Shown one piece after another: positions 1-13,107 of a stretch of 13,107 bases of DNA. The stretch is from IMG/VR virus record IMGVR_UViG_2648501150_000039; one strand, 5' to 3'. The position numbers and the translations under genes are program-made. The notes beneath the pieces are model-generated. The model made no database searches. It was not told where the DNA came from and worked only from the letters and a program-made list of their open reading frames with translations. This DNA comes from a virus (Duplodnaviria > Heunggongvirae > Uroviricota > Caudoviricetes). How positions within the stretch are numbered: position 1 is the first letter of the stretch; each line of letters begins with the position of its first letter.

Positions 1-16
1 AACATGAGCAAACAGA

Positions 17-46
17 CAAAAAAAGGGCCAGCCAATTGGCCAGCCC
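17..46 (-). terminator. Putative rho-independent terminator downstream of the 204..1133 gene
   Basis: Read on the minus strand, plus 25..46 forms an imperfect GC-rich hairpin (GGGCTGGCC-AATT-GGCTGGCCC, two G-U pairs) followed by a 7-nt U tract (plus 17..24 is AAAAAAA). It lies about 160 nt past the stop of the minus-strand CDS. Confidence 0.45.
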
Positions 47-203
47 TTCTTAACAGGATGTCGCTTAAGCGAAATCTTAGTTAAGACGCTTTTACATGAT
101 ACCATTGATAAACATGCATTTTTCATTATAAACAGTTAGTTATATGTATCACTAGTGTAGTCAAGTGCAGCCATAAACATGCTGTGTGGGCAGATTGTGG
201 ACA

Positions 204-1133
204 CTACTTATTTCCCTGTCCAATCTTACCCGCAACTGCCTCGGTAAGCTTTACTAAGGTTTCAAGTTCATTTTTGTCTAATTTTCTTGCTTCAATAATT
301 TCAGTAGTCTGCCCTGATTCTAGTTTTCCAACTCTTGAGCTAAAATTAATTTTATCCAGAAGGTCTATCATATCGATATCTTTCTGGCTAGCCATTACAA
401 GCTTTATAATGGCATAGCTTTCCTCACGTGAACGTTTTATTGCCTCGTAATAGCGAAACTCATCCATCGTAACCCGATATTGCTTCAAAAAGAAAAATGC
501 GATTAACTCCAAGAAAATCAACACGCCAAAATTAGGGAGAAGATACATTACCTTGGTTACCGCATCATCCTTAGCATCAATTACATGTGATTGAGAATAG
601 AAGAAACCTAATCCAACTATTGCAAAACAAACACCGACTAATAAATAAAGACTACCGCGAGAATATATGTTTTTCGCAAGACCTTCAGAGCTATTAATCA
701 AACCTTTAAGATAAAAATCCAGAGATTCATCTTCATCAGCAGCAGCCCTTTCCTCTTGAGCCTTCTTGAGTAGTTTTATCTCATTTATAATATCGACAAT
801 ATTAAACATCGATGATTTGTCGACTGAATCACTCCCTGTAATTCTCATAAACATTCTTTGGATTGGAGACACACCATAGATAATGGTGTAAACGATTACA
901 AATGACACTGCGAATATTGACCTGATAAAGCTCGGCAAATGTGTAAGATCTGCTCTCGCACTGGGAAATAAATAATAAAAGGTTGAGTCTAATATCCCTG
1001 TAGCAAAAATTACATTTGCAACTAGAAAGACTGCACCTATCTCAACTAAATTATAAAAACCACGAGTGCGTACCCTAATGACTTTGGCCTCGGTCATTCT
1101 TGGAGGTGTTTCGATGGTTGGCTCACTCATCAT
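204..1133 (-). CDS. Hypothetical membrane protein, four predicted transmembrane helices in two hairpins separated by a charged coiled-coil-like linker; function unknown
   Basis: 309-aa uninterrupted ORF. Hydrophobic stretches LVEIGAVFLVANVIFATGIL, IFAVSFVIVYTIIYGV, LYLLVGVCFAIVGLGFFY and VLIFLELIAFFFL. AGGA lies upstream of an ATGATG start. The gene is visibly AT-rich compared with the tail genes. I recognise no family. Confidence 0.6.
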   Translation of the reverse strand: MMSEPTIETPPRMTEAKVIRVRTRGFYNLVEIGAVFLVANVIFATGILDSTFYYLFPSARADLTHLPSFIRSIFAVSFVIVYTIIYGVSPIQRMFMRITGSDSVDKSSMFNIVDIINEIKLLKKAQEERAAADEDESLDFYLKGLINSSEGLAKNIYSRGSLYLLVGVCFAIVGLGFFYSQSHVIDAKDDAVTKVMYLLPNFGVLIFLELIAFFFLKQYRVTMDEFRYYEAIKRSREESYAIIKLVMASQKDIDMIDLLDKINFSSRVGKLESGQTTEIIEARKLDKNELETLVKLTEAVAGKIGQGNK

Positions 1134-1410
1134 ATAATCCTGTTAAATTAGAAATAGGGTTAAGAGTTACAGCTTCTTCTAAATGATCTGGTGCAAAATG
1201 AGCGTATCTCATGGTTTCCCTAATGTTAGAATGGCCCAAGATTCGTTGCAGTACTAAAATGTTCCCACCATTCATCATAAAGTGACTCGCAAATGTATGA
1301 CGTAACACATTCGTTTTTTGCCCTTCAGCTAACTCTATATCGGTCAGAGCGAGCATTTTCTTGAACTCCTGATAGCAGGGGTGGAACATTTTTCCCTGTA
1401 AAGGAGCCAA
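1123..1410 (-). pseudogene. Tyrosine recombinase (phage integrase) C-terminal fragment, 5'-truncated
   Basis: The 95-aa translation carries the catalytic C-terminal signature of tyrosine recombinases (VLRHTFASH ... LGHSNIRETMRYAH, with the His/Arg and Tyr boxes). The N-terminal two thirds are absent: sequence upstream of 1410 encodes tail-fibre segments on the other strand. The stop TGA overlaps the ATGATG start of the 204..1133 gene. Confidence 0.85.
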
Positions 1411-1447
1411 CTCGTCATATAGCCACCGAGGGATCGGTACTGTACGA

Positions 1448-1473
1448 TTCTTCTTTCCCTTGGTTTGGGAGAA
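1448..1473. repeat. Left crossover site of invertible segment (gix/hix-like, about 26 bp)
   Basis: The reverse complement of 1458..1474 (CTTCTCCCAAACCAAGG) matches 3466..3482 (CTTCTCCTAAACCAACG) at 15 of 17 positions, in inverted orientation. The half-site TTCTCCCAAACC resembles the Hin/Gin half-site (TTCTTGAAAACC / TTATCCAAAACC as I recall them). The central dinucleotide is AA/TT. The site sits in the fibre reading frame and encodes G-L-G-E. Confidence 0.7.
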
Positions 1474-1959
1474 GGCTCTGCATTACCTGTTGGCGTCCCT
1501 GTTCCGTGGCCTTCAGCCACACCGCCAACAGGCTGGCTGAAATGCAATGGTGCAGCTTTTTCTGCTGAAGAATACCCGGAACTGGCAAAGGCTTATCCGG
1601 CAAATAAATTGCCTGATTTACGTGGTGAGTTTATTCGTGGCTGGGATGACGGACGGGGGATTGATACAGGTCGCTCTATTTTAAGTATTCAGGGGTATGC
1701 AACGGAGGATCATGCTCATGGATTACCGTCAAGATCCACGATTGTGACTGATGCAACGATTAATTTCTATTTTGATGAAAGCTGGGTAAATAGTGGCACT
1801 GACATTATCAAAAGAGGAAACACAAACGATGCCGGATTACCAGCACCGGATTATGGAACCTTTAAAACATATAAACAATCAGTGGCTGGTTTAGGTGCCG
1901 CAGCCTCAGAAACGCGTCCGCGTAATATTGCATTTAACTATATCGTGAGGTCAGCCTGA
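1465..1959 (+). CDS. Tail fibre C-terminal variable segment (Sv-like, tail-collar type); lacks the N-terminal constant part
   Basis: Translation contains tail-collar-like motifs (PTGWLKCNGAAFSAEEYPELAKAY, LPDLRGEFIRGWDDGRGIDTGR). The frame is open only from 1423 and has no upstream coding sequence to join. The stop overlaps the start of the next gene (TGATG). Confidence 0.8.
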   Translation: MGEGSALPVGVPVPWPSATPPTGWLKCNGAAFSAEEYPELAKAYPANKLPDLRGEFIRGWDDGRGIDTGRSILSIQGYATEDHAHGLPSRSTIVTDATINFYFDESWVNSGTDIIKRGNTNDAGLPAPDYGTFKTYKQSVAGLGAAASETRPRNIAFNYIVRSA

Positions 1960-2561
1960 TGCATAAAGCAATATTAAATAGTGAGCTTATTGCAACAAAG
2001 GCAGGGGATGTTACCGTTTATAACTACGATGGTGAAACACGGGAATATATTTCCACGTCAACTGAATATCTTGCGGTTGGCGTCGGTATCCCGGCATGTT
2101 CTTGTTTAGATGCGCCAGTTACACATAAAGCTGGTTATGCAATCTGCCGTTCTGCAGATTTTAACTCATGGGAATATGTGCCAGACCATCGCGGTGAAAT
2201 CATCTATAGCACCGAAACAGGAGAATCGAAAGAAATCACAGCTCCGGGTGATTATCCTGAAAATACAACCACTATCGCCCCGTTAACGCCATACGATGAA
2301 TGGGATGGTGAGAAATGGGTAACAGATACTGTGGCACAGCATAGCGCCGCAGTAGGCGCGGCAGAAGCACAGCGTCAGTCACTGATTGATAATGCAATGG
2401 CTTCCATTAGTCTGATTCAGCTGAAATTGCAGGCCGGACGGAATCTGACGCAGGCAGAAACCGCCCGACTTAACGCTGCGCTGGATTACATTGACGCGGT
2501 GACGGCAACAGATACCAGCACCGCGCCGGATGTCATCTGGCCTGAACTGCCGGAGGCGTAG
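1959..2561 (+). CDS. Tail fibre assembly protein (Tfa / P2 gpG / Mu U family)
   Basis: 200 aa, immediately downstream of the fibre variable segment. The C-terminal DVIWPELPEA matches the conserved Tfa C-terminal motif. Confidence 0.85.
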   Translation: MHKAILNSELIATKAGDVTVYNYDGETREYISTSTEYLAVGVGIPACSCLDAPVTHKAGYAICRSADFNSWEYVPDHRGEIIYSTETGESKEITAPGDYPENTTTIAPLTPYDEWDGEKWVTDTVAQHSAAVGAAEAQRQSLIDNAMASISLIQLKLQAGRNLTQAETARLNAALDYIDAVTATDTSTAPDVIWPELPEA

Positions 2562-2976
2562 GCCATTCAATATCTGGCGCACCGGAAGTATCGACCAGTT
2601 CCAGTGCGTCCAGATAATCCAGCCACAAATTATATTGCGCCAGTTCCTCACCTTTCAGGCGACCAATCGCCGCTTTACCAGGCCATTGCTTACTGTATAT
2701 GTATTCGTTGACCTGATTAATCAATTGCTGCTTTTCCAGTTCGGCTGCAGCAATTTGTTCCTCATGAGTTGGCGGTGGAATTTCCCCCCAGGTGGGAAGG
2801 CCATCATCACCCGCGATGCGTACTTTCCCTTGCAACGTTCTGTCTTCAATAAATTCCAGGTAAGTGTCATATGTCACTTCGACAACATCAGCAAGTTCCC
2901 ATCCGGCCTGTTCATATTTCGCCACATCATTTTTAGCGAAAAAACTATTTTTTGAGGCGCTATAAACCATTTCCAT
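2533..2976 (-). CDS. Alternative tail fibre assembly protein (Tfa', opposite orientation)
   Basis: 147 aa, convergent with the other tfa gene and overlapping its 3' end by 29 bp. The C-terminal DIEWPTPPAV matches the Tfa motif. This is the Mu U/U'-like arrangement. Confidence 0.8.
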   Translation of the reverse strand: MEMVYSASKNSFFAKNDVAKYEQAGWELADVVEVTYDTYLEFIEDRTLQGKVRIAGDDGLPTWGEIPPPTHEEQIAAAELEKQQLINQVNEYIYSKQWPGKAAIGRLKGEELAQYNLWLDYLDALELVDTSGAPDIEWPTPPAVQAR

Positions 2977-2977
2977 A

Positions 2978-3553
2978 TTAATACCCTACTGCAATATAAA
3001 AAACTGATTCACCAGCGTCCTGAGAACCTACCCCCGGAACGCCAGACCAGGTTTTGTTAATGAATGCAAAACTGGTATTACTCAGATCAGATGCTCTGTA
3101 CATCGGGCTGAACATCCAGTAGTTGGCTCCATATGTTTGTCCGAAAACAATGCCATAGCACTGATTTGTAAATGGCGTAGAAAATAATTTTCCACCAGTA
3201 CCAGCGATAGTCCCGAATCGCATCTGGAACCCATTCGGGAAATTAATTCCGCCTGCCGGTGAAGACCAGTAAGACATATCAGGTATTTGCCCAGCACTAT
3301 TTCCCACGTTTTTTGTTGCAACGGTTCCTAACCCAAGATTAGCTCTTGCGTCAGATTTATTTGTTAACTCATAAAGATTATTTGCCTTTTGAAGTGCTCC
3401 TATTATGCGTAAATCATCACCAGCGGCAACGGTTCCGACTGTCGTGCCCACATCCCTTTTCGCCGCTTCTCCTAAACCAACGTTTTCGTTTTTATCCCTA
3501 CCTATACCAACTCTGTATTTTTCACGAAACAAAGAGGATGTTTTTTTATGCAA
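2978..3553 (-). CDS. Alternative tail fibre C-terminal variable segment (Sv'-like)
   Basis: Open frame on the minus strand running through the right crossover site, where it encodes NENVGLGE (the same GLGE junction as the left site). It is glycine-rich and fibre-like, and lies immediately upstream of tfa' on the same strand. The tracked start is an artefact; there is no constant N-terminal region. Confidence 0.7.
   Translation of the reverse strand: MHKKTSSLFREKYRVGIGRDKNENVGLGEAAKRDVGTTVGTVAAGDDLRIIGALQKANNLYELTNKSDARANLGLGTVATKNVGNSAGQIPDMSYWSSPAGGINFPNGFQMRFGTIAGTGGKLFSTPFTNQCYGIVFGQTYGANYWMFSPMYRASDLSNTSFAFINKTWSGVPGVGSQDAGESVFYIAVGY
3467..3492. repeat. Right crossover site of invertible segment (gix/hix-like)
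   Basis: TTCTCCTAAACC-AA-CGTTTTCGTTTT; 3466..3482 is the inverted-repeat partner of 1458..1474. It lies 55 bp upstream of the invertase start codon. Confidence 0.7.
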
Positions 3554-4147
3554 ATTGGCTATATTCGTGTGTCAACAAATGACCAGAACACGGATTTACA
3601 ACGCAATGCACTGAACTGCGCAGGATGTGAACTGATTTTTGAAGATAAAATCAGCGGAACGAAATCAGCCAGACCGGGATTGAAAAAACTGCTCAGAACG
3701 CTATCAGAAGGAGATACGCTGGTTGTCTGGAAGCTGGACAGACTGGGCAGAAGTATGAAACACCTGATCACGCTTATTGAGGAATTGCGGGAAAAAGGTG
3801 TTAATTTCCGTAGTCTGACGGACAGCATTGACACATCAACACCCATGGGGCGTTTCTTTTTTCACGTCATGGGGGCTTTAGCCGAAATGGAACGTGAATT
3901 AATTGTAGAGCGTACACTGGCCGGGCTGGCAGCAGCACGCGCACAAGGACGCATTGGCGGACGTCGCCCGAAGTTGACAAAAGAACAACACGAGCAAATA
4001 GCGAGGCTGATTAAAAACGGTCATGACAGGAAACAACTGGCGATCATTTACGACATCGGCATATCGACGATTTATCGTTATCACCCTGTAGGCGATATAC
4101 AGGCTGAAGAAACAACCAGGCAGACTCAGGAAAATAAAAACCGCTAA
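3548..4147 (+). CDS. Site-specific DNA invertase, serine recombinase (Hin/Gin/Pin/Cin family)
   Basis: The N-terminus MQIGYIRVSTNDQNTDLQRNAL contains the catalytic serine motif of resolvase/invertases. A C-terminal helix-turn-helix region follows (GRRPKLTKEQHEQIARLIKNGHDRKQLAIIYDIGISTIYRY). AGAGGA lies upstream of the ATG. The gene is adjacent to the invertible fibre segment. Confidence 0.95.
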   Translation: MQIGYIRVSTNDQNTDLQRNALNCAGCELIFEDKISGTKSARPGLKKLLRTLSEGDTLVVWKLDRLGRSMKHLITLIEELREKGVNFRSLTDSIDTSTPMGRFFFHVMGALAEMERELIVERTLAGLAAARAQGRIGGRRPKLTKEQHEQIARLIKNGHDRKQLAIIYDIGISTIYRYHPVGDIQAEETTRQTQENKNR

Positions 4148-4164
4148 TCTGACCATTAGCGGTT
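4139..4164. terminator. Bidirectional terminator hairpin between convergent invertase and gpU genes
   Basis: AACCGCTAAT-CTGACC-ATTAGCGGTT forms a 10-bp stem. T/A-rich flanks on both sides (AAAATAAAAA upstream, TTTTGCG downstream). The invertase stop codon lies inside the stem. Confidence 0.55.
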
Positions 4165-4173
4165 TTGCGTTAA

Positions 4174-4668
4174 TCAAAACAGCCCTTTAACGGAGCTGGC
4201 CGCGCTGTTAAGGGATGATGTGACCTTATCTTTGAAGCCGGACAGCATATCACTGAACGATGAGGATTGCAGGCGCTCCCGCAAATCCTCATCACAGCGT
4301 TCAAGAGTCAGTGAAAATTCTATCTTTTTCGCCTTACCGTAGCGATCAAACTCGGAACGGGTCGTATTCGTTTCAGTCAGTACATACATGCCGTAAATCT
4401 GCCCGACACCATCAATCAGAGGCCAGGGGCGTCCTGTATATGCCTGCGTGGTCAGCAACGAAAGCGACACTTCGCCACCTGTAATTTCAGGATAAAGCAC
4501 GCCGGAAAGCACGATGCGATCATCACCTGCGCCGATATACTGCCAGCTTGCTGAACGGTTAACGCGTTCATTTTTCACATGCCGCCAGCTTTTGTTTTGC
4601 TGTAACTGCTGATGCGGCAATGTGCGCAGCTCAAAAACAAACATGCCGTAGATCATCATCATGGCCAT
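4174..4668 (-). CDS. Phage tail protein, P2 gpU-like
   Basis: 164-aa ORF directly downstream of the tape measure gene in the same orientation, matching the position and size of gpU in the P2 FI-FII-E-T-U-D order. The exact start among several N-terminal Met codons is uncertain. Confidence 0.75.
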   Translation of the reverse strand: MAMMMIYGMFVFELRTLPHQQLQQNKSWRHVKNERVNRSASWQYIGAGDDRIVLSGVLYPEITGGEVSLSLLTTQAYTGRPWPLIDGVGQIYGMYVLTETNTTRSEFDRYGKAKKIEFSLTLERCDEDLRERLQSSSFSDMLSGFKDKVTSSLNSAASSVKGLF

Positions 4669-4674
4669 GACTCC

Positions 4675-7524
4675 TCAATCTTTATCGTAAAAACTGCCAC
4701 GCCCGGCACGGGCGCGCCGTTCCATTTCTGCCCTGACCATTTCGCCAATCAGTTTCGCCAGTTCGCGGGGATTCTGTGTAACAACGTTATGCAGATGAAC
4801 ATGAATTTCACCGCCAAATCCGGAGGCAACAGGCTCCCGGTTACGGGAAGTTGCAGGAACTGATGCCACTGGCGATCGTATAGCCTCCGCCACCGGGCGG
4901 GAGCTGGCCGCAACAACAGGGACCAGCGCCGGAGGCAGCGGAGCCGGAACCACGGGTGTGATAGTAATTGCGGGGGCAGGCTTACTGACCTGCGCAATCT
5001 TCCGCTCCTGCCACTCCCCACGAACAGCAAGTGCGCGGGGCAGGTTCTTAAAGACAATATCGCCGGGGCCAATGCGTTTTTTCGTCTCATCAACCAGCTT
5101 ACCTGTGTTATCAGCAATTTTGCTGAGTCTGCGTAGCGTACCGGTATTGTTGTCTGTGAGCGGTTTGTTGTCTCTGGGTTTATCGCCTTTTTTGTCGTCG
5201 ACCTTATCTGACGGGGCCGGGCCGGGAGTCCATGGTTTCTGAACCATTTTCTTGAGAACCGGATCCCATTCCCACATTACAGGAGCCTTTGAAGCGTTCT
5301 CTATTTTCTTTCTCGCCCGTTCCGCTTCATCCGGAAGCACTCCGAGCTTTTCAAGTATCCACGCCAGTGAATCCATCAATGCTTTTGTTGGCGTCAGGAC
5401 AAGCTCTATCGCTCCACCGAGTACCCTGCCGAATACCTCGCCAGCACTGGTACATTTATCCAGCGTTTCCTTGCTGGACTCCATCGGTGACAGCAGCGAT
5501 TTAAACCAGTTAAAGACCTGAATAATCCCATCGCGCACGACATCAAAAACTGGACCGAACCGTTCAAAGGTTTCGCGCAACGGAGCCAGCCGTTCCATAA
5601 TCCCACTGAACACCCCTGCATAAAACGCCTTGATGGGTTCCCAGTATTTCCAGATGAGAACCGCCGCAGCCACAAACGCAGCAGCAATCAATCCGACCGG
5701 GCTGAACAGCGCCCCGATAGCGCCCCCCAGTAACGAAACGGAACCCGTCACCATTCCCCATAGTGCTGGCAGGAGCCTGACAGCATTCATTGATCCGGTC
5801 AGGAGGGAAAAGCCAAGACGCAGTTTTGCCAGCGGGCCAGCAAGCACACCAATAGCCAACGACAACGAGCCGACCGTTGCAGTCATCGCCAGCAATGCCC
5901 CACCTGCAATCAGTAGCTGGCGCGTCAGTGCCGGATGGGCCTGCGCCAGCGCCGTCACCTTTGATACCACCCGCGTGAGCCACTGCGTGACAGAACGCAG
6001 CGGACCGTCAATCAGATCTGCAATGCGGATGCGCAACCCTTCCCATGCACTGCCGAGTGATTTCAGATCGCCGTCAAGGTTGTTGGCCATAACCTTTGCT
6101 GTGCGTTCAGCCTCACCGCGCGCGCCTTCAAGTTCTTTTCTCAGTTTGGGTAAGGAGCCGTCACCCGCTGCATCAACGAGCGCCATAAACGATGTGAAAG
6201 CCTCTTCTCCGGCAATGTCCTTAAAGAACGATACCCGGTCAACTTCCCCGTATTTGCGGGTGGCTTTATAAAGGTCGGCCAGTACATCCTCCATCGGGCG
6301 CATTTTGCCGTTCGCGTCAGAGACAGCCACACCCAGCTCTTTCAGCGCCTCTGCTGCCGCCTTTGGCGGTGATGCCAGACGAGCCAGGCTGGCACGCATT
6401 GCCGTCCCGGCATCACTCCCTCTGATGCCCATATTCGCCAGCACGCCCGCCATCGCAGCGGCCTGCTCCAGCGATATTCCCAGCTTACCCGCCACCGGAC
6501 CTGCATATTTCATGGTTTCGCCCAGCGCGCGAAGGTCAGTGTTGGTACGGGTAAACGCCGCTGTAAGCGTGTCGCCAACCCGGTCCATCTGGTCAGCAGA
6601 GAGGCCGAACTGCGTCAGGATATTTGAGCCAATATCCGCCGTCTCGCCGAGATCCATACCGCCAGCCGTTGCCATGCTCAGCACGCCGGGAAACGCAGCC
6701 TGAATGGCCTGCGGAGTAAAACCAGCCATTGCAAGAAATGCCTGTCCACTGGCGGCATCTCCAGCGGTGAACTGCGTTTCAGAGCCAAGTTTTAACGCCT
6801 GCTCACGCAGCGCCTTAAACTGTGGGCTGTTTTTGTCGATTCGCGTCAGTGCCTGAACGCGGGACATCTCTTTCCCGAACCCAATCGCGGGCTGCAAAAA
6901 ACGCCCGGCAGCATAGCCGCCCGCCGCTGCCGCACCTGTTGCCAGTGCACCACCTGTTTTCAGTTTTCCCGCGGTTTCCTGCGCGCGCGAATACCGCTCA
7001 CGCGCCCGCGTTACACGCGCAAGCGCCTGCCGTTCGCGTTCAAGCTGGTTGTTGTACTGTTCGGTGCGTCTGATGGCCTGCTGGATGGTGTTATCGCTGC
7101 CTGTCAGGGAAATGCCGTGGCGTTTCAGCTCTCCGCCAAGCTCCCGCATTTTCTGAATCTCCCGTGTGCGCGATTCATTCAGGCGTTCAAGCCGGGTGCT
7201 TAACTGCTGCATCAGCTTTTGTTGTTTTTCGCTGAGCACTGTACCCGTGCGTTGTAACTGATTAAGGGCGTTAAGCTGGCGTCGTGCTTTCACGATACCC
7301 GCATCCGCTTTACTGACAGCGTCGCGGGCGCGCTCAAATGAACGCGCCTGACGCTCGAGATTTTTGATCGCCCCCTGCGTTCGCTGGATGGAGTCACCAA
7401 ACTGCCCCATCAGGCGGCGTGCGTTTTCTGCAGGTCGGGTCAGCCTGTCAACGGCGCTGAAAGCGACCCGGATATCAAGAGTCTTCATTGTCTGCATTCC
7501 CGCTGCGAAGTGCCGCCCGCTCAC
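4675..7524 (-). CDS. Tail tape measure protein (P2 gpT-like)
   Basis: 949-aa ORF with a coiled-coil N-terminal third (repeated QRTxxL, ERxRQALAR-type heptads), a central Gly/Ala-rich hydrophobic segment, and a position between E/E' and U. The true start may be an internal Met (MQTMKTL), overlapping the end of E'. Confidence 0.9.
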   Translation of the reverse strand: MSGRHFAAGMQTMKTLDIRVAFSAVDRLTRPAENARRLMGQFGDSIQRTQGAIKNLERQARSFERARDAVSKADAGIVKARRQLNALNQLQRTGTVLSEKQQKLMQQLSTRLERLNESRTREIQKMRELGGELKRHGISLTGSDNTIQQAIRRTEQYNNQLERERQALARVTRARERYSRAQETAGKLKTGGALATGAAAAGGYAAGRFLQPAIGFGKEMSRVQALTRIDKNSPQFKALREQALKLGSETQFTAGDAASGQAFLAMAGFTPQAIQAAFPGVLSMATAGGMDLGETADIGSNILTQFGLSADQMDRVGDTLTAAFTRTNTDLRALGETMKYAGPVAGKLGISLEQAAAMAGVLANMGIRGSDAGTAMRASLARLASPPKAAAEALKELGVAVSDANGKMRPMEDVLADLYKATRKYGEVDRVSFFKDIAGEEAFTSFMALVDAAGDGSLPKLRKELEGARGEAERTAKVMANNLDGDLKSLGSAWEGLRIRIADLIDGPLRSVTQWLTRVVSKVTALAQAHPALTRQLLIAGGALLAMTATVGSLSLAIGVLAGPLAKLRLGFSLLTGSMNAVRLLPALWGMVTGSVSLLGGAIGALFSPVGLIAAAFVAAAVLIWKYWEPIKAFYAGVFSGIMERLAPLRETFERFGPVFDVVRDGIIQVFNWFKSLLSPMESSKETLDKCTSAGEVFGRVLGGAIELVLTPTKALMDSLAWILEKLGVLPDEAERARKKIENASKAPVMWEWDPVLKKMVQKPWTPGPAPSDKVDDKKGDKPRDNKPLTDNNTGTLRRLSKIADNTGKLVDETKKRIGPGDIVFKNLPRALAVRGEWQERKIAQVSKPAPAITITPVVPAPLPPALVPVVAASSRPVAEAIRSPVASVPATSRNREPVASGFGGEIHVHLHNVVTQNPRELAKLIGEMVRAEMERRARAGRGSFYDKD

Positions 7525-7711
7525 GCCAGCTAACCACTTCGCCGGGCGTCATCATGAAGATTTCGGCGGGCGACCAGTTAAAAATAACGGCAATATCTGC
7601 CACAAAGTCTTCTATGTGCTCAAAGCACACAACCGTGATCAGGCTTCCGTCGCCTGTTCGTTCTTCCCGCCAGAGTCCGCACCGCTCAAAAAATTTACGG
7701 CAACCACACAT
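7475..7711 (-). CDS. E' frame: C-terminal extension of the E+E' tail assembly chaperone, reached by -1 frameshift
   Basis: This ORF is in the -1 frame relative to E, begins around the slippery heptamer, and ends overlapping the start of T, as in the P2 E/E'/T arrangement. It is not an independent gene. Confidence 0.7.
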   Translation of the reverse strand: MCGCRKFFERCGLWREERTGDGSLITVVCFEHIEDFVADIAVIFNWSPAEIFMMTPGEVVSWRERAALRSGNADNEDS

Positions 7712-8004
7712 AACTGAATAAAGTCACGGGATGCCATTTTTTTGATCGTCACTTCATCCAGTCGCGGTGATGTCACGCGTGACAGCAGCGTAAACATGGA
7801 TTCCGCTTTCAGATTCAGCACATCAGACAGCGACAAATCTCGCAGAGATCCAGCCTGCTCAATAGCCCCGGTGATCTCCACATACGTGATTTTTTCGCCG
7901 CCTCGCTCAATTGGTTGGGTAAGTTTTACGCCACGCTCACTGGTTTCTTTCACAGTGTCAGCAACTACCGTGTTTTCGGTATCGATGTTTTTCGTCTCTT
8001 TCAT
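7639..8004 (-). CDS. Tail assembly chaperone, P2 gpE-like (0-frame product)
   Basis: 121-aa ORF between the tail tube and tape measure genes. AAAGGAG lies 7 nt upstream of the ATG. It contains the slippery site near its 3' end. Confidence 0.75.
   Translation of the reverse strand: MKETKNIDTENTVVADTVKETSERGVKLTQPIERGGEKITYVEITGAIEQAGSLRDLSLSDVLNLKAESMFTLLSRVTSPRLDEVTIKKMASRDFIQLCVVAVNFLSGADSGGKNEQATEA
7687..7693 (-). other. Programmed -1 ribosomal frameshift slippery heptamer T_TTT_TTG (E to E+E')
   Basis: The minus strand reads GTA AAT TTT TTG AGC in the E frame (V N F L S). Slipping back one nucleotide enters the 7475..7711 frame (RKFFERCGLW...). TTTTTTG is the heptamer used by P2-like E/E' genes. 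Confidence 0.75.
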
Positions 8005-8058
8005 CAGGAAACTCCTTTCAGTCAGAGGCGGCGCACTGCGCCGCCTGCATATTACTTA

Positions 8059-8571
8059 TCAGCCAAGCCCAAGCGCGGAACGGATGCGATCGGGCACAAT
8101 GTCCTTGCCGTCCTTCCGGTAAATGAAGTTCAGCAGGTCAATCTCCCACAACGGGCGATCGTTAACACTCAGCTTGTAGTAGGTGTTTTTAATGGCGTAA
8201 GTGTGTGATGTGGCTTCGCCCTGTTTGGCTTCCCCCATATCAATTTCCGTCACACGTCCGCGCATCTCGATTTCATACAGATCGCTTTCTGCATCGGTGT
8301 AGTATTCACCCGCAAAACGCAGCAGCGTGCCGTCAATCGTGCCGCCATACTTAAGGAACAGCTCACGAACTGCGCCCCCCATGACAAAGCTCGCATCAAG
8401 CGCGGAGTCGTCCAGACCGAGATCAATACTTACCGCACCCATCATGCCACCACCCCGGTAGCTGTCGGTTTTGCGCGTCAGCTTAGGCAGAGTGACGGAC
8501 GTCACCTTACCCACTTCGTTTTCACCATCCACAAACAGCGTAAAAAAGCGAAGATGTTTTGGTACAGCCAT
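8059..8571 (-). CDS. Tail tube protein (P2 gpFII-like)
   Basis: 170 aa, immediately downstream of the sheath gene with a TGATG stop/start overlap. Size and position match the P2 tube protein. Confidence 0.85.
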   Translation of the reverse strand: MAVPKHLRFFTLFVDGENEVGKVTSVTLPKLTRKTDSYRGGGMMGAVSIDLGLDDSALDASFVMGGAVRELFLKYGGTIDGTLLRFAGEYYTDAESDLYEIEMRGRVTEIDMGEAKQGEATSHTYAIKNTYYKLSVNDRPLWEIDLLNFIYRKDGKDIVPDRIRSALGLG

Positions 8572-9755
8572 CAGGCACCTCCCAGCACCGCAAATGCGGG
8601 ACCAAAGAATTCATCAGTAAACGACTGGTAAAGCTCCATGTCTTCCAGCGGGGGAACAGGCGTATATTTGTAGCGAATACGCACACGCCCCTGACGTAAA
8701 TTCGTGGTGCCGTTATCCACCACGTCATACCAGCACGACGCCCCAATCAGTTTCCCGGCAGTAACCAGTGAATCCAGTTTTGCCCTGATGGCACTGATAA
8801 CATCTTTCACGTTCGCAGGCGTCAGTGGACTGTCGATGGTTTCAAACTGCGCTTCCGCAATTGAATCAGCCAGCACCTGTGCGGTTCGGGTATACACCTC
8901 AAAGATGTAGGCGTTCGTTTCCGGTGTGCGGTTGCCCCAGAAGCGGAACCCGTTGCGACGAATAATGGTCGTGATTTCTTTGTTGTTGAGGCTGTTGGCA
9001 TCGCTGTCTTCGGCCTGCAACGACCAGAACACATGCCTGGACATCCCCAGCACATTTTTAACCGGAACGTTGGACAGTGATTTGTGCCATCCCTGCTCAT
9101 GGTCAATGTACGCACGAAGGCCGCACGCATAGGCAGGCGCGGGGAACGTTTCGTTTTTGCCACTTTTCGGGTTGTAGGCGATGAAGTCCGGCCATAAGAG
9201 CATCACCTCACGTTCGTTGAATTTCTGGCGGTAGGTAATCACCTCAGCCATCGTGTTACAGCCGTGACATGAGGCATACACAAACGCGCGCAGTTTACCC
9301 GCAATCACGCACAGGGATTTTGTCACCGCCTCCGTGTCCAGCTCCGGCGCGGCCAGAATACGCGGACGGTATCCGATGCTTTCATCCTGCTCTGCAACAA
9401 GCAGCGCATACATCCCCGTATAGCTGCCGTCAGATTCAGAACCACCGATAACCAGTTGATCCTGCGTCTTTCCGTCTTCTTCTTTGTGTTCAGCCACGCG
9501 AACGACGATCACCTTTGTGCTCACCTGGTCTGCGATGGCCTTAAGCGCACGATAAAGCGTCCCCGTTGTCCCGCATTTTCCCAGCACGTCATTGACGCGG
9601 GTCAGCAGTGTGGGCTTGTTCAGCGGGAACAGCTTCGCGTCCGCATCATCCGCCGTTGCCACGATACCGATAACGCTGGAATCAACATCGTTAATCGCTG
9701 TTACCAGGTCGGTATTTTCCGTAACACGGGCACCATGAAAACGAGTTTCACTCAT
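8571..9755 (-). CDS. Contractile tail sheath protein (P2 gpFI-like)
   Basis: 394 aa. Motifs I recall from P2 FI are present: FPLNKP, KLRAF, YRQKF, WPDF, EQGWHKSLSNV, RRNGFRFWGNRT, YTRTAQV, YTPVPPLE. AAGGGG lies upstream of the ATG. Confidence 0.92.
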   Translation of the reverse strand: MSETRFHGARVTENTDLVTAINDVDSSVIGIVATADDADAKLFPLNKPTLLTRVNDVLGKCGTTGTLYRALKAIADQVSTKVIVVRVAEHKEEDGKTQDQLVIGGSESDGSYTGMYALLVAEQDESIGYRPRILAAPELDTEAVTKSLCVIAGKLRAFVYASCHGCNTMAEVITYRQKFNEREVMLLWPDFIAYNPKSGKNETFPAPAYACGLRAYIDHEQGWHKSLSNVPVKNVLGMSRHVFWSLQAEDSDANSLNNKEITTIIRRNGFRFWGNRTPETNAYIFEVYTRTAQVLADSIAEAQFETIDSPLTPANVKDVISAIRAKLDSLVTAGKLIGASCWYDVVDNGTTNLRQGRVRIRYKYTPVPPLEDMELYQSFTDEFFGPAFAVLGGA

Positions 9756-9912
9756 AGCTTTAGCCCCTTGTATCCGTTAAATGATTCGGCAACAATCATC
9801 ACCCACCACGCGCGTAATCTCACCCCTGTGCCGTTCTCCCGATCCGGCGACAACAAAAAGCAGTAACCCCCTCCGCACGCACATGCGACCATGCCGCACA
9901 GGGAGGGAACAG

Positions 9913-11022
9913 ATGACCGATACCACCATGCAATTGCTCAGTCAGGGCACAGACCCCGTGAAAATGCCGGATTTTGATATTCTCGCGGAGGGTAAAACGC
10001 TGTCAGGCGTGGCAGAGCGCCTGATGAGCCTGTCACTGACCGACAACCGGGGATTTGACGCGGACCAGCTCACCATCACGCTGGATGATGCGGATGGTCA
10101 GTTGCAGCTACCGCCACGGGGCGCGCGCCTGACGGTTCTCATTGGCTGGAAAGGAGAACCGCTGACAGAAAAAGGCACTTACATTGTTGATGAAATCGCT
10201 CACGAAGGACCGCCGGACAGGCTGACTGTTTCAGCCAGAAGCGCAGATTTTCGGGATGAATTTAACGTTAAACGTGAGGTGTCCTGGCATGATGTGACCG
10301 TTGAGCGTGTGGTATCCGCCATCGCTCATCGGTATGGTCTGAAACCGCAAATCAGCGAAATGCTGATGGATATCGAAATCGACCACGCCGACCAGACCGA
10401 AGAAAGCGATATGTCCTTCCTTACGCGCATGGCGGAAATGCTGGGCGCAATCACCACGGTAAAAAGCGGCAATCTGTTATTCATCATGCCAGGTGGTGGC
10501 GTGAACGCACAGGGCCAGCCGTTGCCATCGTTCGCCATCACACGCAGCAGCGGCGATCGCCATCAGTTCCGCATTGCTGACCGCGAGGCGTATACGGGGG
10601 TACGCGCTTACTGGCTTGATCTTAATTACGGGAAAAAGAAAAAAGTCAGCGTGAAACGCCGCAAACCGCCAAAACCCAAAAAGGAGAAAAGCAGCAGCCG
10701 TGAAGGTGATTATATGGAAGGCGCGGAAGGCAATGTGTTTGTGTTACGCAAGACTTATCAGAACGAGCAGGCAGCAAGACGCGCAGCGGCGGCAAAGTGG
10801 CAGCAGCTACAACGCGGAGCCGCATCATTTTCCATCACGCTGGCGCGTGGACGTGCAGAACTCTACCCCGAAATGCATGGCACGGTAACAGGATTTAAAA
10901 GCGAGATTGATAATCAGGACTGGATTATTGCAAAAGCCGAGCACACCATTGATAACAGCGGCTTTACCACGCAGCTTGAGCTTGAGGCAAAAATCCCGGA
11001 ATGGATAGCAGAAACAGCGTGA
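9913..11022 (+). CDS. Phage late control gene D family tail protein (P2 gpD-like)
   Basis: Long ORF; the likely start is the ATG at 9913, preceded by GGGAGGGAA (the tracked ORF starts upstream at 9781). Size is about 370 aa. The call rests on overall resemblance to P2 gpD as recalled and on its position next to the other P2 tail genes and ogr. Confidence 0.8.
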   Translation: MTDTTMQLLSQGTDPVKMPDFDILAEGKTLSGVAERLMSLSLTDNRGFDADQLTITLDDADGQLQLPPRGARLTVLIGWKGEPLTEKGTYIVDEIAHEGPPDRLTVSARSADFRDEFNVKREVSWHDVTVERVVSAIAHRYGLKPQISEMLMDIEIDHADQTEESDMSFLTRMAEMLGAITTVKSGNLLFIMPGGGVNAQGQPLPSFAITRSSGDRHQFRIADREAYTGVRAYWLDLNYGKKKKVSVKRRKPPKPKKEKSSSREGDYMEGAEGNVFVLRKTYQNEQAARRAAAAKWQQLQRGAASFSITLARGRAELYPEMHGTVTGFKSEIDNQDWIIAKAEHTIDNSGFTTQLELEAKIPEWIAETA

Positions 11023-11075
11023 ATGTCTTAAATGTATTAGTTCAGATATGTACTAGCAATAAACATAGTTAGAAA

Positions 11076-11091
11076 GGCCGCTAACGCGGCC
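11076..11091. terminator. Hairpin between convergent gpD and the 11114..12283 gene (possible bidirectional terminator)
   Basis: GGCCGC-TAAC-GCGGCC, a 6-bp GC stem with a tetraloop in an AT-rich context. It is located after both stop codons. The U-tracts are weak. Confidence 0.4.
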
Positions 11092-11113
11092 ATATTAATT
11101 AAAACTCCAGTTA

Positions 11114-12283
11114 CTAATATTGAGAAAGATAATCAGCGACTCCATCTGCAGGGTTTCGCCCACCAGTATAAATTGTGCCTAATTCTTGAGGTGTAACATA
11201 TGTTGTAGGCCAAATGGCCATATTTTTAAAATAGTTATCTATTTTTATTCTTTGAAGTTCTTTAAAGAGATAATCTTCTAAGTCATTTCTTTTTAGACAG
11301 TTAACATAATAAGCAGCCGCACTTGCTACTATATCTACAATTTGTAATTGAGGATACTCTTGTGATGAATGGAATGTCAAAGAACGAGCTTTAATTGGCA
11401 ATTCAAATTTTCTTCGATCATAACCATATGCCTCCGTAATTTTTGATATATCCATAAATTTATCAAAAATATCTTTCTTCTCTGTAATAGCTTTGGAATC
11501 GTCATGCTTAATATAAAAACCATTAGGGTATAATTTACCCCATTCTACACAGTGTCTAAAGAGGCTTGGTATAGATGGATCTAATGTGCTTTTCTCAACA
11601 CCTTCCAATATATCATCAATATCGCTTCTGGTAATACTAATTCTGTTTATTATATCTGTGAATATCTTATCACTTGAGCATATCTTTAACTCATCAATTA
11701 CCCTGTAAAATTCATCAATTGACTCAGTCGATTGGCTTCTGATCATATTCATAAAACACTGATACATTACCTCTGTTTTTTCCTCCCCACAGAAAGCAGG
11801 GAAACAGAAATAGTAAACATTAGACAGAGCTAGATTCTGTCCATTTATATAAAGATCTATTCCTCTATTAGAGCACCACGTCTCGATCAAAATATCAACA
11901 ATCTTTGCTGTTAGCATGTATTTTTTATCGACCAAGTATATTTTAACATTCTCTTCATTGACATATTTGCTTTCAAGAAGCCTAATGATGCCATCCTGAC
12001 CAGATTTTCTACGTCTAAGAGTTTTAAAGTGGGCTTCTGTTGGAGACTTGCTTCCGGTTAGTTCTAATGCCTTAAGCGCATCCTGTTTACTAATACTACT
12101 TGAACTTAAGGTAAAAACAGGTTGCAATGGATCGAGTAAATTTCCGCCAGTATTACCTGATTCATCAAAAAATATATCAGGCTTTATATACAACATTTTA
12201 TTTATCTTTGCCGCTAAGTTTCTTTTTTTCTCATTTTCTCGCTTAATTTTATTATCTCGCCTACGTTGACTATTCTTTCCCAT
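11114..12283 (-). CDS. Hypothetical protein, AT-rich cargo gene; possible DUF3800-like family (motif-level recall only)
   Basis: 389-aa uninterrupted ORF antisense to both gpD and ogr. K/R-rich N-terminus, then DIFFDESGNTGG; near the C-terminus QLQIVDIVASAAAYY. These resemble the DESG and Q-x-x-(A/V)-D signatures I associate with DUF3800. Codon usage is strongly AT-biased, unlike the flanking phage genes. Confidence 0.65.
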   Translation of the reverse strand: MGKNSQRRRDNKIKRENEKKRNLAAKINKMLYIKPDIFFDESGNTGGNLLDPLQPVFTLSSSSISKQDALKALELTGSKSPTEAHFKTLRRRKSGQDGIIRLLESKYVNEENVKIYLVDKKYMLTAKIVDILIETWCSNRGIDLYINGQNLALSNVYYFCFPAFCGEEKTEVMYQCFMNMIRSQSTESIDEFYRVIDELKICSSDKIFTDIINRISITRSDIDDILEGVEKSTLDPSIPSLFRHCVEWGKLYPNGFYIKHDDSKAITEKKDIFDKFMDISKITEAYGYDRRKFELPIKARSLTFHSSQEYPQLQIVDIVASAAAYYVNCLKRNDLEDYLFKELQRIKIDNYFKNMAIWPTTYVTPQELGTIYTGGRNPADGVADYLSQY

Positions 12284-12515
12284 AAATACCTCACAATCTG
12301 AATTAGATATCCCAATTTAACGCATTAATAACATAATGTTATGATATCACACAATCAAAATAACGTGCTGATTTTAATGTATCAGGTTTGACTAGCTATT
12401 CTTTGATAAGCGAATAATAAGAATGTCAGCCCCTCAACTCAAAGCGGTTTAGTCAGTTGGAATCGGAGCTAGTAGAACTTAAAATAACAGAAGCACCACG
12501 TTAAGGGAGGTCTCT

Positions 12516-12776
12516 ATGTTCCGTTGTCCGCTTTGTGGCGCATCTGCCCGTATCCGCACAAGTCGTCCGGAAAATGATTCAAACACCGTGCGGCAAAAGT
12601 ATTACCAGTGTAACAACCTGGAATGCGGCGTATGCTTCTCAACACTGGAAGCCTTCCATAAATTCACATCAAAACACGCCTCCGCCGTTCACTCTTCAGA
12701 AGGTATCCCGTGGCATGAGCTGCCAGCTTCACACAGGGGAAACAATCAGATGAGTTTGCCTTTACCTCAGAACTAA
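12516..12776 (+). CDS. ogr: Ogr/Delta-family zinc-finger late transcription activator
   Basis: The N-terminus MFRCPLCGASARIRTSR ... YYQCNNLEC gives a C-x2-C ... C-x4-C zinc-finger spacing close to P2 Ogr (MFHCPLC ... CQNVNC). Strong SD AAGGGAGG lies upstream. It sits downstream of gpD, as in P2. Confidence 0.85.
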   Translation: MFRCPLCGASARIRTSRPENDSNTVRQKYYQCNNLECGVCFSTLEAFHKFTSKHASAVHSSEGIPWHELPASHRGNNQMSLPLPQN

Positions 12777-12785
12777 CAGGCAGAA

Positions 12786-12814
12786 TTGCCGGATTAACAA
12801 AAAAGCGATAGATT
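12786..12814 (+). promoter_or_regulatory. Putative sigma70 promoter for the hok-family mRNA
   Basis: TTGCCG (12786..12791), a 17-nt spacer, then TAGATT (12809..12814). The predicted transcript would start about 145 nt upstream of the toxin ATG, giving the long structured leader typical of hok mRNAs. Confidence 0.3.
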
Positions 12815-12836
12815 ACGCGCGGGTGCCTTTCGGCTG

Positions 12837-13100
12837 ATGGTCGGAGGGAATACCCGAAGGCCAGATGTGGAAAGGCCCCGGAAAACATCTCTGTTTAACC
12901 GAGGCCCTAACCGCATTACCTTGACAAGTGAAAGGTTAGCGCCTCTCCGGAAAAGGAGCAAGTGCTATGTCGCAAAAATCGCTTACGGCCATCACGTTCT
13001 GCGTGACGGCAATCCTCATCATCTGGATGCTGCACGGTTCACTGTGCGAAATACGGATGAGCTTCTGGGGAGCGGAGTTTGCGGCGTTCTTACAGTGTAA
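12837..13100 (+). other. mok-like overlapping reading frame (possible translational-coupling ORF for the hok-family toxin)
   Basis: 87-codon ORF in a different frame that overlaps almost the whole toxin ORF and ends 7 nt before it. This is analogous to mok in hok/sok loci, but may be fortuitous. Confidence 0.3.
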
Positions 13101-13107
13101 GCAGTAA
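12967..13107 (+). CDS. Hok/Gef-family type I toxin (small membrane peptide)
   Basis: Manual translation gives the 46-aa peptide MSQKSLTAITFCVTAILIIWMLHGSLCEIRMSFWGAEFAAFLQCKQ. It has an N-terminal transmembrane helix, then SLCEIR and EFAAFLQCK, matching the Hok-family signature (compare Hok ...SLCEIR...EVAAFMAYE). AAGGAG lies 8 nt upstream. It was not in the ORF track because it is under 60 aa. The stop is the last codon in the window. Confidence 0.75.
   Translation: MSQKSLTAITFCVTAILIIWMLHGSLCEIRMSFWGAEFAAFLQCKQ

What the first reader, a model, noticed from the sequence alone, without database searches (positions are those of the whole stretch)
204..1133. AT-rich four-helix membrane protein gene translationally overlapping the stop of a truncated integrase
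The int fragment's stop overlaps the ATGATG start of this ORF (ATGATGAGTGA), so the two frames were once co-transcribed. The product has two transmembrane hairpins separated by a charged coiled-coil-like linker and a soluble C-terminal tail. That architecture recalls membrane-disrupting abortive-infection effectors, but I cannot match it to a named family. It sits at the integrase-proximal edge of the element, another location where phage cargo accumulates.
Basis: partly seen in the sequence, partly recalled or inferred. Interest (0 to 1): 0.7.

Follow-up and report, generated by a model that had tools for sequence, protein, structure and literature searches.

The report
Variable prophage membrane gene, probable phage defence
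A real, conserved gene for a four-helix inner-membrane protein sits right after the integrase of a decayed 186/P2-type prophage, in a slot where related phages carry anti-phage genes; it is probably an untested defence gene of an uncharacterised family.

Summary
ORF 204-1133 (minus strand, 308/309 aa, 37% GC) overlaps the stop of an integrase fragment by 8-11 nt and encodes four hydrophobic helices.

In intact 186-like prophages the order is cI, int, then this gene, about 100 bp from the attachment site in the 3' end of rplS.

Two E. coli prophages share 99% (CI) and 96.5% (Int) protein identity, but this gene's product is only 46% identical. DNA identity collapses exactly across the ORF.

Within one allele lineage dN/dS is 0.08-0.11, so the protein is functional. 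Orphan copies survive where the prophage is gone.

The same slot in related phages holds a dCTP deaminase and PADLOC candidates PDC-S15 and PDC-S33. Distant homologues lie beside Lamassu-like, reverse-transcriptase, Abi_C and PIN genes, with no conserved partner.

No Pfam, PADLOC, PDB or fold match is significant. The only lead is a sub-threshold hit of TM3-TM4 to PF20712, plus weak SLATT fold hits.

The exact protein, WP_001294850.1, is already listed as a predicted, untested defence gene by DefensePredictor (2026).

Best reading: a lysogen-expressed single-gene membrane defence. It is most likely a gated membrane-permeabilising abortive-infection effector, but the mechanism is unproven.

The parts
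204..1133 (-). Gene X. It encodes a 308/309-aa inner-membrane protein (WP_001294850.1). TM1 is ~aa 27-49, TM2 67-89, a variable charged cytoplasmic loop 90-157, TM3 160-181, TM4 195-216 and a conserved cytoplasmic helical tail 217-308.
   Evidence: ORF and translation. RefSeq CDS. Hydropathy. AF2. Topology from K+R density. Conservation profile. dN/dS 0.08-0.11.
1138..1141 (-). AGGA ribosome-binding motif, 7 nt upstream of the second ATG (1130) and inside the end of the integrase frame.
   Evidence: Read directly from the sequence.
1123..1461 (-). C-terminal fragment of a 186/P2-type tyrosine integrase (about codons 233-345 of 345). Its stop codon (1123-1125) overlaps the start of gene X.
   Evidence: Translation. 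RefSeq pseudogene annotation. 99.4% DNA match to nt 695-1030 of an intact integrase. Breakpoint mapping.
1448..1473 (-). Invertase crossover-like site, TTCTCCCAAACC-AA-GGGAAAGAAGAA, at the exact junction between the integrase fragment and the tail-fibre invertible segment. Its inverted partner is at 3467-3492.
   Evidence: The inner half-site recurs inverted at 3467-3482 with 2 mismatches (0.17 matches expected by chance). The intact integrase carries a quasi-site at the same place.
103..203 (-). Prophage-specific 3' untranslated stretch between the stop of gene X and the attachment boundary (35.6% GC).
   Evidence: In genomes without the prophage, homology to the window stops at base 102. GC content.
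1..102 (.). Chromosomal flank. It holds the bidirectional yfiB terminator hairpin (20-51) and the attachment core, which duplicates the last codons of rplS (about 78-102).
   Evidence: Terminator scan. All 5,426 E. coli genomes match 1-102, and in empty sites the match overlaps the 3' end of rplS. Sequence reading.

Best explanation
**What it is.** Gene X is accessory cargo of 186-like (P2-family) temperate phages that integrate into the 3' end of rplS. It occupies the slot between the integrase gene and the attachment site.

**Expression (inferred).** In an intact prophage it would be read as the last gene of the lysogenic cI-int-X operon, coupled to the integrase by an 8-nt overlap. This rests on gene order plus the established pL-cI-int organisation of phage 186.

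**The protein (shown).** It has four transmembrane helices in the inner membrane. Both termini and about 185 of its 308 residues are cytoplasmic.

**Function (inferred).** It most likely protects the lysogen against other phages as a single-gene system.
- The conserved half would be the effector: TM3, TM4 with a near-invariant intramembrane Glu208, the motif FFFLxQYR, and the following helices. It would oligomerise into an ion-conducting or pore-like assembly that collapses membrane potential and aborts infection.
- The poorly conserved half (TM1-TM2 plus the charged loop) would set what is sensed or keep the effector closed.

**In this window.** The prophage has been cut down. The integrase is broken at an invertase crossover site, and gene X survives intact.

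**My probabilities.** About 0.6 for anti-phage function of any kind. About 0.35 for the membrane-permeabilising abortive mechanism specifically.
For: **1. It is a real, constrained gene.**
- dN/dS is 0.08-0.11 between the E. coli, Cedecea and orphan Citrobacter alleles.
- The family has 2,458 representatives at 50% clustering.

**2. It lies in the lysogenic operon.** The order is 186-type cI, then int, then X, on one strand, with an 8-nt overlap.
- 14 of 27 IMG/VR contigs that carry the family show it beside a 186-type cI and int.
- In most of those it lies at the very end of ~33.5-34 kb elements.

**3. It behaves as an arms-race cassette.**
- Between two E. coli prophages, CI is 99% and Int 96.5% identical, but X is only 45.6% identical.
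- DNA identity is 95-100%, falls to about 40-50% exactly across the ORF, and recovers about 20 bp after its stop.
- At least five allele lineages, 38-56% identical to one another, occupy the same rplS-yfiB site in E. coli, Citrobacter and Enterobacter.

**4. The slot holds defence genes.** Directly after related integrases lie:
- a dCTP deaminase (PADLOC E=4e-145);
- FRG/PDC-S15 (E=7e-112);
- RelA_SpoT/PDC-S33;
- several unknown families.
The literature calls the P2 int-att interval a minor defence hotspot (PMC13586616).

**5. It is retained after prophage loss.** Intact orphan copies persist with only an integrase stub, or none.

**6. Distant homologues sit in conflict contexts.**
- Beside Lamassu-like genes in Pseudomonas.
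- Beside reverse transcriptase, a protein kinase and an OLD-like gene in Flavobacterium.
- Next to Abi_C, PIN_12 and DUF6602 genes.
- At a prophage edge in Alcaligenes.

**7. An independent prediction agrees.** WP_001294850.1 scores a mean log-odds of 6.2 (cutoff 4) as a 'predicted novel defense gene' in DefensePredictor Table S10 (PMC13092281).

**8. There are hints about the effector.**
- Conservation concentrates in TM3, TM4 and the post-TM4 helix (about 3 bits per position, against 0.5-1.9 in the N-terminal half).
- Gly166 and Gly173 are invariant, and Glu30 and Glu208 are near-invariant.
- The family consensus scores 22.3 bits (gathering threshold 24.3, E=1.4e-4) against PF20712, a 2-TM domain named for its association with TRADD-N domains. 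58 of 104 members hit it weakly.
- Four SLATT-annotated proteins appear among weak BFVD fold hits.
Against: - No experiment shows phage resistance or toxicity. The protein is not among the 118 units tested by DefensePredictor, and no validated hit carries the family motifs.
- There is no significant match to any PADLOC model: the single protein, all 104 members.
- There is no significant match to Pfam SLATT models or to any solved structure.
- The AF2 model is only moderate (pLDDT 69.3, pTM 0.57). As a monomer it says nothing about pores.
- The PF20712 signal is below threshold and mostly covers about 19 residues at the end of TM4.
- No consensus promoter remains upstream in this remnant, so this copy may be silent.
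- The gene is absent from 50,697 deposited phage genomes by tblastn.
- Guilt by association and an ML score that itself uses genomic context are not independent proof.
Confidence: 0.5

Rival explanations
1. Gene X is a superinfection-exclusion protein. It sits in the inner membrane of the lysogen and blocks genome entry of incoming phages, for example by occupying or altering the inner-membrane component that injection needs. Infected cells are not killed.
For: - It is a lysogen-expressed prophage membrane protein.
- Its allelic diversity at a fixed slot would suit specificity for different incoming phages.
- No partner gene is needed.
- From established knowledge, known exclusion proteins such as P22 SieA, T4 Imm and HK97 gp15 are inner-membrane proteins.
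Against: - The periplasmic loops are only about 12-20 residues. The conserved parts are the TM3-TM4 core and a ~90-residue cytoplasmic tail.
- The family spans Proteobacteria, Bacteroidota, Bacillota and Acidobacteriota, and also sits in non-prophage defence islands. That is broader than the phage-specific families typical of exclusion proteins.
- Neither point is decisive.
Confidence: 0.22
2. Gene X is a lysogenic-conversion or addiction gene unrelated to phage defence. It could be a membrane channel or stress factor that raises host fitness. It could also be a toxin-like membrane protein that stabilises the element.
For: - It is under purifying selection and orphan copies are retained in several genera.
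- Conserved intramembrane acidic residues suggest ion handling.
- No defence homology was found.
Against: - Sharp cassette replacement next to near-identical integrases is typical of conflict genes.
- So are neighbouring known or candidate defence cargo in the same slot and defence-island contexts in distant taxa.
- No antitoxin-like partner ORF lies between the gene and the attachment site.
- No conserved neighbour was found.
Confidence: 0.15
3. Gene X serves the phage's own life cycle. It could be a holin- or antiholin-like lysis regulator, or a membrane factor that assists integration or excision.
For: It is translationally coupled to the integrase. It is a small multi-pass membrane protein like some holins.
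Against: - Most related integrases have no such gene, or an unrelated one, downstream: only 5 of 80 loci carry X.
- Near-identical phages carry alleles only 46% identical.
- The gene persists where the phage is gone.
- It occurs away from prophages.
- The P2/186 lysis genes lie elsewhere in the genome (established knowledge of P2/186 gene order).
Confidence: 0.04

Closest known systems
Cargo of the P2-family integrase-attachment site defence hotspot (PMC13586616), and the classic P2 lysogenic-conversion genes old, tin and fun(Z)
   Same: - It is AT-rich accessory DNA in a P2/186-type prophage, expressed in the lysogen.
- It lies between the integrase and the attachment site.
- Slot content varies among closely related phages.
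- The literature reports about 3% of recognisable P2 defence systems in this interval.
   Different: - The protein family itself is not in DefenseFinder or PADLOC-type catalogues.
- Old, Tin and Fun(Z) are unrelated soluble proteins at other P2 positions (established knowledge).
- Here the slot is repeatedly filled by divergent alleles of one family.
Lambda RexB (of RexAB)
   Same: It is a prophage-encoded four-TM inner-membrane protein transcribed with the repressor in the lysogen. Its proposed action is ion leakage that aborts infection (RexB properties from established knowledge; X topology).
   Different: - No sequence relation: the PADLOC RexB model hits 1 of 104 members at E=0.086.
- X is twice as long and has a large conserved cytoplasmic tail.
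- There is no RexA-like partner or any conserved neighbour.
SLATT-type two-TM effector domains, including Pfam PF20712 (CyanoTRADDas_TM), from Aravind-lab conflict systems
   Same: - It has a TM hairpin followed by cytoplasmic helices, about 150 residues in all.
- It occurs in conflict and defence contexts.
- There is a sub-threshold profile hit on TM3-TM4 (22.3 bits against 24.3).
- SLATT-annotated viral proteins appear among weak fold hits.
- SLATT domains were predicted to be pore-forming effectors (PMC7159879).
   Different: - The hit is below the family threshold and is mostly a 19-residue stretch.
- No SLATT_1-6 model appears among the 25 most frequently matched Pfam families.
- No linked nucleotide-signal enzyme is conserved nearby.
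- There is an extra variable N-terminal TM hairpin, and it is not a detectable duplicate of the C-terminal one.
- Whether PF20712 belongs to the SLATT clan could not be checked here.
MotA/ExbB/TolQ-type stator proteins (ZorA of Zorya) and KwaA of Kiwa
   Same: The overall layout matches: TM hairpin, cytoplasmic loop, TM hairpin, cytoplasmic tail, with long helices running from the membrane into the cytoplasm. ZorA and KwaA are membrane components of defence systems (established knowledge).
   Different: - hhalign against E. coli TolQ gives 0.3% probability.
- MotA and ExbB structures appear only at Foldseek E~1-3 with TM-score <=0.28.
- There are no PADLOC ZorA or KwaA hits.
- There is no MotB/ExbD/ZorB/KwaB-like partner.

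Membership tests
P2/186-family integrase-attachment site defence-cargo slot | Lies between the integrase gene and the attachment site of a P2/186-type prophage | tested here: met
   The order is cI-int-X, followed by the attachment boundary about 100 bp after the X stop. X lies at contig ends in ~34-kb IMG/VR elements.
P2/186-family integrase-attachment site defence-cargo slot | Content of the slot varies among closely related phages and includes recognised defence genes | tested here: met
   Int is 96.5% identical against 45.6% for X, with sharp DNA boundaries. Other occupants are a dCTP deaminase, FRG/PDC-S15, RelA_SpoT/PDC-S33 and unknown families.
Experimentally validated anti-phage defence system | Reduces plating or plaque size of phages when expressed | not testable with these tools
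   Only an ML prediction exists: log-odds 6.2 in DefensePredictor Table S10. The protein is absent from the tested and validated tables S6-S8, and no validated protein carries the family motifs. Brenes & Laub 2025 is not held in the paper library.
SLATT / PF20712 two-TM effector domains | Profile match at or above the Pfam gathering score | tested here: inconclusive
   For PF20712, the best single member gives E=5e-4, 58 of 104 members hit at E<=5, and the family consensus scores 22.3 bits against a 24.3 cutoff. No SLATT_n model is among the top 25 families. Weak SLATT fold hits have E 0.5-2.
SLATT / PF20712 two-TM effector domains | Genomic linkage to a signal-generating or sensor partner (SMODS, TIR, reverse transcriptase, STAND NTPase, TRADD-N) | tested here: not met
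   No gene family recurs next to X in 29 diverse loci. One Flavobacterium locus has reverse transcriptase and a kinase upstream. In enterobacterial prophages X stands alone after the integrase.
Lambda RexB | Sequence match to RexB and an adjacent RexA | tested here: not met
   The PADLOC RexB model hits 1 of 104 members at E=0.086. No partner gene is present.
MotA/ExbB/TolQ (ZorA-like) stators | Homology to the MotA_ExbB domain and a MotB/ExbD/ZorB-type partner | tested here: not met
   No Pfam hit. hhalign against TolQ gives 0.3% probability. Foldseek TM-score is <=0.28 at E>1. No partner gene is present.
Kiwa KwaA / CBASS 4TM effectors | Match to the PADLOC models and presence of KwaB or a CD-NTase | tested here: not met
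   There is no KwaA hit. The 'Effector 4TM' model hits 1 of 104 members at E=0.0068. No such neighbours are present.

The most novel reading that the evidence does not exclude
The family is a widespread, self-contained sensor-effector ion channel of bacterial immunity. A conserved SLATT-like TM3-TM4 pore module would be gated directly, without any nucleotide second messenger or partner protein, by a fast-diversifying N-terminal TM hairpin and loop. That module would recognise a phage membrane or injection event. Temperate phages would swap alleles of it as a cassette behind their integrase to change which rivals they exclude.
Probability: 0.25. Interest if true: 0.7.

Novelty: new variant of a known kind. 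Interest (0 to 1): 0.45.

Why it matters
**If the defence role holds.** It would add a single-gene membrane system with no homology to catalogued defences. The family is large and phylogenetically wide, with 2,458 clusters at 50% identity. It would also be a natural allelic series at one phage locus, which is convenient for mapping specificity by swapping domains.

**Use in annotation.** The short interval after the integrase of 186-like prophages behaves as a defence cassette site, and single orphan genes at old attachment sites can be its remnants.

**What tempers the interest.**
- The exact protein is already flagged as a predicted defence gene (DefensePredictor 2026).
- The int-att hotspot has already been noted (NAR 2026).
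- It is one of about a thousand such predictions in E. coli.

Tried and rejected
- **Direct family assignment failed.** Pfam, NCBIfam and PADLOC gave nothing significant for the single protein. The Cas5a and Cas5c hits at E~1e-3 to 1e-4 fall on the helical tail and are treated as noise. PHROGs gave only an unknown-function family, phrog_5157.
- **Sequence search of PDB chains with the family profile** found nothing.
- **MotA/ExbB/TolQ-like stator idea rejected**.
- **Internal duplication, i.e. tandem SLATT-like halves, rejected.** hhalign of the N-terminal against the C-terminal half gave 0.5% probability.
- **Search for a conserved partner gene** across 29 genomic loci found none. No small ORF of note lies between the gene and the attachment site.
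- **A second profile search of the 5.8-billion-protein set** added no annotated or domain-fused relatives.
- **tblastn against 50,697 deposited phage genomes** gave no match.
- **Rfam on the whole window** gave nothing.
- **Literature checks.**
  - The accession occurs nowhere in paper full texts, only in DefensePredictor Table S10.
  - 'CyanoTRADDas' is not found in any held paper.
  - Brenes & Laub 2025 is not held.
  - No supplements are held for the NAR 2026 paper.
- **dN/dS within orphan-allele groups** was impossible, because the copies differ by 0-1 nt.
Full report
**1. What is in the sequence**

The ORF lies at 204-1133 on the minus strand.
- It is 309 aa from the first ATG and 308 aa from the second. 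The second is the RefSeq start of WP_001294850.1, annotated 'hypothetical protein' in E. coli E2348/69.
- An AGGA motif lies 7 nt before the second ATG.
- The upstream frame ends ...GLYDE-TGA inside ATGATGAGTGA, so the integrase stop overlaps the ORF by 8-11 nt.
- That frame is only the last ~113 codons of a tyrosine integrase, and RefSeq calls it a pseudogene lacking its N-terminus.
- Against an intact 345-aa copy the match ends at window ~1461.
- The ORF is 37.0% GC, against 48.5% for the window.
- A stop-free run of this length has a chance probability of about 6e-11.

The protein has four hydrophobic segments, at ~27-49, 67-89, 160-181 and 195-216.
- AlphaFold2 with a 104-sequence alignment gives an all-helical model (pLDDT 69.3). 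TM3 and TM4 continue as long helices, 133-181 and 190-247.
- K+R density across 274 family members is 0.15-0.19 in the N-tail, the TM2-TM3 loop and the C-tail, but 0.07-0.08 in the two short loops.
- This puts both termini and about 185 residues in the cytoplasm.

The exception is 'coiled-coil-like', which rests on a low-confidence, poorly conserved segment.

**2. Where the gene belongs**

Window 1-2784 is 99.5% identical to the yfiB side of a P2-like prophage remnant in E2348/69.

The identical protein occurs in intact prophages of other E. coli, for example PCN033.
- The order there is 186-type CI repressor, integrase (345 aa), gene X, on one strand, with a 4-nt gap and then an 8-nt overlap.
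- This array is divergent from the Apl/CII/Fil/Dhr early genes. Cedecea shows the same arrangement.
- From what is known of phage 186, cI and int form the lysogenic pL operon. X is therefore probably its last gene. This step is inferred.

In genomes without the prophage, homology to the window stops at base 102 and overlaps the end of rplS. The element thus integrates into the 3' end of rplS, and X lies about 100 bp inside the boundary.

This integrase allele and X occur in exactly the same 17 of 5,426 complete E. coli genomes.

In IMG/VR, 14 of 27 contigs with a family member have it beside a 186-type cI and int. It is usually the terminal gene of ~33.5-34 kb elements.

**3. A sharply bounded variable cassette under purifying selection**

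Two E. coli prophages at the same site have CI 99% and Int 96.5% identical, but X only 45.6% identical.
- DNA identity runs at 95-100% through cI and int.
- It drops to about 40-50% exactly over the X ORF.
- It returns to 90-100% about 20 bp after the stop.

Integrase stubs in Citrobacter are 86-94% identical to the E. coli integrase, while their X alleles are 41-50% identical. At least five lineages, 38-56% identical to each other, occupy this locus in E. coli, Citrobacter and Enterobacter.

Within one lineage the gene is strongly constrained.
- dN/dS is 0.08 for E. coli against an orphan Citrobacter copy, and 0.11 for E. coli against Cedecea.
- Both halves of the protein are below 0.15.

Orphan copies persist in several genera after the prophage is lost.
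- In Citrobacter, X remains with a 76-82-aa integrase stub.
- In Enterobacter hormaechei, no integrase is left at all.

**4. The slot is a defence-cargo site**

I examined 80 IMG/VR loci with related integrases (57-100% identity).
- 5 carry X.
- 34 end within 300 bp of the integrase.
- 41 carry something else.

Several unrelated genes start within about 35 nt of the integrase stop. These include:
- an FRG-domain protein (PADLOC candidate PDC-S15, E=7e-112);
- RelA/SpoT-like proteins (PDC-S33);
- three or more families with no annotation.

A dCTP deaminase (PADLOC E=4e-145) lies about 385 nt downstream of the integrase in one locus, on the opposite strand.

A 2026 study of P2 and P4 hotspots independently reports the P2 integrase-attachment interval as a minor defence hotspot, holding 3% of P2 systems (PMC13586616).

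**5. The family at large**

The profile finds 2,458 representatives at 50% clustering (327 at E<=1e-30). Almost all are ~280-340 aa single-module proteins with no Pfam domain and no name.

Members occur in Proteobacteria, Bacteroidota, Bacillus, Acidobacteriota and others.

In 29 loci no neighbouring gene family recurs. The contexts are nevertheless conflict-like:
- a prophage edge in Alcaligenes;
- next to Lamassu-type genes in Pseudomonas;
- after a reverse transcriptase and a protein kinase, near an OLD-like gene and a Mu-like prophage, in Flavobacterium;
- beside Abi_C, PIN_12 and DUF6602 proteins elsewhere.

**6. What the protein resembles**

Conservation is concentrated in TM3, TM4 and the helix after TM4, at about 3 bits per position. 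The N-terminal half has 0.5-1.9 bits. Conserved positions include:
- invariant G166, G173, F206, F214, L215 and R233;
- near-invariant E30 (TM1), P89, R158, Y162, P199, G202, E208 (TM4), Q217-Y218-R219, R235, E280 and K283.

One consistent weak signal exists.
- 58 of 104 members hit Pfam PF20712, 'Cyanobacterial TRADD-N associated 2-TM domain' (best E=5e-4).
- The family consensus scores 22.3 bits against a 24.3-bit cutoff.
- The aligned stretch is mostly the end of TM4.

In BFVD, four SLATT-annotated giant-virus proteins appear among hits at E 0.5-2. SLATT domains were predicted to be pore-forming effectors of conflict systems (PMC7159879). I treat this as a lead, not as membership.

Other resemblances were tested and rejected.
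- MotA/ExbB/TolQ-like stators share the layout, but hhalign against TolQ gives 0.3% probability and Foldseek TM-scores are <=0.28.
- The two halves are not a detectable duplication.

**7. Prior knowledge**

WP_001294850.1 is listed in Table S10 of DefensePredictor (Science 2026, PMC13092281).
- Its mean log-odds is 6.22, against a cutoff of 4.
- It is labelled 'Predicted novel defense gene'.
- Its homology fields are empty.

It is not in the tested or validated tables. No validated protein there carries the family's motifs. So the gene is a published prediction, not a characterised system.

**8. Interpretation**

Shown:
- It is a real, constrained inner-membrane protein gene.
- It is coupled to the integrase in the lysogenic arm of 186-like prophages.
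- It is a cassette-like variable locus in a slot that also holds defence genes.
- It is retained as an orphan.
- It has no partner gene.

Inferred:
- It defends lysogens against other phages (about 0.6).
- The conserved TM3-TM4-tail module is an oligomeric ion-leak or pore effector, and the variable N-terminal half governs sensing or gating. This is the abortive-infection model (about 0.35).

Rivals:
- Non-abortive superinfection exclusion is the main rival (about 0.2).
- A non-defence membrane function or addiction role comes next (about 0.15).
- A phage life-cycle role is unlikely, because the gene is dispensable among near-identical phages and survives without them.

In this window the copy may or may not be expressed, since no consensus promoter was found upstream of the integrase stub.

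**9. Verdict**

The finding is a new variant of a known kind, namely a prophage-borne membrane defence or exclusion gene. It belongs to an uncharacterised family that is already flagged computationally. Interest is moderate.

Noticed in passing
window 1448-1473 and 3467-3492: The integrase is broken exactly at a DNA-invertase crossover-like site, TTCTCCCAAACC-AA-GGGAAAGAAGAA. Its inner half-site recurs inverted at 3467-3482, next to the Cin/Gin-type recombinase gene (3548-4147), bounding a ~2-kb tail-fibre invertible segment. The intact integrase has a quasi-site (..CACTAAAACGAAGGGAAAGAAGAA) at the same place. The prophage may therefore have been deleted or rearranged by invertase action at a secondary site.
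   Followed up: partly
window 1-2784 versus 3466-13107: The window is a mosaic. The left 2.8 kb matches the rplS/yfiB-site remnant of E2348/69 at 99.5%. The right ~9.6 kb matches, at 96.4%, a P2-like prophage that sits next to ihfA in strains such as TUM13770, where the tail genes run opposite to gpD and ogr in the same way. This suggests recombination between two P2-family prophages within the tail-fibre region.
   Followed up: partly
window 11114-12283 (minus strand): A second AT-rich cargo gene (33% GC, 389 aa) lies between gpD and the ogr-like gene. RefSeq annotates the near-identical copy as a DUF3800 domain protein.
   Followed up: no
window 12968-13107 and 12516-12776: A Hok/Gef-family small membrane toxin ORF (MSQKSLTAITFCVTAILIIWMLHGSLCEIR...) ends exactly at the window's last base (stop codon 13105-13107). 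It lies just after an Ogr/Delta-type zinc-finger gene. Rfam found no Sok-like or other RNA at gathering score.
   Followed up: no
window 52-102; L001 23605-23952: The attachment site of this 186-like phage lineage overlaps the last codons of rplS (ribosomal protein L19). The window keeps a partial duplicate (..AAG CGT CTT AAC TAA) next to yfiB.
   Followed up: partly
L001 22677-23399; L013 6036-6758; L085 4178-4900: A 240-aa, 39%-GC protein with no Pfam or PADLOC match recurs at this site. It lies next to rplS at the far end of the E2348/69 remnant. A 90%-identical copy lies directly upstream of orphan X in Enterobacter hormaechei. A visibly similar 240-aa protein follows the integrase in an IMG/VR contig (similarity read by eye from the N-terminal sequence, not aligned). 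It may be another cargo gene of the same island.
   Followed up: partly
L066 (IMG/VR contig 2840427236_000013) 4205-6775: In one viral contig the family member lies between the cI-type repressor and the integrase (cI-X-int) instead of after the integrase.
   Followed up: no
L021 3859-7903 (Flavobacterium sp. 2): Reverse transcriptase (565 aa), Ser/Thr protein kinase (316 aa) and a family member (300 aa) lie in a same-strand row beside a PRTase/OLD-like gene and a Mu-like prophage. Here the membrane protein could be the effector of a multi-gene system.
   Followed up: no

Follow-up and report, generated by a model that had tools for sequence, protein, structure and literature searches.

A composite of two P2-family prophage elements, probably joined in assembly, and the crossover-site scar of a 21-kb deletion

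Here we show that a viral DNA stretch of 13,107 nucleotides (the window, meaning the whole stretch analysed) changes source inside two convergent tail-fibre-assembly genes, its left part coming from a P2-like remnant beside yfiB and its right part from a P88-like prophage at ihfA. The best explanation, held at a probability of about 0.7, is that an EPEC-like E. coli has two prophage elements of the P2 family (Peduoviridae), both ordinary, which a repeat-induced assembly chimera placed side by side. The left element also bears a hybrid invertase crossover site at the junction of a truncated integrase gene and a fibre cassette, most likely the trace of a 21,073-bp deletion carried out by a Gin-like invertase.

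Two prophage elements and the switch between them

The window matches the draft contig JHRF01000033.1 (GCA_001265355.1) at 100% identity, and in this source contig host genes border the phage DNA on both sides: yfiB/dgcN on one, with yfiB ending immediately ahead of window position 1, and, at the opposite end, ihfA-pheT-pheS-thrS, where ihfA lies ~300 bp past the window and follows hok as it does in complete genomes. Against the yfiB/rplS P2-like remnant of E2348/69, positions 1-2658 align to the left end with 1 mismatch, followed by 13 mismatches in 2659-2784. Against the P88-like (Xuanwuvirus) right arm at ihfA (reference L006), 24 mismatches fall in 2298-2531 and a single one in 2532-13107. 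These mismatch maps place the change from the yfiB remnant to the ihfA prophage in a switch zone at 2532-2658, 127 bp identical in both elements and set in ~505 bp of roughly 95% similarity between them.

The left element begins with host yfiB-rplS intergenic DNA and an attL core (1-93), which match rplS-adjacent DNA of prophage-free E. coli; the 14-bp repeat TTAGTTAAGACGCT at 77-90 duplicates the rplS 3' end and occurs again at the rplS stop codon in E2348/69. An AT-rich gene of 308/309 aa (204-1133, minus strand) lies as cargo between attL and int, as in the E2348/69 remnant and in the intact prophage of RM14516; it matched no Pfam family, phrog_5157 (function unassigned) was its sole PHROGs match, and PADLOC gave no credible match beyond one chance-level Cas5a hit (E 0.0015). 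The adjoining int' (1123-1473, minus strand; Pfam Phage_integrase) retains the C-terminal 116 codons of a P2-family tyrosine integrase whose N-terminal two thirds are deleted; it covers profile positions 111-170 of 172, is 54% identical to residues 243-327 of P88 Int, and up to position 1466 is 99.7% identical to the intact 345-aa int of RM14516. This part of the window (~77-2658) is a real remnant: a P2-like prophage of 32.5 kb had integrated beside yfiB, at the rplS 3' end, and its left stump is what is left here.

In EPEC O127:H6 E2348/69 (NC_011601.1, 2,976,2xx-2,987,5xx) the remnant shares attL, the AT-rich gene, int', the hybrid crossover site and the Sv/Tfa fibre genes with the window. 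Beyond them come an invertase of its own and, in canonical P2 order as far as rplS, FI-FII-E-E'-T-U-D-ogr, where the window instead passes into the P88-like arm and ihfA. All other contigs shown with the yfiB remnant continue in the same way (invertase-FI-FII-E-E'-T-U-D-ogr-hyp-rplS); they were looked up through the Collar protein, which is indexed in 91 blocks, some outside the remnant context.

From 2532 to 13107 the window is the intact right arm of a separate P88-like prophage at ihfA. Its tail operon (4174-9755, minus strand; Pfam, PHROGs) comprises the sheath FI (8571-9755), the tube FII (8059-8571), the chaperone E (7639-8004), the chaperone frame E' (7475-7711; -1 frameshift, with a TTTTTTG slippery heptamer at about 7687-7693), the tape measure T (4675-7488) and U (4174-4668). 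Divergent from FI, the 369-aa baseplate hub or late control protein gpD (9913-11022, plus strand; Phage_GPD) has 99.5% amino-acid identity to P88 gp51. The slot between D and ogr is variable: here it holds an AT-rich cargo gene (11114-12283, minus strand; DUF3800, phrog_12991), and across different prophages DUF3800, a PIN-domain gene or a 221-aa hypothetical. The late activator ogr (12516-12776, plus strand; Ogr_Delta) and hok (hok/mok; 12967-13107, plus strand) complete the arm, the latter matching a MokW-like host-killing phrog (phrog_251, 1.3e-22), annotated Hok/Gef and weakly similar to PF01848. In a search for the Sok RNA, no Rfam family reached its gathering score in the whole window, which ends at the hok stop codon.

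An earlier note had described FI, FII, E/E', T, U and D as long uninterrupted reading frames, and they are indeed intact, with zero internal stops; FI, FII, E and U have exactly the lengths of their P88 counterparts, T has 937 vs 935 aa and D 369 vs 366 aa. The coupled overlaps it reported exist between FI and FII (1 nt) and between E' and T, but not for D, which lies on the opposite strand and is uncoupled to U. The dN/dS comparison with a relative that it proposed gave 0.01-0.30 for the tail genes against P88, with 92.9-99.5% amino-acid identity of the tail proteins (82% for the invertase). The tail region is 99.97-99.99% identical to that of sister assemblies, where the same right arm runs on into H (532 aa), I, J, W, V, S, R, lysis, X, L, M, N and O (L006, L011, L012, L026, L029 and L032).

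The note was also correct that the window holds no fibre constant region and no baseplate (V/W/J/I), head or lysis genes, as none of their domains was found anywhere in it. A complete P2-family prophage has a baseplate, full-length H, head genes Q/P/O/N/M/L, lysis, replication and immunity; the window does not, and these genes are found in sister genomes. Seen within the window alone, intact tail genes and absent modules favour a single P2-like prophage that decayed in place and kept a domesticated tail module on account of the cargo, namely hok, ogr and both AT-rich genes, and the lineage does contain a real remnant of this type. That remnant, however, has other tail genes in P2 order, one of its sublineages already carries a sheath nonsense mutation (W306*), and only 9 substitutions separate its tail genes from those of an intact prophage, so that it is too recent for selection to show. 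Moreover, the window's ends are two different attachment sites, rplS/yfiB and ihfA, which is incompatible with a single prophage decayed in situ; the source switches within the cassette, and complete prophages carry this tail module at 99.97% identity. In-place decay is thus highly improbable, and retention for cargo finds no support.

What the note had treated as one locus (1123-13107) spans two unrelated elements, and its two suggestions each apply to one of them. "Decaying remnant" fits the first 2.6 kb, with attL, the AT-rich gene, int' and the cassette of fibre C-termini, and not the tail genes. That the missing modules lie elsewhere fits the tail genes, whose arm is contiguous with H through O in sister assemblies, and not the window as a whole; the remaining modules adjoin the arm there, whereas the flanks of the source contig are host genes.

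The nature of the join

In the closed E2348/69 genome one strand carries both elements, which lie at 1.903 and 2.976 Mb, ~1.07 Mb apart and in direct orientation, and both halves of the contig align plus/plus to it. With this geometry the join can only be either the joint of a circle or tandem duplication or an assembly chimera, and not an inversion; as it would link directly oriented sites ~1.07 Mb apart, a chimera is the most likely. The whole window is absent from 5,426 complete E. coli genomes, in which the hybrid stretch 2200-2900 also finds no match above 96.1% identity that covers 80% or more of it. In sister assemblies, contigs end at the same repeat boundaries (window equivalents 2801-2847 and 3411-3474). 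From geometry and uniqueness we infer that the join is probably a repeat-induced chimera of the short-read draft, in which case the modules missing beside the tail genes would sit on another contig of the same genome.

A real join is unlikely. Homologous recombination between the near-identical tail-fibre-assembly cassettes of the two resident prophages would have generated a ~1.07-Mb tandem duplication (ihfA to yfiB) with the window as its novel joint, and both parental prophages would persist in that genome. RecA-mediated recombination can work with ~500 bp at 95-100% similarity, and the perfect match of the switch zone within its similar surroundings would suit it, as does the direct orientation of the elements in E2348/69. 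The source contig is listed for 2 samples, which would make a real rearrangement more likely if these are independent isolates, and an odd join through the shared cassette is seen in a further contig from this project (L035). Against this, short diverged repeats rarely give rise to megabase duplications, which are also unstable, the assembler would need the joint to outweigh the parental paths, and the joint appears in no other assembly shown and in no closed genome. The exact 176-nt switch sequence does occur in two metagenome contigs, but within unrelated cassettes whose surroundings are only 92-94% identical.

Near-identical invertible fibre cassettes in co-resident prophages are where short-read assemblies break or mis-join, so that scanning draft contigs can create "orphan modules" that are only apparent.

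The invertible cassette and the 21-kb deletion

The invertible tail-fibre cassette (1462-3480; Collar, Caudo_TAP and tail-fibre phrogs) carries Sv (1465-1959) and Tfa (1959-2561) on the plus strand and Tfa' (2533-2976) and Sv' (2978-3553) on the minus strand, and is itself a mosaic, of remnant type up to 2658 and of P88-like type from 2532 according to the mismatch maps. Two inverted 26-bp sites bound it, one at 1448-1473 and one at 3467-3492; they share a central AA/TT, and one of them has an outer half derived from int. The invertase-proximal site, TTCTCCTAAACC-AA-CGTTTTCGTTTT (3467-3492), is also found in the P88-like prophages L006 and L013. Beside it lies an intact 199-aa serine DNA invertase of the Gin/Cin/Pin family (3548-4147, plus strand; Resolvase 1.5e-51, HTH_7), which matches Mu Gin (PDB 4M6F) with E 3e-91 and conserves the catalytic-serine motif VSTNDQ.

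Flipping is directly visible between genomes. In the remnant, the outer halves of the sites are swapped exactly at the central dinucleotide (L014 vs L015), and the gene order is likewise flipped in L017 and L023; in P88-like prophages it is the inner halves that swap (L006 vs L013). Both orientations are documented for the two sources of the window's mosaic cassette, the remnant and P88-like prophages. The constant 5' fibre part and an upstream promoter are absent at the cassette, and an opposite-strand integrase fragment abuts the site.

The second site, TTCTTCTTTCCC-TT-GGTTTGGGAGAA (1448-1473), is a hybrid that forms the int'/fibre junction itself. Three-way alignment derives its left half from a quasi-site within int and its right half from the crossover site of the fibre gene H, with the exchange at a shared CCTT that includes the central TT. 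The deletion amounts to 21,073 bp relative to the intact RM14516 counterpart, and among the matches to the crossover-site consensus in that 32.5-kb prophage the int quasi-site ranks third. Since the junction falls at the centre of a 26-bp crossover site with one half from the int quasi-site, the truncation is most likely an invertase-mediated deletion; microhomology-mediated illegitimate recombination at the shared CCTT stands as a formal alternative cause. A Gin-like invertase, either that of the prophage itself or a relative resident in the cell, would have recombined the H site with the directly oriented int quasi-site, with the loss of the 5' two thirds of int, immunity, replication, head, lysis and baseplate genes and the constant fibre part. 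The hybrid site is still a substrate, so that the promoterless fibre cassette keeps flipping. Deletion between direct repeats is strongly disfavoured by serine invertases, and the loss of 21 kb must therefore have happened only rarely.

In the remnant of the E2348/69 lineage, the int'/fibre junction offers a clean natural case of secondary-site use by a Din-family invertase. The deletion immobilised its own prophage and left a recombination-proficient hybrid site, which makes it a precise and testable domestication mechanism, in one case. Were it recurrent, cutting by the fibre-switch invertase at the int quasi-site could be a repeated route to locked-in, head-less P2-family remnants, whose active switch could be a hot spot for recombination with phages that arrive or already reside in the cell. 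Such recurrence is improbable, as is the reading of the join as a genuine recombinant between the fibre cassettes of two resident prophages, which would be the mark of a duplication or rearrangement on the megabase scale in a clinical EPEC isolate.

Comparison with P88, tailocins and Din-family switches

The isolated Escherichia phage P88 (NC_026014) is collinear with window positions 3554-11022 and 12475-13107 at 94-95% nucleotide identity (94% over 7.5 kb). The gene order of invertase, U-T-E'-E-FII-FI (minus strand), D (plus strand), ogr and hok is that of P88, not of P2; together with collinearity, integration at ihfA and hok at the right end, it identifies a Xuanwuvirus right arm. The window differs in its fibre cassette and in the DUF3800 gene, in place of which P88 has a 494-bp gap with no annotated gene, and in the contig the arm stands without the left 27 kb of P88. 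The tail genes are a standard P88-like prophage arm with little new biology.

R-type pyocins and other tailocins likewise combine contractile sheath, tube, tape measure and hub without head genes, and in favour of a domesticated contractile particle the window has intact genes for sheath, tube, tape measure and chaperones, for U and D, and for the activator Ogr. Tailocins nevertheless retain fibres, a lysis cassette and the whole baseplate, and known ones cannot do without spike, wedge, complete fibre and lysis cassette, as is established for R-type pyocins. The window has no spike V, wedge W/J/I, complete fibre or lysis cassette, and its fibre cassettes have neither a constant N-terminal part nor a promoter, so that a tailocin-like function is extremely improbable.

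The closest parallels of the cassette are the Din-family switches (Mu Gin/G, P1 Cin/C and e14 Pin/P), with which it shares a serine invertase, 26-bp sites with a central AA/TT, half-sites (TTCYCCNAAACC) close to the family consensus (Sandmeier 1994, tabulated in PMC4134206) and alternative fibre C-termini, each with its own assembly chaperone. The use of degenerate secondary sites is also common to the remnant and this family, Cin being known to recombine at quasi-sites (Iida & Hiestand-Nauer 1986/87, cited in PMC4134206). Unlike in these cases, the secondary-site event of the remnant is a direct-repeat deletion inside the prophage, which destroyed the phage and removed the constant fibre part, leaving a switch that flips without an expressible product.

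Gene content and composite origin

The window is a composite of two prophage elements, and its parts are ordinary and already catalogued. An exact-protein look-up with the sheath led to JHRF01000033.1 (GCA_001265355.1, draft, 37,541 bp), a contig 100% identical to all 13,107 window bases. Its left flank carries raiA-pheA-tyrA-aroF-yfiL-yfiR-dgcN-yfiB and its right flank ihfA-pheT-pheS-rplT-rpmI-infC-thrS, which are two different chromosomal loci. The P2-like prophage remnant between yfiB and rplS of EPEC E2348/69 matches positions 1-2784 (100% identical over 1-1500) and there runs on to rplS through an invertase of its own (192 aa) and the genes FI-FII-E-E'-T-U-D-ogr in the canonical P2 arrangement. 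Prophages adjoining ihfA (L006, L011 and L012, also L008-L010) match 2280-13107 at 99.75-99.99%. Against E2348/69 we counted a single mismatch (2213) through 2658 and 13 across 2659-2784; against L006 there were 24 across 2298-2531 and only one (6693) across 2532-13107. The switch from one source to the other therefore lies within 2532-2658, a zone of 127 bp that is the same in both sources and falls at the 3' ends of the convergent assembly genes.

The gene map was built from six-frame ORFs with Pfam and PHROGs scans. An AT-rich gene of unknown function (204-1133, minus strand; 308/309 aa, 35% GC) sits between attL and int and is kept in the intact prophage as well as in the remnant; it gave a weak match to phrog_5157 (unknown function) and no Pfam family. 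It is followed by the C-terminal third of a P2-family tyrosine integrase (int', 1123-1473, minus), a fibre C-terminus with a Collar domain (Sv, 1465-1959, plus), two convergent tail-fibre-assembly genes (Tfa, 1959-2561, plus; Tfa', 2533-2976, minus), a second fibre C-terminus (Sv', 2978-3553, minus) and a serine DNA invertase (3548-4147, plus; 199 aa; E 3e-91 to Mu Gin). U (4174-4668), the tape-measure gene T (4675-7488), the E' frame (7475-7711), E (7639-8004), the tube gene FII (8059-8571) and the sheath gene FI (8571-9755) occupy the minus strand, and D (9913-11022) the plus strand; a 413-aa ORF considered as the D gene was dropped, the real start being 9913. An AT-rich DUF3800 gene (11114-12283, minus), ogr (12516-12776, plus) and hok (12967-13107, plus) complete the window.

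These scans bore out the earlier description of intact tail genes without baseplate, head or lysis genes: neither Pfam nor PHROGs found a baseplate, head, lysis, replication or immunity domain in the window. The tail genes named in the earlier note are present, but their order is not that of P2, with D divergent from FI. About 45 nt ahead of the stop codon of E stands a TTTTTTG heptamer (about 7687-7693), and the frame holding the GpE domain is in -1; this arrangement is the one conserved for the P2-type E/E+E' frameshift. An Rfam search of the window returned zero matches at gathering thresholds. The Ogr-type late promoter dyad TGT-N12-ACA occurs four times against 3.1 expected by chance, with none in the FI-D intergenic region, and this count is uninformative.

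The join between the two prophages

In closed E2348/69 the two elements share a strand: a P88-like prophage has its hok-ihfA end at 1.903 Mb, and the remnant sits at 2.976 Mb. The two contig halves each give plus/plus alignments to this genome. A join of remnant left to P88-like right in this orientation would make a circle of the intervening 1.07 Mb, and in a viable chromosome it could only be a tandem-duplication joint. A real duplication joint, the main rival reading, agrees with this orientation; we consider it unlikely. A search of 5,426 complete E. coli genomes recovered neither the window nor 2200-2900 at >96.1% identity across 80% or more of that stretch. An exact search with the 176-nt switch sequence found no copy in GTDB representative genomes and two in metagenome contigs, in unrelated cassettes 92-94% identical around it. 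Contig ends in other assemblies coincide with repeat boundaries at approximately window 2801-2847 and 3411-3474, points that are branch nodes in assembly graphs. Taken together, the geometry, the absence from closed genomes and the shared contig-break points make a repeat-induced assembly chimera the most likely origin of the join, with a probability of roughly 0.7.

Two other origins were considered and rejected. A chromosomal inversion between the two prophages predicts left-left and right-right junctions, whereas a left-right junction was observed; for an invertase-mediated exchange between prophages, the switch at 2532-2658 lies away from any crossover site. JHRF01000033.1 was listed for "2 samples" in the look-up, and the assembly accessions appeared in none of the papers searched.

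Contigs of several independent draft assemblies break off exactly at one of two places, the invertase-proximal crossover site or the border of the shared cassette repeat: L008-L010 (prophages adjoining ihfA) end at window 3411-3474, and two further compared sequences, L022 and L023, at about 2801-2847. In another contig from the same sequencing project (L035; GCA_001267345.1 JHRJ01000008.1, 1-17487), a 5-6-bp target duplication accompanies a split tape-measure gene. The two halves are oppositely oriented around U, an invertase (199), a fibre cassette and a second, Mu-like invertase (190), and the Mu-like early genes A, B, gam, gemA and mor abut the C-terminal half. This contig reads as a Mu-like insertion combined with either an inversion through shared cassettes or another mis-join.

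Probable decay of the remnant and its deletion scar

The att core is marked by a 14-bp direct repeat, TTAGTTAAGACGCT, at window 77-90 and at 21605-21618 of the compared sequence L003; integration of the prophage takes place at the rplS 3' end and duplicates the stop-codon region. Strain RM14516 carries the intact counterpart, a 32.5-kb prophage running from yfiB through the AT-rich gene, int and CI to replication, head and lysis genes, then V-W-J-I-H, Tfa, Tfa', Sv', the invertase and FI to ogr, a hypothetical gene and rplS. Relative to it, the remnant tail genes show only five synonymous and four non-synonymous changes, a divergence too recent, and with nine substitutions too small, for dN/dS. 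The sheath is called as fragments of 305 and 80 aa in two DEC1 (EPEC1) remnant-bearing assemblies, L016 and L017, and in L016 the break is, at the sequence level, a nonsense mutation (TGG to TGA, codon 306, 13509-13511). This breakage argues for decay rather than domestication.

The sole mechanistically interesting item is an invertase-site scar at 1448-1473. A three-way alignment compared the 26-bp sequences of the intact int (TTCTTCTTTCCC TT CGTTTTAGTGAA), the intact fibre site (TTCTTGATTACC TT GGTTTGGGAGAA) and the window junction (TTCTTCTTTCCC TT GGTTTGGGAGAA). The truncation joint of the remnant consists precisely of one int half-site and one fibre half-site, and the exchange point is a shared CCTT holding the central dinucleotide of the invertase crossover site. 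The scar is real, as it is also present in four closed E2348/69 assemblies. The half-sites of the crossover site, TTCYCCNAAACC with central AA/TT, are close to the Din-family consensus tabulated in PMC4134206. Scored over the whole prophage with a palindromic site consensus, the int sequence ranked third, behind the two genuine sites; 21,073 bp separate the parental int and fibre sites, which are directly repeated. The int quasi-site or scar also lies at 21448-21473 of L004 and 1665-1690 of L025, both compared sequences, and the quasi-site matches the fibre-gene crossover site of CEC03102 at 19/26 positions and shares its central TT.

A Gin-like invertase acting at the int quasi-site most likely carried out a rare deletion reaction, removing 21,073 bp. 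Deletion between direct repeats is a disfavoured reaction for Gin-like invertases, and for this reason a microhomology-mediated deletion is still an alternative, albeit a weak one. For the invertase reading there is a precedent in Cin, which acts at quasi-sites according to Iida & Hiestand-Nauer, as cited in PMC4134206.

The hybrid site remains in use. Comparison of the remnant-bearing contigs L014 and L015 shows the cassette inverted, and at sequence level the outer half-sites have been exchanged exactly at the central AA; the flipped gene order is also seen in L017 and L023 (positions 10009 and 11870). Both orientations of the promoterless remnant fibre cassette are found among assemblies. 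The P88-like cassette flips likewise (L006 versus L013); its inner half-sites differ by one base (C/T), which changes sides on inversion.

The modules in relatives and in phage P88

The suggestion that the missing modules lie elsewhere fits the tail genes, which have these modules beside them in relatives. Leftward of the same right arm, sister assemblies carry the fibre gene H (532 or 544 aa), I, J, W, V, S and R and, beyond R, lysis genes followed by X, L, M, N and O. The closed genome TUM13770 has a 96%-identical prophage that reaches back, within the fetched stretch, to the replication endonuclease gene. Remnant-bearing contigs were gathered via the Collar protein, which is indexed in 91 collection blocks, not all in remnant context; the others shown all continue into a P2-order tail module and rplS. 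What looks like a "tail module without baseplate" reflects this draft contig, not a biological element.

Cargo content varies in the D-ogr interval (window 11023-12515; in compared sequences, L001 34433-34928, L005 29469-31440 and L024 11234-12243). This slot holds the DUF3800 gene (389 aa) in the window and TUM13770, a PIN-domain gene (500 aa) in CEC03102 and a 221-aa hypothetical gene in E2348/69; the P88 interval has no annotated gene. For neither AT-rich gene did PADLOC give a credible defence match, its single Cas5a hit (E 0.0015) being at chance level, and none of its models was matched by the slot genes.

A single inverted P2 operon, with the invertase flipping the FI-U block relative to D, was rejected because P88 and many prophages natively have the same order. 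No tail gene contains an internal stop, and dN/dS against P88 is 0.01-0.30. The terminal hok is a standard right-end gene of P88-like phages. Positions 3554-13107 are collinear, at about 94% identity, with the isolated phage P88 (Xuanwuvirus, NC_026014), the DUF3800 insert being the sole break, and the tail-protein lengths are those of P88, with T and D within 2-3 residues.

Follow-up and report, generated by a model that had tools for sequence, protein, structure and literature searches.

A fibre switch without a fibre: a hybrid crossover site in an Escherichia coli prophage remnant points to deletion by a DNA invertase

The window analysed here, a stretch of 13,107 bp, is contig JHRF01000033.1 of a short-read draft assembly of an EPEC strain (GCA_001265355.1), with which it shows 0 mismatches over 12,976 comparable bases. 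It starts directly after the stop codon of yfiB; positions 1–1475 are 100% identical to the EPEC reference strain E2348/69, and a single mismatch to that strain occurs before position 2659. The yfiB–rplS island of E2348/69 measures 11,604 bp and carries, in order, the gene of a 308-aa hypothetical protein, an integrase pseudogene, a fibre cassette, two tail-fibre assembly genes, a second cassette and an invertase gene, after which its right part holds the P2-type tail genes FI, FII, E, T, U and D together with ogr.

The leftmost gene of the window (204–1130, minus strand) encodes this 308-aa protein, to which no function is assigned. It is the leftmost (attL-side) gene of a 186/P2-like prophage and has been kept in the remnant, lies directly downstream of int and is annotated as hypothetical in both E2348/69 and strain 1190; the protein is present in 1375 blocks of an assembly collection index, has no Pfam family and drew from PADLOC only a weak and implausible match to Cas5a (E 0.0015). 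It is followed by the 3′ fragment of an integrase gene (1123–1461, minus strand), comprising about residues 234–345 of 345 and the stop codon, and then by a hybrid 26-bp crossover site (1448–1473, plus strand) of sequence TTCTTCTTTCCC-TT-GGTTTGGGAGAA. A terminator-like hairpin on the plus strand at 1428–1453 is taken as a chance occurrence (8 such hairpins were found vs 4.3 expected). Between the core dinucleotides of the two crossover sites lies an invertible segment (1462–3478) of 2017 bp, as against 1884 bp in the E2348/69 version. Its plus-strand half consists of a fibre C-terminal cassette with a Collar domain (1465–1959), 164 codons long when counted from a TTG inside the crossover site, and a tail-fibre assembly chaperone (1959–2561; Pfam Caudo_TAP, E 3e-31) identical to the E2348/69 gene. 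The minus-strand half consists of a chaperone of the P88-like type (2533–2976; Caudo_TAP, E 4e-30), found as the same protein in intact P88-like prophages, and a second fibre C-terminal cassette (2978–3553), whose homology covers 2981–3481 and whose open reading frame extends by chance to 3553. The two halves meet in a changeover stretch of 127 bp (2532–2658) that is identical in both parents, with sequence of the E2348/69 type to its left and P88-like sequence to its right.

The right crossover site (3467–3492, core 3479–3480) reads TTCTCCTAAACC-AA-CGTTTTCGTTTT on the plus strand and AAAACGAAAACG TT GGTTTAGGAGAA on the minus strand, occurs as the same site in intact P88-like prophages, and is situated 55 bp upstream of the start of an intact serine DNA invertase gene of the Gin/Pin family (3548–4147, plus strand). 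The 199-aa invertase carries its catalytic Ser in an RVSTNDQ motif, matches Pfam Resolvase (1.5e-51) and HTH_7 (1.4e-12), and aligns over its full length to the Mu Gin structures 4m6f and 3uj3 (E 3e-91); the invertase at the same switch in E2348/69 has 192 aa. The rest of the window (4174–13107) carries tail and late genes of the P88-like type, for which the ihfA prophage of strain TUM13770, also P88-like, shows ~96% identity: gpU (4174–4668), the tape measure (4675–7524, followed by the gpE region), tube (8059–8571) and sheath (8571–9755) on the minus strand, gpD (9781–11022) on the plus strand, a DUF3800 gene (11114–12283, minus strand) for whose product PADLOC gave nothing convincing, ogr (12516–12776, plus strand) and hok (about 12967–13107).

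An earlier note on this DNA had described the switch as an orphan, and the coding capacity of the two cassettes agrees with that description. The plus-strand fibre frame is open only from 1423, being closed by a TAG at 1420–1422 and having its first start codon (TTG) at 1465, and the minus-strand frame is closed just beyond 3553, its first start being the TTG at 3553 and its stop lying at 3572–3574 (TGA on the minus strand). In tblastn searches a 543-aa intact fibre matches the window through residues 374–543 only (1447–1956, 96.5% identity) and a 544-aa intact fibre through residues 378–544 only (3481–2981, 99.4% identity), while the first ~375 residues of these proteins (1–373 and 1–377) have no match anywhere in the 13.1-kb window; neither orientation, therefore, supplies a constant fibre N-terminus. 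The plus-strand cassette matches Pfam Collar (E 1e-14) and the minus-strand cassette gives a weak match to Gp53-like_C. With no in-frame constant fibre region across the left site, the locus is not a functional host-range switch.

The place of the constant region is occupied, again as had been noticed from the sequence, by the 3′ third of an integrase gene on the opposite strand. An intact 345-aa integrase matches the window only through residues 230–345 (tblastn, 1473–1126, minus strand), the Pfam Phage_integrase match covers only positions 111–170 of the 172 in the profile, and PGAP marks the fragment in E2348/69 as ‘incomplete; missing N-terminus’. The N-terminal Int_N domain, present in intact copies, is deleted, and the fragment is thus no functional tyrosine integrase; the deleted part would presumably hold the first catalytic Arg of the R-K-H-R-H/W-Y set. 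A search elsewhere for the 5′ portion, which the earlier note had advised, ended with its absence from the four complete genomes of the E2348/69 lineage: the stretch made up of this portion and CI occurs in none of them, and is present only in the 13 genomes with an intact prophage described below. Both the window and the E2348/69 island lack the whole stretch from about int codon 233 to the fibre site and so do not amount to a complete P2/186-like prophage. The remnant is a decayed prophage locked in the chromosome, devoid of integrase, repressor, replication, head and baseplate genes.

What the complete element looks like can be read from its intact relatives. Thirteen of 5426 complete E. 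coli genomes match positions 1–1466 of the window at 99.7% and carry a full-length integrase there. All thirteen have the intact 32.6-kb prophage at this yfiB site. One of them, strain 1190, has between yfiB and rplS a complete 186/P2-like prophage of 32,638 bp, which begins with the 308-aa gene, int, CI, CII, replication genes, portal/terminase/capsid genes, lysis genes and the baseplate genes V-W-J-I, and continues with the fibre gene H and its invertible segment, the invertase gene, FI-FII-E-T-U-D and ogr. Compared with this prophage, the E2348/69 island is 99.7% identical over 1–1466 and 99.9% identical over its last 8.3 kb, its invertible segment matches in the opposite orientation, and ~21 kb in the middle are absent.

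Alignment to these intact loci, the check that had been proposed for the orphaned switch, located the missing constant region and resolved the breakpoint to 4 bp. The intact integrase gene reads GTACGA TTCTTCTTTCCC TT CGTTTTAGTGAA AGTCAAC, the intact fibre gene CAGGGAG TTCTTGATTACC TT GGTTTGGGAGAA GGCTCTG, and the junction in the window GTACGA TTCTTCTTTCCC TT GGTTTGGGAGAA GGCTCTG; the left site that was the actual parent in the E2348/69 lineage is itself deleted, and the sites of relatives are used in its stead. The crossover sites of this family of fibre switches are 26 bp long (12 + 2 + 12), and it is at the central dinucleotide that strands are exchanged (PMC4134206, Table 3 and text). In the hybrid site the outer half (1448–1459) comes from the integrase gene, where it forms codons of the conserved TKGKKNRTVPI strand, and the inner half (1462–1473) from the fibre-gene site, on either side of the core TT (1460–1461). 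The parents have only CCTT in common here, and the exchange point is thereby fixed to 1458–1461. The junction had been placed at about 1411–1447, just outside the crossover site; that position has to be revised, since integrase-derived sequence continues to 1461 and the join falls within the site. The core reads TT on the plus strand at the left site and AA on the plus strand at the right site, so that the two are inverted 26-bp sites with an identical dinucleotide. The junction is identical to the base in the four complete E2348/69-lineage genomes and in >20 other assemblies. A corrected assembly with the constant region directly adjacent would have told against the orphaned state, and the complete genomes repeat the same junction instead.

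The integrase half of the hybrid site is native to the intact integrase gene, in which it forms part of a quasi-site, TTCTTCTTTCCC-TT-CGTTTTAGTGAA (whole, TTCTTCTTTCCCTTCGTTTTAGTGAA). We built a half-site position weight matrix (PWM) from nine distinct natural sites of prophages, leaving out the quasi-site and the hybrid, and scored with it all 4713 TT-core 26-mers on both strands of the intact island; the base of the matrix is narrow, since these nine sites hardly differ from one another in their inner halves. The two cognate sites score 33.0 and 27.7 bits, the integrase quasi-site 16.6 bits and the next best 26-mer 6.8 bits. The quasi-site thus ranks third of 4713, behind only the two cognate sites, and ties with the weakest natural site; the number of chance sites expected at 16.6 bits or more is 0.004. 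The hybrid site reaches 21.9 bits, within the natural range of 16.6–33.0 bits. The quasi-site and the left fibre site both read TT on the plus strand, which makes them direct repeats, 21,073 bp apart; recombination between the two would delete just such a segment, in kind and in size, as is missing here. The junction accordingly has the make-up of a quasi-site product, with the join at the central dinucleotide, one half-site from each parent, and parental sites that agree in core and polarity.

The earlier reading that the switch can still flip is borne out both by assemblies and by published population sequencing of E2348/69. Carriers of the junction were found through a 77-aa product that is called only on the truncated integrase, and the 24 longest contigs were taken. 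With the E2348/69-type segment, 15 of these 24 show the orientation of E2348/69 and nine the opposite one; in contigs of the second kind the flanks stay as they are and the 1884 bp from core to core are exactly reverse-complemented, with 0–1 mismatches. The two orientations do not sort by SNPs in the flanks: judged by these, one flipped contig is nearer to an unflipped one than two unflipped contigs are to each other. It is for the E2348/69-type version that both orientations are seen; the P88-type right half in the window contig occurs in one orientation. In clonal E2348/69 cultures, Goldberg et al. (2014) recorded an inversion at NC_011601.1 2977580–2979467, 93 ± 4% forward, and gave its repeat as TTG(G)TTTGGGAGAAG (PMC4272514, Table S1). 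Position 2977580 of that genome corresponds to window position 1460, in the core of the hybrid site, and 2979467 to the core of the right site. The ‘P2’ locus of that study is therefore the same junction as in the window; it was handled there as an ordinary P2 fibre switch, with mention neither of an integrase-hybrid left repeat nor of a missing constant region (PMC4272514). The activity of the site fits the score of the hybrid within the natural range, and the 93:7 bias in orientation may reflect the hybrid site. Two independent deletions, one in each state of the switch, were considered as a source of the two orientations and rejected, because the segments are exact reverse complements, orientation is mixed with respect to flank SNPs, and both states occur in single colonies.

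The loss of 21,073 bp is, in our reading of these sequences, very probably a deletion by a Gin/Pin-type invertase acting at the quasi-site. A deletion or illegitimate recombination at a crossover site, possibly mediated by an invertase, had been suggested from the window alone, and the part of an invertase is now strongly supported by an exchange point at the central dinucleotide and by a partner that is the best secondary site in the intact prophage. The ancestor would have been a complete 186/P2-like prophage of ~32.6 kb between yfiB and rplS, with a Gin/Pin-type invertible segment in gene H and with an integrase gene that happened to hold an invertase-site look-alike of the same TT core and polarity as the left site of gene H. 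An invertase, either the phage's own or one supplied in trans by another prophage, would have cut at both central dinucleotides and swapped the halves, and, with the sites directly repeated, the intervening 21,073 bp would have been excised as a circle and lost, including the 5′ two thirds of the integrase gene, CI/CII, the replication, head, lysis and baseplate genes, and the constant region of the fibre. Left over are the 3′ part of int, the hybrid site, the invertible segment, the right site, the invertase and the tail genes. The hybrid site is still a working substrate, so that the segment goes on inverting; neither orientation would yield a fibre, and the element can excise no more.

An intact Gin-like invertase adjoins the switch, in support of this proposal; the known behaviour of such enzymes counts against it. 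Deletion between direct repeats is strongly disfavoured for invertases and is a rare side reaction. Wild-type Gin/Hin-type invertases build an invertasome with Fis and the enhancer that aligns the sites for inversion (PMC3798978), and similarity to gin suggests a putative Fis-dependent enhancer in cis, in the 5′ part of the invertase gene. The proposal requires either this rare reaction or an intermolecular exchange involving two sister chromosomes, and a rare event is enough, since the loss of lytic genes can be fixed. Other prophage invertases of the genome could also have acted in trans, as has been described for inversion (PMC4134206).

The preference of invertases for inverted sites raises the question of whether a route through inversion would serve better. 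On the plus strand the quasi-site has a TT core and the right site an AA core, which puts them in the inverted geometry that invertases prefer, and an inversion of ~23 kb between them, followed by deletion between the relocated left site and the newly made hybrid site, would lead to an identical end product. Such a path still requires one deletion between direct repeats, adding a step while removing no difficulty, and no 23-kb inverted intermediate appears among the 13 intact and >24 deleted examples; we regard it as unlikely. Routes to the deletion by inversion only were also sought and rejected, each path needing one direct-repeat deletion.

RecA-independent illegitimate recombination, by slippage or end-joining at the 4-bp microhomology CCTT, would make the match to an invertase site accidental. 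CCTT is indeed common to both parents at the junction, deletions are the commonest route of prophage decay, and invertases disfavour deletion. Yet both endpoints lie on the central dinucleotide of invertase-like sites, one of them cognate and the other the only non-cognate 26-mer above 7 bits in 32.6 kb (16.6 bits, 0.004 expected), the probability that two random endpoints would both fall within given 4-bp windows of the island is of the order of 1e-8, and the product is a functional site that is still recombining, all of which makes this origin very unlikely. Least credible of all, to the point of being negligible, is an error of assembly at the left junction, with the constant region really adjacent to the switch: the source is a short-read draft contig with a possible mis-join elsewhere (2532–2658), but the same junction occurs in four complete genomes, in ~5-Mb contigs and in ENA and Logan assemblies from independent projects, paired-read mapping in E2348/69 puts the endpoints of inversion exactly at the junction, and the 5′ part of int is missing from complete genomes of the E2348/69 lineage. 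Deletion by an invertase at the quasi-site is the explanation that we retain for the left junction.

The right-hand part of the contig is a separate matter. From position 2659 the window no longer follows E2348/69 and matches P88-like (Xuanwuvirus-type) prophages, at 99.7% identity to a prophage of a sister strain and at about 96% to the ihfA prophage of TUM13770; mismatches to the sister-strain P88-like prophage end at 2531 and those to the remnant begin at 2659, and the 127-bp identical stretch in between sits at the convergent 3′ ends of two tfa genes. The join at 2532–2658 is either a joint of homologous recombination, for example of a circular phage genome into the remnant, or a short-read mis-join. 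That it is a chimera over a 127-bp repeat, in a strain that has the yfiB remnant and, separately, an intact P88-like prophage, carries somewhat less than an even chance. The stretch common to the two elements is exactly 127 bp, remnant and P88-like sequence were seen combined in no other contig, and in a sister strain of the same project they are found apart, on contigs L009 and L038; moreover, the two elements are in direct orientation, so that a real exchange would be a deletion/duplication junction unless an incoming phage circle recombined. On the other hand, phage mosaics normally have boundaries of this sort, made by homologous exchange where the 3′ ends of tfa genes are conserved, and a single crossover of a circular P88-like genome into the remnant would give exactly this arrangement. 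The end of the contig near hok is uninformative, as further short-read contigs stop in its neighbourhood, L009 within ~330 bp of ogr and L006 ~100 bp beyond it. An exact-protein look-up with the DUF3800 protein led only to the common prophages at ihfA, and the joint itself gives rise to no protein of its own by which its reciprocal could be traced. An inversion of the chromosome with endpoints in the yfiB remnant and in a P88-like prophage at ihfA was rejected as a source of the join, since the two elements have the same orientation; so was such an inversion by way of the flipped segment, after which the second cassette would be followed by the constant region of the fibre and not by the invertase. 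The join has no bearing on the left junction.

Upstream of 1465 no sigma-70-like promoter was found on the plus strand, and no Shine-Dalgarno sequence can be read in 1448–1464 before the TTG; the baseplate–fibre operon, which lies upstream of H in intact prophages, is gone from the remnant. The N-terminal part of a fibre anchors it to the baseplate, and no fibre could form from the 164-aa fragment, which lacks this part. With the constant region, the operon promoter and the ribosome-binding site all missing, it appears that no fibre can be expressed from the locus. One may nevertheless imagine the orphan switch as a domesticated phase-variable module, in which, in one orientation or in both, the Collar fragment and its chaperone are made from the TTG in the half-site and serve the host. 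We consider this quite unlikely; if true, the module might mask a surface receptor against phages or tailocins, as reported for e14 StfE2, and there would be selection behind the continued flipping and the intact open reading frames across the EPEC lineage. Allied to it is the speculative idea that P2-like prophages are disarmed time and again by invertases that make deletions at quasi-sites in their own prophage.

The locus can be set against several known systems. It shares with the Gin/Cin/Pin/Hin switches (Mu G, P1 C, e14 P and EC958 Phi2) an adjacent serine invertase of ~190–200 aa, inverted 26-bp sites, the occurrence of both orientations, and two fibre C-terminal cassettes that are each accompanied by a Caudo_TAP chaperone, and with EC958 Phi2 the inner half-site GGTTT(G/A)GGAGAA, the natural outer halves also matching those tabulated for that prophage (PMC4134206). 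Unlike these switches, the remnant has no constant N-terminus on either side, its left site is half integrase, and inversion changes no protein. Persistence of inversion where no virions are made is known from defective prophages, namely the e14 P segment of K-12 and EC958 Phi4, the latter with a truncated invertase and a switch that is flipped in trans (PMC4134206); both of these, unlike the remnant, retain the constant part of the fibre. The PinQ/StfE2 defence system likewise depends on an invertase working on the fibre switch of a cryptic prophage, where inversion fuses two open reading frames into a new expressed protein that blocks T2 adsorption (PMC12529663), whereas the remnant has no upstream open reading frame for such a fusion and no expression signal was found in it.

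For the proposed deletion the closest parallel is the P1 invertase Cin, for which Iida and Hiestand-Nauer reportedly obtained hybrid sites from exchange between a cognate site and a look-alike with the same central dinucleotide, in assays said to have used laboratory plasmids or phages and to have given mostly inversions. The remnant resembles these cases in its exchange at a common dinucleotide and in its hybrid product, and differs from them in being a natural, fixed 21-kb chromosomal deletion that inactivated a prophage and that we infer from genome comparison. The work on Cin quasi-sites (Iida and Hiestand-Nauer, 1986, 1987) is cited in PMC4134206. As in prophage decay generally, the ends of the element are kept, central lytic and lysogeny genes are lost and what is left is locked in place; the endpoints, unlike those of random or IS-mediated decay, are set to the base by a pair of recombinase sites.

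Much of this is already known: quasi-sites, flipping in defective prophages, the annotation of a partial integrase and the inversion in E2348/69 itself. Two points are new: the 21-kb deletion that killed the prophage is attributed, at base level, to a pair of invertase sites, and the phase-variable ‘P2’ locus of E2348/69 is recognized as having no fibre to vary. The literature searched, which took in little of that of the 1980s, contains no earlier prophage deletion made by an invertase. The event is of a known kind, ordinary prophage decay with an unusually clean mechanistic signature. A host function, if one were found, would make the locus more interesting; at present it is a well-explained scar, and the label ‘phage tail protein’ that gene callers give to the orphan cassettes is misleading. 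The action of invertases on secondary sites has so far been documented mainly in laboratory constructs, and the remnant would provide a natural, base-pair-resolved case in which an invertase at a secondary site deleted two thirds of its own prophage. On this reading, fibre-switch invertases can add to prophage decay and genome rearrangement, beyond their part in host-range variation.

The parent of the window sequence switches within 2532-2658, where 127 bp are exactly identical between the remnant of the E2348/69-type 186/P2-like prophage and the P88-like prophage. This stretch of identity falls where the 3' ends of two tail-fibre assembly genes overlap, and the combination of the two parents was found only in the contig to which the window belongs. 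The joint is either a genuine mosaic joint or an assembly chimera. Another arrangement is seen in L015, a comparison contig (GCA_001267345.1, JHRJ01000008.1; region about 6400-13600) in which a fibre switch is flanked on each side by an invertase gene (199 aa and 190 aa, oppositely oriented), a tape-measure gene lies in two pieces on opposite strands (471 aa and 456 aa), and Mu-like early genes encoding transposase, Gam, GemA and Mor adjoin. Either prophage switches have recombined with one another here, or the contig is a further assembly chimera of the sequencing project that produced the window.

At its left end the window carries a strong hairpin terminator (20-51) directly 3' of yfiB, and its extreme right end is occupied by a hok/gef-family gene (12967-13107), as deduced from how the matching prophage in TUM13770 is annotated. 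Two further short-read contigs with the P88-like prophage, L006 and the sister-strain contig L009, likewise stop near the right end of the window.

The outermost gene of the 186-like prophage, between yfiB/attL and int (204-1130, minus strand), encodes a 308-aa protein that is intact in the remnant and has no Pfam family; within the assembly collection, 1375 blocks contain it. The only PADLOC hit, Cas5a at E 0.0015, is not convincing, and the gene is possibly lysogenic-conversion or defence cargo. In the P88-like prophage, a very common DUF3800 gene (389 aa; 11114-12283, minus strand; 2658 blocks of the assembly collection) is inserted between gpD and ogr on the opposite strand. Because other copies of this prophage hold a different gene at the equivalent position (221 aa, no Pfam match, in L007) or IS/transposase genes inserted beside it (L018 and L025), the position looks like a moron or hotspot site.

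The sheath-tube-E-tape measure-U block (4174-9755, minus strand) is inverted in P88-like prophages relative to P2/186, as compared with the locus L001 (16057-21169), and begins immediately past the invertase gene; gpD and ogr retain the P2 orientation. An ancient inversion with one endpoint beside the invertase gene and the right site is conceivable.

The orphan switch of E2348/69 (NC_011601.1 2977580-2979467; window 1460 onward) has a published orientation ratio of 93:7, as compared with about 51:49 in e14 and 60:40 in the Mu-like prophage (PMC4272514 Table S1), a bias that could arise if the hybrid half-site TTCTTCTTTCCC recombines more slowly. Among natural sites collected from prophages, the inner halves are close to invariant, and the outer halves of the right-hand sites are very weakly conserved (e.g., AAAACGAAAACG, GAGAGATAAACG and AATTAATTCACG). 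A single good half-site with ACG/ACC beside the core seems to be enough for use as a site, which makes it likelier that fortuitous quasi-sites, look-alikes of the invertase site, are usable.

Follow-up and report, generated by a model that had tools for sequence, protein, structure and literature searches.

The tail-fibre cassette carried by a 13,107-nucleotide stretch of viral DNA (IMG/VR record IMGVR_UViG_2648501150_000039, Caudoviricetes; hereafter, the window) reads as an orphaned remnant and not as a working host-range switch. The account that we consider likely as a whole comprises an orphan cassette, a deletion of about 21 kb that was probably made by the invertase, and a later recombination with another prophage; the left-over switch probably flips even now, with no gene to control. 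The inverted repeats, the two pairs of fibre-tip and assembly genes, and the neighbouring serine invertase are all genuine, and the cassette belongs to the class of Din-family (Gin/Cin/Pin/Hin-like) invertible tail-fibre C-terminus switches of P2/186-like prophages. Such switches were previously described in E. coli P2-like prophages, and this one is not a new kind; the cassette itself adds little, as invertible fibre cassettes are textbook biology. The window is instead of interest as a clear example from nature of a Din-family invertase that appears to have excised the greater part of its own prophage via a quasi-site. The contig JHRF01000033.1 matched the window with 100% identity.

The cassette, its crossover sites and its invertase

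The earlier note had described an invertible fibre cassette whose crossover sites are in frame and which adjoins a serine invertase, and it was right about the type of system, as indicated by the Pfam and PHROG matches (Table 1) and by the invertase, which was 83% identical to PinE of e14 and aligned through residues 1-185 with Mu Gin (E = 3e-91; structures 4m6f and 3uj3). The gene content was also as the note had it, with a collar-type fibre end and tfa on the plus strand and a gp53-like fibre end and tfa' on the minus strand. The segment thus holds two fibre C-termini as alternatives in head-to-head order, and a cognate assembly/chaperone gene follows each of them. The collar-type fragment, whose ORF was called as 1465-1959 from a TTG start, aligned only to the C-terminal parts of fibre families, e.g., positions 481-636 of the 673 of phrog_523. 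The gp53-like fragment gave a weak PF21882 match under the curated cut-off, and its frame stays open to 3553, which is merely read-through beyond the segment; in the intact prophage L006, the gp53-like end is joined to an intact fibre gene.

Table 1. Coordinates of the features of the cassette and its surroundings in the window.
Feature	Position	Strand	Evidence and remarks
309-aa ORF, function not assigned, cargo gene	204..1133	-	attL end of the prophage, beside yfiB, downstream of int
Tyrosine integrase gene, 3' fragment (int')	1123..1461	-	PF00589 E = 1.2e-12; ends at the crossover dinucleotide
Left crossover site	1448-1473	+	TTCTTCTTTCCC TT GGTTTGGGAGAA; TT = 1460-1461; hybrid; 18.6 bits
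Collar-type tail-fibre C-terminal fragment	1462..1959	+	PF07484 Collar E = 1e-14; now without N-terminal part
tfa, cognate to the collar-type end	1959..2561	+	PF02413 E = 2.8e-31; phrog_105 E = 2e-96
Homologous-recombination breakpoint interval	2532..2658		Mismatch maps versus E2348/69 and L008
tfa', cognate to the gp53-like end	2533..2976	-	PF02413 E = 4e-30; phrog_188 E = 8e-57
gp53-like alternative fibre C-terminal fragment	2978..3478	-	phrog_1396 tail fibre E = 2e-27
Right crossover site	3467-3492	+	TTCTCCTAAACC AA CGTTTTCGTTTT; AA = 3479-3480; 20.9 bits
Din-family serine DNA invertase, 199 aa, apparently intact	3548..4147	+	PF00239 E = 1.5e-51; PF02796
Weak quasi-site inside the invertase gene	3879..3904	+	TAGCCGAAATGG AA CGTGAATTAATT; -1.6 bits; not used in the window
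Hairpin with 12-bp stem, terminator-like	4137..4166		Between the convergent invertase and gpU genes (repeat I18)
Leftover tail module: gpU, tape measure, E/E', tube, sheath	4174..9755	-	PF06995 (gpU); Pfam families of the identical locus L010

The 17-bp repeats reported earlier, 1458-1474 (CCTTGGTTTGGGAGAAG) and the reverse complement of 3466-3482 (CGTTGGTTTAGGAGAAG), were indeed identical at 15 of 17 positions. Their core, TTGGTTTRGGAGAAG, occurred in the window in exactly two copies, one per strand, and none of 200 dinucleotide-preserving shuffles gave a match. The full crossover sites are 26 bp long, with imperfect 12-bp half-sites flanking an asymmetric 2-bp centre (TT on the left, AA on the right), and the two sites lie in inverted orientation. 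A repeat search with a 9-nt seed missed the pair, in which the longest exact runs are 7 nt; it was recovered by pattern search and a half-site matrix derived from relatives. With this matrix, which also retrieved gix in Mu and pix in e14, the right and left sites were the two best 26-mers in the window, and the next one scored 8.2 bits. The outer halves were weaker (5.4 and 7.2 bits), inside the range of native invertase-side halves. The likeness to Hin/Gin sites that had been proposed was borne out: the left inner half was the same as the inner half of e14 pix, and the right inner half was one base off. Both sites matched the family consensus of Sandmeier 1994, as quoted in PMC4134206, and an identical copy of the right site was found in the intact relatives L006, L008, and L011. 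A crossover-like third site at 1887-1904 (repeat I9) was ruled out, no 26-mer beyond the two sites exceeding 8.2 bits.

The invertase has an N-terminal catalytic domain, with Ser9 in the motif YIRVSTNDQ, and a C-terminal HTH, and it could be aligned with Gin and PinE over its full length. The same protein was present in 560 blocks of the contig collection. Its ATG at 3548 lies 55 bp past the end of the 26-bp right site (65 bp from 3482), in agreement with the spacing given before. The enhancer, about 65 bp with two Fis sites, was sought in the 5' part of the gene. The first 240 nt were identical to pin at 190 positions and to gin at 169, and several G-N13-C 15-mers were conserved in the gene, e.g., at gene nt 94-108 with an all-A/T core; a scan with the Fis-site consensus returned many weak candidates and no clear pair at the expected spacing. 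Residues 47/48/51 and 151/154/155 of Hin are invertase-specific and serve in contact with Fis and the enhancer (PMC3798978), and the corresponding K46, K47, R50, Q150, R153, and L154 are retained in the window invertase.

A hybrid left junction that still recombines

The N-terminal part of a fibre gene was absent from the window, and the DNA on the outer side of the left site is a truncated int read in antisense. This int fragment covers only positions 111-170 of the 172 of the PF00589 profile, the N-terminal two-thirds being deleted, and up to window position 1466 it was 99.7% identical to the intact 1038-bp int of strain 1190; the RefSeq label of the fragment in E2348/69 is 'incomplete; missing N-terminus'. 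The same 309-aa ORF gene is found downstream of the intact int in strain 1190. This ORF had no Pfam or PADLOC matches and a weak match to phrog_5157, a family without known function. A three-way comparison of the window with the intact int (TTCTTCTTTCCC TT CGTTTTAGTGAA) and the intact fibre gene (TTCTTAATTACC TT GGTTTGGGAGAA) revealed that the left site is a hybrid, with an outer half from a quasi-site in int and the TT and inner half from the fibre-gene site. The window follows the intact int to 1466 and the intact fibre genes from 1448/1458, and the switch falls inside the shared CCTT (1458-1461).

These data bear directly on the function that had been assigned to the cassette. At both sites, G-L-G-E is encoded in the frame of the fibre C-terminal ORF that the segment holds, as the earlier note had stated, but its further claim that each site sits within a fibre frame did not hold for the outer side of the left one, where a stop is met at 1420-1422 and the DNA is antisense int. 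Inversion that swaps fibre C-termini, which the note had also proposed, fails here, as the constant 5' fibre part and the baseplate, head, lysis, and replication genes are absent. An intact host-range switch would have a complete fibre gene across the left site and two receptor-binding ends alternating on virions. Every part of the cassette is intact, as is the invertase, and intact relatives do operate in this way (L006 versus L008; the EC958 prophages, PMC4134206); nevertheless, no fibre N-terminal coding sequence lies upstream, where the in-frame stop and the truncated int are found, and both the window and the identical contig L010 read from yfiB to int' and directly into the segment, int' and the segment having no genes for baseplate, head, or lysis between them. 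In L010, no genes with fibre N-terminal domains (PF12571, PF03406) were called in this interval. An intact switch is therefore extremely improbable, and we regard this reading as refuted for the window by its sequence.

The hybrid junction is nonetheless still used for recombination. E2348/69-type remnants with the same hybrid junction occurred in both orientations, exchanged at the central TT: L003, L016, L020, and L024 had one orientation and L017, L018, and L022 the opposite one. The flanks and the 1,888-bp segment were at least 99.9% identical among these remnants, and the swap lay inside a 15-bp perfect repeat. The multi-megabase contigs L016 and L022 showed opposite states. The invertase of these flipping remnants was 72% identical to that of the window. 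These sister isolates show that the hybrid left site, whose inner half is native and whose outer half is tolerable, still supports inversion; the segment of the window can therefore probably go on flipping, with the fibre gene restored in neither orientation. Among intact prophages, L006 and L008 carried near-identical segments in opposite orientations, with the same right site and invertase. The chimeric arrangement of the window itself was found in a single state only (L010), and the hybrid junction, searched as an exact pattern in both states, had no matches in metagenome contigs.

Origin of the deletion and of the chimeric window

The prophage of strain 1190 was used to trace the missing DNA; this is the closest intact relative and not the actual parent, with only about 92-93% identity between its collar-type half-segment and that of the window. 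In this prophage, the int quasi-site, which was left out of the training of the matrix, ranked third of about 32,600 26-mers, behind the two real sites. It was the best non-cognate site in 32.6 kb, with 17.3 bits versus 13.4 for the next one, and its score was reached anywhere in only four of 200 shuffles. The quasi-site and the fibre-side site lie in direct orientation 21,073 bp apart, and since the central dinucleotide of the quasi-site is oriented like that of the fibre-side site, a deletion of 21,073 bp is predicted. Such a deletion of about 21 kb would join the fibre-side crossover site to the int quasi-site. Lost with the intervening DNA would be the N-terminal coding sequence of int, the genes for immunity, replication, head, lysis, and baseplate, and the constant 5' end of the fibre gene. 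As the exchange point lies within the CCTT that contains the central TT, we infer that this deletion was most likely the work of the invertase itself on two sites in direct orientation. A route by inversions only was ruled out, since inversions leave the amount of DNA unchanged.

Between directly repeated sites, wild-type Fis-dependent invertases have a strong preference for inversion over deletion, so that a single intramolecular deletion would be rare or need an unusual synapse. This preference speaks for ordinary microhomology-mediated illegitimate recombination that merely happened to end at the crossover site, with no part played by the invertase, and the sequence necessarily shared at the switch point amounts to 4 bp (CCTT), which permits such an event. 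However, one endpoint coincides exactly with the centre of a real crossover site and the second, in the same register, with the best non-cognate match of the prophage, the central dinucleotides agree in the orientation that predicts deletion, and the product is a working recombination site. A chance event is thus unlikely, and deletion by the invertase is the reading that we retain.

Off-target exchange was also seen in the genome L005, where the fibre-side site and the quasi-site inside the invertase gene had undergone a reciprocal inversion; both junctions were present, and the exchange fell exactly at the central dinucleotide. As this quasi-site was used in spite of its negative score, the matrix score is an unreliable predictor of site use. 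In earlier work, Iida and Hiestand-Nauer (in 1986 and 1987) reportedly found that Cin of P1 recombines a true site with poorly matching sequences of chromosomes or plasmids (cixQ) and that the central dinucleotide governs the selection. The cixQ events belong to laboratory plasmid systems, whereas the event proposed for the window would be a natural, fixed 21-kb prophage deletion whose hybrid site is still in use.

The window is, in addition, a chimera. Compared with E2348/69, it had one mismatch up to 2658 and dense mismatches beyond; compared with the intact prophage L008, it had none from 2532 to 3600. The mismatch maps point to an E2348/69-type origin as far as about 2658 and to a match with a second P2-like prophage from 2532 on. 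A later homologous recombination with this second prophage, within 2532-2658, probably gave the window strain its present right segment half, invertase, and tail genes in place of the former ones. The tail module was 96% identical to the P2-like prophages L001 and L002. The only phage genes left are those for gpU, tape measure, E/E', tube, sheath, gpD, and ogr, and the stretch of genes that in L013 runs from I, J, W, and V through cI is lacking.

Comparison with known systems and possible roles

Among the systems compared, the e14 P segment shares with the window its layout (stf end and tfa, tfa' and stf' end, then the invertase) and its location in a defective prophage; it also has in common with the left site of the window the inner half-site TTCTCCCAAACC and the AA/TT centre. 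In e14, however, the 5' part of the fibre gene (stfP/ycfK) reads into the segment, while the left outer flank of the window is a truncated int with a hybrid site. The Mu G segment with Gin has the same architecture and logic, with 26-bp sites in frame in the fibre gene, but it differs in the gix centre (GA/TC) and other half-site details, in a segment of about 3 kb, and in a fibre gene S that is complete across the boundary. The invertible tail-fibre segments of EC958 Phi1, Phi2, and Phi4 were seen in both orientations in long reads (Forde et al. 2014, PMC4134206), and trans action of the invertase of another prophage was proposed for Phi4 (PMC4134206). The Phi2 sites, TCCTCAATTACCTT GGTTTAGGAGAA and GAGAGATAAACGTT GGTTTGGGGGAA (PMC4134206), are those found in L007, L009, and L012, except for one base in the second. 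The EC958 segments use the same 26-bp site family but lie within complete fibre genes, and a hybrid or quasi-site junction is not described there (PMC4134206).

Whether the orphan cassette serves its host was also considered. A takeover by the host, in which one orientation yields a free receptor-binding fragment with Tfa that alters the cell surface or blocks the adsorption of other phages, would agree with the intact ORFs, both intact tfa genes, and the intact invertase, and with a remnant that is retained in several isolates and still flipping. There is also a precedent in the e14 P segment, which PinQ inverts to yield the chimeric protein StfE2 with a phage-adsorption phenotype (PMC12529663); that case likewise concerns a fibre cassette of a cryptic prophage and a Din-family invertase possibly encoded elsewhere. 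The protein and the phenotype belong to e14 only, and no counterpart of them is predicted for the window. Against this reading, a consensus scan of the plus strand upstream of the collar-type fragment found no promoter-like sites, no Shine-Dalgarno was seen in the DNA upstream of the left site, the TTG start of the collar-type ORF lacks support, and PADLOC gave no matches, including for the DUF3800 gene and the invertase. We hold such a takeover to be quite improbable. There is a similarly slim chance that the switch has been domesticated, its flipping having been retained for a free fibre fragment and chaperone, or as a donor that re-arms incoming P2-like phages. If domestication or donation were true, self-inflicted deletion by invertases at quasi-sites would be a general trapping route for P2-like prophages. 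As regards the donor role, the chimeric state of the window may itself be an example.

For the orphaned remnant that we favour, the putative deletion truncated the integrase, and the remnant would thus be trapped in the chromosome; as the hybrid site still works, switches can outlast the gene that they regulate. Off-target recombination by small serine invertases may contribute to the decay and mosaicism of E. coli prophages. The annotation of such a cassette as a functional host-range switch requires a check of its outer flank. In the related genome L005, the invertase gene has itself been split by a like off-target event.

The invertible cassette and its crossover sites

The inverted repeats proposed in the earlier note, at 1458-1474 and 3466-3482, were borne out, with 15 of 17 positions identical once the second was reverse-complemented. 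Their core, TTGGTTTRGGAGAAG, occurred once per strand, had no other copy in the window, and was present in 0 of 200 shuffles. When scored with a half-site matrix trained on 12 natural half-sites taken from related loci, the top two 26-mers of the window were the crossover sites listed below (20.9 and 18.6 bits; next, 8.2), and the same matrix also recovered gix in the Mu locus and pix in the e14 locus. As had been predicted, G-L-G-E is encoded at each site, in the reading frame of the fibre fragment on its inner side, and the family assignments confirmed a fibre end plus tail-fibre assembly gene (tfa) on one strand and the alternative pair on the other. An in-frame G-L-G stretch in the collar-type fragment (1887-1904; repeat I9), with 78% complementarity to the region of the right site, was rejected as a crossover site for its lack of a crossover-like matrix score.

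Features of the cassette and adjoining genes
Feature	Position	Strand	Family or sequence	Remark
Left crossover site	1448-1473		TTCTTCTTTCCC TT GGTTTGGGAGAA	26 bp
Collar-type fibre C-terminus	1465-1959	+	PF07484	
Tail-fibre assembly gene	1959-2561	+	PF02413	
Tail-fibre assembly gene	2533-2976	-	PF02413	
Second fibre C-terminus, gp53-like	2978-3478	-		
Right crossover site	3467-3492		TTCTCCTAAACC AA CGTTTTCGTTTT	26 bp
Serine recombinase	3548-4147	+	PF00239 + PF02796	199 aa
P2-type tail genes				Downstream of invertase: gpU, tape measure, E/E', tube, sheath, gpD, ogr

The similarity of the 1465-1959 product was confined to the C-terminal part of fibre families. The recombinase, whose ATG was found 55 bp past the 26-bp right site, in agreement with an invertase just outside the right end, matched Mu Gin structures at E = 3e-91, shared 83% identity with e14 PinE, and conserved the invertase-specific residues for Fis/enhancer contact described by McLean et al. 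(PMC3798978). A search for the recombinational enhancer of the cassette gave no location. The invertase and gpU genes converge on a perfect 12-bp-stem hairpin (4137-4166), probably a bidirectional terminator.

A hybrid left site at a truncated integrase gene

Similarity to intact fibre genes started exactly at the left site (1448/1458), and the left flank, up to 1466, matched at 99.7% identity the 3' end of a tyrosine-integrase gene (int) that is intact in 13 complete E. coli genomes. Only the last third of int remains (PF00589 positions 111-170 of 172), on the opposite strand, and a stop codon lies at 1420-1422 in the fibre frame. The fibre ends, assembly genes, sites and invertase of the proposed Mu G-like cassette were present, and the constant fibre part was missing; because this part and the virion genes are absent, the claim of a functional fibre switch in the window failed. 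Downstream of int, a 309-aa ORF (204-1133, minus strand) had no Pfam or PADLOC matches; it is conserved alongside int in several E. coli genomes, where both lie at the yfiB attachment site.

The intact int of strain 1190 reads TTCTTCTTTCCC TT CGTTTTAGTGAA and the intact fibre gene of a related prophage (L002) TTCTTAATTACC TT GGTTTGGGAGAA; the window junction has the outer half of the former and the inner half of the latter. The changeover falls in the common CCTT (1458-1461), which includes the central dinucleotide, the position at which serine invertases cleave the DNA and swap strands. In strain 1190, whose intact prophage (L013) spans 32.6 kb, the int quasi-site, left out of matrix training, scored 17.3 bits and was the third-best 26-mer of the prophage, behind both real sites; the next scored 13.4 bits with any centre and 10.7 with an AA/TT centre, and only 4 of 200 block shuffles of this prophage reached the quasi-site score anywhere. 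In L013, the central dinucleotides of the quasi-site and the fibre-side site, 21,073 bp apart, have the same orientation, so exchange between them predicts a deletion, and the window carries the predicted product. Din-family invertases disfavour deletion, and an invertase-made deletion would therefore be rare; microhomology-mediated recombination as its source instead seems to us improbable. We infer that the invertase produced the deletion, in which exchange between the two sites would have left the hybrid site behind.

Flipping in sister isolates and off-target exchange

The junction is the same in E. coli E2348/69 (window 1-1700, 100% identity), whose remaining prophage proteins share accessions with those of strain 1190. 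Isolates with this int junction, gathered by look-up of the tfa protein, occurred in two states: the int flank was joined to the collar-type end in four loci (L003, L016, L020, L024), and to the gp53-like end in three (L017, L018, L022), with the collar-type end on the invertase flank. Segment and flanks were at least 99.9% identical, the exchange was located within a 15-bp perfect repeat, and opposite states were found in two multi-megabase contigs (L016 vs L022). These two states show that the hybrid site of E2348/69-type remnants is recombination-competent and that their orphan switch continues to flip. In L022 (~5376-5400, GCA_900450255.1), the hybrid-site centre has one T (CCC T GG), not TT; the assembly may be in error at a site that flips, or a single base pair may really have been lost, which would lock the switch.

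Inside the complete fibre genes of two further prophages, L006 and L008, near-identical segments (98-99.7% identity with the window) lie in opposite orientations. In L005 (GCA_032036435.1), both reciprocal junctions of one inversion were detected (9060-9090 and 11462-11487); the fibre-side site had recombined with a weak quasi-site within the invertase gene (equivalent to window 3879-3904), with the exchange point exactly at the central dinucleotide. The invertase gene was split by the inversion, and a 92-aa ORF with only the HTH remains. This quasi-site scored -1.6 bits yet was used, indicating that matrix score alone is no predictor of site use. In strain TUM13770 (L001), a third crossover-like site (7530-7555, GGCATAAAAACG TT GGTTTGGGGGAA) lies in a degenerate segment; the annotation marks the fibre gene as a pseudogene without a C-terminus, and another tail-protein fragment is frameshifted. 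Prophages L025 (LT903847.1) and L027 (CP057281.1), one of them in an E2348/69-lineage genome also holding the remnant, encode an invertase identical to the 199-aa protein; upstream of it lie the full fibre gene and, separately, as many as four collar-type fibre fragments, which suggests multi-site, Min/shufflon-like complex inversion regions.

Din-family invertase switching of tail fibres is long established, and the cassette conforms to such a system, with the exception of an enhancer, which the search did not locate; it is of a known kind. The twist would be a natural invertase-type deletion at an int quasi-site, leaving a hybrid site still flipping: a modest fresh example, with no new mechanism. 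E. coli prophage tail-fibre switching with the same 26-bp sites was documented by Forde et al. 2014 (PMC4134206), who cite Iida and Hiestand-Nauer on Cin quasi-sites. In a recent report, an invertase-driven flip of the e14 cassette yields an anti-adsorption protein (PMC12529663), which makes domestication of the orphan cassette a conceivable, though improbable, reading; upstream of the left site, scanning detected nothing promoter-like, and PADLOC gave no defence-family match.

A chimeric segment and tail module

Window 1-12976 was 100% identical to contig JHRF01000033.1 of GCA_001265355.1. Against E2348/69, one mismatch was found up to 2658, with divergence beyond; against the intact prophage L008, there were none at 2532-3600, and identity across 2280-12970 was 99.75%, with differences nearly all before 2532. 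The breakpoint interval 2532-2658 separates an E2348/69-type left side from a second P2-like prophage (L008-type). These mismatch patterns show that a homologous crossover in the overlapping 3' ends of the two tfa genes fused the old remnant with the second prophage; the segment thus derives from two phages. LT903847.1 (E2348/69-lineage) has a second prophage, at a different chromosomal position, that encodes the same 199-aa invertase.

The E2348/69 remnant has the canonical P2 tail order (sheath, tube, E, T, U, D), all on the plus strand. Relative to this remnant (L003 19178-24290), the gpU-to-sheath block of the window (4174-9755) is inverted and sits between the invertase gene and gpD, a layout that many E. 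coli prophages share (L001, L002, L006, L008); no well-scoring crossover-like site was detected at the block borders. Between gpD and ogr lies a 389-aa DUF3800 gene (11114-12283, minus strand) with zero PADLOC matches; the entire stretch 11033-12476 is absent from L002 and looks like a cargo ('moron') insertion.

Follow-up and report, generated by a model that had tools for sequence, protein, structure and literature searches.

The tail genes of phage P2 form the F operon, in which pF is followed by FI-FII-E-E'-T-U-D and then by ogr. All of these genes point the same way, and the operon ends with D. A canonical order of the type inv-FI-FII-E-T-U-D-ogr is annotated in P2, E. coli E2348/69 and RM14516. 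Phages P88 (Xuanwuvirus P88, NC_026014) and 500465-2 (Gemsvirus, NC_049343) are annotated with the invertase gene on the plus strand, U-T-E'-E-FII-FI on the minus strand, and D and ogr on the plus strand. Both P88 and phiSM are inducible and functional as phages (PMC5285337, PMC6456863). A literature search found no published description of the inverted block, and the arrangement is not taken up in the papers retrieved on P88 and phiSM; it is known from deposited annotations, not from print.

The window, that is, the whole stretch of 13,107 nucleotides analysed here, has the layout of the latter two phages. Genes, order and strands match both from the invertase to ogr, and the nucleotide identity over positions 3554-11022 is 94% to P88 and 91% to 500465-2. 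The FI-D spacer is conserved in this comparison as well.

Gene order of the tail module

The features of the window are listed in Table 1. Pfam matches above the curated cut-offs for FI, FII, GpE, T, GpU, GPD and Ogr_Delta reveal a P2-like (Peduoviridae) module; the match of E to Phage_TAC_7 is weak, with 17.2 bits against a cut-off of 25. The first-pass annotation had FI to U on the minus strand, with gpD, ogr and the invertase on the opposite one, and the Pfam assignments confirm this. The window hence does not show the co-directional FI-FII-E-T-U-D-ogr order of P2. A single inversion would restore it, as had been proposed: turning 4174-9912 yields inv-FI-FII-E-T-U-D-ogr. An exact-protein look-up of the 949-aa tape-measure ORF returned zero matches because the called start differs.

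Table 1. Annotated and predicted features of the window, in order of position.
Feature	Position	Strand	Evidence or remark
Chromosomal flank downstream of yfiB	1..203	+	100% identical to E2348/69; also in contig L102
Tyrosine integrase, C-terminal fragment, cut at quasi-crossover site	1123..1459	-	Pfam Phage_integrase
Left crossover site TTCTTCTTTCCC-TT-GGTTTGGGAGAA	1448..1473	+	20/24 to consensus
Invertible tail-fibre segment	1465..3553		Pfam Collar and Caudo_TAP
Hv	1465-1959	+	Tail-fibre segment
tfa	1959-2561	+	Tail-fibre segment
tfa'	2533-2976	-	Tail-fibre segment
Hv'	2978-3553	-	Tail-fibre segment
Right crossover site TTCTCCTAAACC-AA-CGTTTTCGTTTT	3467..3492	+	Core inverted relative to left site; score 17
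Serine DNA invertase, Din family	3548..4147	+	Pfam Resolvase (1.5e-51) and HTH_7
Symmetric hairpin, 12-bp stem, A-run on one side and T-run on the other	4137..4166		Between the stops of invertase and U
Tail operon FI-FII-E-E'-T-U	4174..9755	-	Pfam; gene calls, identical contig L102; P88 colinear
GpU	4174-4668	-	Pfam
T, tape measure	4675-7488/7524	-	Pfam
GpE'	7475-7630	-	Pfam
E	7639-8004	-	Weak Phage_TAC_7 match
FII, tube	8059-8571	-	Pfam
FI, sheath	8571-9755	-	Pfam
Predicted -10 of FI promoter, GATGAT	9795..9800	-	34 nt from dyad
Ogr-type activator dyad, on minus strand TGT-CGCCGGATCGGG-AGA	9836..9853		Sole dyad in FI-D spacer
Predicted -10 of D promoter, GACCAT	9887..9892	+	34 nt from dyad, opposite side
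gpD, 369 aa	9913..11022	+	Pfam Phage_GPD; P2 gpD alignment
Terminator-like hairpin 3' of D	11076..11091	+	Consensus match only
DUF3800 cargo gene, AT-rich, between D and ogr	11114..12283	-	
ogr, late activator, zinc finger	12516..12776	+	Pfam Ogr_Delta

The longest ORF for D begins at 9781, and the true start is almost certainly the ATG at 9913. A GGGAGGG Shine-Dalgarno sequence lies 5 nt before this ATG, the resulting protein aligns with P2 gpD from residue 1 to the end at 50% identity, and gene callers give a D of 369 aa in all relatives. The start at 9781 (a 413-aa ORF, as in the annotation of 500465-2) is ruled out by the Shine-Dalgarno sequence, the P2 gpD alignment and the gene calls. 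The divergent spacer of 157 bp between FI and D (9756-9912), described earlier from the ORFs, is therefore right. At the other end of the block, invertase and tail operon had been described as convergent on a common terminator. The hairpin in this position is probably the bidirectional terminator of both.

The gene content between D and ogr is variable. The DUF3800 gene is missing in P88, and other genes take its place in 500465-2 and E2348/69. PADLOC and NCBIfam gave no match that would indicate a defence function for this gene or for a 309-aa gene. A sigma-70-like site (12457-12485, a promoter-like match) precedes ogr.

A prophage remnant and its invertase

The window is the right-hand remnant of a P88-type prophage. 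The left prophage boundary lies within positions 1..203. Unlike in P88 and 500465-2, the region from int to the constant part of the tail-fibre gene H is deleted: at 1448-1473, the integrase fragment directly adjoins the invertible segment, genes for head and baseplate are missing between yfiB and this segment, and the window is not a complete phage. To the right of hok there may be a tandem P88-type prophage that entered the remnant at yfiB through homologous recombination. The integrase gene is partial in the annotation of E2348/69 and intact in RM14516, and measured on the intact relative in RM14516, the deletion comprises about 21 kb. The left crossover site is a hybrid, with its outer half derived from int and its inner half from the tail-fibre segment after an exchange at the core TT. 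A secondary-site event of the invertase deleted the stretch that reaches from int to the crossover site of the tail-fibre segment. The window is not a chimera of two E2348/69 loci; only some stretches are 100% identical to two different prophages of that genome, the rest about 94%, and an identical public contig exists.

A second event is documented in a sister prophage (L097, 99.97% identical). The common part of its tail-fibre segment (window 2280-3466) has the opposite orientation, and the inversion ends at a quasi-site within the invertase gene (window 3879-3904), which agrees with the crossover consensus at only about 8 of 24 positions by manual count. In both events, one good half-site of a true crossover site was kept per junction. 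The invertase of the P88-type family acts at secondary sites, and does so away from the tail block. Quasi-site recombination is known for Cin; in the P88-type family, such events by a tail-fibre invertase can be seen in clear-cut natural cases. A deletion of some 21 kb and the inversion of a part of the invertase gene itself represent one route of prophage decay.

Distribution and origin of the divergent arrangement

Colinearity with the window over both junctions, or most of them, extends to at least six further deposited phages, namely P884B11, 520873, 503458, Citrobacter phage Shae_phiSM, PhiR44_2 and Chuche. Of 5426 complete E. coli genomes searched, 1379 matched the FI/D junction (window 9400-10300), and it was unbroken in 1358. 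A survey located 80 loci via FI, with one genome per species. D and ogr were divergent from FI in 50 loci, and 30 were canonical. The divergent loci belong to about 20 genera across Enterobacterales and Aeromonas. FI identity goes down to 50% within this set, and the FI-D spacer was estimated at about 137-198 bp in the 50 loci, leaving out two with truncated matches. The close relatives that were read all have one block orientation. In a neighbour-joining tree of FI, the 30 canonical loci are monophyletic; one old change therefore suffices to explain the distribution. Under midpoint rooting, a divergent locus (L056) is placed beside the canonical clade.

Two readings had been offered by the first-pass annotation, an established lineage-specific arrangement and an origin by the invertase at secondary sites. 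The former is supported because many independent relatives, comprising P88, 500465-2, 1358 E. coli genomes and 50 surveyed loci, share the orientation and a conserved junction, which speaks against a recent rearrangement. With a probability of about 0.88, the tail block is a fixed architecture of a deep P2-like branch, the P88 group (Xuanwuvirus, Gemsvirus) with relatives in Enterobacterales and Aeromonas, and not a local rearrangement. The FI tree is unrooted as to the direction of the ancient change; we infer an old event by which a segment of pF and FI-FII-E-E'-T-U came to oppose D-ogr. The arrangement would thereafter have been passed on vertically and by modular exchange. Among the 50 divergent loci, no more than 8 have an invertase beside U. 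Of the 30 canonical loci, 9 have one upstream of FI, as does the canonical remnant of E2348/69 (L003). Being absent beside U in most divergent loci and present in some canonical ones, the invertase argues for an arrangement that is independent of it.

The second reading is not supported for the block. It is very improbable that the neighbouring invertase inverted the 5.6 kb recently, in this strain or close ancestors of it, by use of secondary sites in 4148-4173 and 9756-9912. Secondary-site use as such is seen in the hybrid site at 1448-1473 and in the sister prophage with its inversion to 3879-3904, and a half-site match of 10/12 is present at 9834-9845. Inspection of the two junctions, however, revealed no crossover-like and no hybrid sites. 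A consensus derived from both true crossover sites, which score 20 and 17 of 24 against it, was used to scan the window. At the U end, the best match in 4100-4200 was 13/24, the background level. The match at 9834 reached 15/24, but has a GG core, overlaps the Ogr dyad, falls in its variable N12 and differs among relatives. Quasi-sites can easily escape such a similarity scan, since the proven quasi-site at 3879-3904 is itself a poor match, and the recent inversion is rejected mainly because of distribution and geometry. The same orientation and junction occur in the 1358 E. coli genomes, at least eight deposited phages and about 20 genera. Had the true right site been used, the invertase gene would have moved along and would now lie next to D. 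This is not seen; invertase and right crossover site are still at their normal position. Both block ends would therefore need to be quasi-sites, and they lack the half-site of a true crossover site that characterises the two documented events.

An old, lineage-founding inversion by a site-specific recombinase, such as an invertase of the Din family, with footprints since erased by divergence, is unlikely. Invertases are common neighbours of the block in both arrangements and demonstrably make aberrant inversions and deletions, but no footprint is left, neither break point lies in a true crossover site and an invertase is lacking in most divergent-type loci. The result is accounted for equally well by illegitimate recombination or by an exchange of modules between phages. 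An origin of the block orientation from a misjoin in a short-read draft can practically be dismissed. A 37.5-kb draft contig (JHRF01000033.1) indeed contains the window at 100% identity, and the window's configuration of integrase fragment and P88-type block is absent from the 5426 complete E. coli genomes. Both block junctions, however, are found in many closed genomes and phage genomes, and any assembly doubt concerns the region around 2280-2500 in the invertible segment, not the tail block. The fixed architecture has a practical side: the gene order is not to be flagged as a rearrangement or misassembly in genomes of E. coli, Salmonella, Klebsiella and relatives, and the divergent order is a reliable marker for P88-type versus P2/186-type prophages.

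The FI-D spacer as a candidate late promoter region

D is divergent from FI and therefore needs its own promoter. The activator dyad of the window has one mismatch (AGA) to TGT-N12-ACA; of 24 relatives examined, 15 have the perfect motif in the corresponding position. A P88-type prophage has the element TTGTTGT-N12-AGAAC in its P/O spacer as well. No second Ogr dyad for D was found up to 240 nt upstream of FI in 25 sequences scanned. The distance from the dyad (TGT-N12-ACA/AGA) to the -10-like hexamers is 34 nt on both sides in 19 of 19 aligned sequences (35 on the D side in two), and both hexamers have an A in position 2 and a T in position 6 in all of them. GACCAT on the D side is weak, with 3/6 matches to TATAAT, and the predicted D leader is short (~13 nt). 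A scan of the spacer found no sigma-70 consensus promoter, as expected for activator-dependent promoters. The elements of Ogr/Delta-dependent promoters, an upstream TGT-N12-ACA dyad, a weak -10 and no -35, are thus present with the one dyad mismatch.

These features suggest the following mechanism. Ogr, expressed from its own promoter upstream of 12516, would bind the single dyad at 9836-9853 and activate two symmetric divergent late promoters. The leftward promoter, with its predicted -10 at 9800-9795, would start near 9789 and serve FI to U, ending at the hairpin 4137-4166. The rightward promoter, with its predicted -10 at 9887-9892, would start near 9900 and serve D. For both starts, the prediction is modelled on those annotated in P2, 3016 and 3127. 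Judged from geometry and conservation, one activator site probably drives FI-U and D alike. On balance, we lean slightly towards a true bidirectional late promoter in the spacer, with an Ogr dimer site midway (34 nt to each -10) activating both units. It would be a second, independently arisen design of the pP/pO kind, and its emergence would have allowed the split of the F operon and the fixation of the opposite tail block.

Comparison with Din-type inversion systems and P2 late promoters

The window shares a serine invertase and 26-bp crossover sites with the Din-family segments (Gin of Mu, Cin of P1, Pin of e14 and Hin). As in these systems, the core dinucleotides are opposite and alternative fibre tips are encoded with assembly proteins. 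In the window, the DNA turned by the Din-type system is the 2-kb segment 1448-3492. Crossover sites of this kind are lacking in the 5.6-kb tail block, which was never seen flipped.

The tail module comprises the same eight gene families as the F operon of P2 with ogr, and FI and D are 46% and 50% identical to their P2 counterparts. P2 pF has a dyad with a spacing of 35 nt, and FI of the window is likewise preceded by an Ogr-type dyad about 34-35 nt upstream of a -10-like hexamer. In P2, D is transcribed with the F operon; in the window it faces away from FI. In layout, the spacer resembles P2 pP/pO. In the P2 record, both promoters are assigned a single activator site, with starts 111 bp apart, and the sequence reads a 34/34 spacing as in the FI-D spacer. 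The predicted starts of the window are also about 111 bp apart. In P2, starts and Ogr binding are mapped, while those of the window are predicted. With a geometry like that of pP/pO, D would still be under late control despite having left the F operon, and the split operon seems to stay under this control through a single shared activator site. Such a layout would be a simple case of regulation accommodating an operon inversion. P2 pP/pO serves capsid and packaging genes, whereas the spacer of the window would serve FI-U and D.

Gene order of the tail block

The gene order of the window is unusual in comparison with P2 and ordinary in comparison with its own relatives. In the P2 record, pF, FI, FII, E, E', T, U, D and ogr all lie on one strand; the departure of the window from this order, noted in the first-pass annotation, is confirmed. 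The gene identities and strands given there agree with a map built from the ORF listing and Pfam scans. A gpD start at 9781, the first ATG of the ORF, was rejected. A strong Shine-Dalgarno sequence lies just before 9913, the protein from this position aligns with P2 gpD from residue 1 (50% identity), and gene callers call gpD as 369 aa in all relatives. The divergent FI-D spacer is therefore 9756-9912, and its proposed length of 157 bp stands.

Features of the window, with the -10-like hexamers of the FI-D spacer
Feature	Position	Strand	Source or remark
309-aa gene, function unknown, AT-rich DNA	204-1133	-	ORF listing
Tyrosine integrase, C-terminal fragment	1123-1410	-	ORF listing/Pfam
Fibre tip, invertible tail-fibre segment	1465-1959	+	ORF listing/Pfam
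Assembly protein, invertible tail-fibre segment	1959-2561	+	ORF listing/Pfam
Second assembly protein, invertible tail-fibre segment	2533-2976	-	ORF listing/Pfam
Second fibre tip, invertible tail-fibre segment	2978-3553	-	ORF listing/Pfam
Serine invertase	3548-4147	+	ORF listing/Pfam
gpU	4174-4668	-	ORF listing/Pfam
Tape measure T	4675-7488 by gene call; ORF reaches 7524	-	ORF listing/Pfam
GpE'	7475-7630	-	ORF listing/Pfam
E	7639-8004	-	ORF listing/Pfam
Tube FII	8059-8571	-	ORF listing/Pfam
Sheath FI	8571-9755	-	ORF listing/Pfam
Hexamer GATGAT, towards FI	9800-9795	-	34 nt from dyad
Hexamer GACCAT, towards D	9887-9892	+	34 nt from dyad
gpD	start 9913	+	ORF listing/Pfam
DUF3800 gene, 32% G+C DNA	11114-12283	-	ORF listing/Pfam
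ogr	12516-12776	+	ORF listing/Pfam
hok/mok-like region	after ogr	+	ORF listing

Phage P88 (94% identity to the window over 3554-11022) and phage 500465-2 (91% over the same range) are annotated with the same order and strands. P884B11, 520873, 503458, Citrobacter phage Shae_phiSM, PhiR44_2 and Chuche are also colinear. Both P88 and phiSM can be induced and are functional (PMC5285337, PMC6456863), so the tail-block order is compatible with virion assembly. A 901-bp probe of the FI/D junction was unbroken in 1358 of 1379 matching complete E. coli genomes. The invertase/U junction probe was unbroken in 621 genomes; in many others, U was joined to something other than the window's invertase. No close relative was seen with the tail block the other way round; the 2-kb fibre segment, by contrast, was found flipped. 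The arrangement is already known from deposited, annotated phage genomes, and no comment on it was found in the literature searched, P88 and phiSM papers included.

Two relatives deserve a separate remark. In the P88-type prophage of E2348/69 next to ihfA (L004, 20168-21268), gpD is annotated as shortened with a neighbouring pseudogene fragment, so this otherwise complete-looking prophage may be defective. In draft contig JHRJ01000008.1 (L106, 6448-13522), a P88-type tail block is interrupted within the tape-measure gene, an invertase gene stands on either side of a fibre segment, and Mu-like genes adjoin gpU. The layout suggests an exchange between different prophages at their invertible segments.

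A hairpin at 4137-4166, between the invertase and U (12-bp stem, A-run on one side and T-run on the other), is a plausible two-way terminator. The 309-aa gene lies between the chromosomal flank and the integrase, and in RM14516 it adjoins the intact integrase. It had no convincing family match in Pfam, NCBIfam and PADLOC, with one weak PADLOC match to Cas5a (E = 0.0015). An AT-rich island (11023-12515, 32% G+C) separates D and ogr, with the DUF3800 gene on the opposite strand. P88 has nothing in this slot, and 500465-2 and E2348/69 have other genes there; with such variable contents, it looks like a cargo hotspot. The exact DUF3800 protein is listed in 2658 blocks of a public collection, and the gene had no match in PADLOC and NCBIfam. 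An 87-aa ORF (12837-13100), without family match, overlaps the site of a 46-aa Hok/Gef toxin gene in relatives. It probably represents the overlapping, mok-like frame of a hok/sok-type locus located where the prophage ends.

Age of the arrangement and the role of the invertase

One genome per species was scanned with an FI alignment, yielding 80 loci on which FI, FII, E, T, U, D, ogr and the invertase were placed by tblastn. D and ogr diverge from FI in 50 loci, from Salmonella, Citrobacter, Edwardsiella, Enterobacter, Kosakonia, Symbiopectobacterium, Mixta, Pantoea, Erwinia, Izhakiella, Klebsiella, Trabulsiella, Kluyvera, Raoultella, Brenneria, Serratia, Pectobacterium, Yokenella, Photorhabdus, Xenorhabdus and Aeromonas. 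The other 30 have the canonical order (Pantoea, Rahnella, Erwinia, Ewingella, Mixta, Winslowiella, Ralstonia, Paraburkholderia). All canonical loci fall into one clade of an unrooted FI neighbour-joining tree, so one arrangement change on one branch suffices. FI identity inside the divergent set is as low as 50%, and judged from these sequences the change is old. Beta-proteobacterial phages have the canonical order, which hints that this was the ancestral one, although the tree is unrooted.

The first-pass annotation had considered an inversion of the tail block by the invertase at secondary sites. Among the 50 divergent loci, only 8 have an invertase adjoining U. Canonical loci have one too, upstream of FI, in 9 of 30 cases, as do the canonical prophages of E2348/69 and RM14516. 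The pseudo-crossover sites envisaged at the block junctions did not emerge. A consensus built from the two true sites scored these at 20/24 (1448-1473, core TT) and 17/24 (3467-3492, core AA). The best match near the U end was 13/24, which is background, in a scan that is weak by itself since a proven quasi-site fits the consensus poorly. The match at 9834 (15/24, core GG) coincides with part of the activator dyad, namely its variable spacer, whose sequence changes from relative to relative. Had the true right site been used, the invertase gene would have moved along and would now adjoin D; it is in its normal place, which leaves quasi-sites as the only option for both ends. Distribution, sites, geometry and the single orientation in close relatives all speak against the invertase; both a recent inversion and one made by the invertase are rejected. 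The other reading in the first-pass annotation, that of a stable lineage architecture, is correct: P88, 500465-2, the E. coli genomes with an unbroken FI/D junction and the divergent loci share this orientation.

Secondary-site events and mosaic origin

The tail-block ends are unlike the products that the invertase does leave at secondary sites. The left edge of the fibre segment is joined to a truncated integrase, and the junction was aligned with the intact integrase of RM14516 and an intact fibre gene. The integrase quasi-site TTCTTCTTTCCC-TT-CGTTTTAGTGAA and the fibre site TTCTTGATTACC-TT-GGTTTGGGGGAA yield the hybrid site TTCTTCTTTCCC-TT-GGTTTGGGAGAA of the window (1448-1473), with the exchange exactly at the core TT. 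TT is on the same strand in both parental sites; the orientation is therefore direct and deletion is the expected product. The junction thus bears the signature of an invertase-made deletion, which marks the prophage as a deletion remnant. On the intact RM14516 prophage, the deletion measures about 21 kb (integrase quasi-site ~1590, fibre crossover ~22665, locus positions). The closed E2348/69 genome has an identical junction, and a similar deletion between invertase and integrase was reported for C. rodentium CRPr20 (PMC6456863). The sister prophage L097 (99.97% identical to the window over 3891-12861) carries an inversion that splits the invertase gene: the left fibre site has become joined to a quasi-site within this gene. 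The quasi-site (window 3879-3904, TAGCCGAAATGG-AA-CGTGAATTAATT) fits the consensus poorly; the exchange is at the core AA/TT (L097, about 9060-9095 and 11455-11480).

The matches of the window reveal a mosaic. Its left part, from 1 to ~2500, is almost the same as the yfiB remnant of E2348/69, whose own tail block is canonical; the part from 2280 to 12970 matches an intact P88-type prophage (L100) at 99.75% identity. P88-type prophages with the same DUF3800 gene lie next to ihfA in 8 of 8 places read. The combination was absent from all complete E. coli genomes searched; draft contig JHRF01000033.1 (assembly GCA_001265355.1) matches the window at 100% identity. If a circular P88-type genome entered the resident remnant by one homologous crossover, this combination would result; an assembly misjoin inside the shared assembly-protein genes is also possible. 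The tail-block junctions are seen in closed genomes and are unaffected by either origin.

A putative shared late promoter

D needs a promoter because it is separated from pF. A scan of the window's FI-D spacer found no sigma-70 consensus promoter. The spacer alignment of the window and 18 diverse relatives contains a single conserved dyad, TGT-CGCCGGATCGGG-AGA in the window (minus strand, 9853-9836); no second dyad was found in the FI-D spacers scanned. A perfect TGT-N12-ACA occupies the same place in 15 of 24 relatives scanned. All 19 aligned sequences have, at 34 nt on each side of the dyad (35 in two cases, D side), a -10-like hexamer whose second base is A and whose sixth is T. Geometry, conservation and likeness to P2 pP/pO therefore lead us to propose one Ogr site that would drive both FI-U and D, with predicted starts near 9789 and 9900. 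Like the quasi-site events, this promoter model is a minor side result that can be tested.

In a P88-type prophage, the P/O spacer contains TTTTGTTGT-N12-AGAAC, with the same flanks as the FI/D dyad of the window. P2 pF has a 35-nt spacing. P2 pP and pO share one annotated activator site between divergent starts 111 bp apart (3016 and 3127); their dyad (3063-3080) has -10-like hexamers 34 nt off on both sides, as in the window.

Follow-up and report, generated by a model that had tools for sequence, protein, structure and literature searches.

The window, by which we mean the whole 13,107-nt stretch of phage DNA that was analyzed, carries on its minus strand the gene order tail tube, tail assembly chaperone and tape measure: FII (8571..8059; PF04985, E=1e-46), directly followed by E (8004..7639) and then by T (7488..4675; PF10145, E=3e-58). 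By its open reading frame, its translation and its position between FII and T, E is a tail assembly chaperone gene of 121 aa, running from an ATG at 8004 to a TGA at 7641..7639. Toward its 3' end, the context GTA AAT TTT TTG (V N F L) holds a P2-type slippery heptamer, T_TTT_TTG (7693..7687), whose first T is the third base of AAT and which covers the codons Phe105-Leu106. From there the -1 frame stays open for 70 sense codons, as far as a TGA at 7477..7475, and this E' extension (7687..7475), appended to E residues 1-106, gives a 176-aa E+E' fusion. The first-pass annotation had placed the heptamer in the E frame at V-N-F-L and had described a 70-codon -1 frame that overlaps the tape-measure start, and both descriptions hold. 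The E' stop overlaps T by 14 nt if T begins at the ATG at 7488, or by 23 nt if it begins at a second in-frame ATG at 7497; the 14-nt overlap is also the one found in the PGAP annotation of near-identical prophages.

A second in-phase heptamer, A_AAT_TTT (7696..7690, Asn104-Phe105), overlaps the first, and had been missed in the earlier reading of this DNA. Both lie near the 3' end of E within an 85-nt stretch (7723..7639) in which the 0 and -1 frames are open together, its limits being set by a -1 stop that precedes 7723 and by the end of E at 7639, and a productive E/E' shift must fall inside it. The 14 genes of the window (3,854 codons) contain 18 in-phase X_XXY_YYZ heptamers. The two in E give the longest -1 extensions among these (70-71 codons), and they exceed what chance would supply, because they alone stand near a gene's 3' end with a -1 frame that outlasts the 0-frame stop. 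A run of seven A's in E (7737..7731) was considered as an alternative slip site and rejected, since its phase is wrong and a stop at 7726..7724 interrupts the -1 frame.

The -1 frame belongs to a known protein family. Its translation matches Pfam PF06528, "Phage P2 GpE" (E=1.9e-12, 46.9 bits against a cut-off of 23 bits), which places a conserved C-terminal domain of E' at 7603..7496 on the minus strand (residues 40-75 of translated 7720..7475), and phrog_1756 matches fusion residues 103-174 (E=2.4e-39), starting at the slip site. E itself matches phrog_103, "tail protein" (E=3e-35), and, weakly, PF10109 Phage_TAC_7 (17.2 bits, under the 25-bit cut-off); it has no NCBIfam match, and searches of the fusion against NCBIfam and PDB sequences yielded nothing useful. 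BLASTP gives an end-to-end alignment of the fusion with P2 gpE+E' (E=8e-26, 31% identity, fusion residues 23-172), and the slip sites of the window and of P2 fall in one alignment column, with V-x-F-L aligned; a pairwise alignment with P2 gpE covers E residues 23-106. Both the Pfam match and the BLASTP alignment make the -1 extension homologous to the P2 E' domain. The exact P2 pattern claimed by the first-pass annotation is thus borne out in the tube-E/E'-T order, in the T_TTT_TTG phase and in the E' stop lying over the T start, all as in P2, and the chaperone pair is, as it had proposed, intact at the sequence level, with the E and E' frames both open and their fusion alignable with P2 gpE+E'. 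We consider it very probable, from sequence comparison, that the cassette is a P2-type E/E+E' programmed -1 ribosomal frameshift.

Conservation of the site and of the two-frame layout across relatives is consistent with this reading. An in-phase T_TTT_TTG is present in 69 of the 79 interpretable relatives in our survey, and T_TTT_TTN in 75; the four without it keep an upstream X_XXT_TTY, and among near-identical IMG/VR loci the site is kept in 77 of 80. The heptamer is therefore conserved in homologs, though not universal, and every relative that has not decayed has an open -1 frame. For an x-F-L peptide, window codon usage predicts the heptamer in only 1.3% of cases, against the 69/79 seen, a figure that is not a true probability because the surveyed sequences are related. 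Loci L004-L006 and L089-L091 were examined as possible natural in-frame E-E' fusions and set aside, as they carry extra indels (draft errors or decay).

The -1 frame is also under purifying selection. When the window is compared with P884B11, dS is 0.289 and dN 0.026 (dN/dS 0.09) in the unique part of E', whereas in two control frames over the same part dN is about equal to dS or exceeds it (dN/dS about 1 or more). Inside the overlap it is the -1 frame that is better conserved (dN/dS 0.14, versus 0.57 in the tail of E), and four lineages have a W..ER.GDG motif in common. The earlier reading had taken the intact heptamer as direct evidence that the tail operon is under purifying selection rather than decaying. 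This stands for the family, in which U, T, FII, FI, E and D have dN/dS values of 0.00-0.20, but not demonstrably for the copy at hand, since the intact heptamer of a single sequence does not directly testify to selection on it.

Two other routes to E' have to be weighed against a ribosomal shift. RefSeq/PGAP annotate a 51-aa ORF ("GpE family phage tail protein" or "tail protein"), which would make E' a separate protein starting at a GTG at 7630, with no frameshift. We find this most improbable, given that the start codon is not conserved in relatives (GTT GCG, CTG CGG and GCA GTA are seen), that no Shine-Dalgarno-like sequence lies upstream, that conservation and selection of the -1 frame extend upstream beyond 7630, as far as the heptamer, and that some records carry no E' annotation; P2 genetics, as far as PMC3091744 recounts it, likewise shows a fusion. 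The strict conservation of the X_XXY_YYZ phase is, for its part, a ribosomal rather than a transcriptional signature, and it bears on a second possibility, namely that RNA polymerase, slipping on the T6 run, makes mRNA that lacks one U or carries two extra, from which the -1 product would be read. Six T's are, as a matter of general knowledge, short for efficient polymerase slippage; moreover, the run is no longer than T4 (AAATTTTA) in the sister clade discussed below and is TTTCTT in the Klebsiella type, and both still show the two-frame layout. Polymerase slippage thus strikes us as very unlikely, even if the site is a homopolymer run and some phage and IS genes do rely on transcriptional slippage (reviewed in PMC5009743).

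We suggest that the programmed ribosomal shift, if it occurs here, would be driven by nothing more than the slippery sequence, unaided by a downstream RNA stimulator. The first-pass annotation had pointed to a downstream stimulatory structure as a check on its claim, and no conserved structure was found. The 60 nt downstream of the window site fold worse than shuffles (z=+1.19), and the 90-nt segment gives z=-0.94. When the 60, 90 and 120 nt after the site were folded for five loci (the window, P2, P884B11, ST16-OXA48phi5.4 and phiT5282H), none convincingly beat shuffles, the best z-scores (-1.9 to -2.0) being reached in long segments only. The RNAalifold consensus of 17 relatives (-3.13 kcal/mol) has no helix in its first 75 nt, no stable, conserved 3' stem-loop or pseudoknot of the dnaX, IS or coronavirus type stands 5-9 nt downstream of the site, and a scan of the whole window against Rfam gave no family at its gathering score. 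One hairpin, of 9 bp at about 7631..7611, was rejected as a stimulator, since it lies 56 nt away and is not conserved beyond the P88 group. As a candidate for an upstream stimulator resembling a Shine-Dalgarno sequence, AAGGTGRT is conserved just 5' of the site in P2-type loci, where it encodes K-V-V/I-G; it is absent from the window.

That T_TTT_TTG is the site used here would follow from the analogy with P2, on which the assignment depends because the heptamer is not universal. Indeed, a sister clade at ~85% identity, which includes the plaque-forming ΦSM, keeps only A_AAT_TTT, so that T_TTT_TTG is no more than the putative site here. In this clade (P884B11, Shae_phiSM and two E. coli prophages, the latter being samples from the 545 E. 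coli records at 80-90% identity) the sequence is GTA AAT TTT ATG, so that TTTTTTG is lost and A_AAT_TTT is the only heptamer left; hundreds of E. coli genomes carry it. The same pattern of turnover recurs in Klebsiella phages, with two loci that read CCT TTC TTG, in which TTTTTTG is lost and C_CCT_TTC is kept at the upstream position.

It is possible, if rather doubtful, that the slip site in this lineage is A_AAT_TTT, or both heptamers in tandem, and not T_TTT_TTG alone; under an A_AAT_TTT slip, the product would read …VNFFER… rather than …VNFLER…. The nearest sister clade retained just this heptamer when it lost TTTTTTG, its member ΦSM forms plaques, and both independent losses of TTTTTTG fall where an upstream heptamer exists, which is otherwise the case in only 12 of 75 loci. 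The independent loss events nevertheless number only two, T_TTT_TTG is the consensus of the family and, in P2, the site defined by experiment, and a slip on A_AAT_TTT would leave tRNA-Asn on AAA with a wobble mismatch. The evidence from ΦSM is also imperfect, since the ΦSM paper reports non-contractile tails, a poor fit with a P2-like genome. We would tentatively entertain the idea that in the P88/Xuanwuvirus lineage the two heptamers of A_AAT_TTT_TTG work in tandem or redundantly, and that this redundancy let the sister clade lose T_TTT_TTG, the ancestral P2 site, and use A_AAT_TTT alone.

Under the P2-type reading, we posit that most ribosomes would read E to its stop at 7639 and yield the 121-aa chaperone, while a minority would slip back one base on the U-run of GUA AAU UUU UUG (7696..7687), read 70 more codons and yield the 176-aa E+E', with the conserved GpE domain as its C-terminus. 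Judged by P2 E/E+E' and lambda G/GT, the E portion present in both products would bind the tape-measure protein T and the E' part would recruit the tube protein FII, whereupon tail-tube polymerization would start at a fixed chaperone ratio, with neither E nor E+E' expected to stay in the virion. Because the E' stop overlaps the T start, we would also speculate that translation of T may be partly coupled to the frameshifted ribosomes, tying T dose to E+E'.

The cassette lies in a truncated element. Position 1 of the window comes directly after the stop codon of host yfiB, and is followed by a hypothetical gene, an integrase fragment (1123..1410) and a tail-fiber H fragment (1465..1959) that retains only the C-terminal 164 aa; the window element lacks genes for head, baseplate, lysis and replication. 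It looks like a remnant left by a deletion, in which an integrase fragment is joined to a truncated tail-fiber gene, and hence expression of E/E' in this genome is uncertain. We see roughly even chances that the cassette is here a silent relic, intact only since the deletion that formed the remnant is recent, and not under selection. FI, FII, E, E', T, U, D and ogr are all full length, which argues against such a relic, but their intactness may simply reflect youth, because the region is 99.3% identical to live phage P88. The relic reading further accords with the host flank running straight into the hypothetical gene, the integrase fragment and truncated H, with the 99.3-100% identity of the region to live phage or prophage copies, and with the Symbiopectobacterium copies, which show true decay (indels, internal stop) with the heptamer still present. 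The missing genes could, on the other hand, sit elsewhere if the junction were a chromosomal rearrangement between two prophages, which is possible since the junction (2831..3466) falls in the invertible tail-fiber segment. No convincing inverted repeats were found as invertase crossover sites, and the junction at 2500..3800 was present in no complete E. coli genome searched.

The main value of these observations is for annotation. RefSeq/PGAP and P88-type records split the pair or omit E', instead of giving one slippage-joined CDS, and the cassette occurs in 1374 of 5426 complete E. coli genomes (about a quarter). Members of the family differ in their slip heptamer, and the natural variants (T_TTT_TTG, A_AAT_TTT only and C_CCT_TTC only) form a ready series in which the effect of heptamer identity on the chaperone ratio could be measured. 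An intact recoding site is, however, no proof of a functional prophage.

Among known systems, Escherichia phage P88 (genus Xuanwuvirus, NC_026014), which is inducible and plaque-forming (PMC5285337), shares 99.3% nucleotide identity with the window over 7400..8080, the slip site and the layout being the same in both. P88, however, is complete as a phage, and the window holds a remnant in which there is an additional DUF3800 gene; in the P88 record, E' stands as an independent 51-aa ORF, with no slippage annotated. The lambda tail assembly chaperones G and GT, reportedly the subject of work by Levin in 1993 and by Xu, Hendrix and Duda in 2004, 2013 and 2014, resemble the P2 type in that the shift depends on a slippery heptamer, the ratio is fixed and low, and neither chaperone is in the virion; they differ from the window in having no detectable sequence similarity, in the site G_GGA_AAG, and in serving a siphovirus tail rather than a contractile P2-type one. 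The lambda product ratio is 30:1 where PMC5009743 quotes it. Burkholderia phages KS5, KS14 and KL3, which infect other hosts and whose proteins are 49-59% identical to those of P2, against ~31% for this lineage, have a conserved TTTTTTG, inferred from sequence only, with no hairpin in the 60 nt downstream (PMC3091744).

P2 itself (NC_001895), whose RefSeq record annotates a "-1 translational frameshift", has the tube gene, then E/E', then the tape measure, as in the window, and its site, GGT TTT TTG, has the same T_TTT_TTG phase; both are alike in lacking a downstream RNA structure. The two differ in length (E of 121 aa in the window versus 91 in P2, E+E' of 176 versus 142), in the -1 frame (70 codons versus 57), in the E'/T overlap (14 nt versus 8 nt) and in the codons of E after the slip site (15 versus 6). 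Relative to P2, the window also has the overlapping A_AAT_TTT heptamer and, in E', an extra linker of ~10 residues (W..ER.GDG), and its lineage has FI-FII-E-T-U with D on the opposite strand, where P2 has a single F operon (FI, FII, E, E', T, U, D). The programmed -1 frameshift of P2 E/E+E' was reportedly described by Christie and co-workers in the Journal of Bacteriology in 2002. According to PMC3091744, which refers to Christie 2002 and Xu 2004, shifting at TTTTTTG in P2 yields products of 91 and 142 aa without a downstream structure, and, going by the work cited there, it is for P2 only that E and the fusion are established as both made and both needed for tails. The P2-type E/E+E' feature is already known, and it is to this type that the cassette of the window very probably belongs.

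The tail genes FI (sheath, 9755..8571), FII (tube, 8571..8059), E (tail assembly chaperone, 8004..7639, 121 aa), T (tape measure, 7488..4675) and U (4668..4174) all lie on the minus strand, each with the expected Pfam domain. Within E, the heptamer TTTTTTG occupies 7693..7687, its first T being the third base of codon Asn104, and E reads through it as GTA AAT TTT TTG (V-N-F-L), in the phase T_TTT_TTG. The -1 frame opens at 7723 and continues for exactly 70 sense codons past the heptamer to a TGA at 7477..7475; the end of this extension, E', overlaps the start codon of T (ATG 7488) by 14 nt, and the predicted E+E' fusion is 176 aa long. The first-pass annotation had described this phase, the 70-codon frame and the overlap with T, and was right in every element. 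The E/E' frameshift, a textbook case of recoding established by experiment, is seen here in an element closely related to known phages and is as such already known.

The -1 frame is coding sequence, because it matches Pfam PF06528 "Phage P2 GpE" (E=1.9e-12), because the fusion matches phrog_1756 (E=2.4e-39) from residue 103, the slip site, and because dN is low (0.026, against a dS of 0.289) in the part of E' overlapping no other gene, when the window is compared with P884B11, a phage of the sister clade at 85% identity. Translated in either of the other two frames, as a control, these unique bases have a dN similar to or greater than dS. Where E and E' overlap, the -1 frame is better conserved than the E tail (dN/dS 0.14 vs 0.57). 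There are 18 in-phase X_XXY_YYZ heptamers across the window's 14 genes (3,854 codons), and only the two in E lie near a gene's 3' end with a -1 frame that outruns the 0-frame stop. In RefSeq/PGAP, E' is a 51-aa "GpE family phage tail protein" in its own right, which starts, without slippage, at a GTG equivalent to 7630. We reject a stand-alone E', because this GTG is unconserved in relatives and conservation of the -1 frame extends upstream of it to the heptamer. In the public records, E' (7475..7630) is entered as an independent 51-aa ORF in P88 (NC_026014, gp46) and PGAP records, and is missing from the annotation of Shae_phiSM, ST16-OXA48phi5.4 and phiT5282H; the annotation gap is systematic across the genus, and its correction is one modest outcome of this work. 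We also note that 7521..7552 (minus strand, inside E') exactly matches a 32-nt spacer, ATGACGCCCGGCGAAGTGGTTAGCTGGCGTGA, in a type I-E CRISPR array of E. coli GmM066. The protospacer is preceded by ATG, a type I-E PAM. An E. coli strain has thus become immunized against this family of phages, with the E' coding sequence as the target.

Among 80 near-identical IMG/VR loci, both heptamers and the layout are kept in 76, and one further locus keeps the site with a 1-nt change in a T5 run within E'; the remaining three belong to the 85% group and have extra indels, which are probably draft errors. A more diverse set of 86 combined the window, P2 and four phage records with 80 loci taken from a scan of one genome per species; 79 of the 86 were interpretable, after four truncated at contig ends and three from Symbiopectobacterium had been set aside. 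The heptamer had been called conserved, and T_TTT_TTN is indeed found in phase at the conserved position in 75 of the 79 (T_TTT_TTG in 69, T_TTT_TTA in four, T_TTT_TTC in two), but it is not universal: P884B11 and Shae_phiSM keep only A_AAT_TTT, and Klebsiella phage ST16-OXA48phi5.4 and a K. michiganensis locus only C_CCT_TTC. Because codon usage in the window predicts that only 1.3% of x-F-L would be encoded as NNT TTT TTG, what is conserved is the nucleotide sequence itself; no formal probability is attached to this, since the loci are related by descent. The three Symbiopectobacterium cassettes (L089, L090 and L091) are visibly decayed, with TTTTTTG retained in all. One carries a compensating indel through which E and E' are read as a single frame; in the others the frame is broken several times and a W codon has become a stop. 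These copies, with extra indels and an internal stop, are what a decaying cassette looks like.

The sequence GTA AAT TTT TTG holds a second, overlapping in-phase heptamer, A_AAT_TTT (7696..7690), which the first reading overlooked. The sister clade (~85% identity) reads GTA AAT TTT ATG, the P2-type heptamer being lost and A_AAT_TTT alone left; the 545 E. coli records that fall between 80 and 90% identity were attributed to this clade, and two were sampled. One of its members, ΦSM (Shae_phiSM) of Citrobacter rodentium, forms plaques, and its tails have been described as non-contractile, a poor fit to a P2-like genome (PMC6456863). T_TTT_TTG has been lost in two independent lineages, both with an upstream X_XXT_TTY heptamer, which occurs in only 12 of the 75 other loci. 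Either heptamer is a candidate for the window's slip site, and the alternative products would differ by one residue (…NFLER… vs …NFFER…). Natural variation of the slip heptamer is a second modest outcome.

A search for a downstream stimulatory structure, suggested at first pass, found none: the downstream 60 nt are less stably folded than shuffled controls (z=+1.19), an RNAalifold consensus of 17 relatives (-3.13 kcal/mol) has no helix within the first 75 nt, and an Rfam search of the window gave no match. Folding over 90 nt (z=-0.94) and 120 nt (z=-1.88) is driven by a 9-bp hairpin, UGUGUGCUU-UGA-GCACAUA (7611..7631, minus strand), just past the E stop, which is kept in P884B11 and absent from more distant relatives and, being 56 nt downstream of the slip site, is too distant for a canonical stimulator. 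The result agrees with the published absence of such a structure in P2 and P2-like Burkholderia phages (PMC3091744). Transcriptional slippage is an unlikely source of the -1 product, since functional relatives carry no more than T4 or TTTCTT there. The evidence best supports -1 ribosomal frameshifting driven by the heptamer, which would keep E and E+E' in a fixed ratio. If the pair works like lambda G/GT (PMC5009743), the common E part would bind the tape measure, the E' extension would recruit the tube protein, and neither product would stay in the virion; that the shift happens in this lineage, along with its ratio and these protein roles, is inferred.

Over the 681 bp spanning the site, the window shares 99.3% identity with Escherichia phage P88 (Xuanwuvirus, Peduoviridae), which is inducible and plaque-forming (PMC5285337), and 100% with a prophage of E. 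coli O157:H7 FRIK944; the region is carried by 1374 of 5426 complete E. coli genomes. The tail operon had been claimed to be under purifying selection rather than decaying. At the family level this stands, dN/dS against P884B11 being low (U 0.00, D 0.04, FII 0.05, FI 0.10, T 0.19, E 0.20). These ORFs are all full length in the window, but the claim is undemonstrated for this copy, which sits in a defective or rearranged element. The window begins immediately after the stop codon of yfiB, and its positions 1..2831 share 98.9% identity (100% across 1..1500) with a yfiB-adjacent remnant of E. coli E2348/69. After the host flank come a hypothetical gene (1133..204), a C-terminal piece of a tyrosine integrase (1410..1123) and, of the tail-fibre gene H, just the final 164 aa (1465..1959); between the flank and the tail genes the window lacks genes for head, baseplate, lysis and replication. 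From 3466 on, the window is a P88-type module, whereas in E2348/69 the remnant adjoins a true P2-type FI-FII-E-E'-T-U-D-ogr module; the window's junction is absent among complete E. coli genomes. The left third (1..3466) is a deletion remnant or mosaic, and because the cassette is intact inside such an element, youth explains its intactness as well as selection does. The identity of the feature was correctly called, and the universality of the heptamer and what intactness proves were over-stated.

The join falls within an invertible tail-fibre segment (1465..4147), where two opposed sets of tail-fibre C-terminus and assembly-protein genes (1465..2561, plus; 3553..2533, minus) adjoin a serine DNA invertase (3548..4147); long inverted repeats marking crossover sites were not found in this segment. 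An insert between gpD and ogr (11023..12475) carries the gene for a 389-aa DUF3800 protein (ORF 11114..12283, minus), which some E. coli prophages have and P88 and P884B11 lack; it had no match in a PADLOC defence-system search and is probably a cargo gene (moron). The ogr gene (12516..12776) and a Hok/Gef toxin gene (12967..13107) also follow D.

The single F operon of P2 (FI, FII, E, E', T, U, D) is split in the window's genus, gpD (9913..11022, plus) being divergent from FI-FII-E-T-U (4174..9755, minus). Relative to P2, the window's protein has a longer N-terminus and a ~10-residue extra linker past the site (W..ER.GDG), common to Klebsiella and Enterobacter phages, and E continues for 15 codons after the heptamer, against 6 in P2. 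The P2 RefSeq record annotates E (91 aa) and a joined E+E' (142 aa, "-1 frameshift"), with GGT TTT TTG as the site, and the P2 pattern recognized at first pass is borne out: the slip-site phase is identical, the E' stop of P2 likewise overlaps the T start (by 8 nt), and the window's fusion aligns with P2 gpE+E' over residues 23 to 172 (31% identity, E=8e-26), with the V-x-F-L slip residues of both in the same alignment columns.

Follow-up and report, generated by a model that had tools for sequence, protein, structure and literature searches.

A stand-alone DUF3800 gene at the D–ogr junction of P88-like Escherichia coli prophages, a candidate for anti-phage defence

The D–ogr interval and the anatomy of its cassette

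The window analysed here is the whole 13,107-nucleotide stretch of the IMG/VR record IMGVR_UViG_2648501150_000039, and its ORF listing contains a minus-strand coding sequence with an ATG start at 11114..12283 that encodes a stand-alone protein of 389 aa. This gene lies between gpD (tail / late control D; plus strand, 9781..11022; PF05954, E=4e-17) and ogr, the late-gene activator with an Ogr/Delta zinc finger (plus strand, 12516..12776; PF04606, E=5e-14), the left and right core genes of the site. The ORF and the two Pfam matches confirm the arrangement that an earlier note, made from the letters alone, had described, and the AT-richness that it reported is borne out by a GC content of 0.332 in the gene vs 0.504 in the remaining window; GC between about 11000 and 12500 is 0.31–0.35, D has 0.52–0.59, and ogr about 0.5. 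A hok/mok killer locus adjoins the gene. The window's ORFs of at least 120 aa (about 16) were scanned and proved to be phage tail, regulator, invertase, or unassigned genes, none of which matches an RT family, and no long inverted repeats marking an invertible tail-fibre segment were found beside the invertase at the settings used.

Between the flanks and Escherichia phage P88 or its relatives (Xuanwuvirus, Peduoviridae), identity is 96–97%, and the whole stretch recurs at 99.8–100% identity in prophages of complete E. coli chromosomes, those of O104:H4 strains among them. The genes for the sheath, tube, E, tape measure, and U (FI-FII-E-T-U) lie on the minus strand and diverge from D; the phage is a member of the P2 family, but its layout is not P2-like, and the earlier label of P2-like prophage holds for the family and not for the arrangement of this P88-like genome. 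In the P2 sequence, ogr starts 81 nt after D with the ogr promoter inside that gap, in agreement with the earlier statement that ogr directly follows D in that phage, and in P88, D runs directly into ogr, which makes the gene an insertion relative to its relatives, as had been proposed.

Boundary alignments delimit a cassette of about 1.44 kb (11034..12476) that is missing from P88, homology to which stops just past the D stop codon (~11033) and restarts about 40 nt before the ogr start (~12477). The edges of the cassette carry short imperfect direct repeats, CTTAAAT (11027–11033) and CTTAAAA (12477–12483). Near the left edge, a terminator-like scan located the GC-rich hairpin GGCCGCGTTAGCGGCC (11076..11091, minus strand), a structure with six G-C pairs that the earlier note had also picked out; read along the minus strand, it is followed by TTTCTAACTATGTTT, with a T-rich tract, and the hairpin is kept 3′ of the Klebsiella homolog. 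The tract and the conservation of the hairpin at the Klebsiella copy mark this structure as the probable intrinsic terminator of the DUF3800 gene itself, and, as a bidirectional element, it may in addition stop transcripts that arrive from D. On the 5′ side (12284..12456, minus strand), a sequence scan and the Klebsiella alignment identified a ribosome-binding site, GAGG, 7 nt before the ATG together with promoter-like elements, among them TGATATCAT at 12341–12349 (plus-strand coordinates), conserved as TGATATTAT upstream of the Klebsiella copy, which we read from that alignment as a putative extended −10 element. Conservation with the Klebsiella copy, which encodes an 85% identical protein, covers the downstream hairpin as well as roughly 150 nt ahead of the start codon; promoter, coding sequence, and terminator thus moved as one unit.

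To the right of the cassette, an ogr-proximal block (12457..12515, plus strand) was found by boundary alignment to be common to all cargo-bearing variants and contains the ogr ribosome-binding site; a sigma-70-like match, TTGGAA-17-TAAAAT, occupies 12457–12485, just upstream of ogr. By analogy with the promoter in the D–ogr gap of P2, this block is probably the promoter of ogr, kept on the right-hand side of the cargo. The whole 232-nt region between the two start codons (12284–12515) is non-coding by ORF scan; in this AT-rich control region of the earlier note, the distal part is the cassette promoter region, and the last ~60 nt belong to the ogr side. With its own putative promoter, one coding sequence, and its own likely terminator at a hotspot, the unit would be a moron-type cassette, and because the gene is convergent with D, the lysogen would express its protein without dependence on the late operon.

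No partner ORF of the toxin or antitoxin kind was found in the cassette: the other ORFs of at least 20 aa (20–73 aa) overlap the DUF3800 coding sequence, D, or ogr, and none falls wholly within the non-coding parts of the cassette. A companion ncRNA was also sought and rejected, as no Rfam family reached the gathering threshold in the window or was matched at E≤10 between 10900 and 12700, the upstream RNA had no excess of structure over shuffled sequence (z=+0.77), and, among the homolog flanks compared, conservation of the non-coding DNA stops at the close Klebsiella copy. The eleven ncRNA motifs previously associated with the domain, DUF3800-I to -XI (Weinberg 2017), had no Rfam match in the window or beside five homolog loci.

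Variable cargo between D and ogr

When the segment from the sheath gene to ogr was searched against 5426 complete E. coli genomes, it was present in 1471 (about a quarter), and occupancy was scored at 43 evenly spaced junctions, each with both D and ogr. Twenty-six of the 43 were empty (about 60%, with a span of ~2768 bp), while a cargo gene was present in 16 and an IS in one. The 16 cargo-bearing junctions comprised at least eight single-gene cargo types, most of them uncharacterised: besides DUF3800, these were a 500-aa PIN_4 protein, a protein of the DUF2971 family with a match to PDC-S31, a PADLOC candidate system (E=5e-27), a 340-aa protein in which HEPN_RiboL-PSP is weakly matched, a ParA-like ATPase, a protein with a SEC-C motif, and several that belong to no family, products of 221 aa and 132 aa among them. 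Two further phages also have cargo at this junction: phage 500465-2 carries an ORF of 340 aa on the minus strand, and phage 520873 one of 132 aa. All cargo-bearing variants share about 30 nt of left flank and about 60 nt of right flank. The D–ogr junction is a true hotspot, with mutually exclusive cargos at a fixed position between core genes, and the variable occupancy that the earlier note had expected there is present. The DUF3800 cassette itself was found in 36 of the 5426 genomes, always as a single chromosomal copy at the same site and at least 99.9% identical, and its carriers include O104:H4 outbreak strains; O104:H4 2009EL-2050 and TUM13770 are examples of natural lysogens.

These data bear on a reading in which the cassette is a small transposable element and its product, for which an RNase H-like fold is predicted (see below), is the DDE/DEDD-type transposase or integrase that moves it. 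We consider this highly improbable. Terminal inverted repeats are absent, and the element occupies one site in one copy in all 36 carrier genomes, on which grounds the transposon reading was rejected; unrelated cargos use the same junction and flanks, so that the site, and not the DUF3800 gene, explains the insertions. Moreover, the best structural matches of the protein are RNase HII/HIII and not transposases, and at the Shewanella and Yersinia homolog loci, a separate IS or Tn3 transposase is present.

The published hotspots of P2 are gpA-gpQ (old/tin), the Z/fun tail-gene site, int-att, and int-primase (PMC9122126; PMC13586616), and these two papers, the main ones on P2 hotspots, mention neither ogr nor gpD. 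The iLund4u preprint reports a third P2-like hotspot "between a tail protein and CI" (bioRxiv 10.1101/2024.10.15.618418), which probably overlaps the D–ogr position; the position is therefore not wholly unrecorded. The junction resembles other P2-like prophage hotspots in being a fixed core-gene junction with many exclusive, AT-rich, single-gene cargos, several of which are nuclease-like or PADLOC candidates, and differs from them in lying between D and ogr in the P88-like (Xuanwuvirus) lineage, where the tail module is arranged unlike that of P2.

Family membership, conservation, and predicted fold of the protein

DUF3800 (PF12686) is the sole Pfam family matched by the 389-aa protein, at 41.2 bits vs a cutoff of 21 (E=3.5e-10; profile positions 2–148 of 149), and the likeness to this family that the earlier note had suspected was correct. 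The 149-position model is stretched over aa 37–325 because a helical insert of about 130 aa splits the core. Among the matches listed, all 120 of the 120 homologs that cover most of the query also carry PF12686. The family is defined by an N-terminal DE motif and a C-terminal QxxD motif (PMC7736814), and both are present, as D40-E41 and Q314-I-V-D317, within the stretches FFDESGNTGG and QLQIVDIV that the earlier note had singled out and that fall on family-invariant positions. As every defining feature examined was present, the protein is a member of Pfam DUF3800, from which it is distinguished by the insert in its core and by a K/R-rich N-terminal helix that most relatives, at ~360 aa, do not have. 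RefSeq already labels it "DUF3800 domain-containing protein". PADLOC v2 returned zero families even at E≤1, NCBIfam returned no match, and the only PHROGs match was phrog_12991, a function-unassigned family. The Pfam and defence-model searches proposed in the earlier note succeeded for PF12686 and not for PADLOC v2, and the gene, there called undescribed, receives no function from PHROGs or Pfam but does possess a RefSeq label and a PHROG. Pfam, PADLOC, NCBIfam, PHROGs, and PDB-sequence searches placed it in no housekeeping or structural family.

Full-length homologs (387–400 aa) were found in Enterobacterales at 65–86% identity and in Pseudomonas, Vibrio, Aeromonas, Shewanella, and others at 44–51% identity. 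An exhaustive profile search returned 425 clusters (50% identity) at E≤1e-30 and 1762 at E≤1e-3, most of them 355–370 aa long and starting near profile position 35, which indicates that the K/R-rich helix (predicted at aa 1–32) is specific to the gammaproteobacterial clade. Across 42 members that are 25–47% identical, D40, K120, E134, F177, W248, S307, D317, and P359 are invariant, and E41, G43, G46, Q54, E83, D130, D261, and Q314 are at least 90% conserved. Comparison with the Klebsiella, Yersinia, Proteus, and Shewanella copies gave dN/dS values of 0.08–0.20, and the gene is under strong purifying selection (dN/dS ~0.1).

The predicted fold of the protein is RNase H-like, with RNase HII/HIII as the best structural matches at a sequence identity of 8–12%. 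Core strands resembling those of RNase H2 are predicted at aa 36–40, 56–62, 113–119, 256–261, and 284–305, with a helix at 311–331, and the helical insert interrupts this core at aa 120–251. The Foldseek search against PDB and BFVD, which the earlier note had also suggested, yielded nothing significant, the highest-ranked entries, RNase HII and phage DUF3800 proteins, having E > 0.001. The fold assignment is a remote one, in line with earlier models of other DUF3800 proteins (PMC7736814; PMC10910872). Membership in the RNase HII sequence family was rejected: Pfam RNase_HII was not matched, a profile search of PDB sequences gave no relative, and hhalign against a provisional E. coli RnhB sequence gave a probability of 0.3. 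In the predicted structure, D40 and E41 lie at the end of strand 1, D130 and E134 on the next helix (after strand 3), D261 at the end of strand 4, and D317 on the C-terminal helix, and these candidate metal-binding residues, all conserved, would form a putative site where the metal centre of an RNase H-type enzyme would be. The model thus puts D40, E41, D261, and D317 (plus D130 and E134) on the secondary-structure elements expected of the DEDD set of type 2 RNase H, from which the protein differs in its large helical insert, in the extra conserved acidic pair D130/E134, and in having GNTG in place of the GRG motif. We suggest that the protein probably acts as a metal-dependent nuclease within the RNase H-like superfamily. 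A "catalytic rearrangement" of DUF3800 has been described by Altae-Tran et al.

Resemblance to RNase HII/HIII, which are housekeeping repair enzymes, is also what one would expect if the gene had an accessory role in host physiology (RNA turnover, repair of ribonucleotides in DNA, or stress adaptation), and the lack of any matching defence model fits this as well as it fits a silent passenger, for which the AT-rich composition could mean silencing. Strong purifying selection speaks against a silent passenger, however, and a physiological role is difficult to reconcile with the sporadic, mobile-element-bound distribution (36 of 5426 E. coli genomes), with the lack of a sequence-level relation to RNase HII, and with the fact that E. 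coli already possesses rnhA and rnhB, such that we regard either version as unlikely.

Among known systems that employ the domain, the effector of type VII retrons is a DUF3800 protein (subtypes VII-A1 and VII-A2; Mestre et al. 2020, PMC7736814), and retron-linked DUF3800 proteins lack the Q of QxxD (PMC7736814), which the present protein retains; a DefenseFinder model, "Retron_VII_2 DUF3800", is mentioned in bioRxiv 10.1101/2025.01.07.631744. No RT and no msr/msd RNA were found in the 13-kb window or beside the homologs examined, and type VII retron identity was rejected for want of these parts, for the retained Q, and for the lack of a PADLOC match. TPR-DUF3800 accessory proteins occur at Cas12a2/Cas12a3 and VI-F loci (PMC10910872, PMC13594972, PMC12669027). 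These place a DUF3800 RNase H-fold module in an immune locus, and the present protein resembles them in that module and in its genomic company, but it stands alone; having no TPR match, and no cas genes or CRISPR array in its window, it was not assigned to this CRISPR-associated group. DUF3800 is also named once in "A tRNA-derived second messenger mediates antiviral defense", a preprint.

Genomic company of the homologs and the case for defence

Homologs are distributed over mobile genetic elements and defence islands. The Klebsiella homolog lies in an integrase island at smpB/ssrA, where a TerB_N/BrxD-like ATPase/DEAD-helicase trio and an AAA_15/21+HNH pair adjoin it, and the Aeromonas homolog in an integrase island, flanked by a TIR_2 protein and by HamA plus helicase. 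A type I R-M operon and an integrase adjoin the Vibrio cholerae homolog, a TIR/SEFIR protein adjoins that of Pseudomonas fluorescens, and the Serratia homolog is in an AlpA/YfjJ-type island. Other copies are found at the distal end of the tail module of a lambdoid prophage (Proteus), on Tn3 and plasmid backbones (Yersinia), and as a solo IS-linked insertion between housekeeping genes as well as on plasmids (Shewanella). In the P2-type phage 899, the Z/fun hotspot is taken up by more distant DUF3800 genes, and another such gene belongs to the set "StbA + DUF3800 + Plasmid_stab_B" of the gpA-gpQ hotspot (Rousset 2022 Table S5). Homologs therefore adjoin genes with domains of known defence systems, an observation that is qualitative and made without a background control. 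No retron RT was found beside the homologs examined, the sole RT being that of a group II intron about 1.1 kb downstream in Agarivorans, and no neighbour is conserved across the contexts examined, which suggests that the protein acts alone or with host factors.

The gene might instead serve the phage, as a counter-defence nuclease acting on retron msDNA, R-loops, or guide RNAs, as a lytic-cycle enzyme, or in competition with satellites. Prophage hotspots do hold anti-defence genes, Anti_RM and Anti_CRISPR having been found in 28 P2 elements (PMC13586616); breakdown of RNA-DNA hybrids such as msDNA would be plausible for an enzyme with an RNase H-like fold, and the Proteus homolog resides in a lambdoid prophage. 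Most homologs are nevertheless found outside phages, in chromosomal islands, on plasmids, or in transposons, with R-M, HamA/helicase, ATPase+HNH, and TIR genes as neighbours, and in such contexts a phage-cycle or anti-defence role makes little sense. The orientation of the gene, convergent with the late operon and with a promoter and terminator of its own, is furthermore that of lysogenic-conversion genes, and the gene is dispensable, since about 60% of the related prophages are free of cargo. We accordingly think it improbable that the gene serves the phage.

Movement of the solo cassette among prophages, islands, plasmids, and transposons would also be expected of a selfish or addiction element, whose product, a toxic nuclease or an antitoxin-like stabiliser, retains its carrier and has no specific anti-phage role. 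The adjoining hok/mok locus and the plasmid-stability genes StbA and Plasmid_stab_B that bracket the DUF3800 gene in the classical P2 hotspot are compatible with this, as is a strain-specific DUF3800 gene of Legionella that scored as essential in Tn-seq, alongside antitoxins. The cassette, on the other hand, contains neither a partner ORF nor a structured RNA to act as toxin or antitoxin, and the variety of neighbours beside the homologs leaves no conserved one for the part. Addiction and abortive-infection defence can coexist and are not mutually exclusive; as an explanation to the exclusion of defence, we hold addiction to be unlikely.

We lean, somewhat rather than strongly, towards the remaining explanation, that the gene is stand-alone prophage cargo of the DUF3800 family whose product is an RNase H-like, metal-dependent nuclease that defends the lysogen against phages or mobile elements. 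For the protein, the fold of a metal-dependent nuclease resembling type 2 RNase H is the most likely, and it would protect the lysogen by cutting nucleic acid made during infection. Its substrate could be an RNA-DNA hybrid or junction, or a structured RNA, guesses prompted by the resemblance to type 2 RNase H and by the partners of other DUF3800 proteins (retron msDNA, CRISPR RNA, and ncRNAs). Cutting would be done by the protein alone, without the RT/msDNA, crRNA, or ncRNA that accompany the domain in those systems. Four points speak against a defensive role: the protein matches no defence model, no DUF3800 protein has had its function established so far, the AT-rich gene may be silenced by H-NS, and the Legionella DUF3800 gene scored as essential in Tn-seq. 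On balance, the gene is a credible candidate for anti-phage defence, with a putative role that is read from its context.

Although DUF3800 has been linked to eleven ncRNA motifs, to type VII retrons, and to several CRISPR subtypes, no activity has been reported for it, and the question dates back to at least 2017. A nuclease-like cargo in a prophage hotspot will be no surprise to the specialist, the DUF3800 label being in RefSeq already, and should the gene not be defensive, it would be an ordinary prophage moron without an assigned function. A partner-less DUF3800 protein native to E. coli, including the O104:H4 lineage, is nonetheless the simplest setting in which to probe the domain, and its practical value is that of a single-gene handle that has its own promoter, is open to challenge by standard coliphages, and offers obvious point mutants (D40, E41, E134, D261, and D317). 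The junction that holds it is populous (~1470 of 5426 complete E. coli genomes) and barely described. A more far-reaching and more tentative possibility, which we would not yet call probable, is that the protein is the founding member of an immune system consisting of one gene: as an RNase H-like nuclease of the DUF3800 family, it would both sense and destroy a nucleic acid specific to infection, for example the RNA-DNA hybrids of replicating phage DNA, without any partner. If so, this would be the first biochemical function assigned to DUF3800, and the D–ogr junction would be a new source of single-gene defence candidates.

Boundaries and alternative occupants of the D-ogr junction

The DUF3800 cassette, comprising the promoter, minus-strand coding sequence and terminator that lie between gpD and ogr, is flanked by short imperfect direct repeats (CTTAAAT at 11027-11033 and CTTAAAA at 12477-12483), and the block on its right (12459-12485) bears a loose resemblance to the 3' end of D (10999-11033). 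In P88, an Escherichia phage in which D runs straight into ogr, only one copy of the repeat is present, across the D-ogr junction (ACTTAGAATAGCG). This arrangement suggests one of two histories: acquisition of cargo was accompanied by duplication of the region holding the ogr promoter, or the empty sites are the products of deletion from one repeat to the other.

Other E. coli prophages (loci L003 and L018 through L023) carry different cargos at this junction, including a 500-aa PIN_4 protein, a 261-aa DUF2971 protein (PADLOC PDC-S31), a 340-aa protein weakly matching HEPN_RiboL-PSP, a 352-aa ParA-like ATPase, and a 379-aa SEC-C-motif protein, as well as two proteins assigned to no family, one of 221 aa in EPEC E2348/69 and one of 132 aa. 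Each of these alternative occupants is an uncharacterised candidate of its own.

Insertions and annotation of the flanking genes

In the 2011 O104:H4 outbreak lineage, an IS5-like element, ISKpn26, lies between the DUF3800 cassette and ogr (positions 3061-4041 of the outbreak-lineage locus L033), having inserted at a point equivalent to about window position 12472, ~45 nt before ogr begins, where it probably separates ogr from its own promoter. Carriers include 2011C-3493, C227-11, HUSEC2011, and others of that lineage, and the O104:H4 strains from 2009 are without ISKpn26 at the cassette-ogr boundary. On the other side of the junction, D is interrupted by IS30 in the O157:H7 lineage. RefSeq calls for gpD differ among these prophages (window 9781-11022; L018-L023): some records give a 266-aa "VgrG/Pvc8 family" CDS overlapped by a pseudo "hypothetical protein"; elsewhere the CDS is 366-369 aa long and labelled "late control D." In the window, gpD is an unbroken ORF of 413 codons.

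Toxin and invertase loci elsewhere in the window

Directly 3' of ogr is a hok/mok segment (12837-13107), in which a plus-strand hok/gef-family toxin gene (12967-13107) that stops at the window edge is overlapped by a mok-like ORF (12837-13100). Many Stx-converting phages contain loci ~80-83% identical to this segment, in which no Sok-type RNA was detected at the Rfam threshold. Towards the left of the window, a plus-strand serine invertase (3548-4147; Resolvase+HTH_7, E=1.5e-51) has as neighbours a fragment of a tail-fibre collar (1465-1959) and a gene for tail-fibre assembly (1959-2561), together with opposite-strand ORFs at 2533-2976 and 2978-3553. This region (1465-4147) looks like an invertible host-range segment of the Gin/Cin type, but a search for inverted repeats of at least 18 nt found none at the settings used.

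DUF3800 genes in other genomic contexts

In Yersinia enterocolitica (L014-L017: 5488-7734), where the DUF3800 gene resides on four distinct Tn3 or plasmid backbones, genes for a 451-aa FRG-domain protein and for a 191-195-aa protein without a known family precede it in every case; neither neighbour is present in any other DUF3800 context examined. The three genes could form a module or could merely be a co-mobilised block. The P2-type Escherichia phage 899 (L026: 1818-4529) encodes a distant member of DUF3800, 348 aa long and scoring 26.3 bits in Pfam, alongside a protein of 461 aa that weakly matches an AHJR-like REase. The two occupy the classical Z/fun hotspot, which is flanked by the genes for tail-fibre assembly and the sheath. 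For the gpA-gpQ hotspot, an entry in Table S5 of Rousset 2022 reads "StbA + DUF3800 + Plasmid_stab_B." In Legionella pneumophila, a strain-specific DUF3800 gene, found in a variable region with transposase and integrase genes nearby, scored as essential in Tn-seq, as did antitoxin genes (bioRxiv 10.1101/2020.10.01.323287). This is a hint that certain DUF3800 proteins may keep something toxic in check instead of being dormant effectors.

Follow-up and report, generated by a model that had tools for sequence, protein, structure and literature searches.

[quoted passage not shown] The locus is real but ordinary: it is annotated in RefSeq, its exact peptide is catalogued in a tested set of Hok homologs, and it is in this sense already known. 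Only one thread is mildly novel, namely that a canonical mok may be lacking and that the Sok target loop is hypervariable. The features considered in this work are listed below, with the last three given in the coordinates of locus L001, 3' of the hok stop and outside the window.

12516-12776, plus strand: ogr, late-gene activator, given as context outside the cassette (Pfam Ogr_Delta, 52.5 bits)
12786-12814, plus strand: candidate hok promoter (-35 TTGCCG at 12786-12791, 17-nt spacer, -10 TAGATT at 12809-12814)
12821-12835, plus strand: predicted 5' end of the hok mRNA with the tac-like element GGGUGCCUUUCGGCU (start of the Rfam model; aligns with the hokW and R1 5' ends)
12837-13100, plus strand: mok-like overlapping ORF of 87 aa beginning with ATG; frame open here, start doubtful
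12866-12926, minus strand: predicted Sok RNA, about 60 nt long, with a single-stranded 5' tail (about 12-20 nt), a GC-rich hairpin and UUUCC
12869-12879, plus strand: ucb-like box GGAAAGGCCCC; in the folds it masks the GAGG box while the RNA is closed and is paired with the 5' end once the RNA is open
12901-12905, plus strand: GAGGC box, aligned with the mok Shine-Dalgarno of R1 and hokW
12912-12926, plus strand: hypervariable target of the Sok 5' tail, apical loop in the truncated mRNA, with the YUNR motif UUGA
12933-12961, minus strand: candidate Sok promoter (-35 TTGCTC, complement of 12956-12961; 17-nt spacer; -10 TAACCT, complement of 12933-12938)
12953-12958, plus strand: hok Shine-Dalgarno AAGGAG; 8 nt separate it from the ATG, and in the folds the hairpin UAGCGCCUCUCC/GGAGCAAGUGCUA sequesters it
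12967-13107, plus strand: hok, Hok cluster 72, 46 aa, above the Pfam threshold (RefSeq WP_000078916.1)
L001 14717-14740: GC stem-loop
L001 14758-14773: fold-back element GGUCGAUAAGGCACUC, complementary to the 5' end GGGUGCCUUUCGGCU
L001 14793-14820: intrinsic terminator, followed by TCTTTTT

The hok gene, its prior record and its prophage setting

In line with the first-pass annotation of this DNA, which had reported a 46-codon ORF with a Hok signature after ogr, such an ORF was present at 12967-13107. Its product, MSQKSLTAITFCVTAILIIWMLHGSLCEIRMSFWGAEFAAFLQCKQ, scored 29.9 bits against the Pfam profile PF01848 (HOK_GEF; gathering score 22, E 4.1e-7), with peptide residues 7-44 aligned to profile positions 5-42 of 42. 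The same annotation had held that a peptide lacking the conserved Hok cysteines and core positions would speak against the assignment; in the alignment, both cysteines (C12 and C27) and the remaining core residues (M1, T14, L26, E28 and E37) were all in place. For comparison, the residues conserved in more than 80% of Hok proteins are M1, C16, T18, L30, C31, E32 and E41 in R1 numbering, according to a recent survey (bioRxiv 10.1101/2025.08.07.668861).

With regard to its position within the family, the peptide did not reach the cut-offs of the NCBIfam HokA equivalog NF007290 (34 versus 89 bits) or of the Hok subfamily NF007279 (21.6 versus 73 bits), and it is therefore not HokA but a member of a separate cluster inside the Hok family. 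HokA of K-12, the best NCBIfam match albeit far under its cut-off, was closer to it than R1 Hok in a direct comparison that took in named Hok proteins only, with 43% identity and a shared MxQK start, W-M, SLCE and AAFLxCK. R1 Hok differs in its length (52 aa versus 46), in sequence (39% identity over 31 residues) and at its C-terminus, where Tyr-Glu-Ser-Gly-Lys stands in place of the Cys-Lys-Gln found here. The K-12 hokA locus was unsuitable for comparing leaders and regulation, as IS150 cuts its leader. Substitution rates show purifying selection on the hok frame (median dN/dS of 0.29, calculated only from loci found by DNA similarity); the loci from viral contigs were left out of this sample as biased, since all 80 of them encode an identical protein.

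The description of the locus as unannotated did not hold, as the CDS has the RefSeq entry WP_000078916.1 ("Hok/Gef family protein") in identical public chromosomes, and phage records label the ORF "MokW-like host killing". What is unannotated in the cassette is its RNA features only. Furthermore, the 46-aa peptide is identical to entry 72_1621 in Table S2 of the Hok survey by Escalera-Maurer et al. (v2, 2026; bioRxiv 10.1101/2025.08.07.668861), where it represents the "high-abundance cluster" 72 and was cloned for a toxicity assay in which the CDS alone was overexpressed. In this assay, 42 of the 45 Hok homologs were toxic; the preprint names the three non-toxic ones, among which 72_1621 does not figure, and names no result for 72_1621 itself, so that this entry counts as toxic by exclusion. 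The killing test previously proposed for the peptide has in effect been published.

Beyond Table S2, the supplements of the survey yielded no further mention of the entry or of WP_000078916. [quoted passage not shown] Literature searches that combined hok with P2-like phages and ogr brought up no paper describing the ogr-attR location.

Over its last 708 bases, the window was 100% identical to the chromosome of E. coli O104:H4 and to other chromosomes. In O104:H4, the corresponding element is a full-length P2/186-like prophage of approximately 36 kb located between btuC and ihfA, which carries integrase, repressor, replication, head, lysis and tail genes and has a 16-bp repeat, AAAGAAAAAAGGCCGC, at both ends; in the window, the gpD ORF is intact (9781-11022). 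Its earlier designation as a remnant was consequently abandoned, on the grounds of the complete gene set, the intact gpD and the end repeats. By contrast, the placement of the cassette at the ogr-distal edge of a P2-like prophage was borne out, with the cassette ending around 140 nt inside attR. On the other side, 10 nt separate the ogr stop from the hok -35, and a scan of the ogr-hok gap found no terminator-like site. A DUF3800 gene, which constitutes a second cargo gene, adjoins ogr, and its protein retrieved nothing from PADLOC or NCBIfam.

As had been remarked, the window ends on the toxin stop, with the last base of the hok ORF being the last base of the window. It therefore comes without the last 120 nt or so of a hok mRNA whose whole length is predicted to be about 405 nt. 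More generally, trimming of predicted prophages at gene boundaries cuts the cassette at the hok stop, whereby the fold-back and the terminator, both needed for regulation, are lost.

The genome deposited for phage P88 and those of its Xuanwuvirus relatives contain the ogr-hok module too. At a coverage of at least 80%, the cassette was detected in 1702 of 5426 complete E. coli genomes (~31%). P2-like prophages with the cassette occupy three integration sites (ihfA, serS and raiA), while lambdoid or Stx phages carry it after lom or after gpJ, and it also occurs in a genomic island without a phage lysis context. An alignment-based search of genome contigs yielded 8 loci and a scan of viral contigs 80 loci, all of the latter with identical protein; the 94 loci considered comprised 35 distinct leaders. 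Conservation extended from the hok -35 to a few bases past the fold-back, with the terminators and flanks beyond these limits varying with the context, which defines the cassette as a mobile unit. Taken with the z-score of -8.0 for the mRNA fold described in the following section, its presence in 1702 genomes places the locus far beyond chance.

RNA elements of the cassette

Comparison of 10 diverse loci showed that the TTGC of the hok -35 and the T-A-n-A-n-T of its -10 are invariant or nearly so. The hexamers match the sigma-70 consensus at 8 of 12 positions for hok and at 6 of 12 for sok, and a consensus promoter scan of the region listed neither promoter; the calls accordingly derive from conservation and positional homology. 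The end of the hok -10 lies 6 nt before the predicted mRNA 5' end, where GGGUGCCUUUCGGCU was invariant across the loci compared, and hok transcription probably starts near 12821. The leader, estimated beforehand at approximately 145 nt, measured 146 nt and was aligned over its full length by the Rfam model of the hok leader in sense orientation (RF01794; 12821-12980, plus strand, model positions 1-157, 48.4 bits, E 1.6e-9). As this score did not reach the gathering threshold of 59, the leader is to be regarded as a divergent relative rather than as a curated member. Within it, the GGAAAGGCCCC box aligned with the GCCCC of R1 and hokW, and GAGGCC was present in 94 of the 94 loci.

The first-pass annotation had advised extending the sequence downstream in search of the fold-back and the terminator, and both were located 3' of the hok stop in the identical E. 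coli O104:H4 chromosome. Folding of the RNA, likewise proposed there, was performed on the full-length molecule (L001:14422-14828), which closed 5' on 3' with a dG of -175.9 kcal/mol and a z-score of -8.0 relative to shuffles. In this minimum free energy fold, a 15-bp 5'-3' closure (tac/fbi) was formed, and the unpaired probability of the hok Shine-Dalgarno was ~0 in the full-length fold. When the RNA was truncated at its 3' end, residues 1-11 were instead predicted to pair with GGAAAGGCCCC, an in silico switch from tac/fbi to tac/ucb, with GAGGC pairing with GCCUC and the variable region forming the apical loop.

A consensus structure computed with RNAalifold from 34 distinct mRNAs recovered the 5'-3' closure (columns 1-7 with 361-367), the GGCC/GGCC masking of the GAGG box (columns 55-58 with 86-89), the hok RBS hairpin (columns 124-132 with 141-153) and the 3' stem-loop, the last with compensatory changes at four pairs, in 2, 3, 6 and 5 sequences. 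Double changes with pairing kept were seen at 20 of the 100 consensus pairs, including the 3' stem-loop and one long-range helix. All changes in the tac/fbi pairs across the 34 mRNAs were G-C to G-U, with double compensation nowhere seen, so that this closure is supported by conservation and not by covariation.

On the opposite strand, the candidate antisense promoter put forward earlier, with hexamers TTGCTC and TAACCT and a 17-nt spacer, was recovered exactly at 12933-12961, and its hexamers, spacer and position proved to be homologous to those of R1 and hokW. The segments AGGTTAGCGCCTC and GCAAG did not vary among 10 diverse loci and hardly varied among the 34 distinct mRNAs. The sok hexamers are TTGCGC/TATCCT in R1 and TTGCCT/TAACCT in hokW, at equal position and with an equal 17-nt spacer, and the complement of the -10 reads AGGTTA both in the window and in hokW, and AGGATA in R1. 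A promoter-less hokW mutant lost antitoxin activity (PMC8621323), and the primers given for it reconstruct a replacement of TAGGTTAG, the -10 segment. The TAACCT found here is thus the homologue of an experimentally tested -10.

The predicted Sok RNA, of about 60 nt and with probable ends at ~12926 and ~12866, fits the antisense RNA of roughly 60-70 nt previously anticipated near 12860-12930, prediction agreeing here with prediction. Its fold had a z-score of -3.7. The hairpin folded in every allele examined, and the two different versions of it in relatives both folded perfectly, with a predicted geometry resembling that of the annotated sokB and sokC of K-12.

An alignment with R1-type hok/sok and hokW-sokW revealed six positionally homologous elements, i.e., the 5' end, the GCCCC box, the GAGGC box, the sok -10, the 17-nt spacer and the sok -35 TTGCnn. 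With R1 hok/Sok (parB), the cassette shares its gene order, the 5' tac, the ucb GCCCC, the GAGGC, the fold-back and the terminator (features according to PMC9841398), as well as a predicted sok promoter that has a 17-nt spacer and overlaps the hok RBS region, and a GC-rich 3' stem-loop. Relative to R1, the distance from the hok ATG to the sok -35 is shorter by 8 nt, and the carrier is a prophage instead of a plasmid. The hokW-sokW system of the Stx2 prophage Sp5 (VT2-Sakai), which is a type I toxin-antitoxin by experiment (PMC8621323), is prophage-borne as well, and has an identical sok -10 TAACCT at the homologous position, the same 17-nt spacer, a -35 TTGCnn and a very similar 5' end (GGGUGC...). 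In contrast, HokW is 51 aa long, belongs to another cluster and resides in a lambdoid phage, and MokW is an in-frame N-terminal extension whose ATG lies 7 nt after GAGGC.

Candidate mechanism and roles

On the basis of the predicted folds and of the parallels with R1 and hokW-sokW, the cassette may operate as follows. The weak promoter at 12786-12814 would give rise to an mRNA of ~405 nt starting at ~12821. As a full-length RNA, this would be silent, with its 5' end predicted to pair with the fold-back situated ~57-65 nt past the stop, the GGCCCC box masking the GAGG box and a local hairpin locking the hok RBS. Trimming of the 3' end down to the GC stem-loop would, in parallel to R1, switch the 5' end to GGAAAGGCCCC, and this switch would refold the GAGG region into a hairpin displaying the variable loop. 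By homology with R1 and hokW-sokW, a Sok RNA of ~60 nt transcribed from 12933-12961 would bind that loop with its 5' tail, and block and/or destroy the mRNA. Once the supply of Sok stops, for example by loss of the prophage or by a transcription shut-off, the stable mRNA would be translated and Hok would damage the inner membrane, a membrane action of the 46-aa peptide being what its family leads one to expect. The most likely candidate role is an addiction-type stabilisation of the prophage, with the cassette possibly doubling as an aid in lysis or exclusion.

A different main role would be that of a lysis helper. In hokW-sokW, deletion of the system halves the yield of Sp5, and HokW appears after mitomycin C (PMC8621323). 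By analogy, induction and read-through from ogr could here tip the balance between hok mRNA and Sok, with Hok aiding lysis and phage release, and the gap of 10 nt that follows the ogr stop, in which no terminator was found, would be compatible with such read-through. We nevertheless consider lysis help unlikely as the main role, given that hokW belongs to another cluster, encodes 51 aa with an in-frame MokW extension and comes from a lambdoid phage, and that the present cassette is also found in a genomic island devoid of phage lysis context. Phage exclusion as the main role seems quite improbable to us; the cassette would then act by abortive infection, whereby a lytic phage shuts off host transcription, the short-lived Sok is depleted and the cell is killed by Hok before the infecting phage has matured. 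R1 hok/sok reportedly excludes T4, and the location of the cassette in a cargo slot at the prophage end, with the DUF3800 cargo gene adjoining ogr, would suit a defence function. A phage-defence role of hok/sok is also cited in PMC8621323 and in the Hok survey (bioRxiv 10.1101/2025.08.07.668861). The survey finds, however, that hok is not enriched near defence systems, and PADLOC contained no model matching the 46-aa peptide.

Lastly, the locus could be an inactive relic, a decaying and functionless hok copy as the chromosomal hok loci of K-12 are thought to be. The K-12 hokA locus is cut by IS150, earlier reports described the chromosomal homologs as mostly inactive in K-12 (as cited in bioRxiv 10.1101/2025.08.07.668861), and the present cassette is missing the canonical mok start and has two promoters that are weak by consensus. 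This explanation is nonetheless very improbable, since the ORF is intact and under purifying selection by its dN/dS, the promoters, tac, ucb, GAGG box, 3' stem-loop and fbi are conserved whereas the flanking DNA is not, approximately 31% of complete E. coli genomes carry the cassette, and the peptide counts as toxic by the survey text. Prophage stabilisation by a functional hok/Sok cassette remains the preferred reading.

The mok frame and the variable Sok target loop

The mok-like frame at 12837-13100 noted in the first-pass annotation exists as an ORF and is open in the window; as a mok gene it was not conserved, and its ATG is an unlikely start. Three start codons are present in this frame in the window allele, namely ATG 12837, GTG 12867 and TTG 12921. 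ATG 12837 was rejected as a mok start, being inside the 5' tac stem, 16 nt from the RNA end and without a ribosome site, being replaced by ACG in two relatives (island loci), and belonging to a frame that is closed in many alleles. In around half of the distinct related alleles, an in-frame stop occurs 46 or 19 nt before hok, and no ATG, GTG or TTG was found in the mok frame between that stop and hok. Whereas the mok ATG of R1 and hokW lies 7-8 nt after GAGG, no ATG follows GAGGC at the mok position in the window allele; similarly, none of 22 alleles has an ATG, GTG or TTG 5-13 nt after GAGG, AUU or AUC being present in some of them.

Should the mok frame be used after all, the candidate starts would be TTG 12921 or AUU 12915, both under the Sok 5' end; with the sok -10 as the anchor, the mok ATG of R1 and hokW aligned 3 nt before TTG 12921. 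R1 makes Hok only if mok is translated as far as the start of hok (PMC9841398). By the R1 rules (PMC9841398), the frequent TGA in the mok frame inside hok would be harmless.

A relay without mok, in which truncation frees GAGGC, GAGGC captures GCCUC, the hok RBS is thereby exposed and Sok reverses the process, was modelled by partition function in three states for 14 alleles. It was rejected as the main explanation because the RBS stays paired: its unpaired probability was 0-0.02 in the full-length fold and, in 13 of the 14 alleles, mostly 0-0.13 and up to 0.36 in the truncated fold. The exception was a divergent Salmonella diarizonae locus (L017), in which the hok RBS was at 0.27 to 0.43. The lack of a conserved mok and the pairing of the hok RBS even in the truncated RNA count against the model at a key step, that of activation.

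With respect to the Sok target, regional identities were compared among 23 distinct mRNAs that all encode an identical Hok. Mean identity amounted to 98% in the hok CDS and 100% in GAGGCCCTAAC, and to 71% in the 15 nt opposite the Sok 5' tail (12912-12926). The YUNR tetranucleotide was kept in all 15 distinct versions of these 15 nt; YUNR is the U-turn motif of antisense target loops. The combination of a hypervariable loop and a retained YUNR suggests that Sok recognition may be allele-specific.

These observations can be combined in a tentative proposal, which we put forward as rather doubtful: Hok cluster 72 would be a mok-less hok/Sok in which GAGGC, formerly the ribosome-binding box of mok, serves as an RNA switch and Sok target and translation is triggered otherwise, and in which the variable loop around YUNR would give mutually orthogonal Sok RNAs, so that several copies could coexist in one genome. 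Being present in about one-third of complete E. coli genomes, this cluster is a convenient natural case both for asking whether mok is dispensable and for studying diversification of the Sok loop as a means of avoiding cross-talk. The trigger may be an AUU or TTG start under the Sok 5' end, or refolding alone. Another candidate trigger may be a 3-codon mini-ORF, GUG-NNN-GGU-UAG, which ends at the foot of the hok RBS hairpin.

The predicted Sok target and reading frames of the hok leader

The most variable parts of the hok cassette were the stretch opposite the 5' tail of the predicted Sok RNA (window 12912..12926) and the Sok hairpin loop (12880..12900), with identities among mRNAs encoding an identical Hok of 71% and 81%, respectively. 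These stretches were present as several discrete alleles, with a YUNR motif being kept in all of them. A match to Rfam RF01794 was also found at window 12821..12980 (+). This family, despite being named 'sok', models the hok leader in sense orientation, with a consensus that begins with GGGUGCUUGAG and ends in AUG; therefore, the match falls on the hok strand and provides no direct information on the antisense RNA.

Two reading frames that start upstream of a hok gene were noted:

Window 12928..12939, hok frame: mini-ORF GUG-AAA-GGU-UAG
Phage VT2-Sakai (L104) 595..807: annotated 'gef homolog' (MokW), 70 codons

The hairpin sequestering the hok ribosome site begins with the stop codon of the mini-ORF, which supplies its first base pairs. 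The start of the mini-ORF is GUG in 18 of the 22 alleles and GUA in the others. This mini-ORF may act as a minimal coupling ORF. In the hokW-sokW locus of VT2-Sakai, MokW shares the reading frame of HokW and extends it at the N-terminus, starting from a mok ATG located 57 nt upstream. This contrasts with the hok/Sok system of plasmid R1, in which the mok frame differs from that of hok. The mok arrangement varies between Hok clusters.

The ogr-hok junction and contig boundaries

Only about 10 nt (window 12777..12785) separate the ogr stop codon from the hok -35 element, and no terminator-like site was found within this interval. The first terminator on the + strand was located past hok, at 14793-14820 of L001, the identical E. 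coli O104:H4 chromosomal locus which extends beyond the window. Transcripts of ogr probably read through into the hok leader.

Many IMG/VR viral contigs end exactly 3 nt past the hok stop codon (e.g., L026, L028 and L032; length 1341), and the end of the window, 13107, is the hok stop codon itself. Gene-boundary trimming in prophage prediction cuts off the hok 3' UTR, i.e., its stem-loop, fold-back element and terminator.

Near-identical copies of the window's E. coli-type Hok (98% identity) were also found in assemblies labelled as the Gram-positive taxa Planococcaceae, in this case a metagenome-assembled genome, and Vagococcus sp. (L014, L015), which probably reflects contamination or mis-binning.

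Additional cargo in the prophages

Two further genes of the window are considered here:

Window 3451..4023, minus strand: serine O-acetyltransferase gene (annotation taken from the identical RefSeq record)
Window 11114..12283, minus strand: DUF3800 protein gene, 389 aa (Pfam, 41.2 bits)

The DUF3800 gene is inserted into the gpD-ogr interval, in contrast to the three other P2-like loci with an annotated ogr (L002-L004), which lack it and in which the D stop and the ogr start are about 42 nt apart. Since its product gave no match in PADLOC or NCBIfam, the gene represents cargo of unknown function adjoining the hok cassette. The serine O-acetyltransferase gene, flanked by a tail-fibre assembly gene and the tail gene block and oriented opposite to the fibre genes, marks a second position at which the prophage carries cargo.

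In the P2-like prophage at raiA of strain N63, hok is followed by a com-like regulator and a DNA methyltransferase, and then by the chromosome flank (L004 2074..3022); therefore, different cargo accumulates in the ogr-attR interval.
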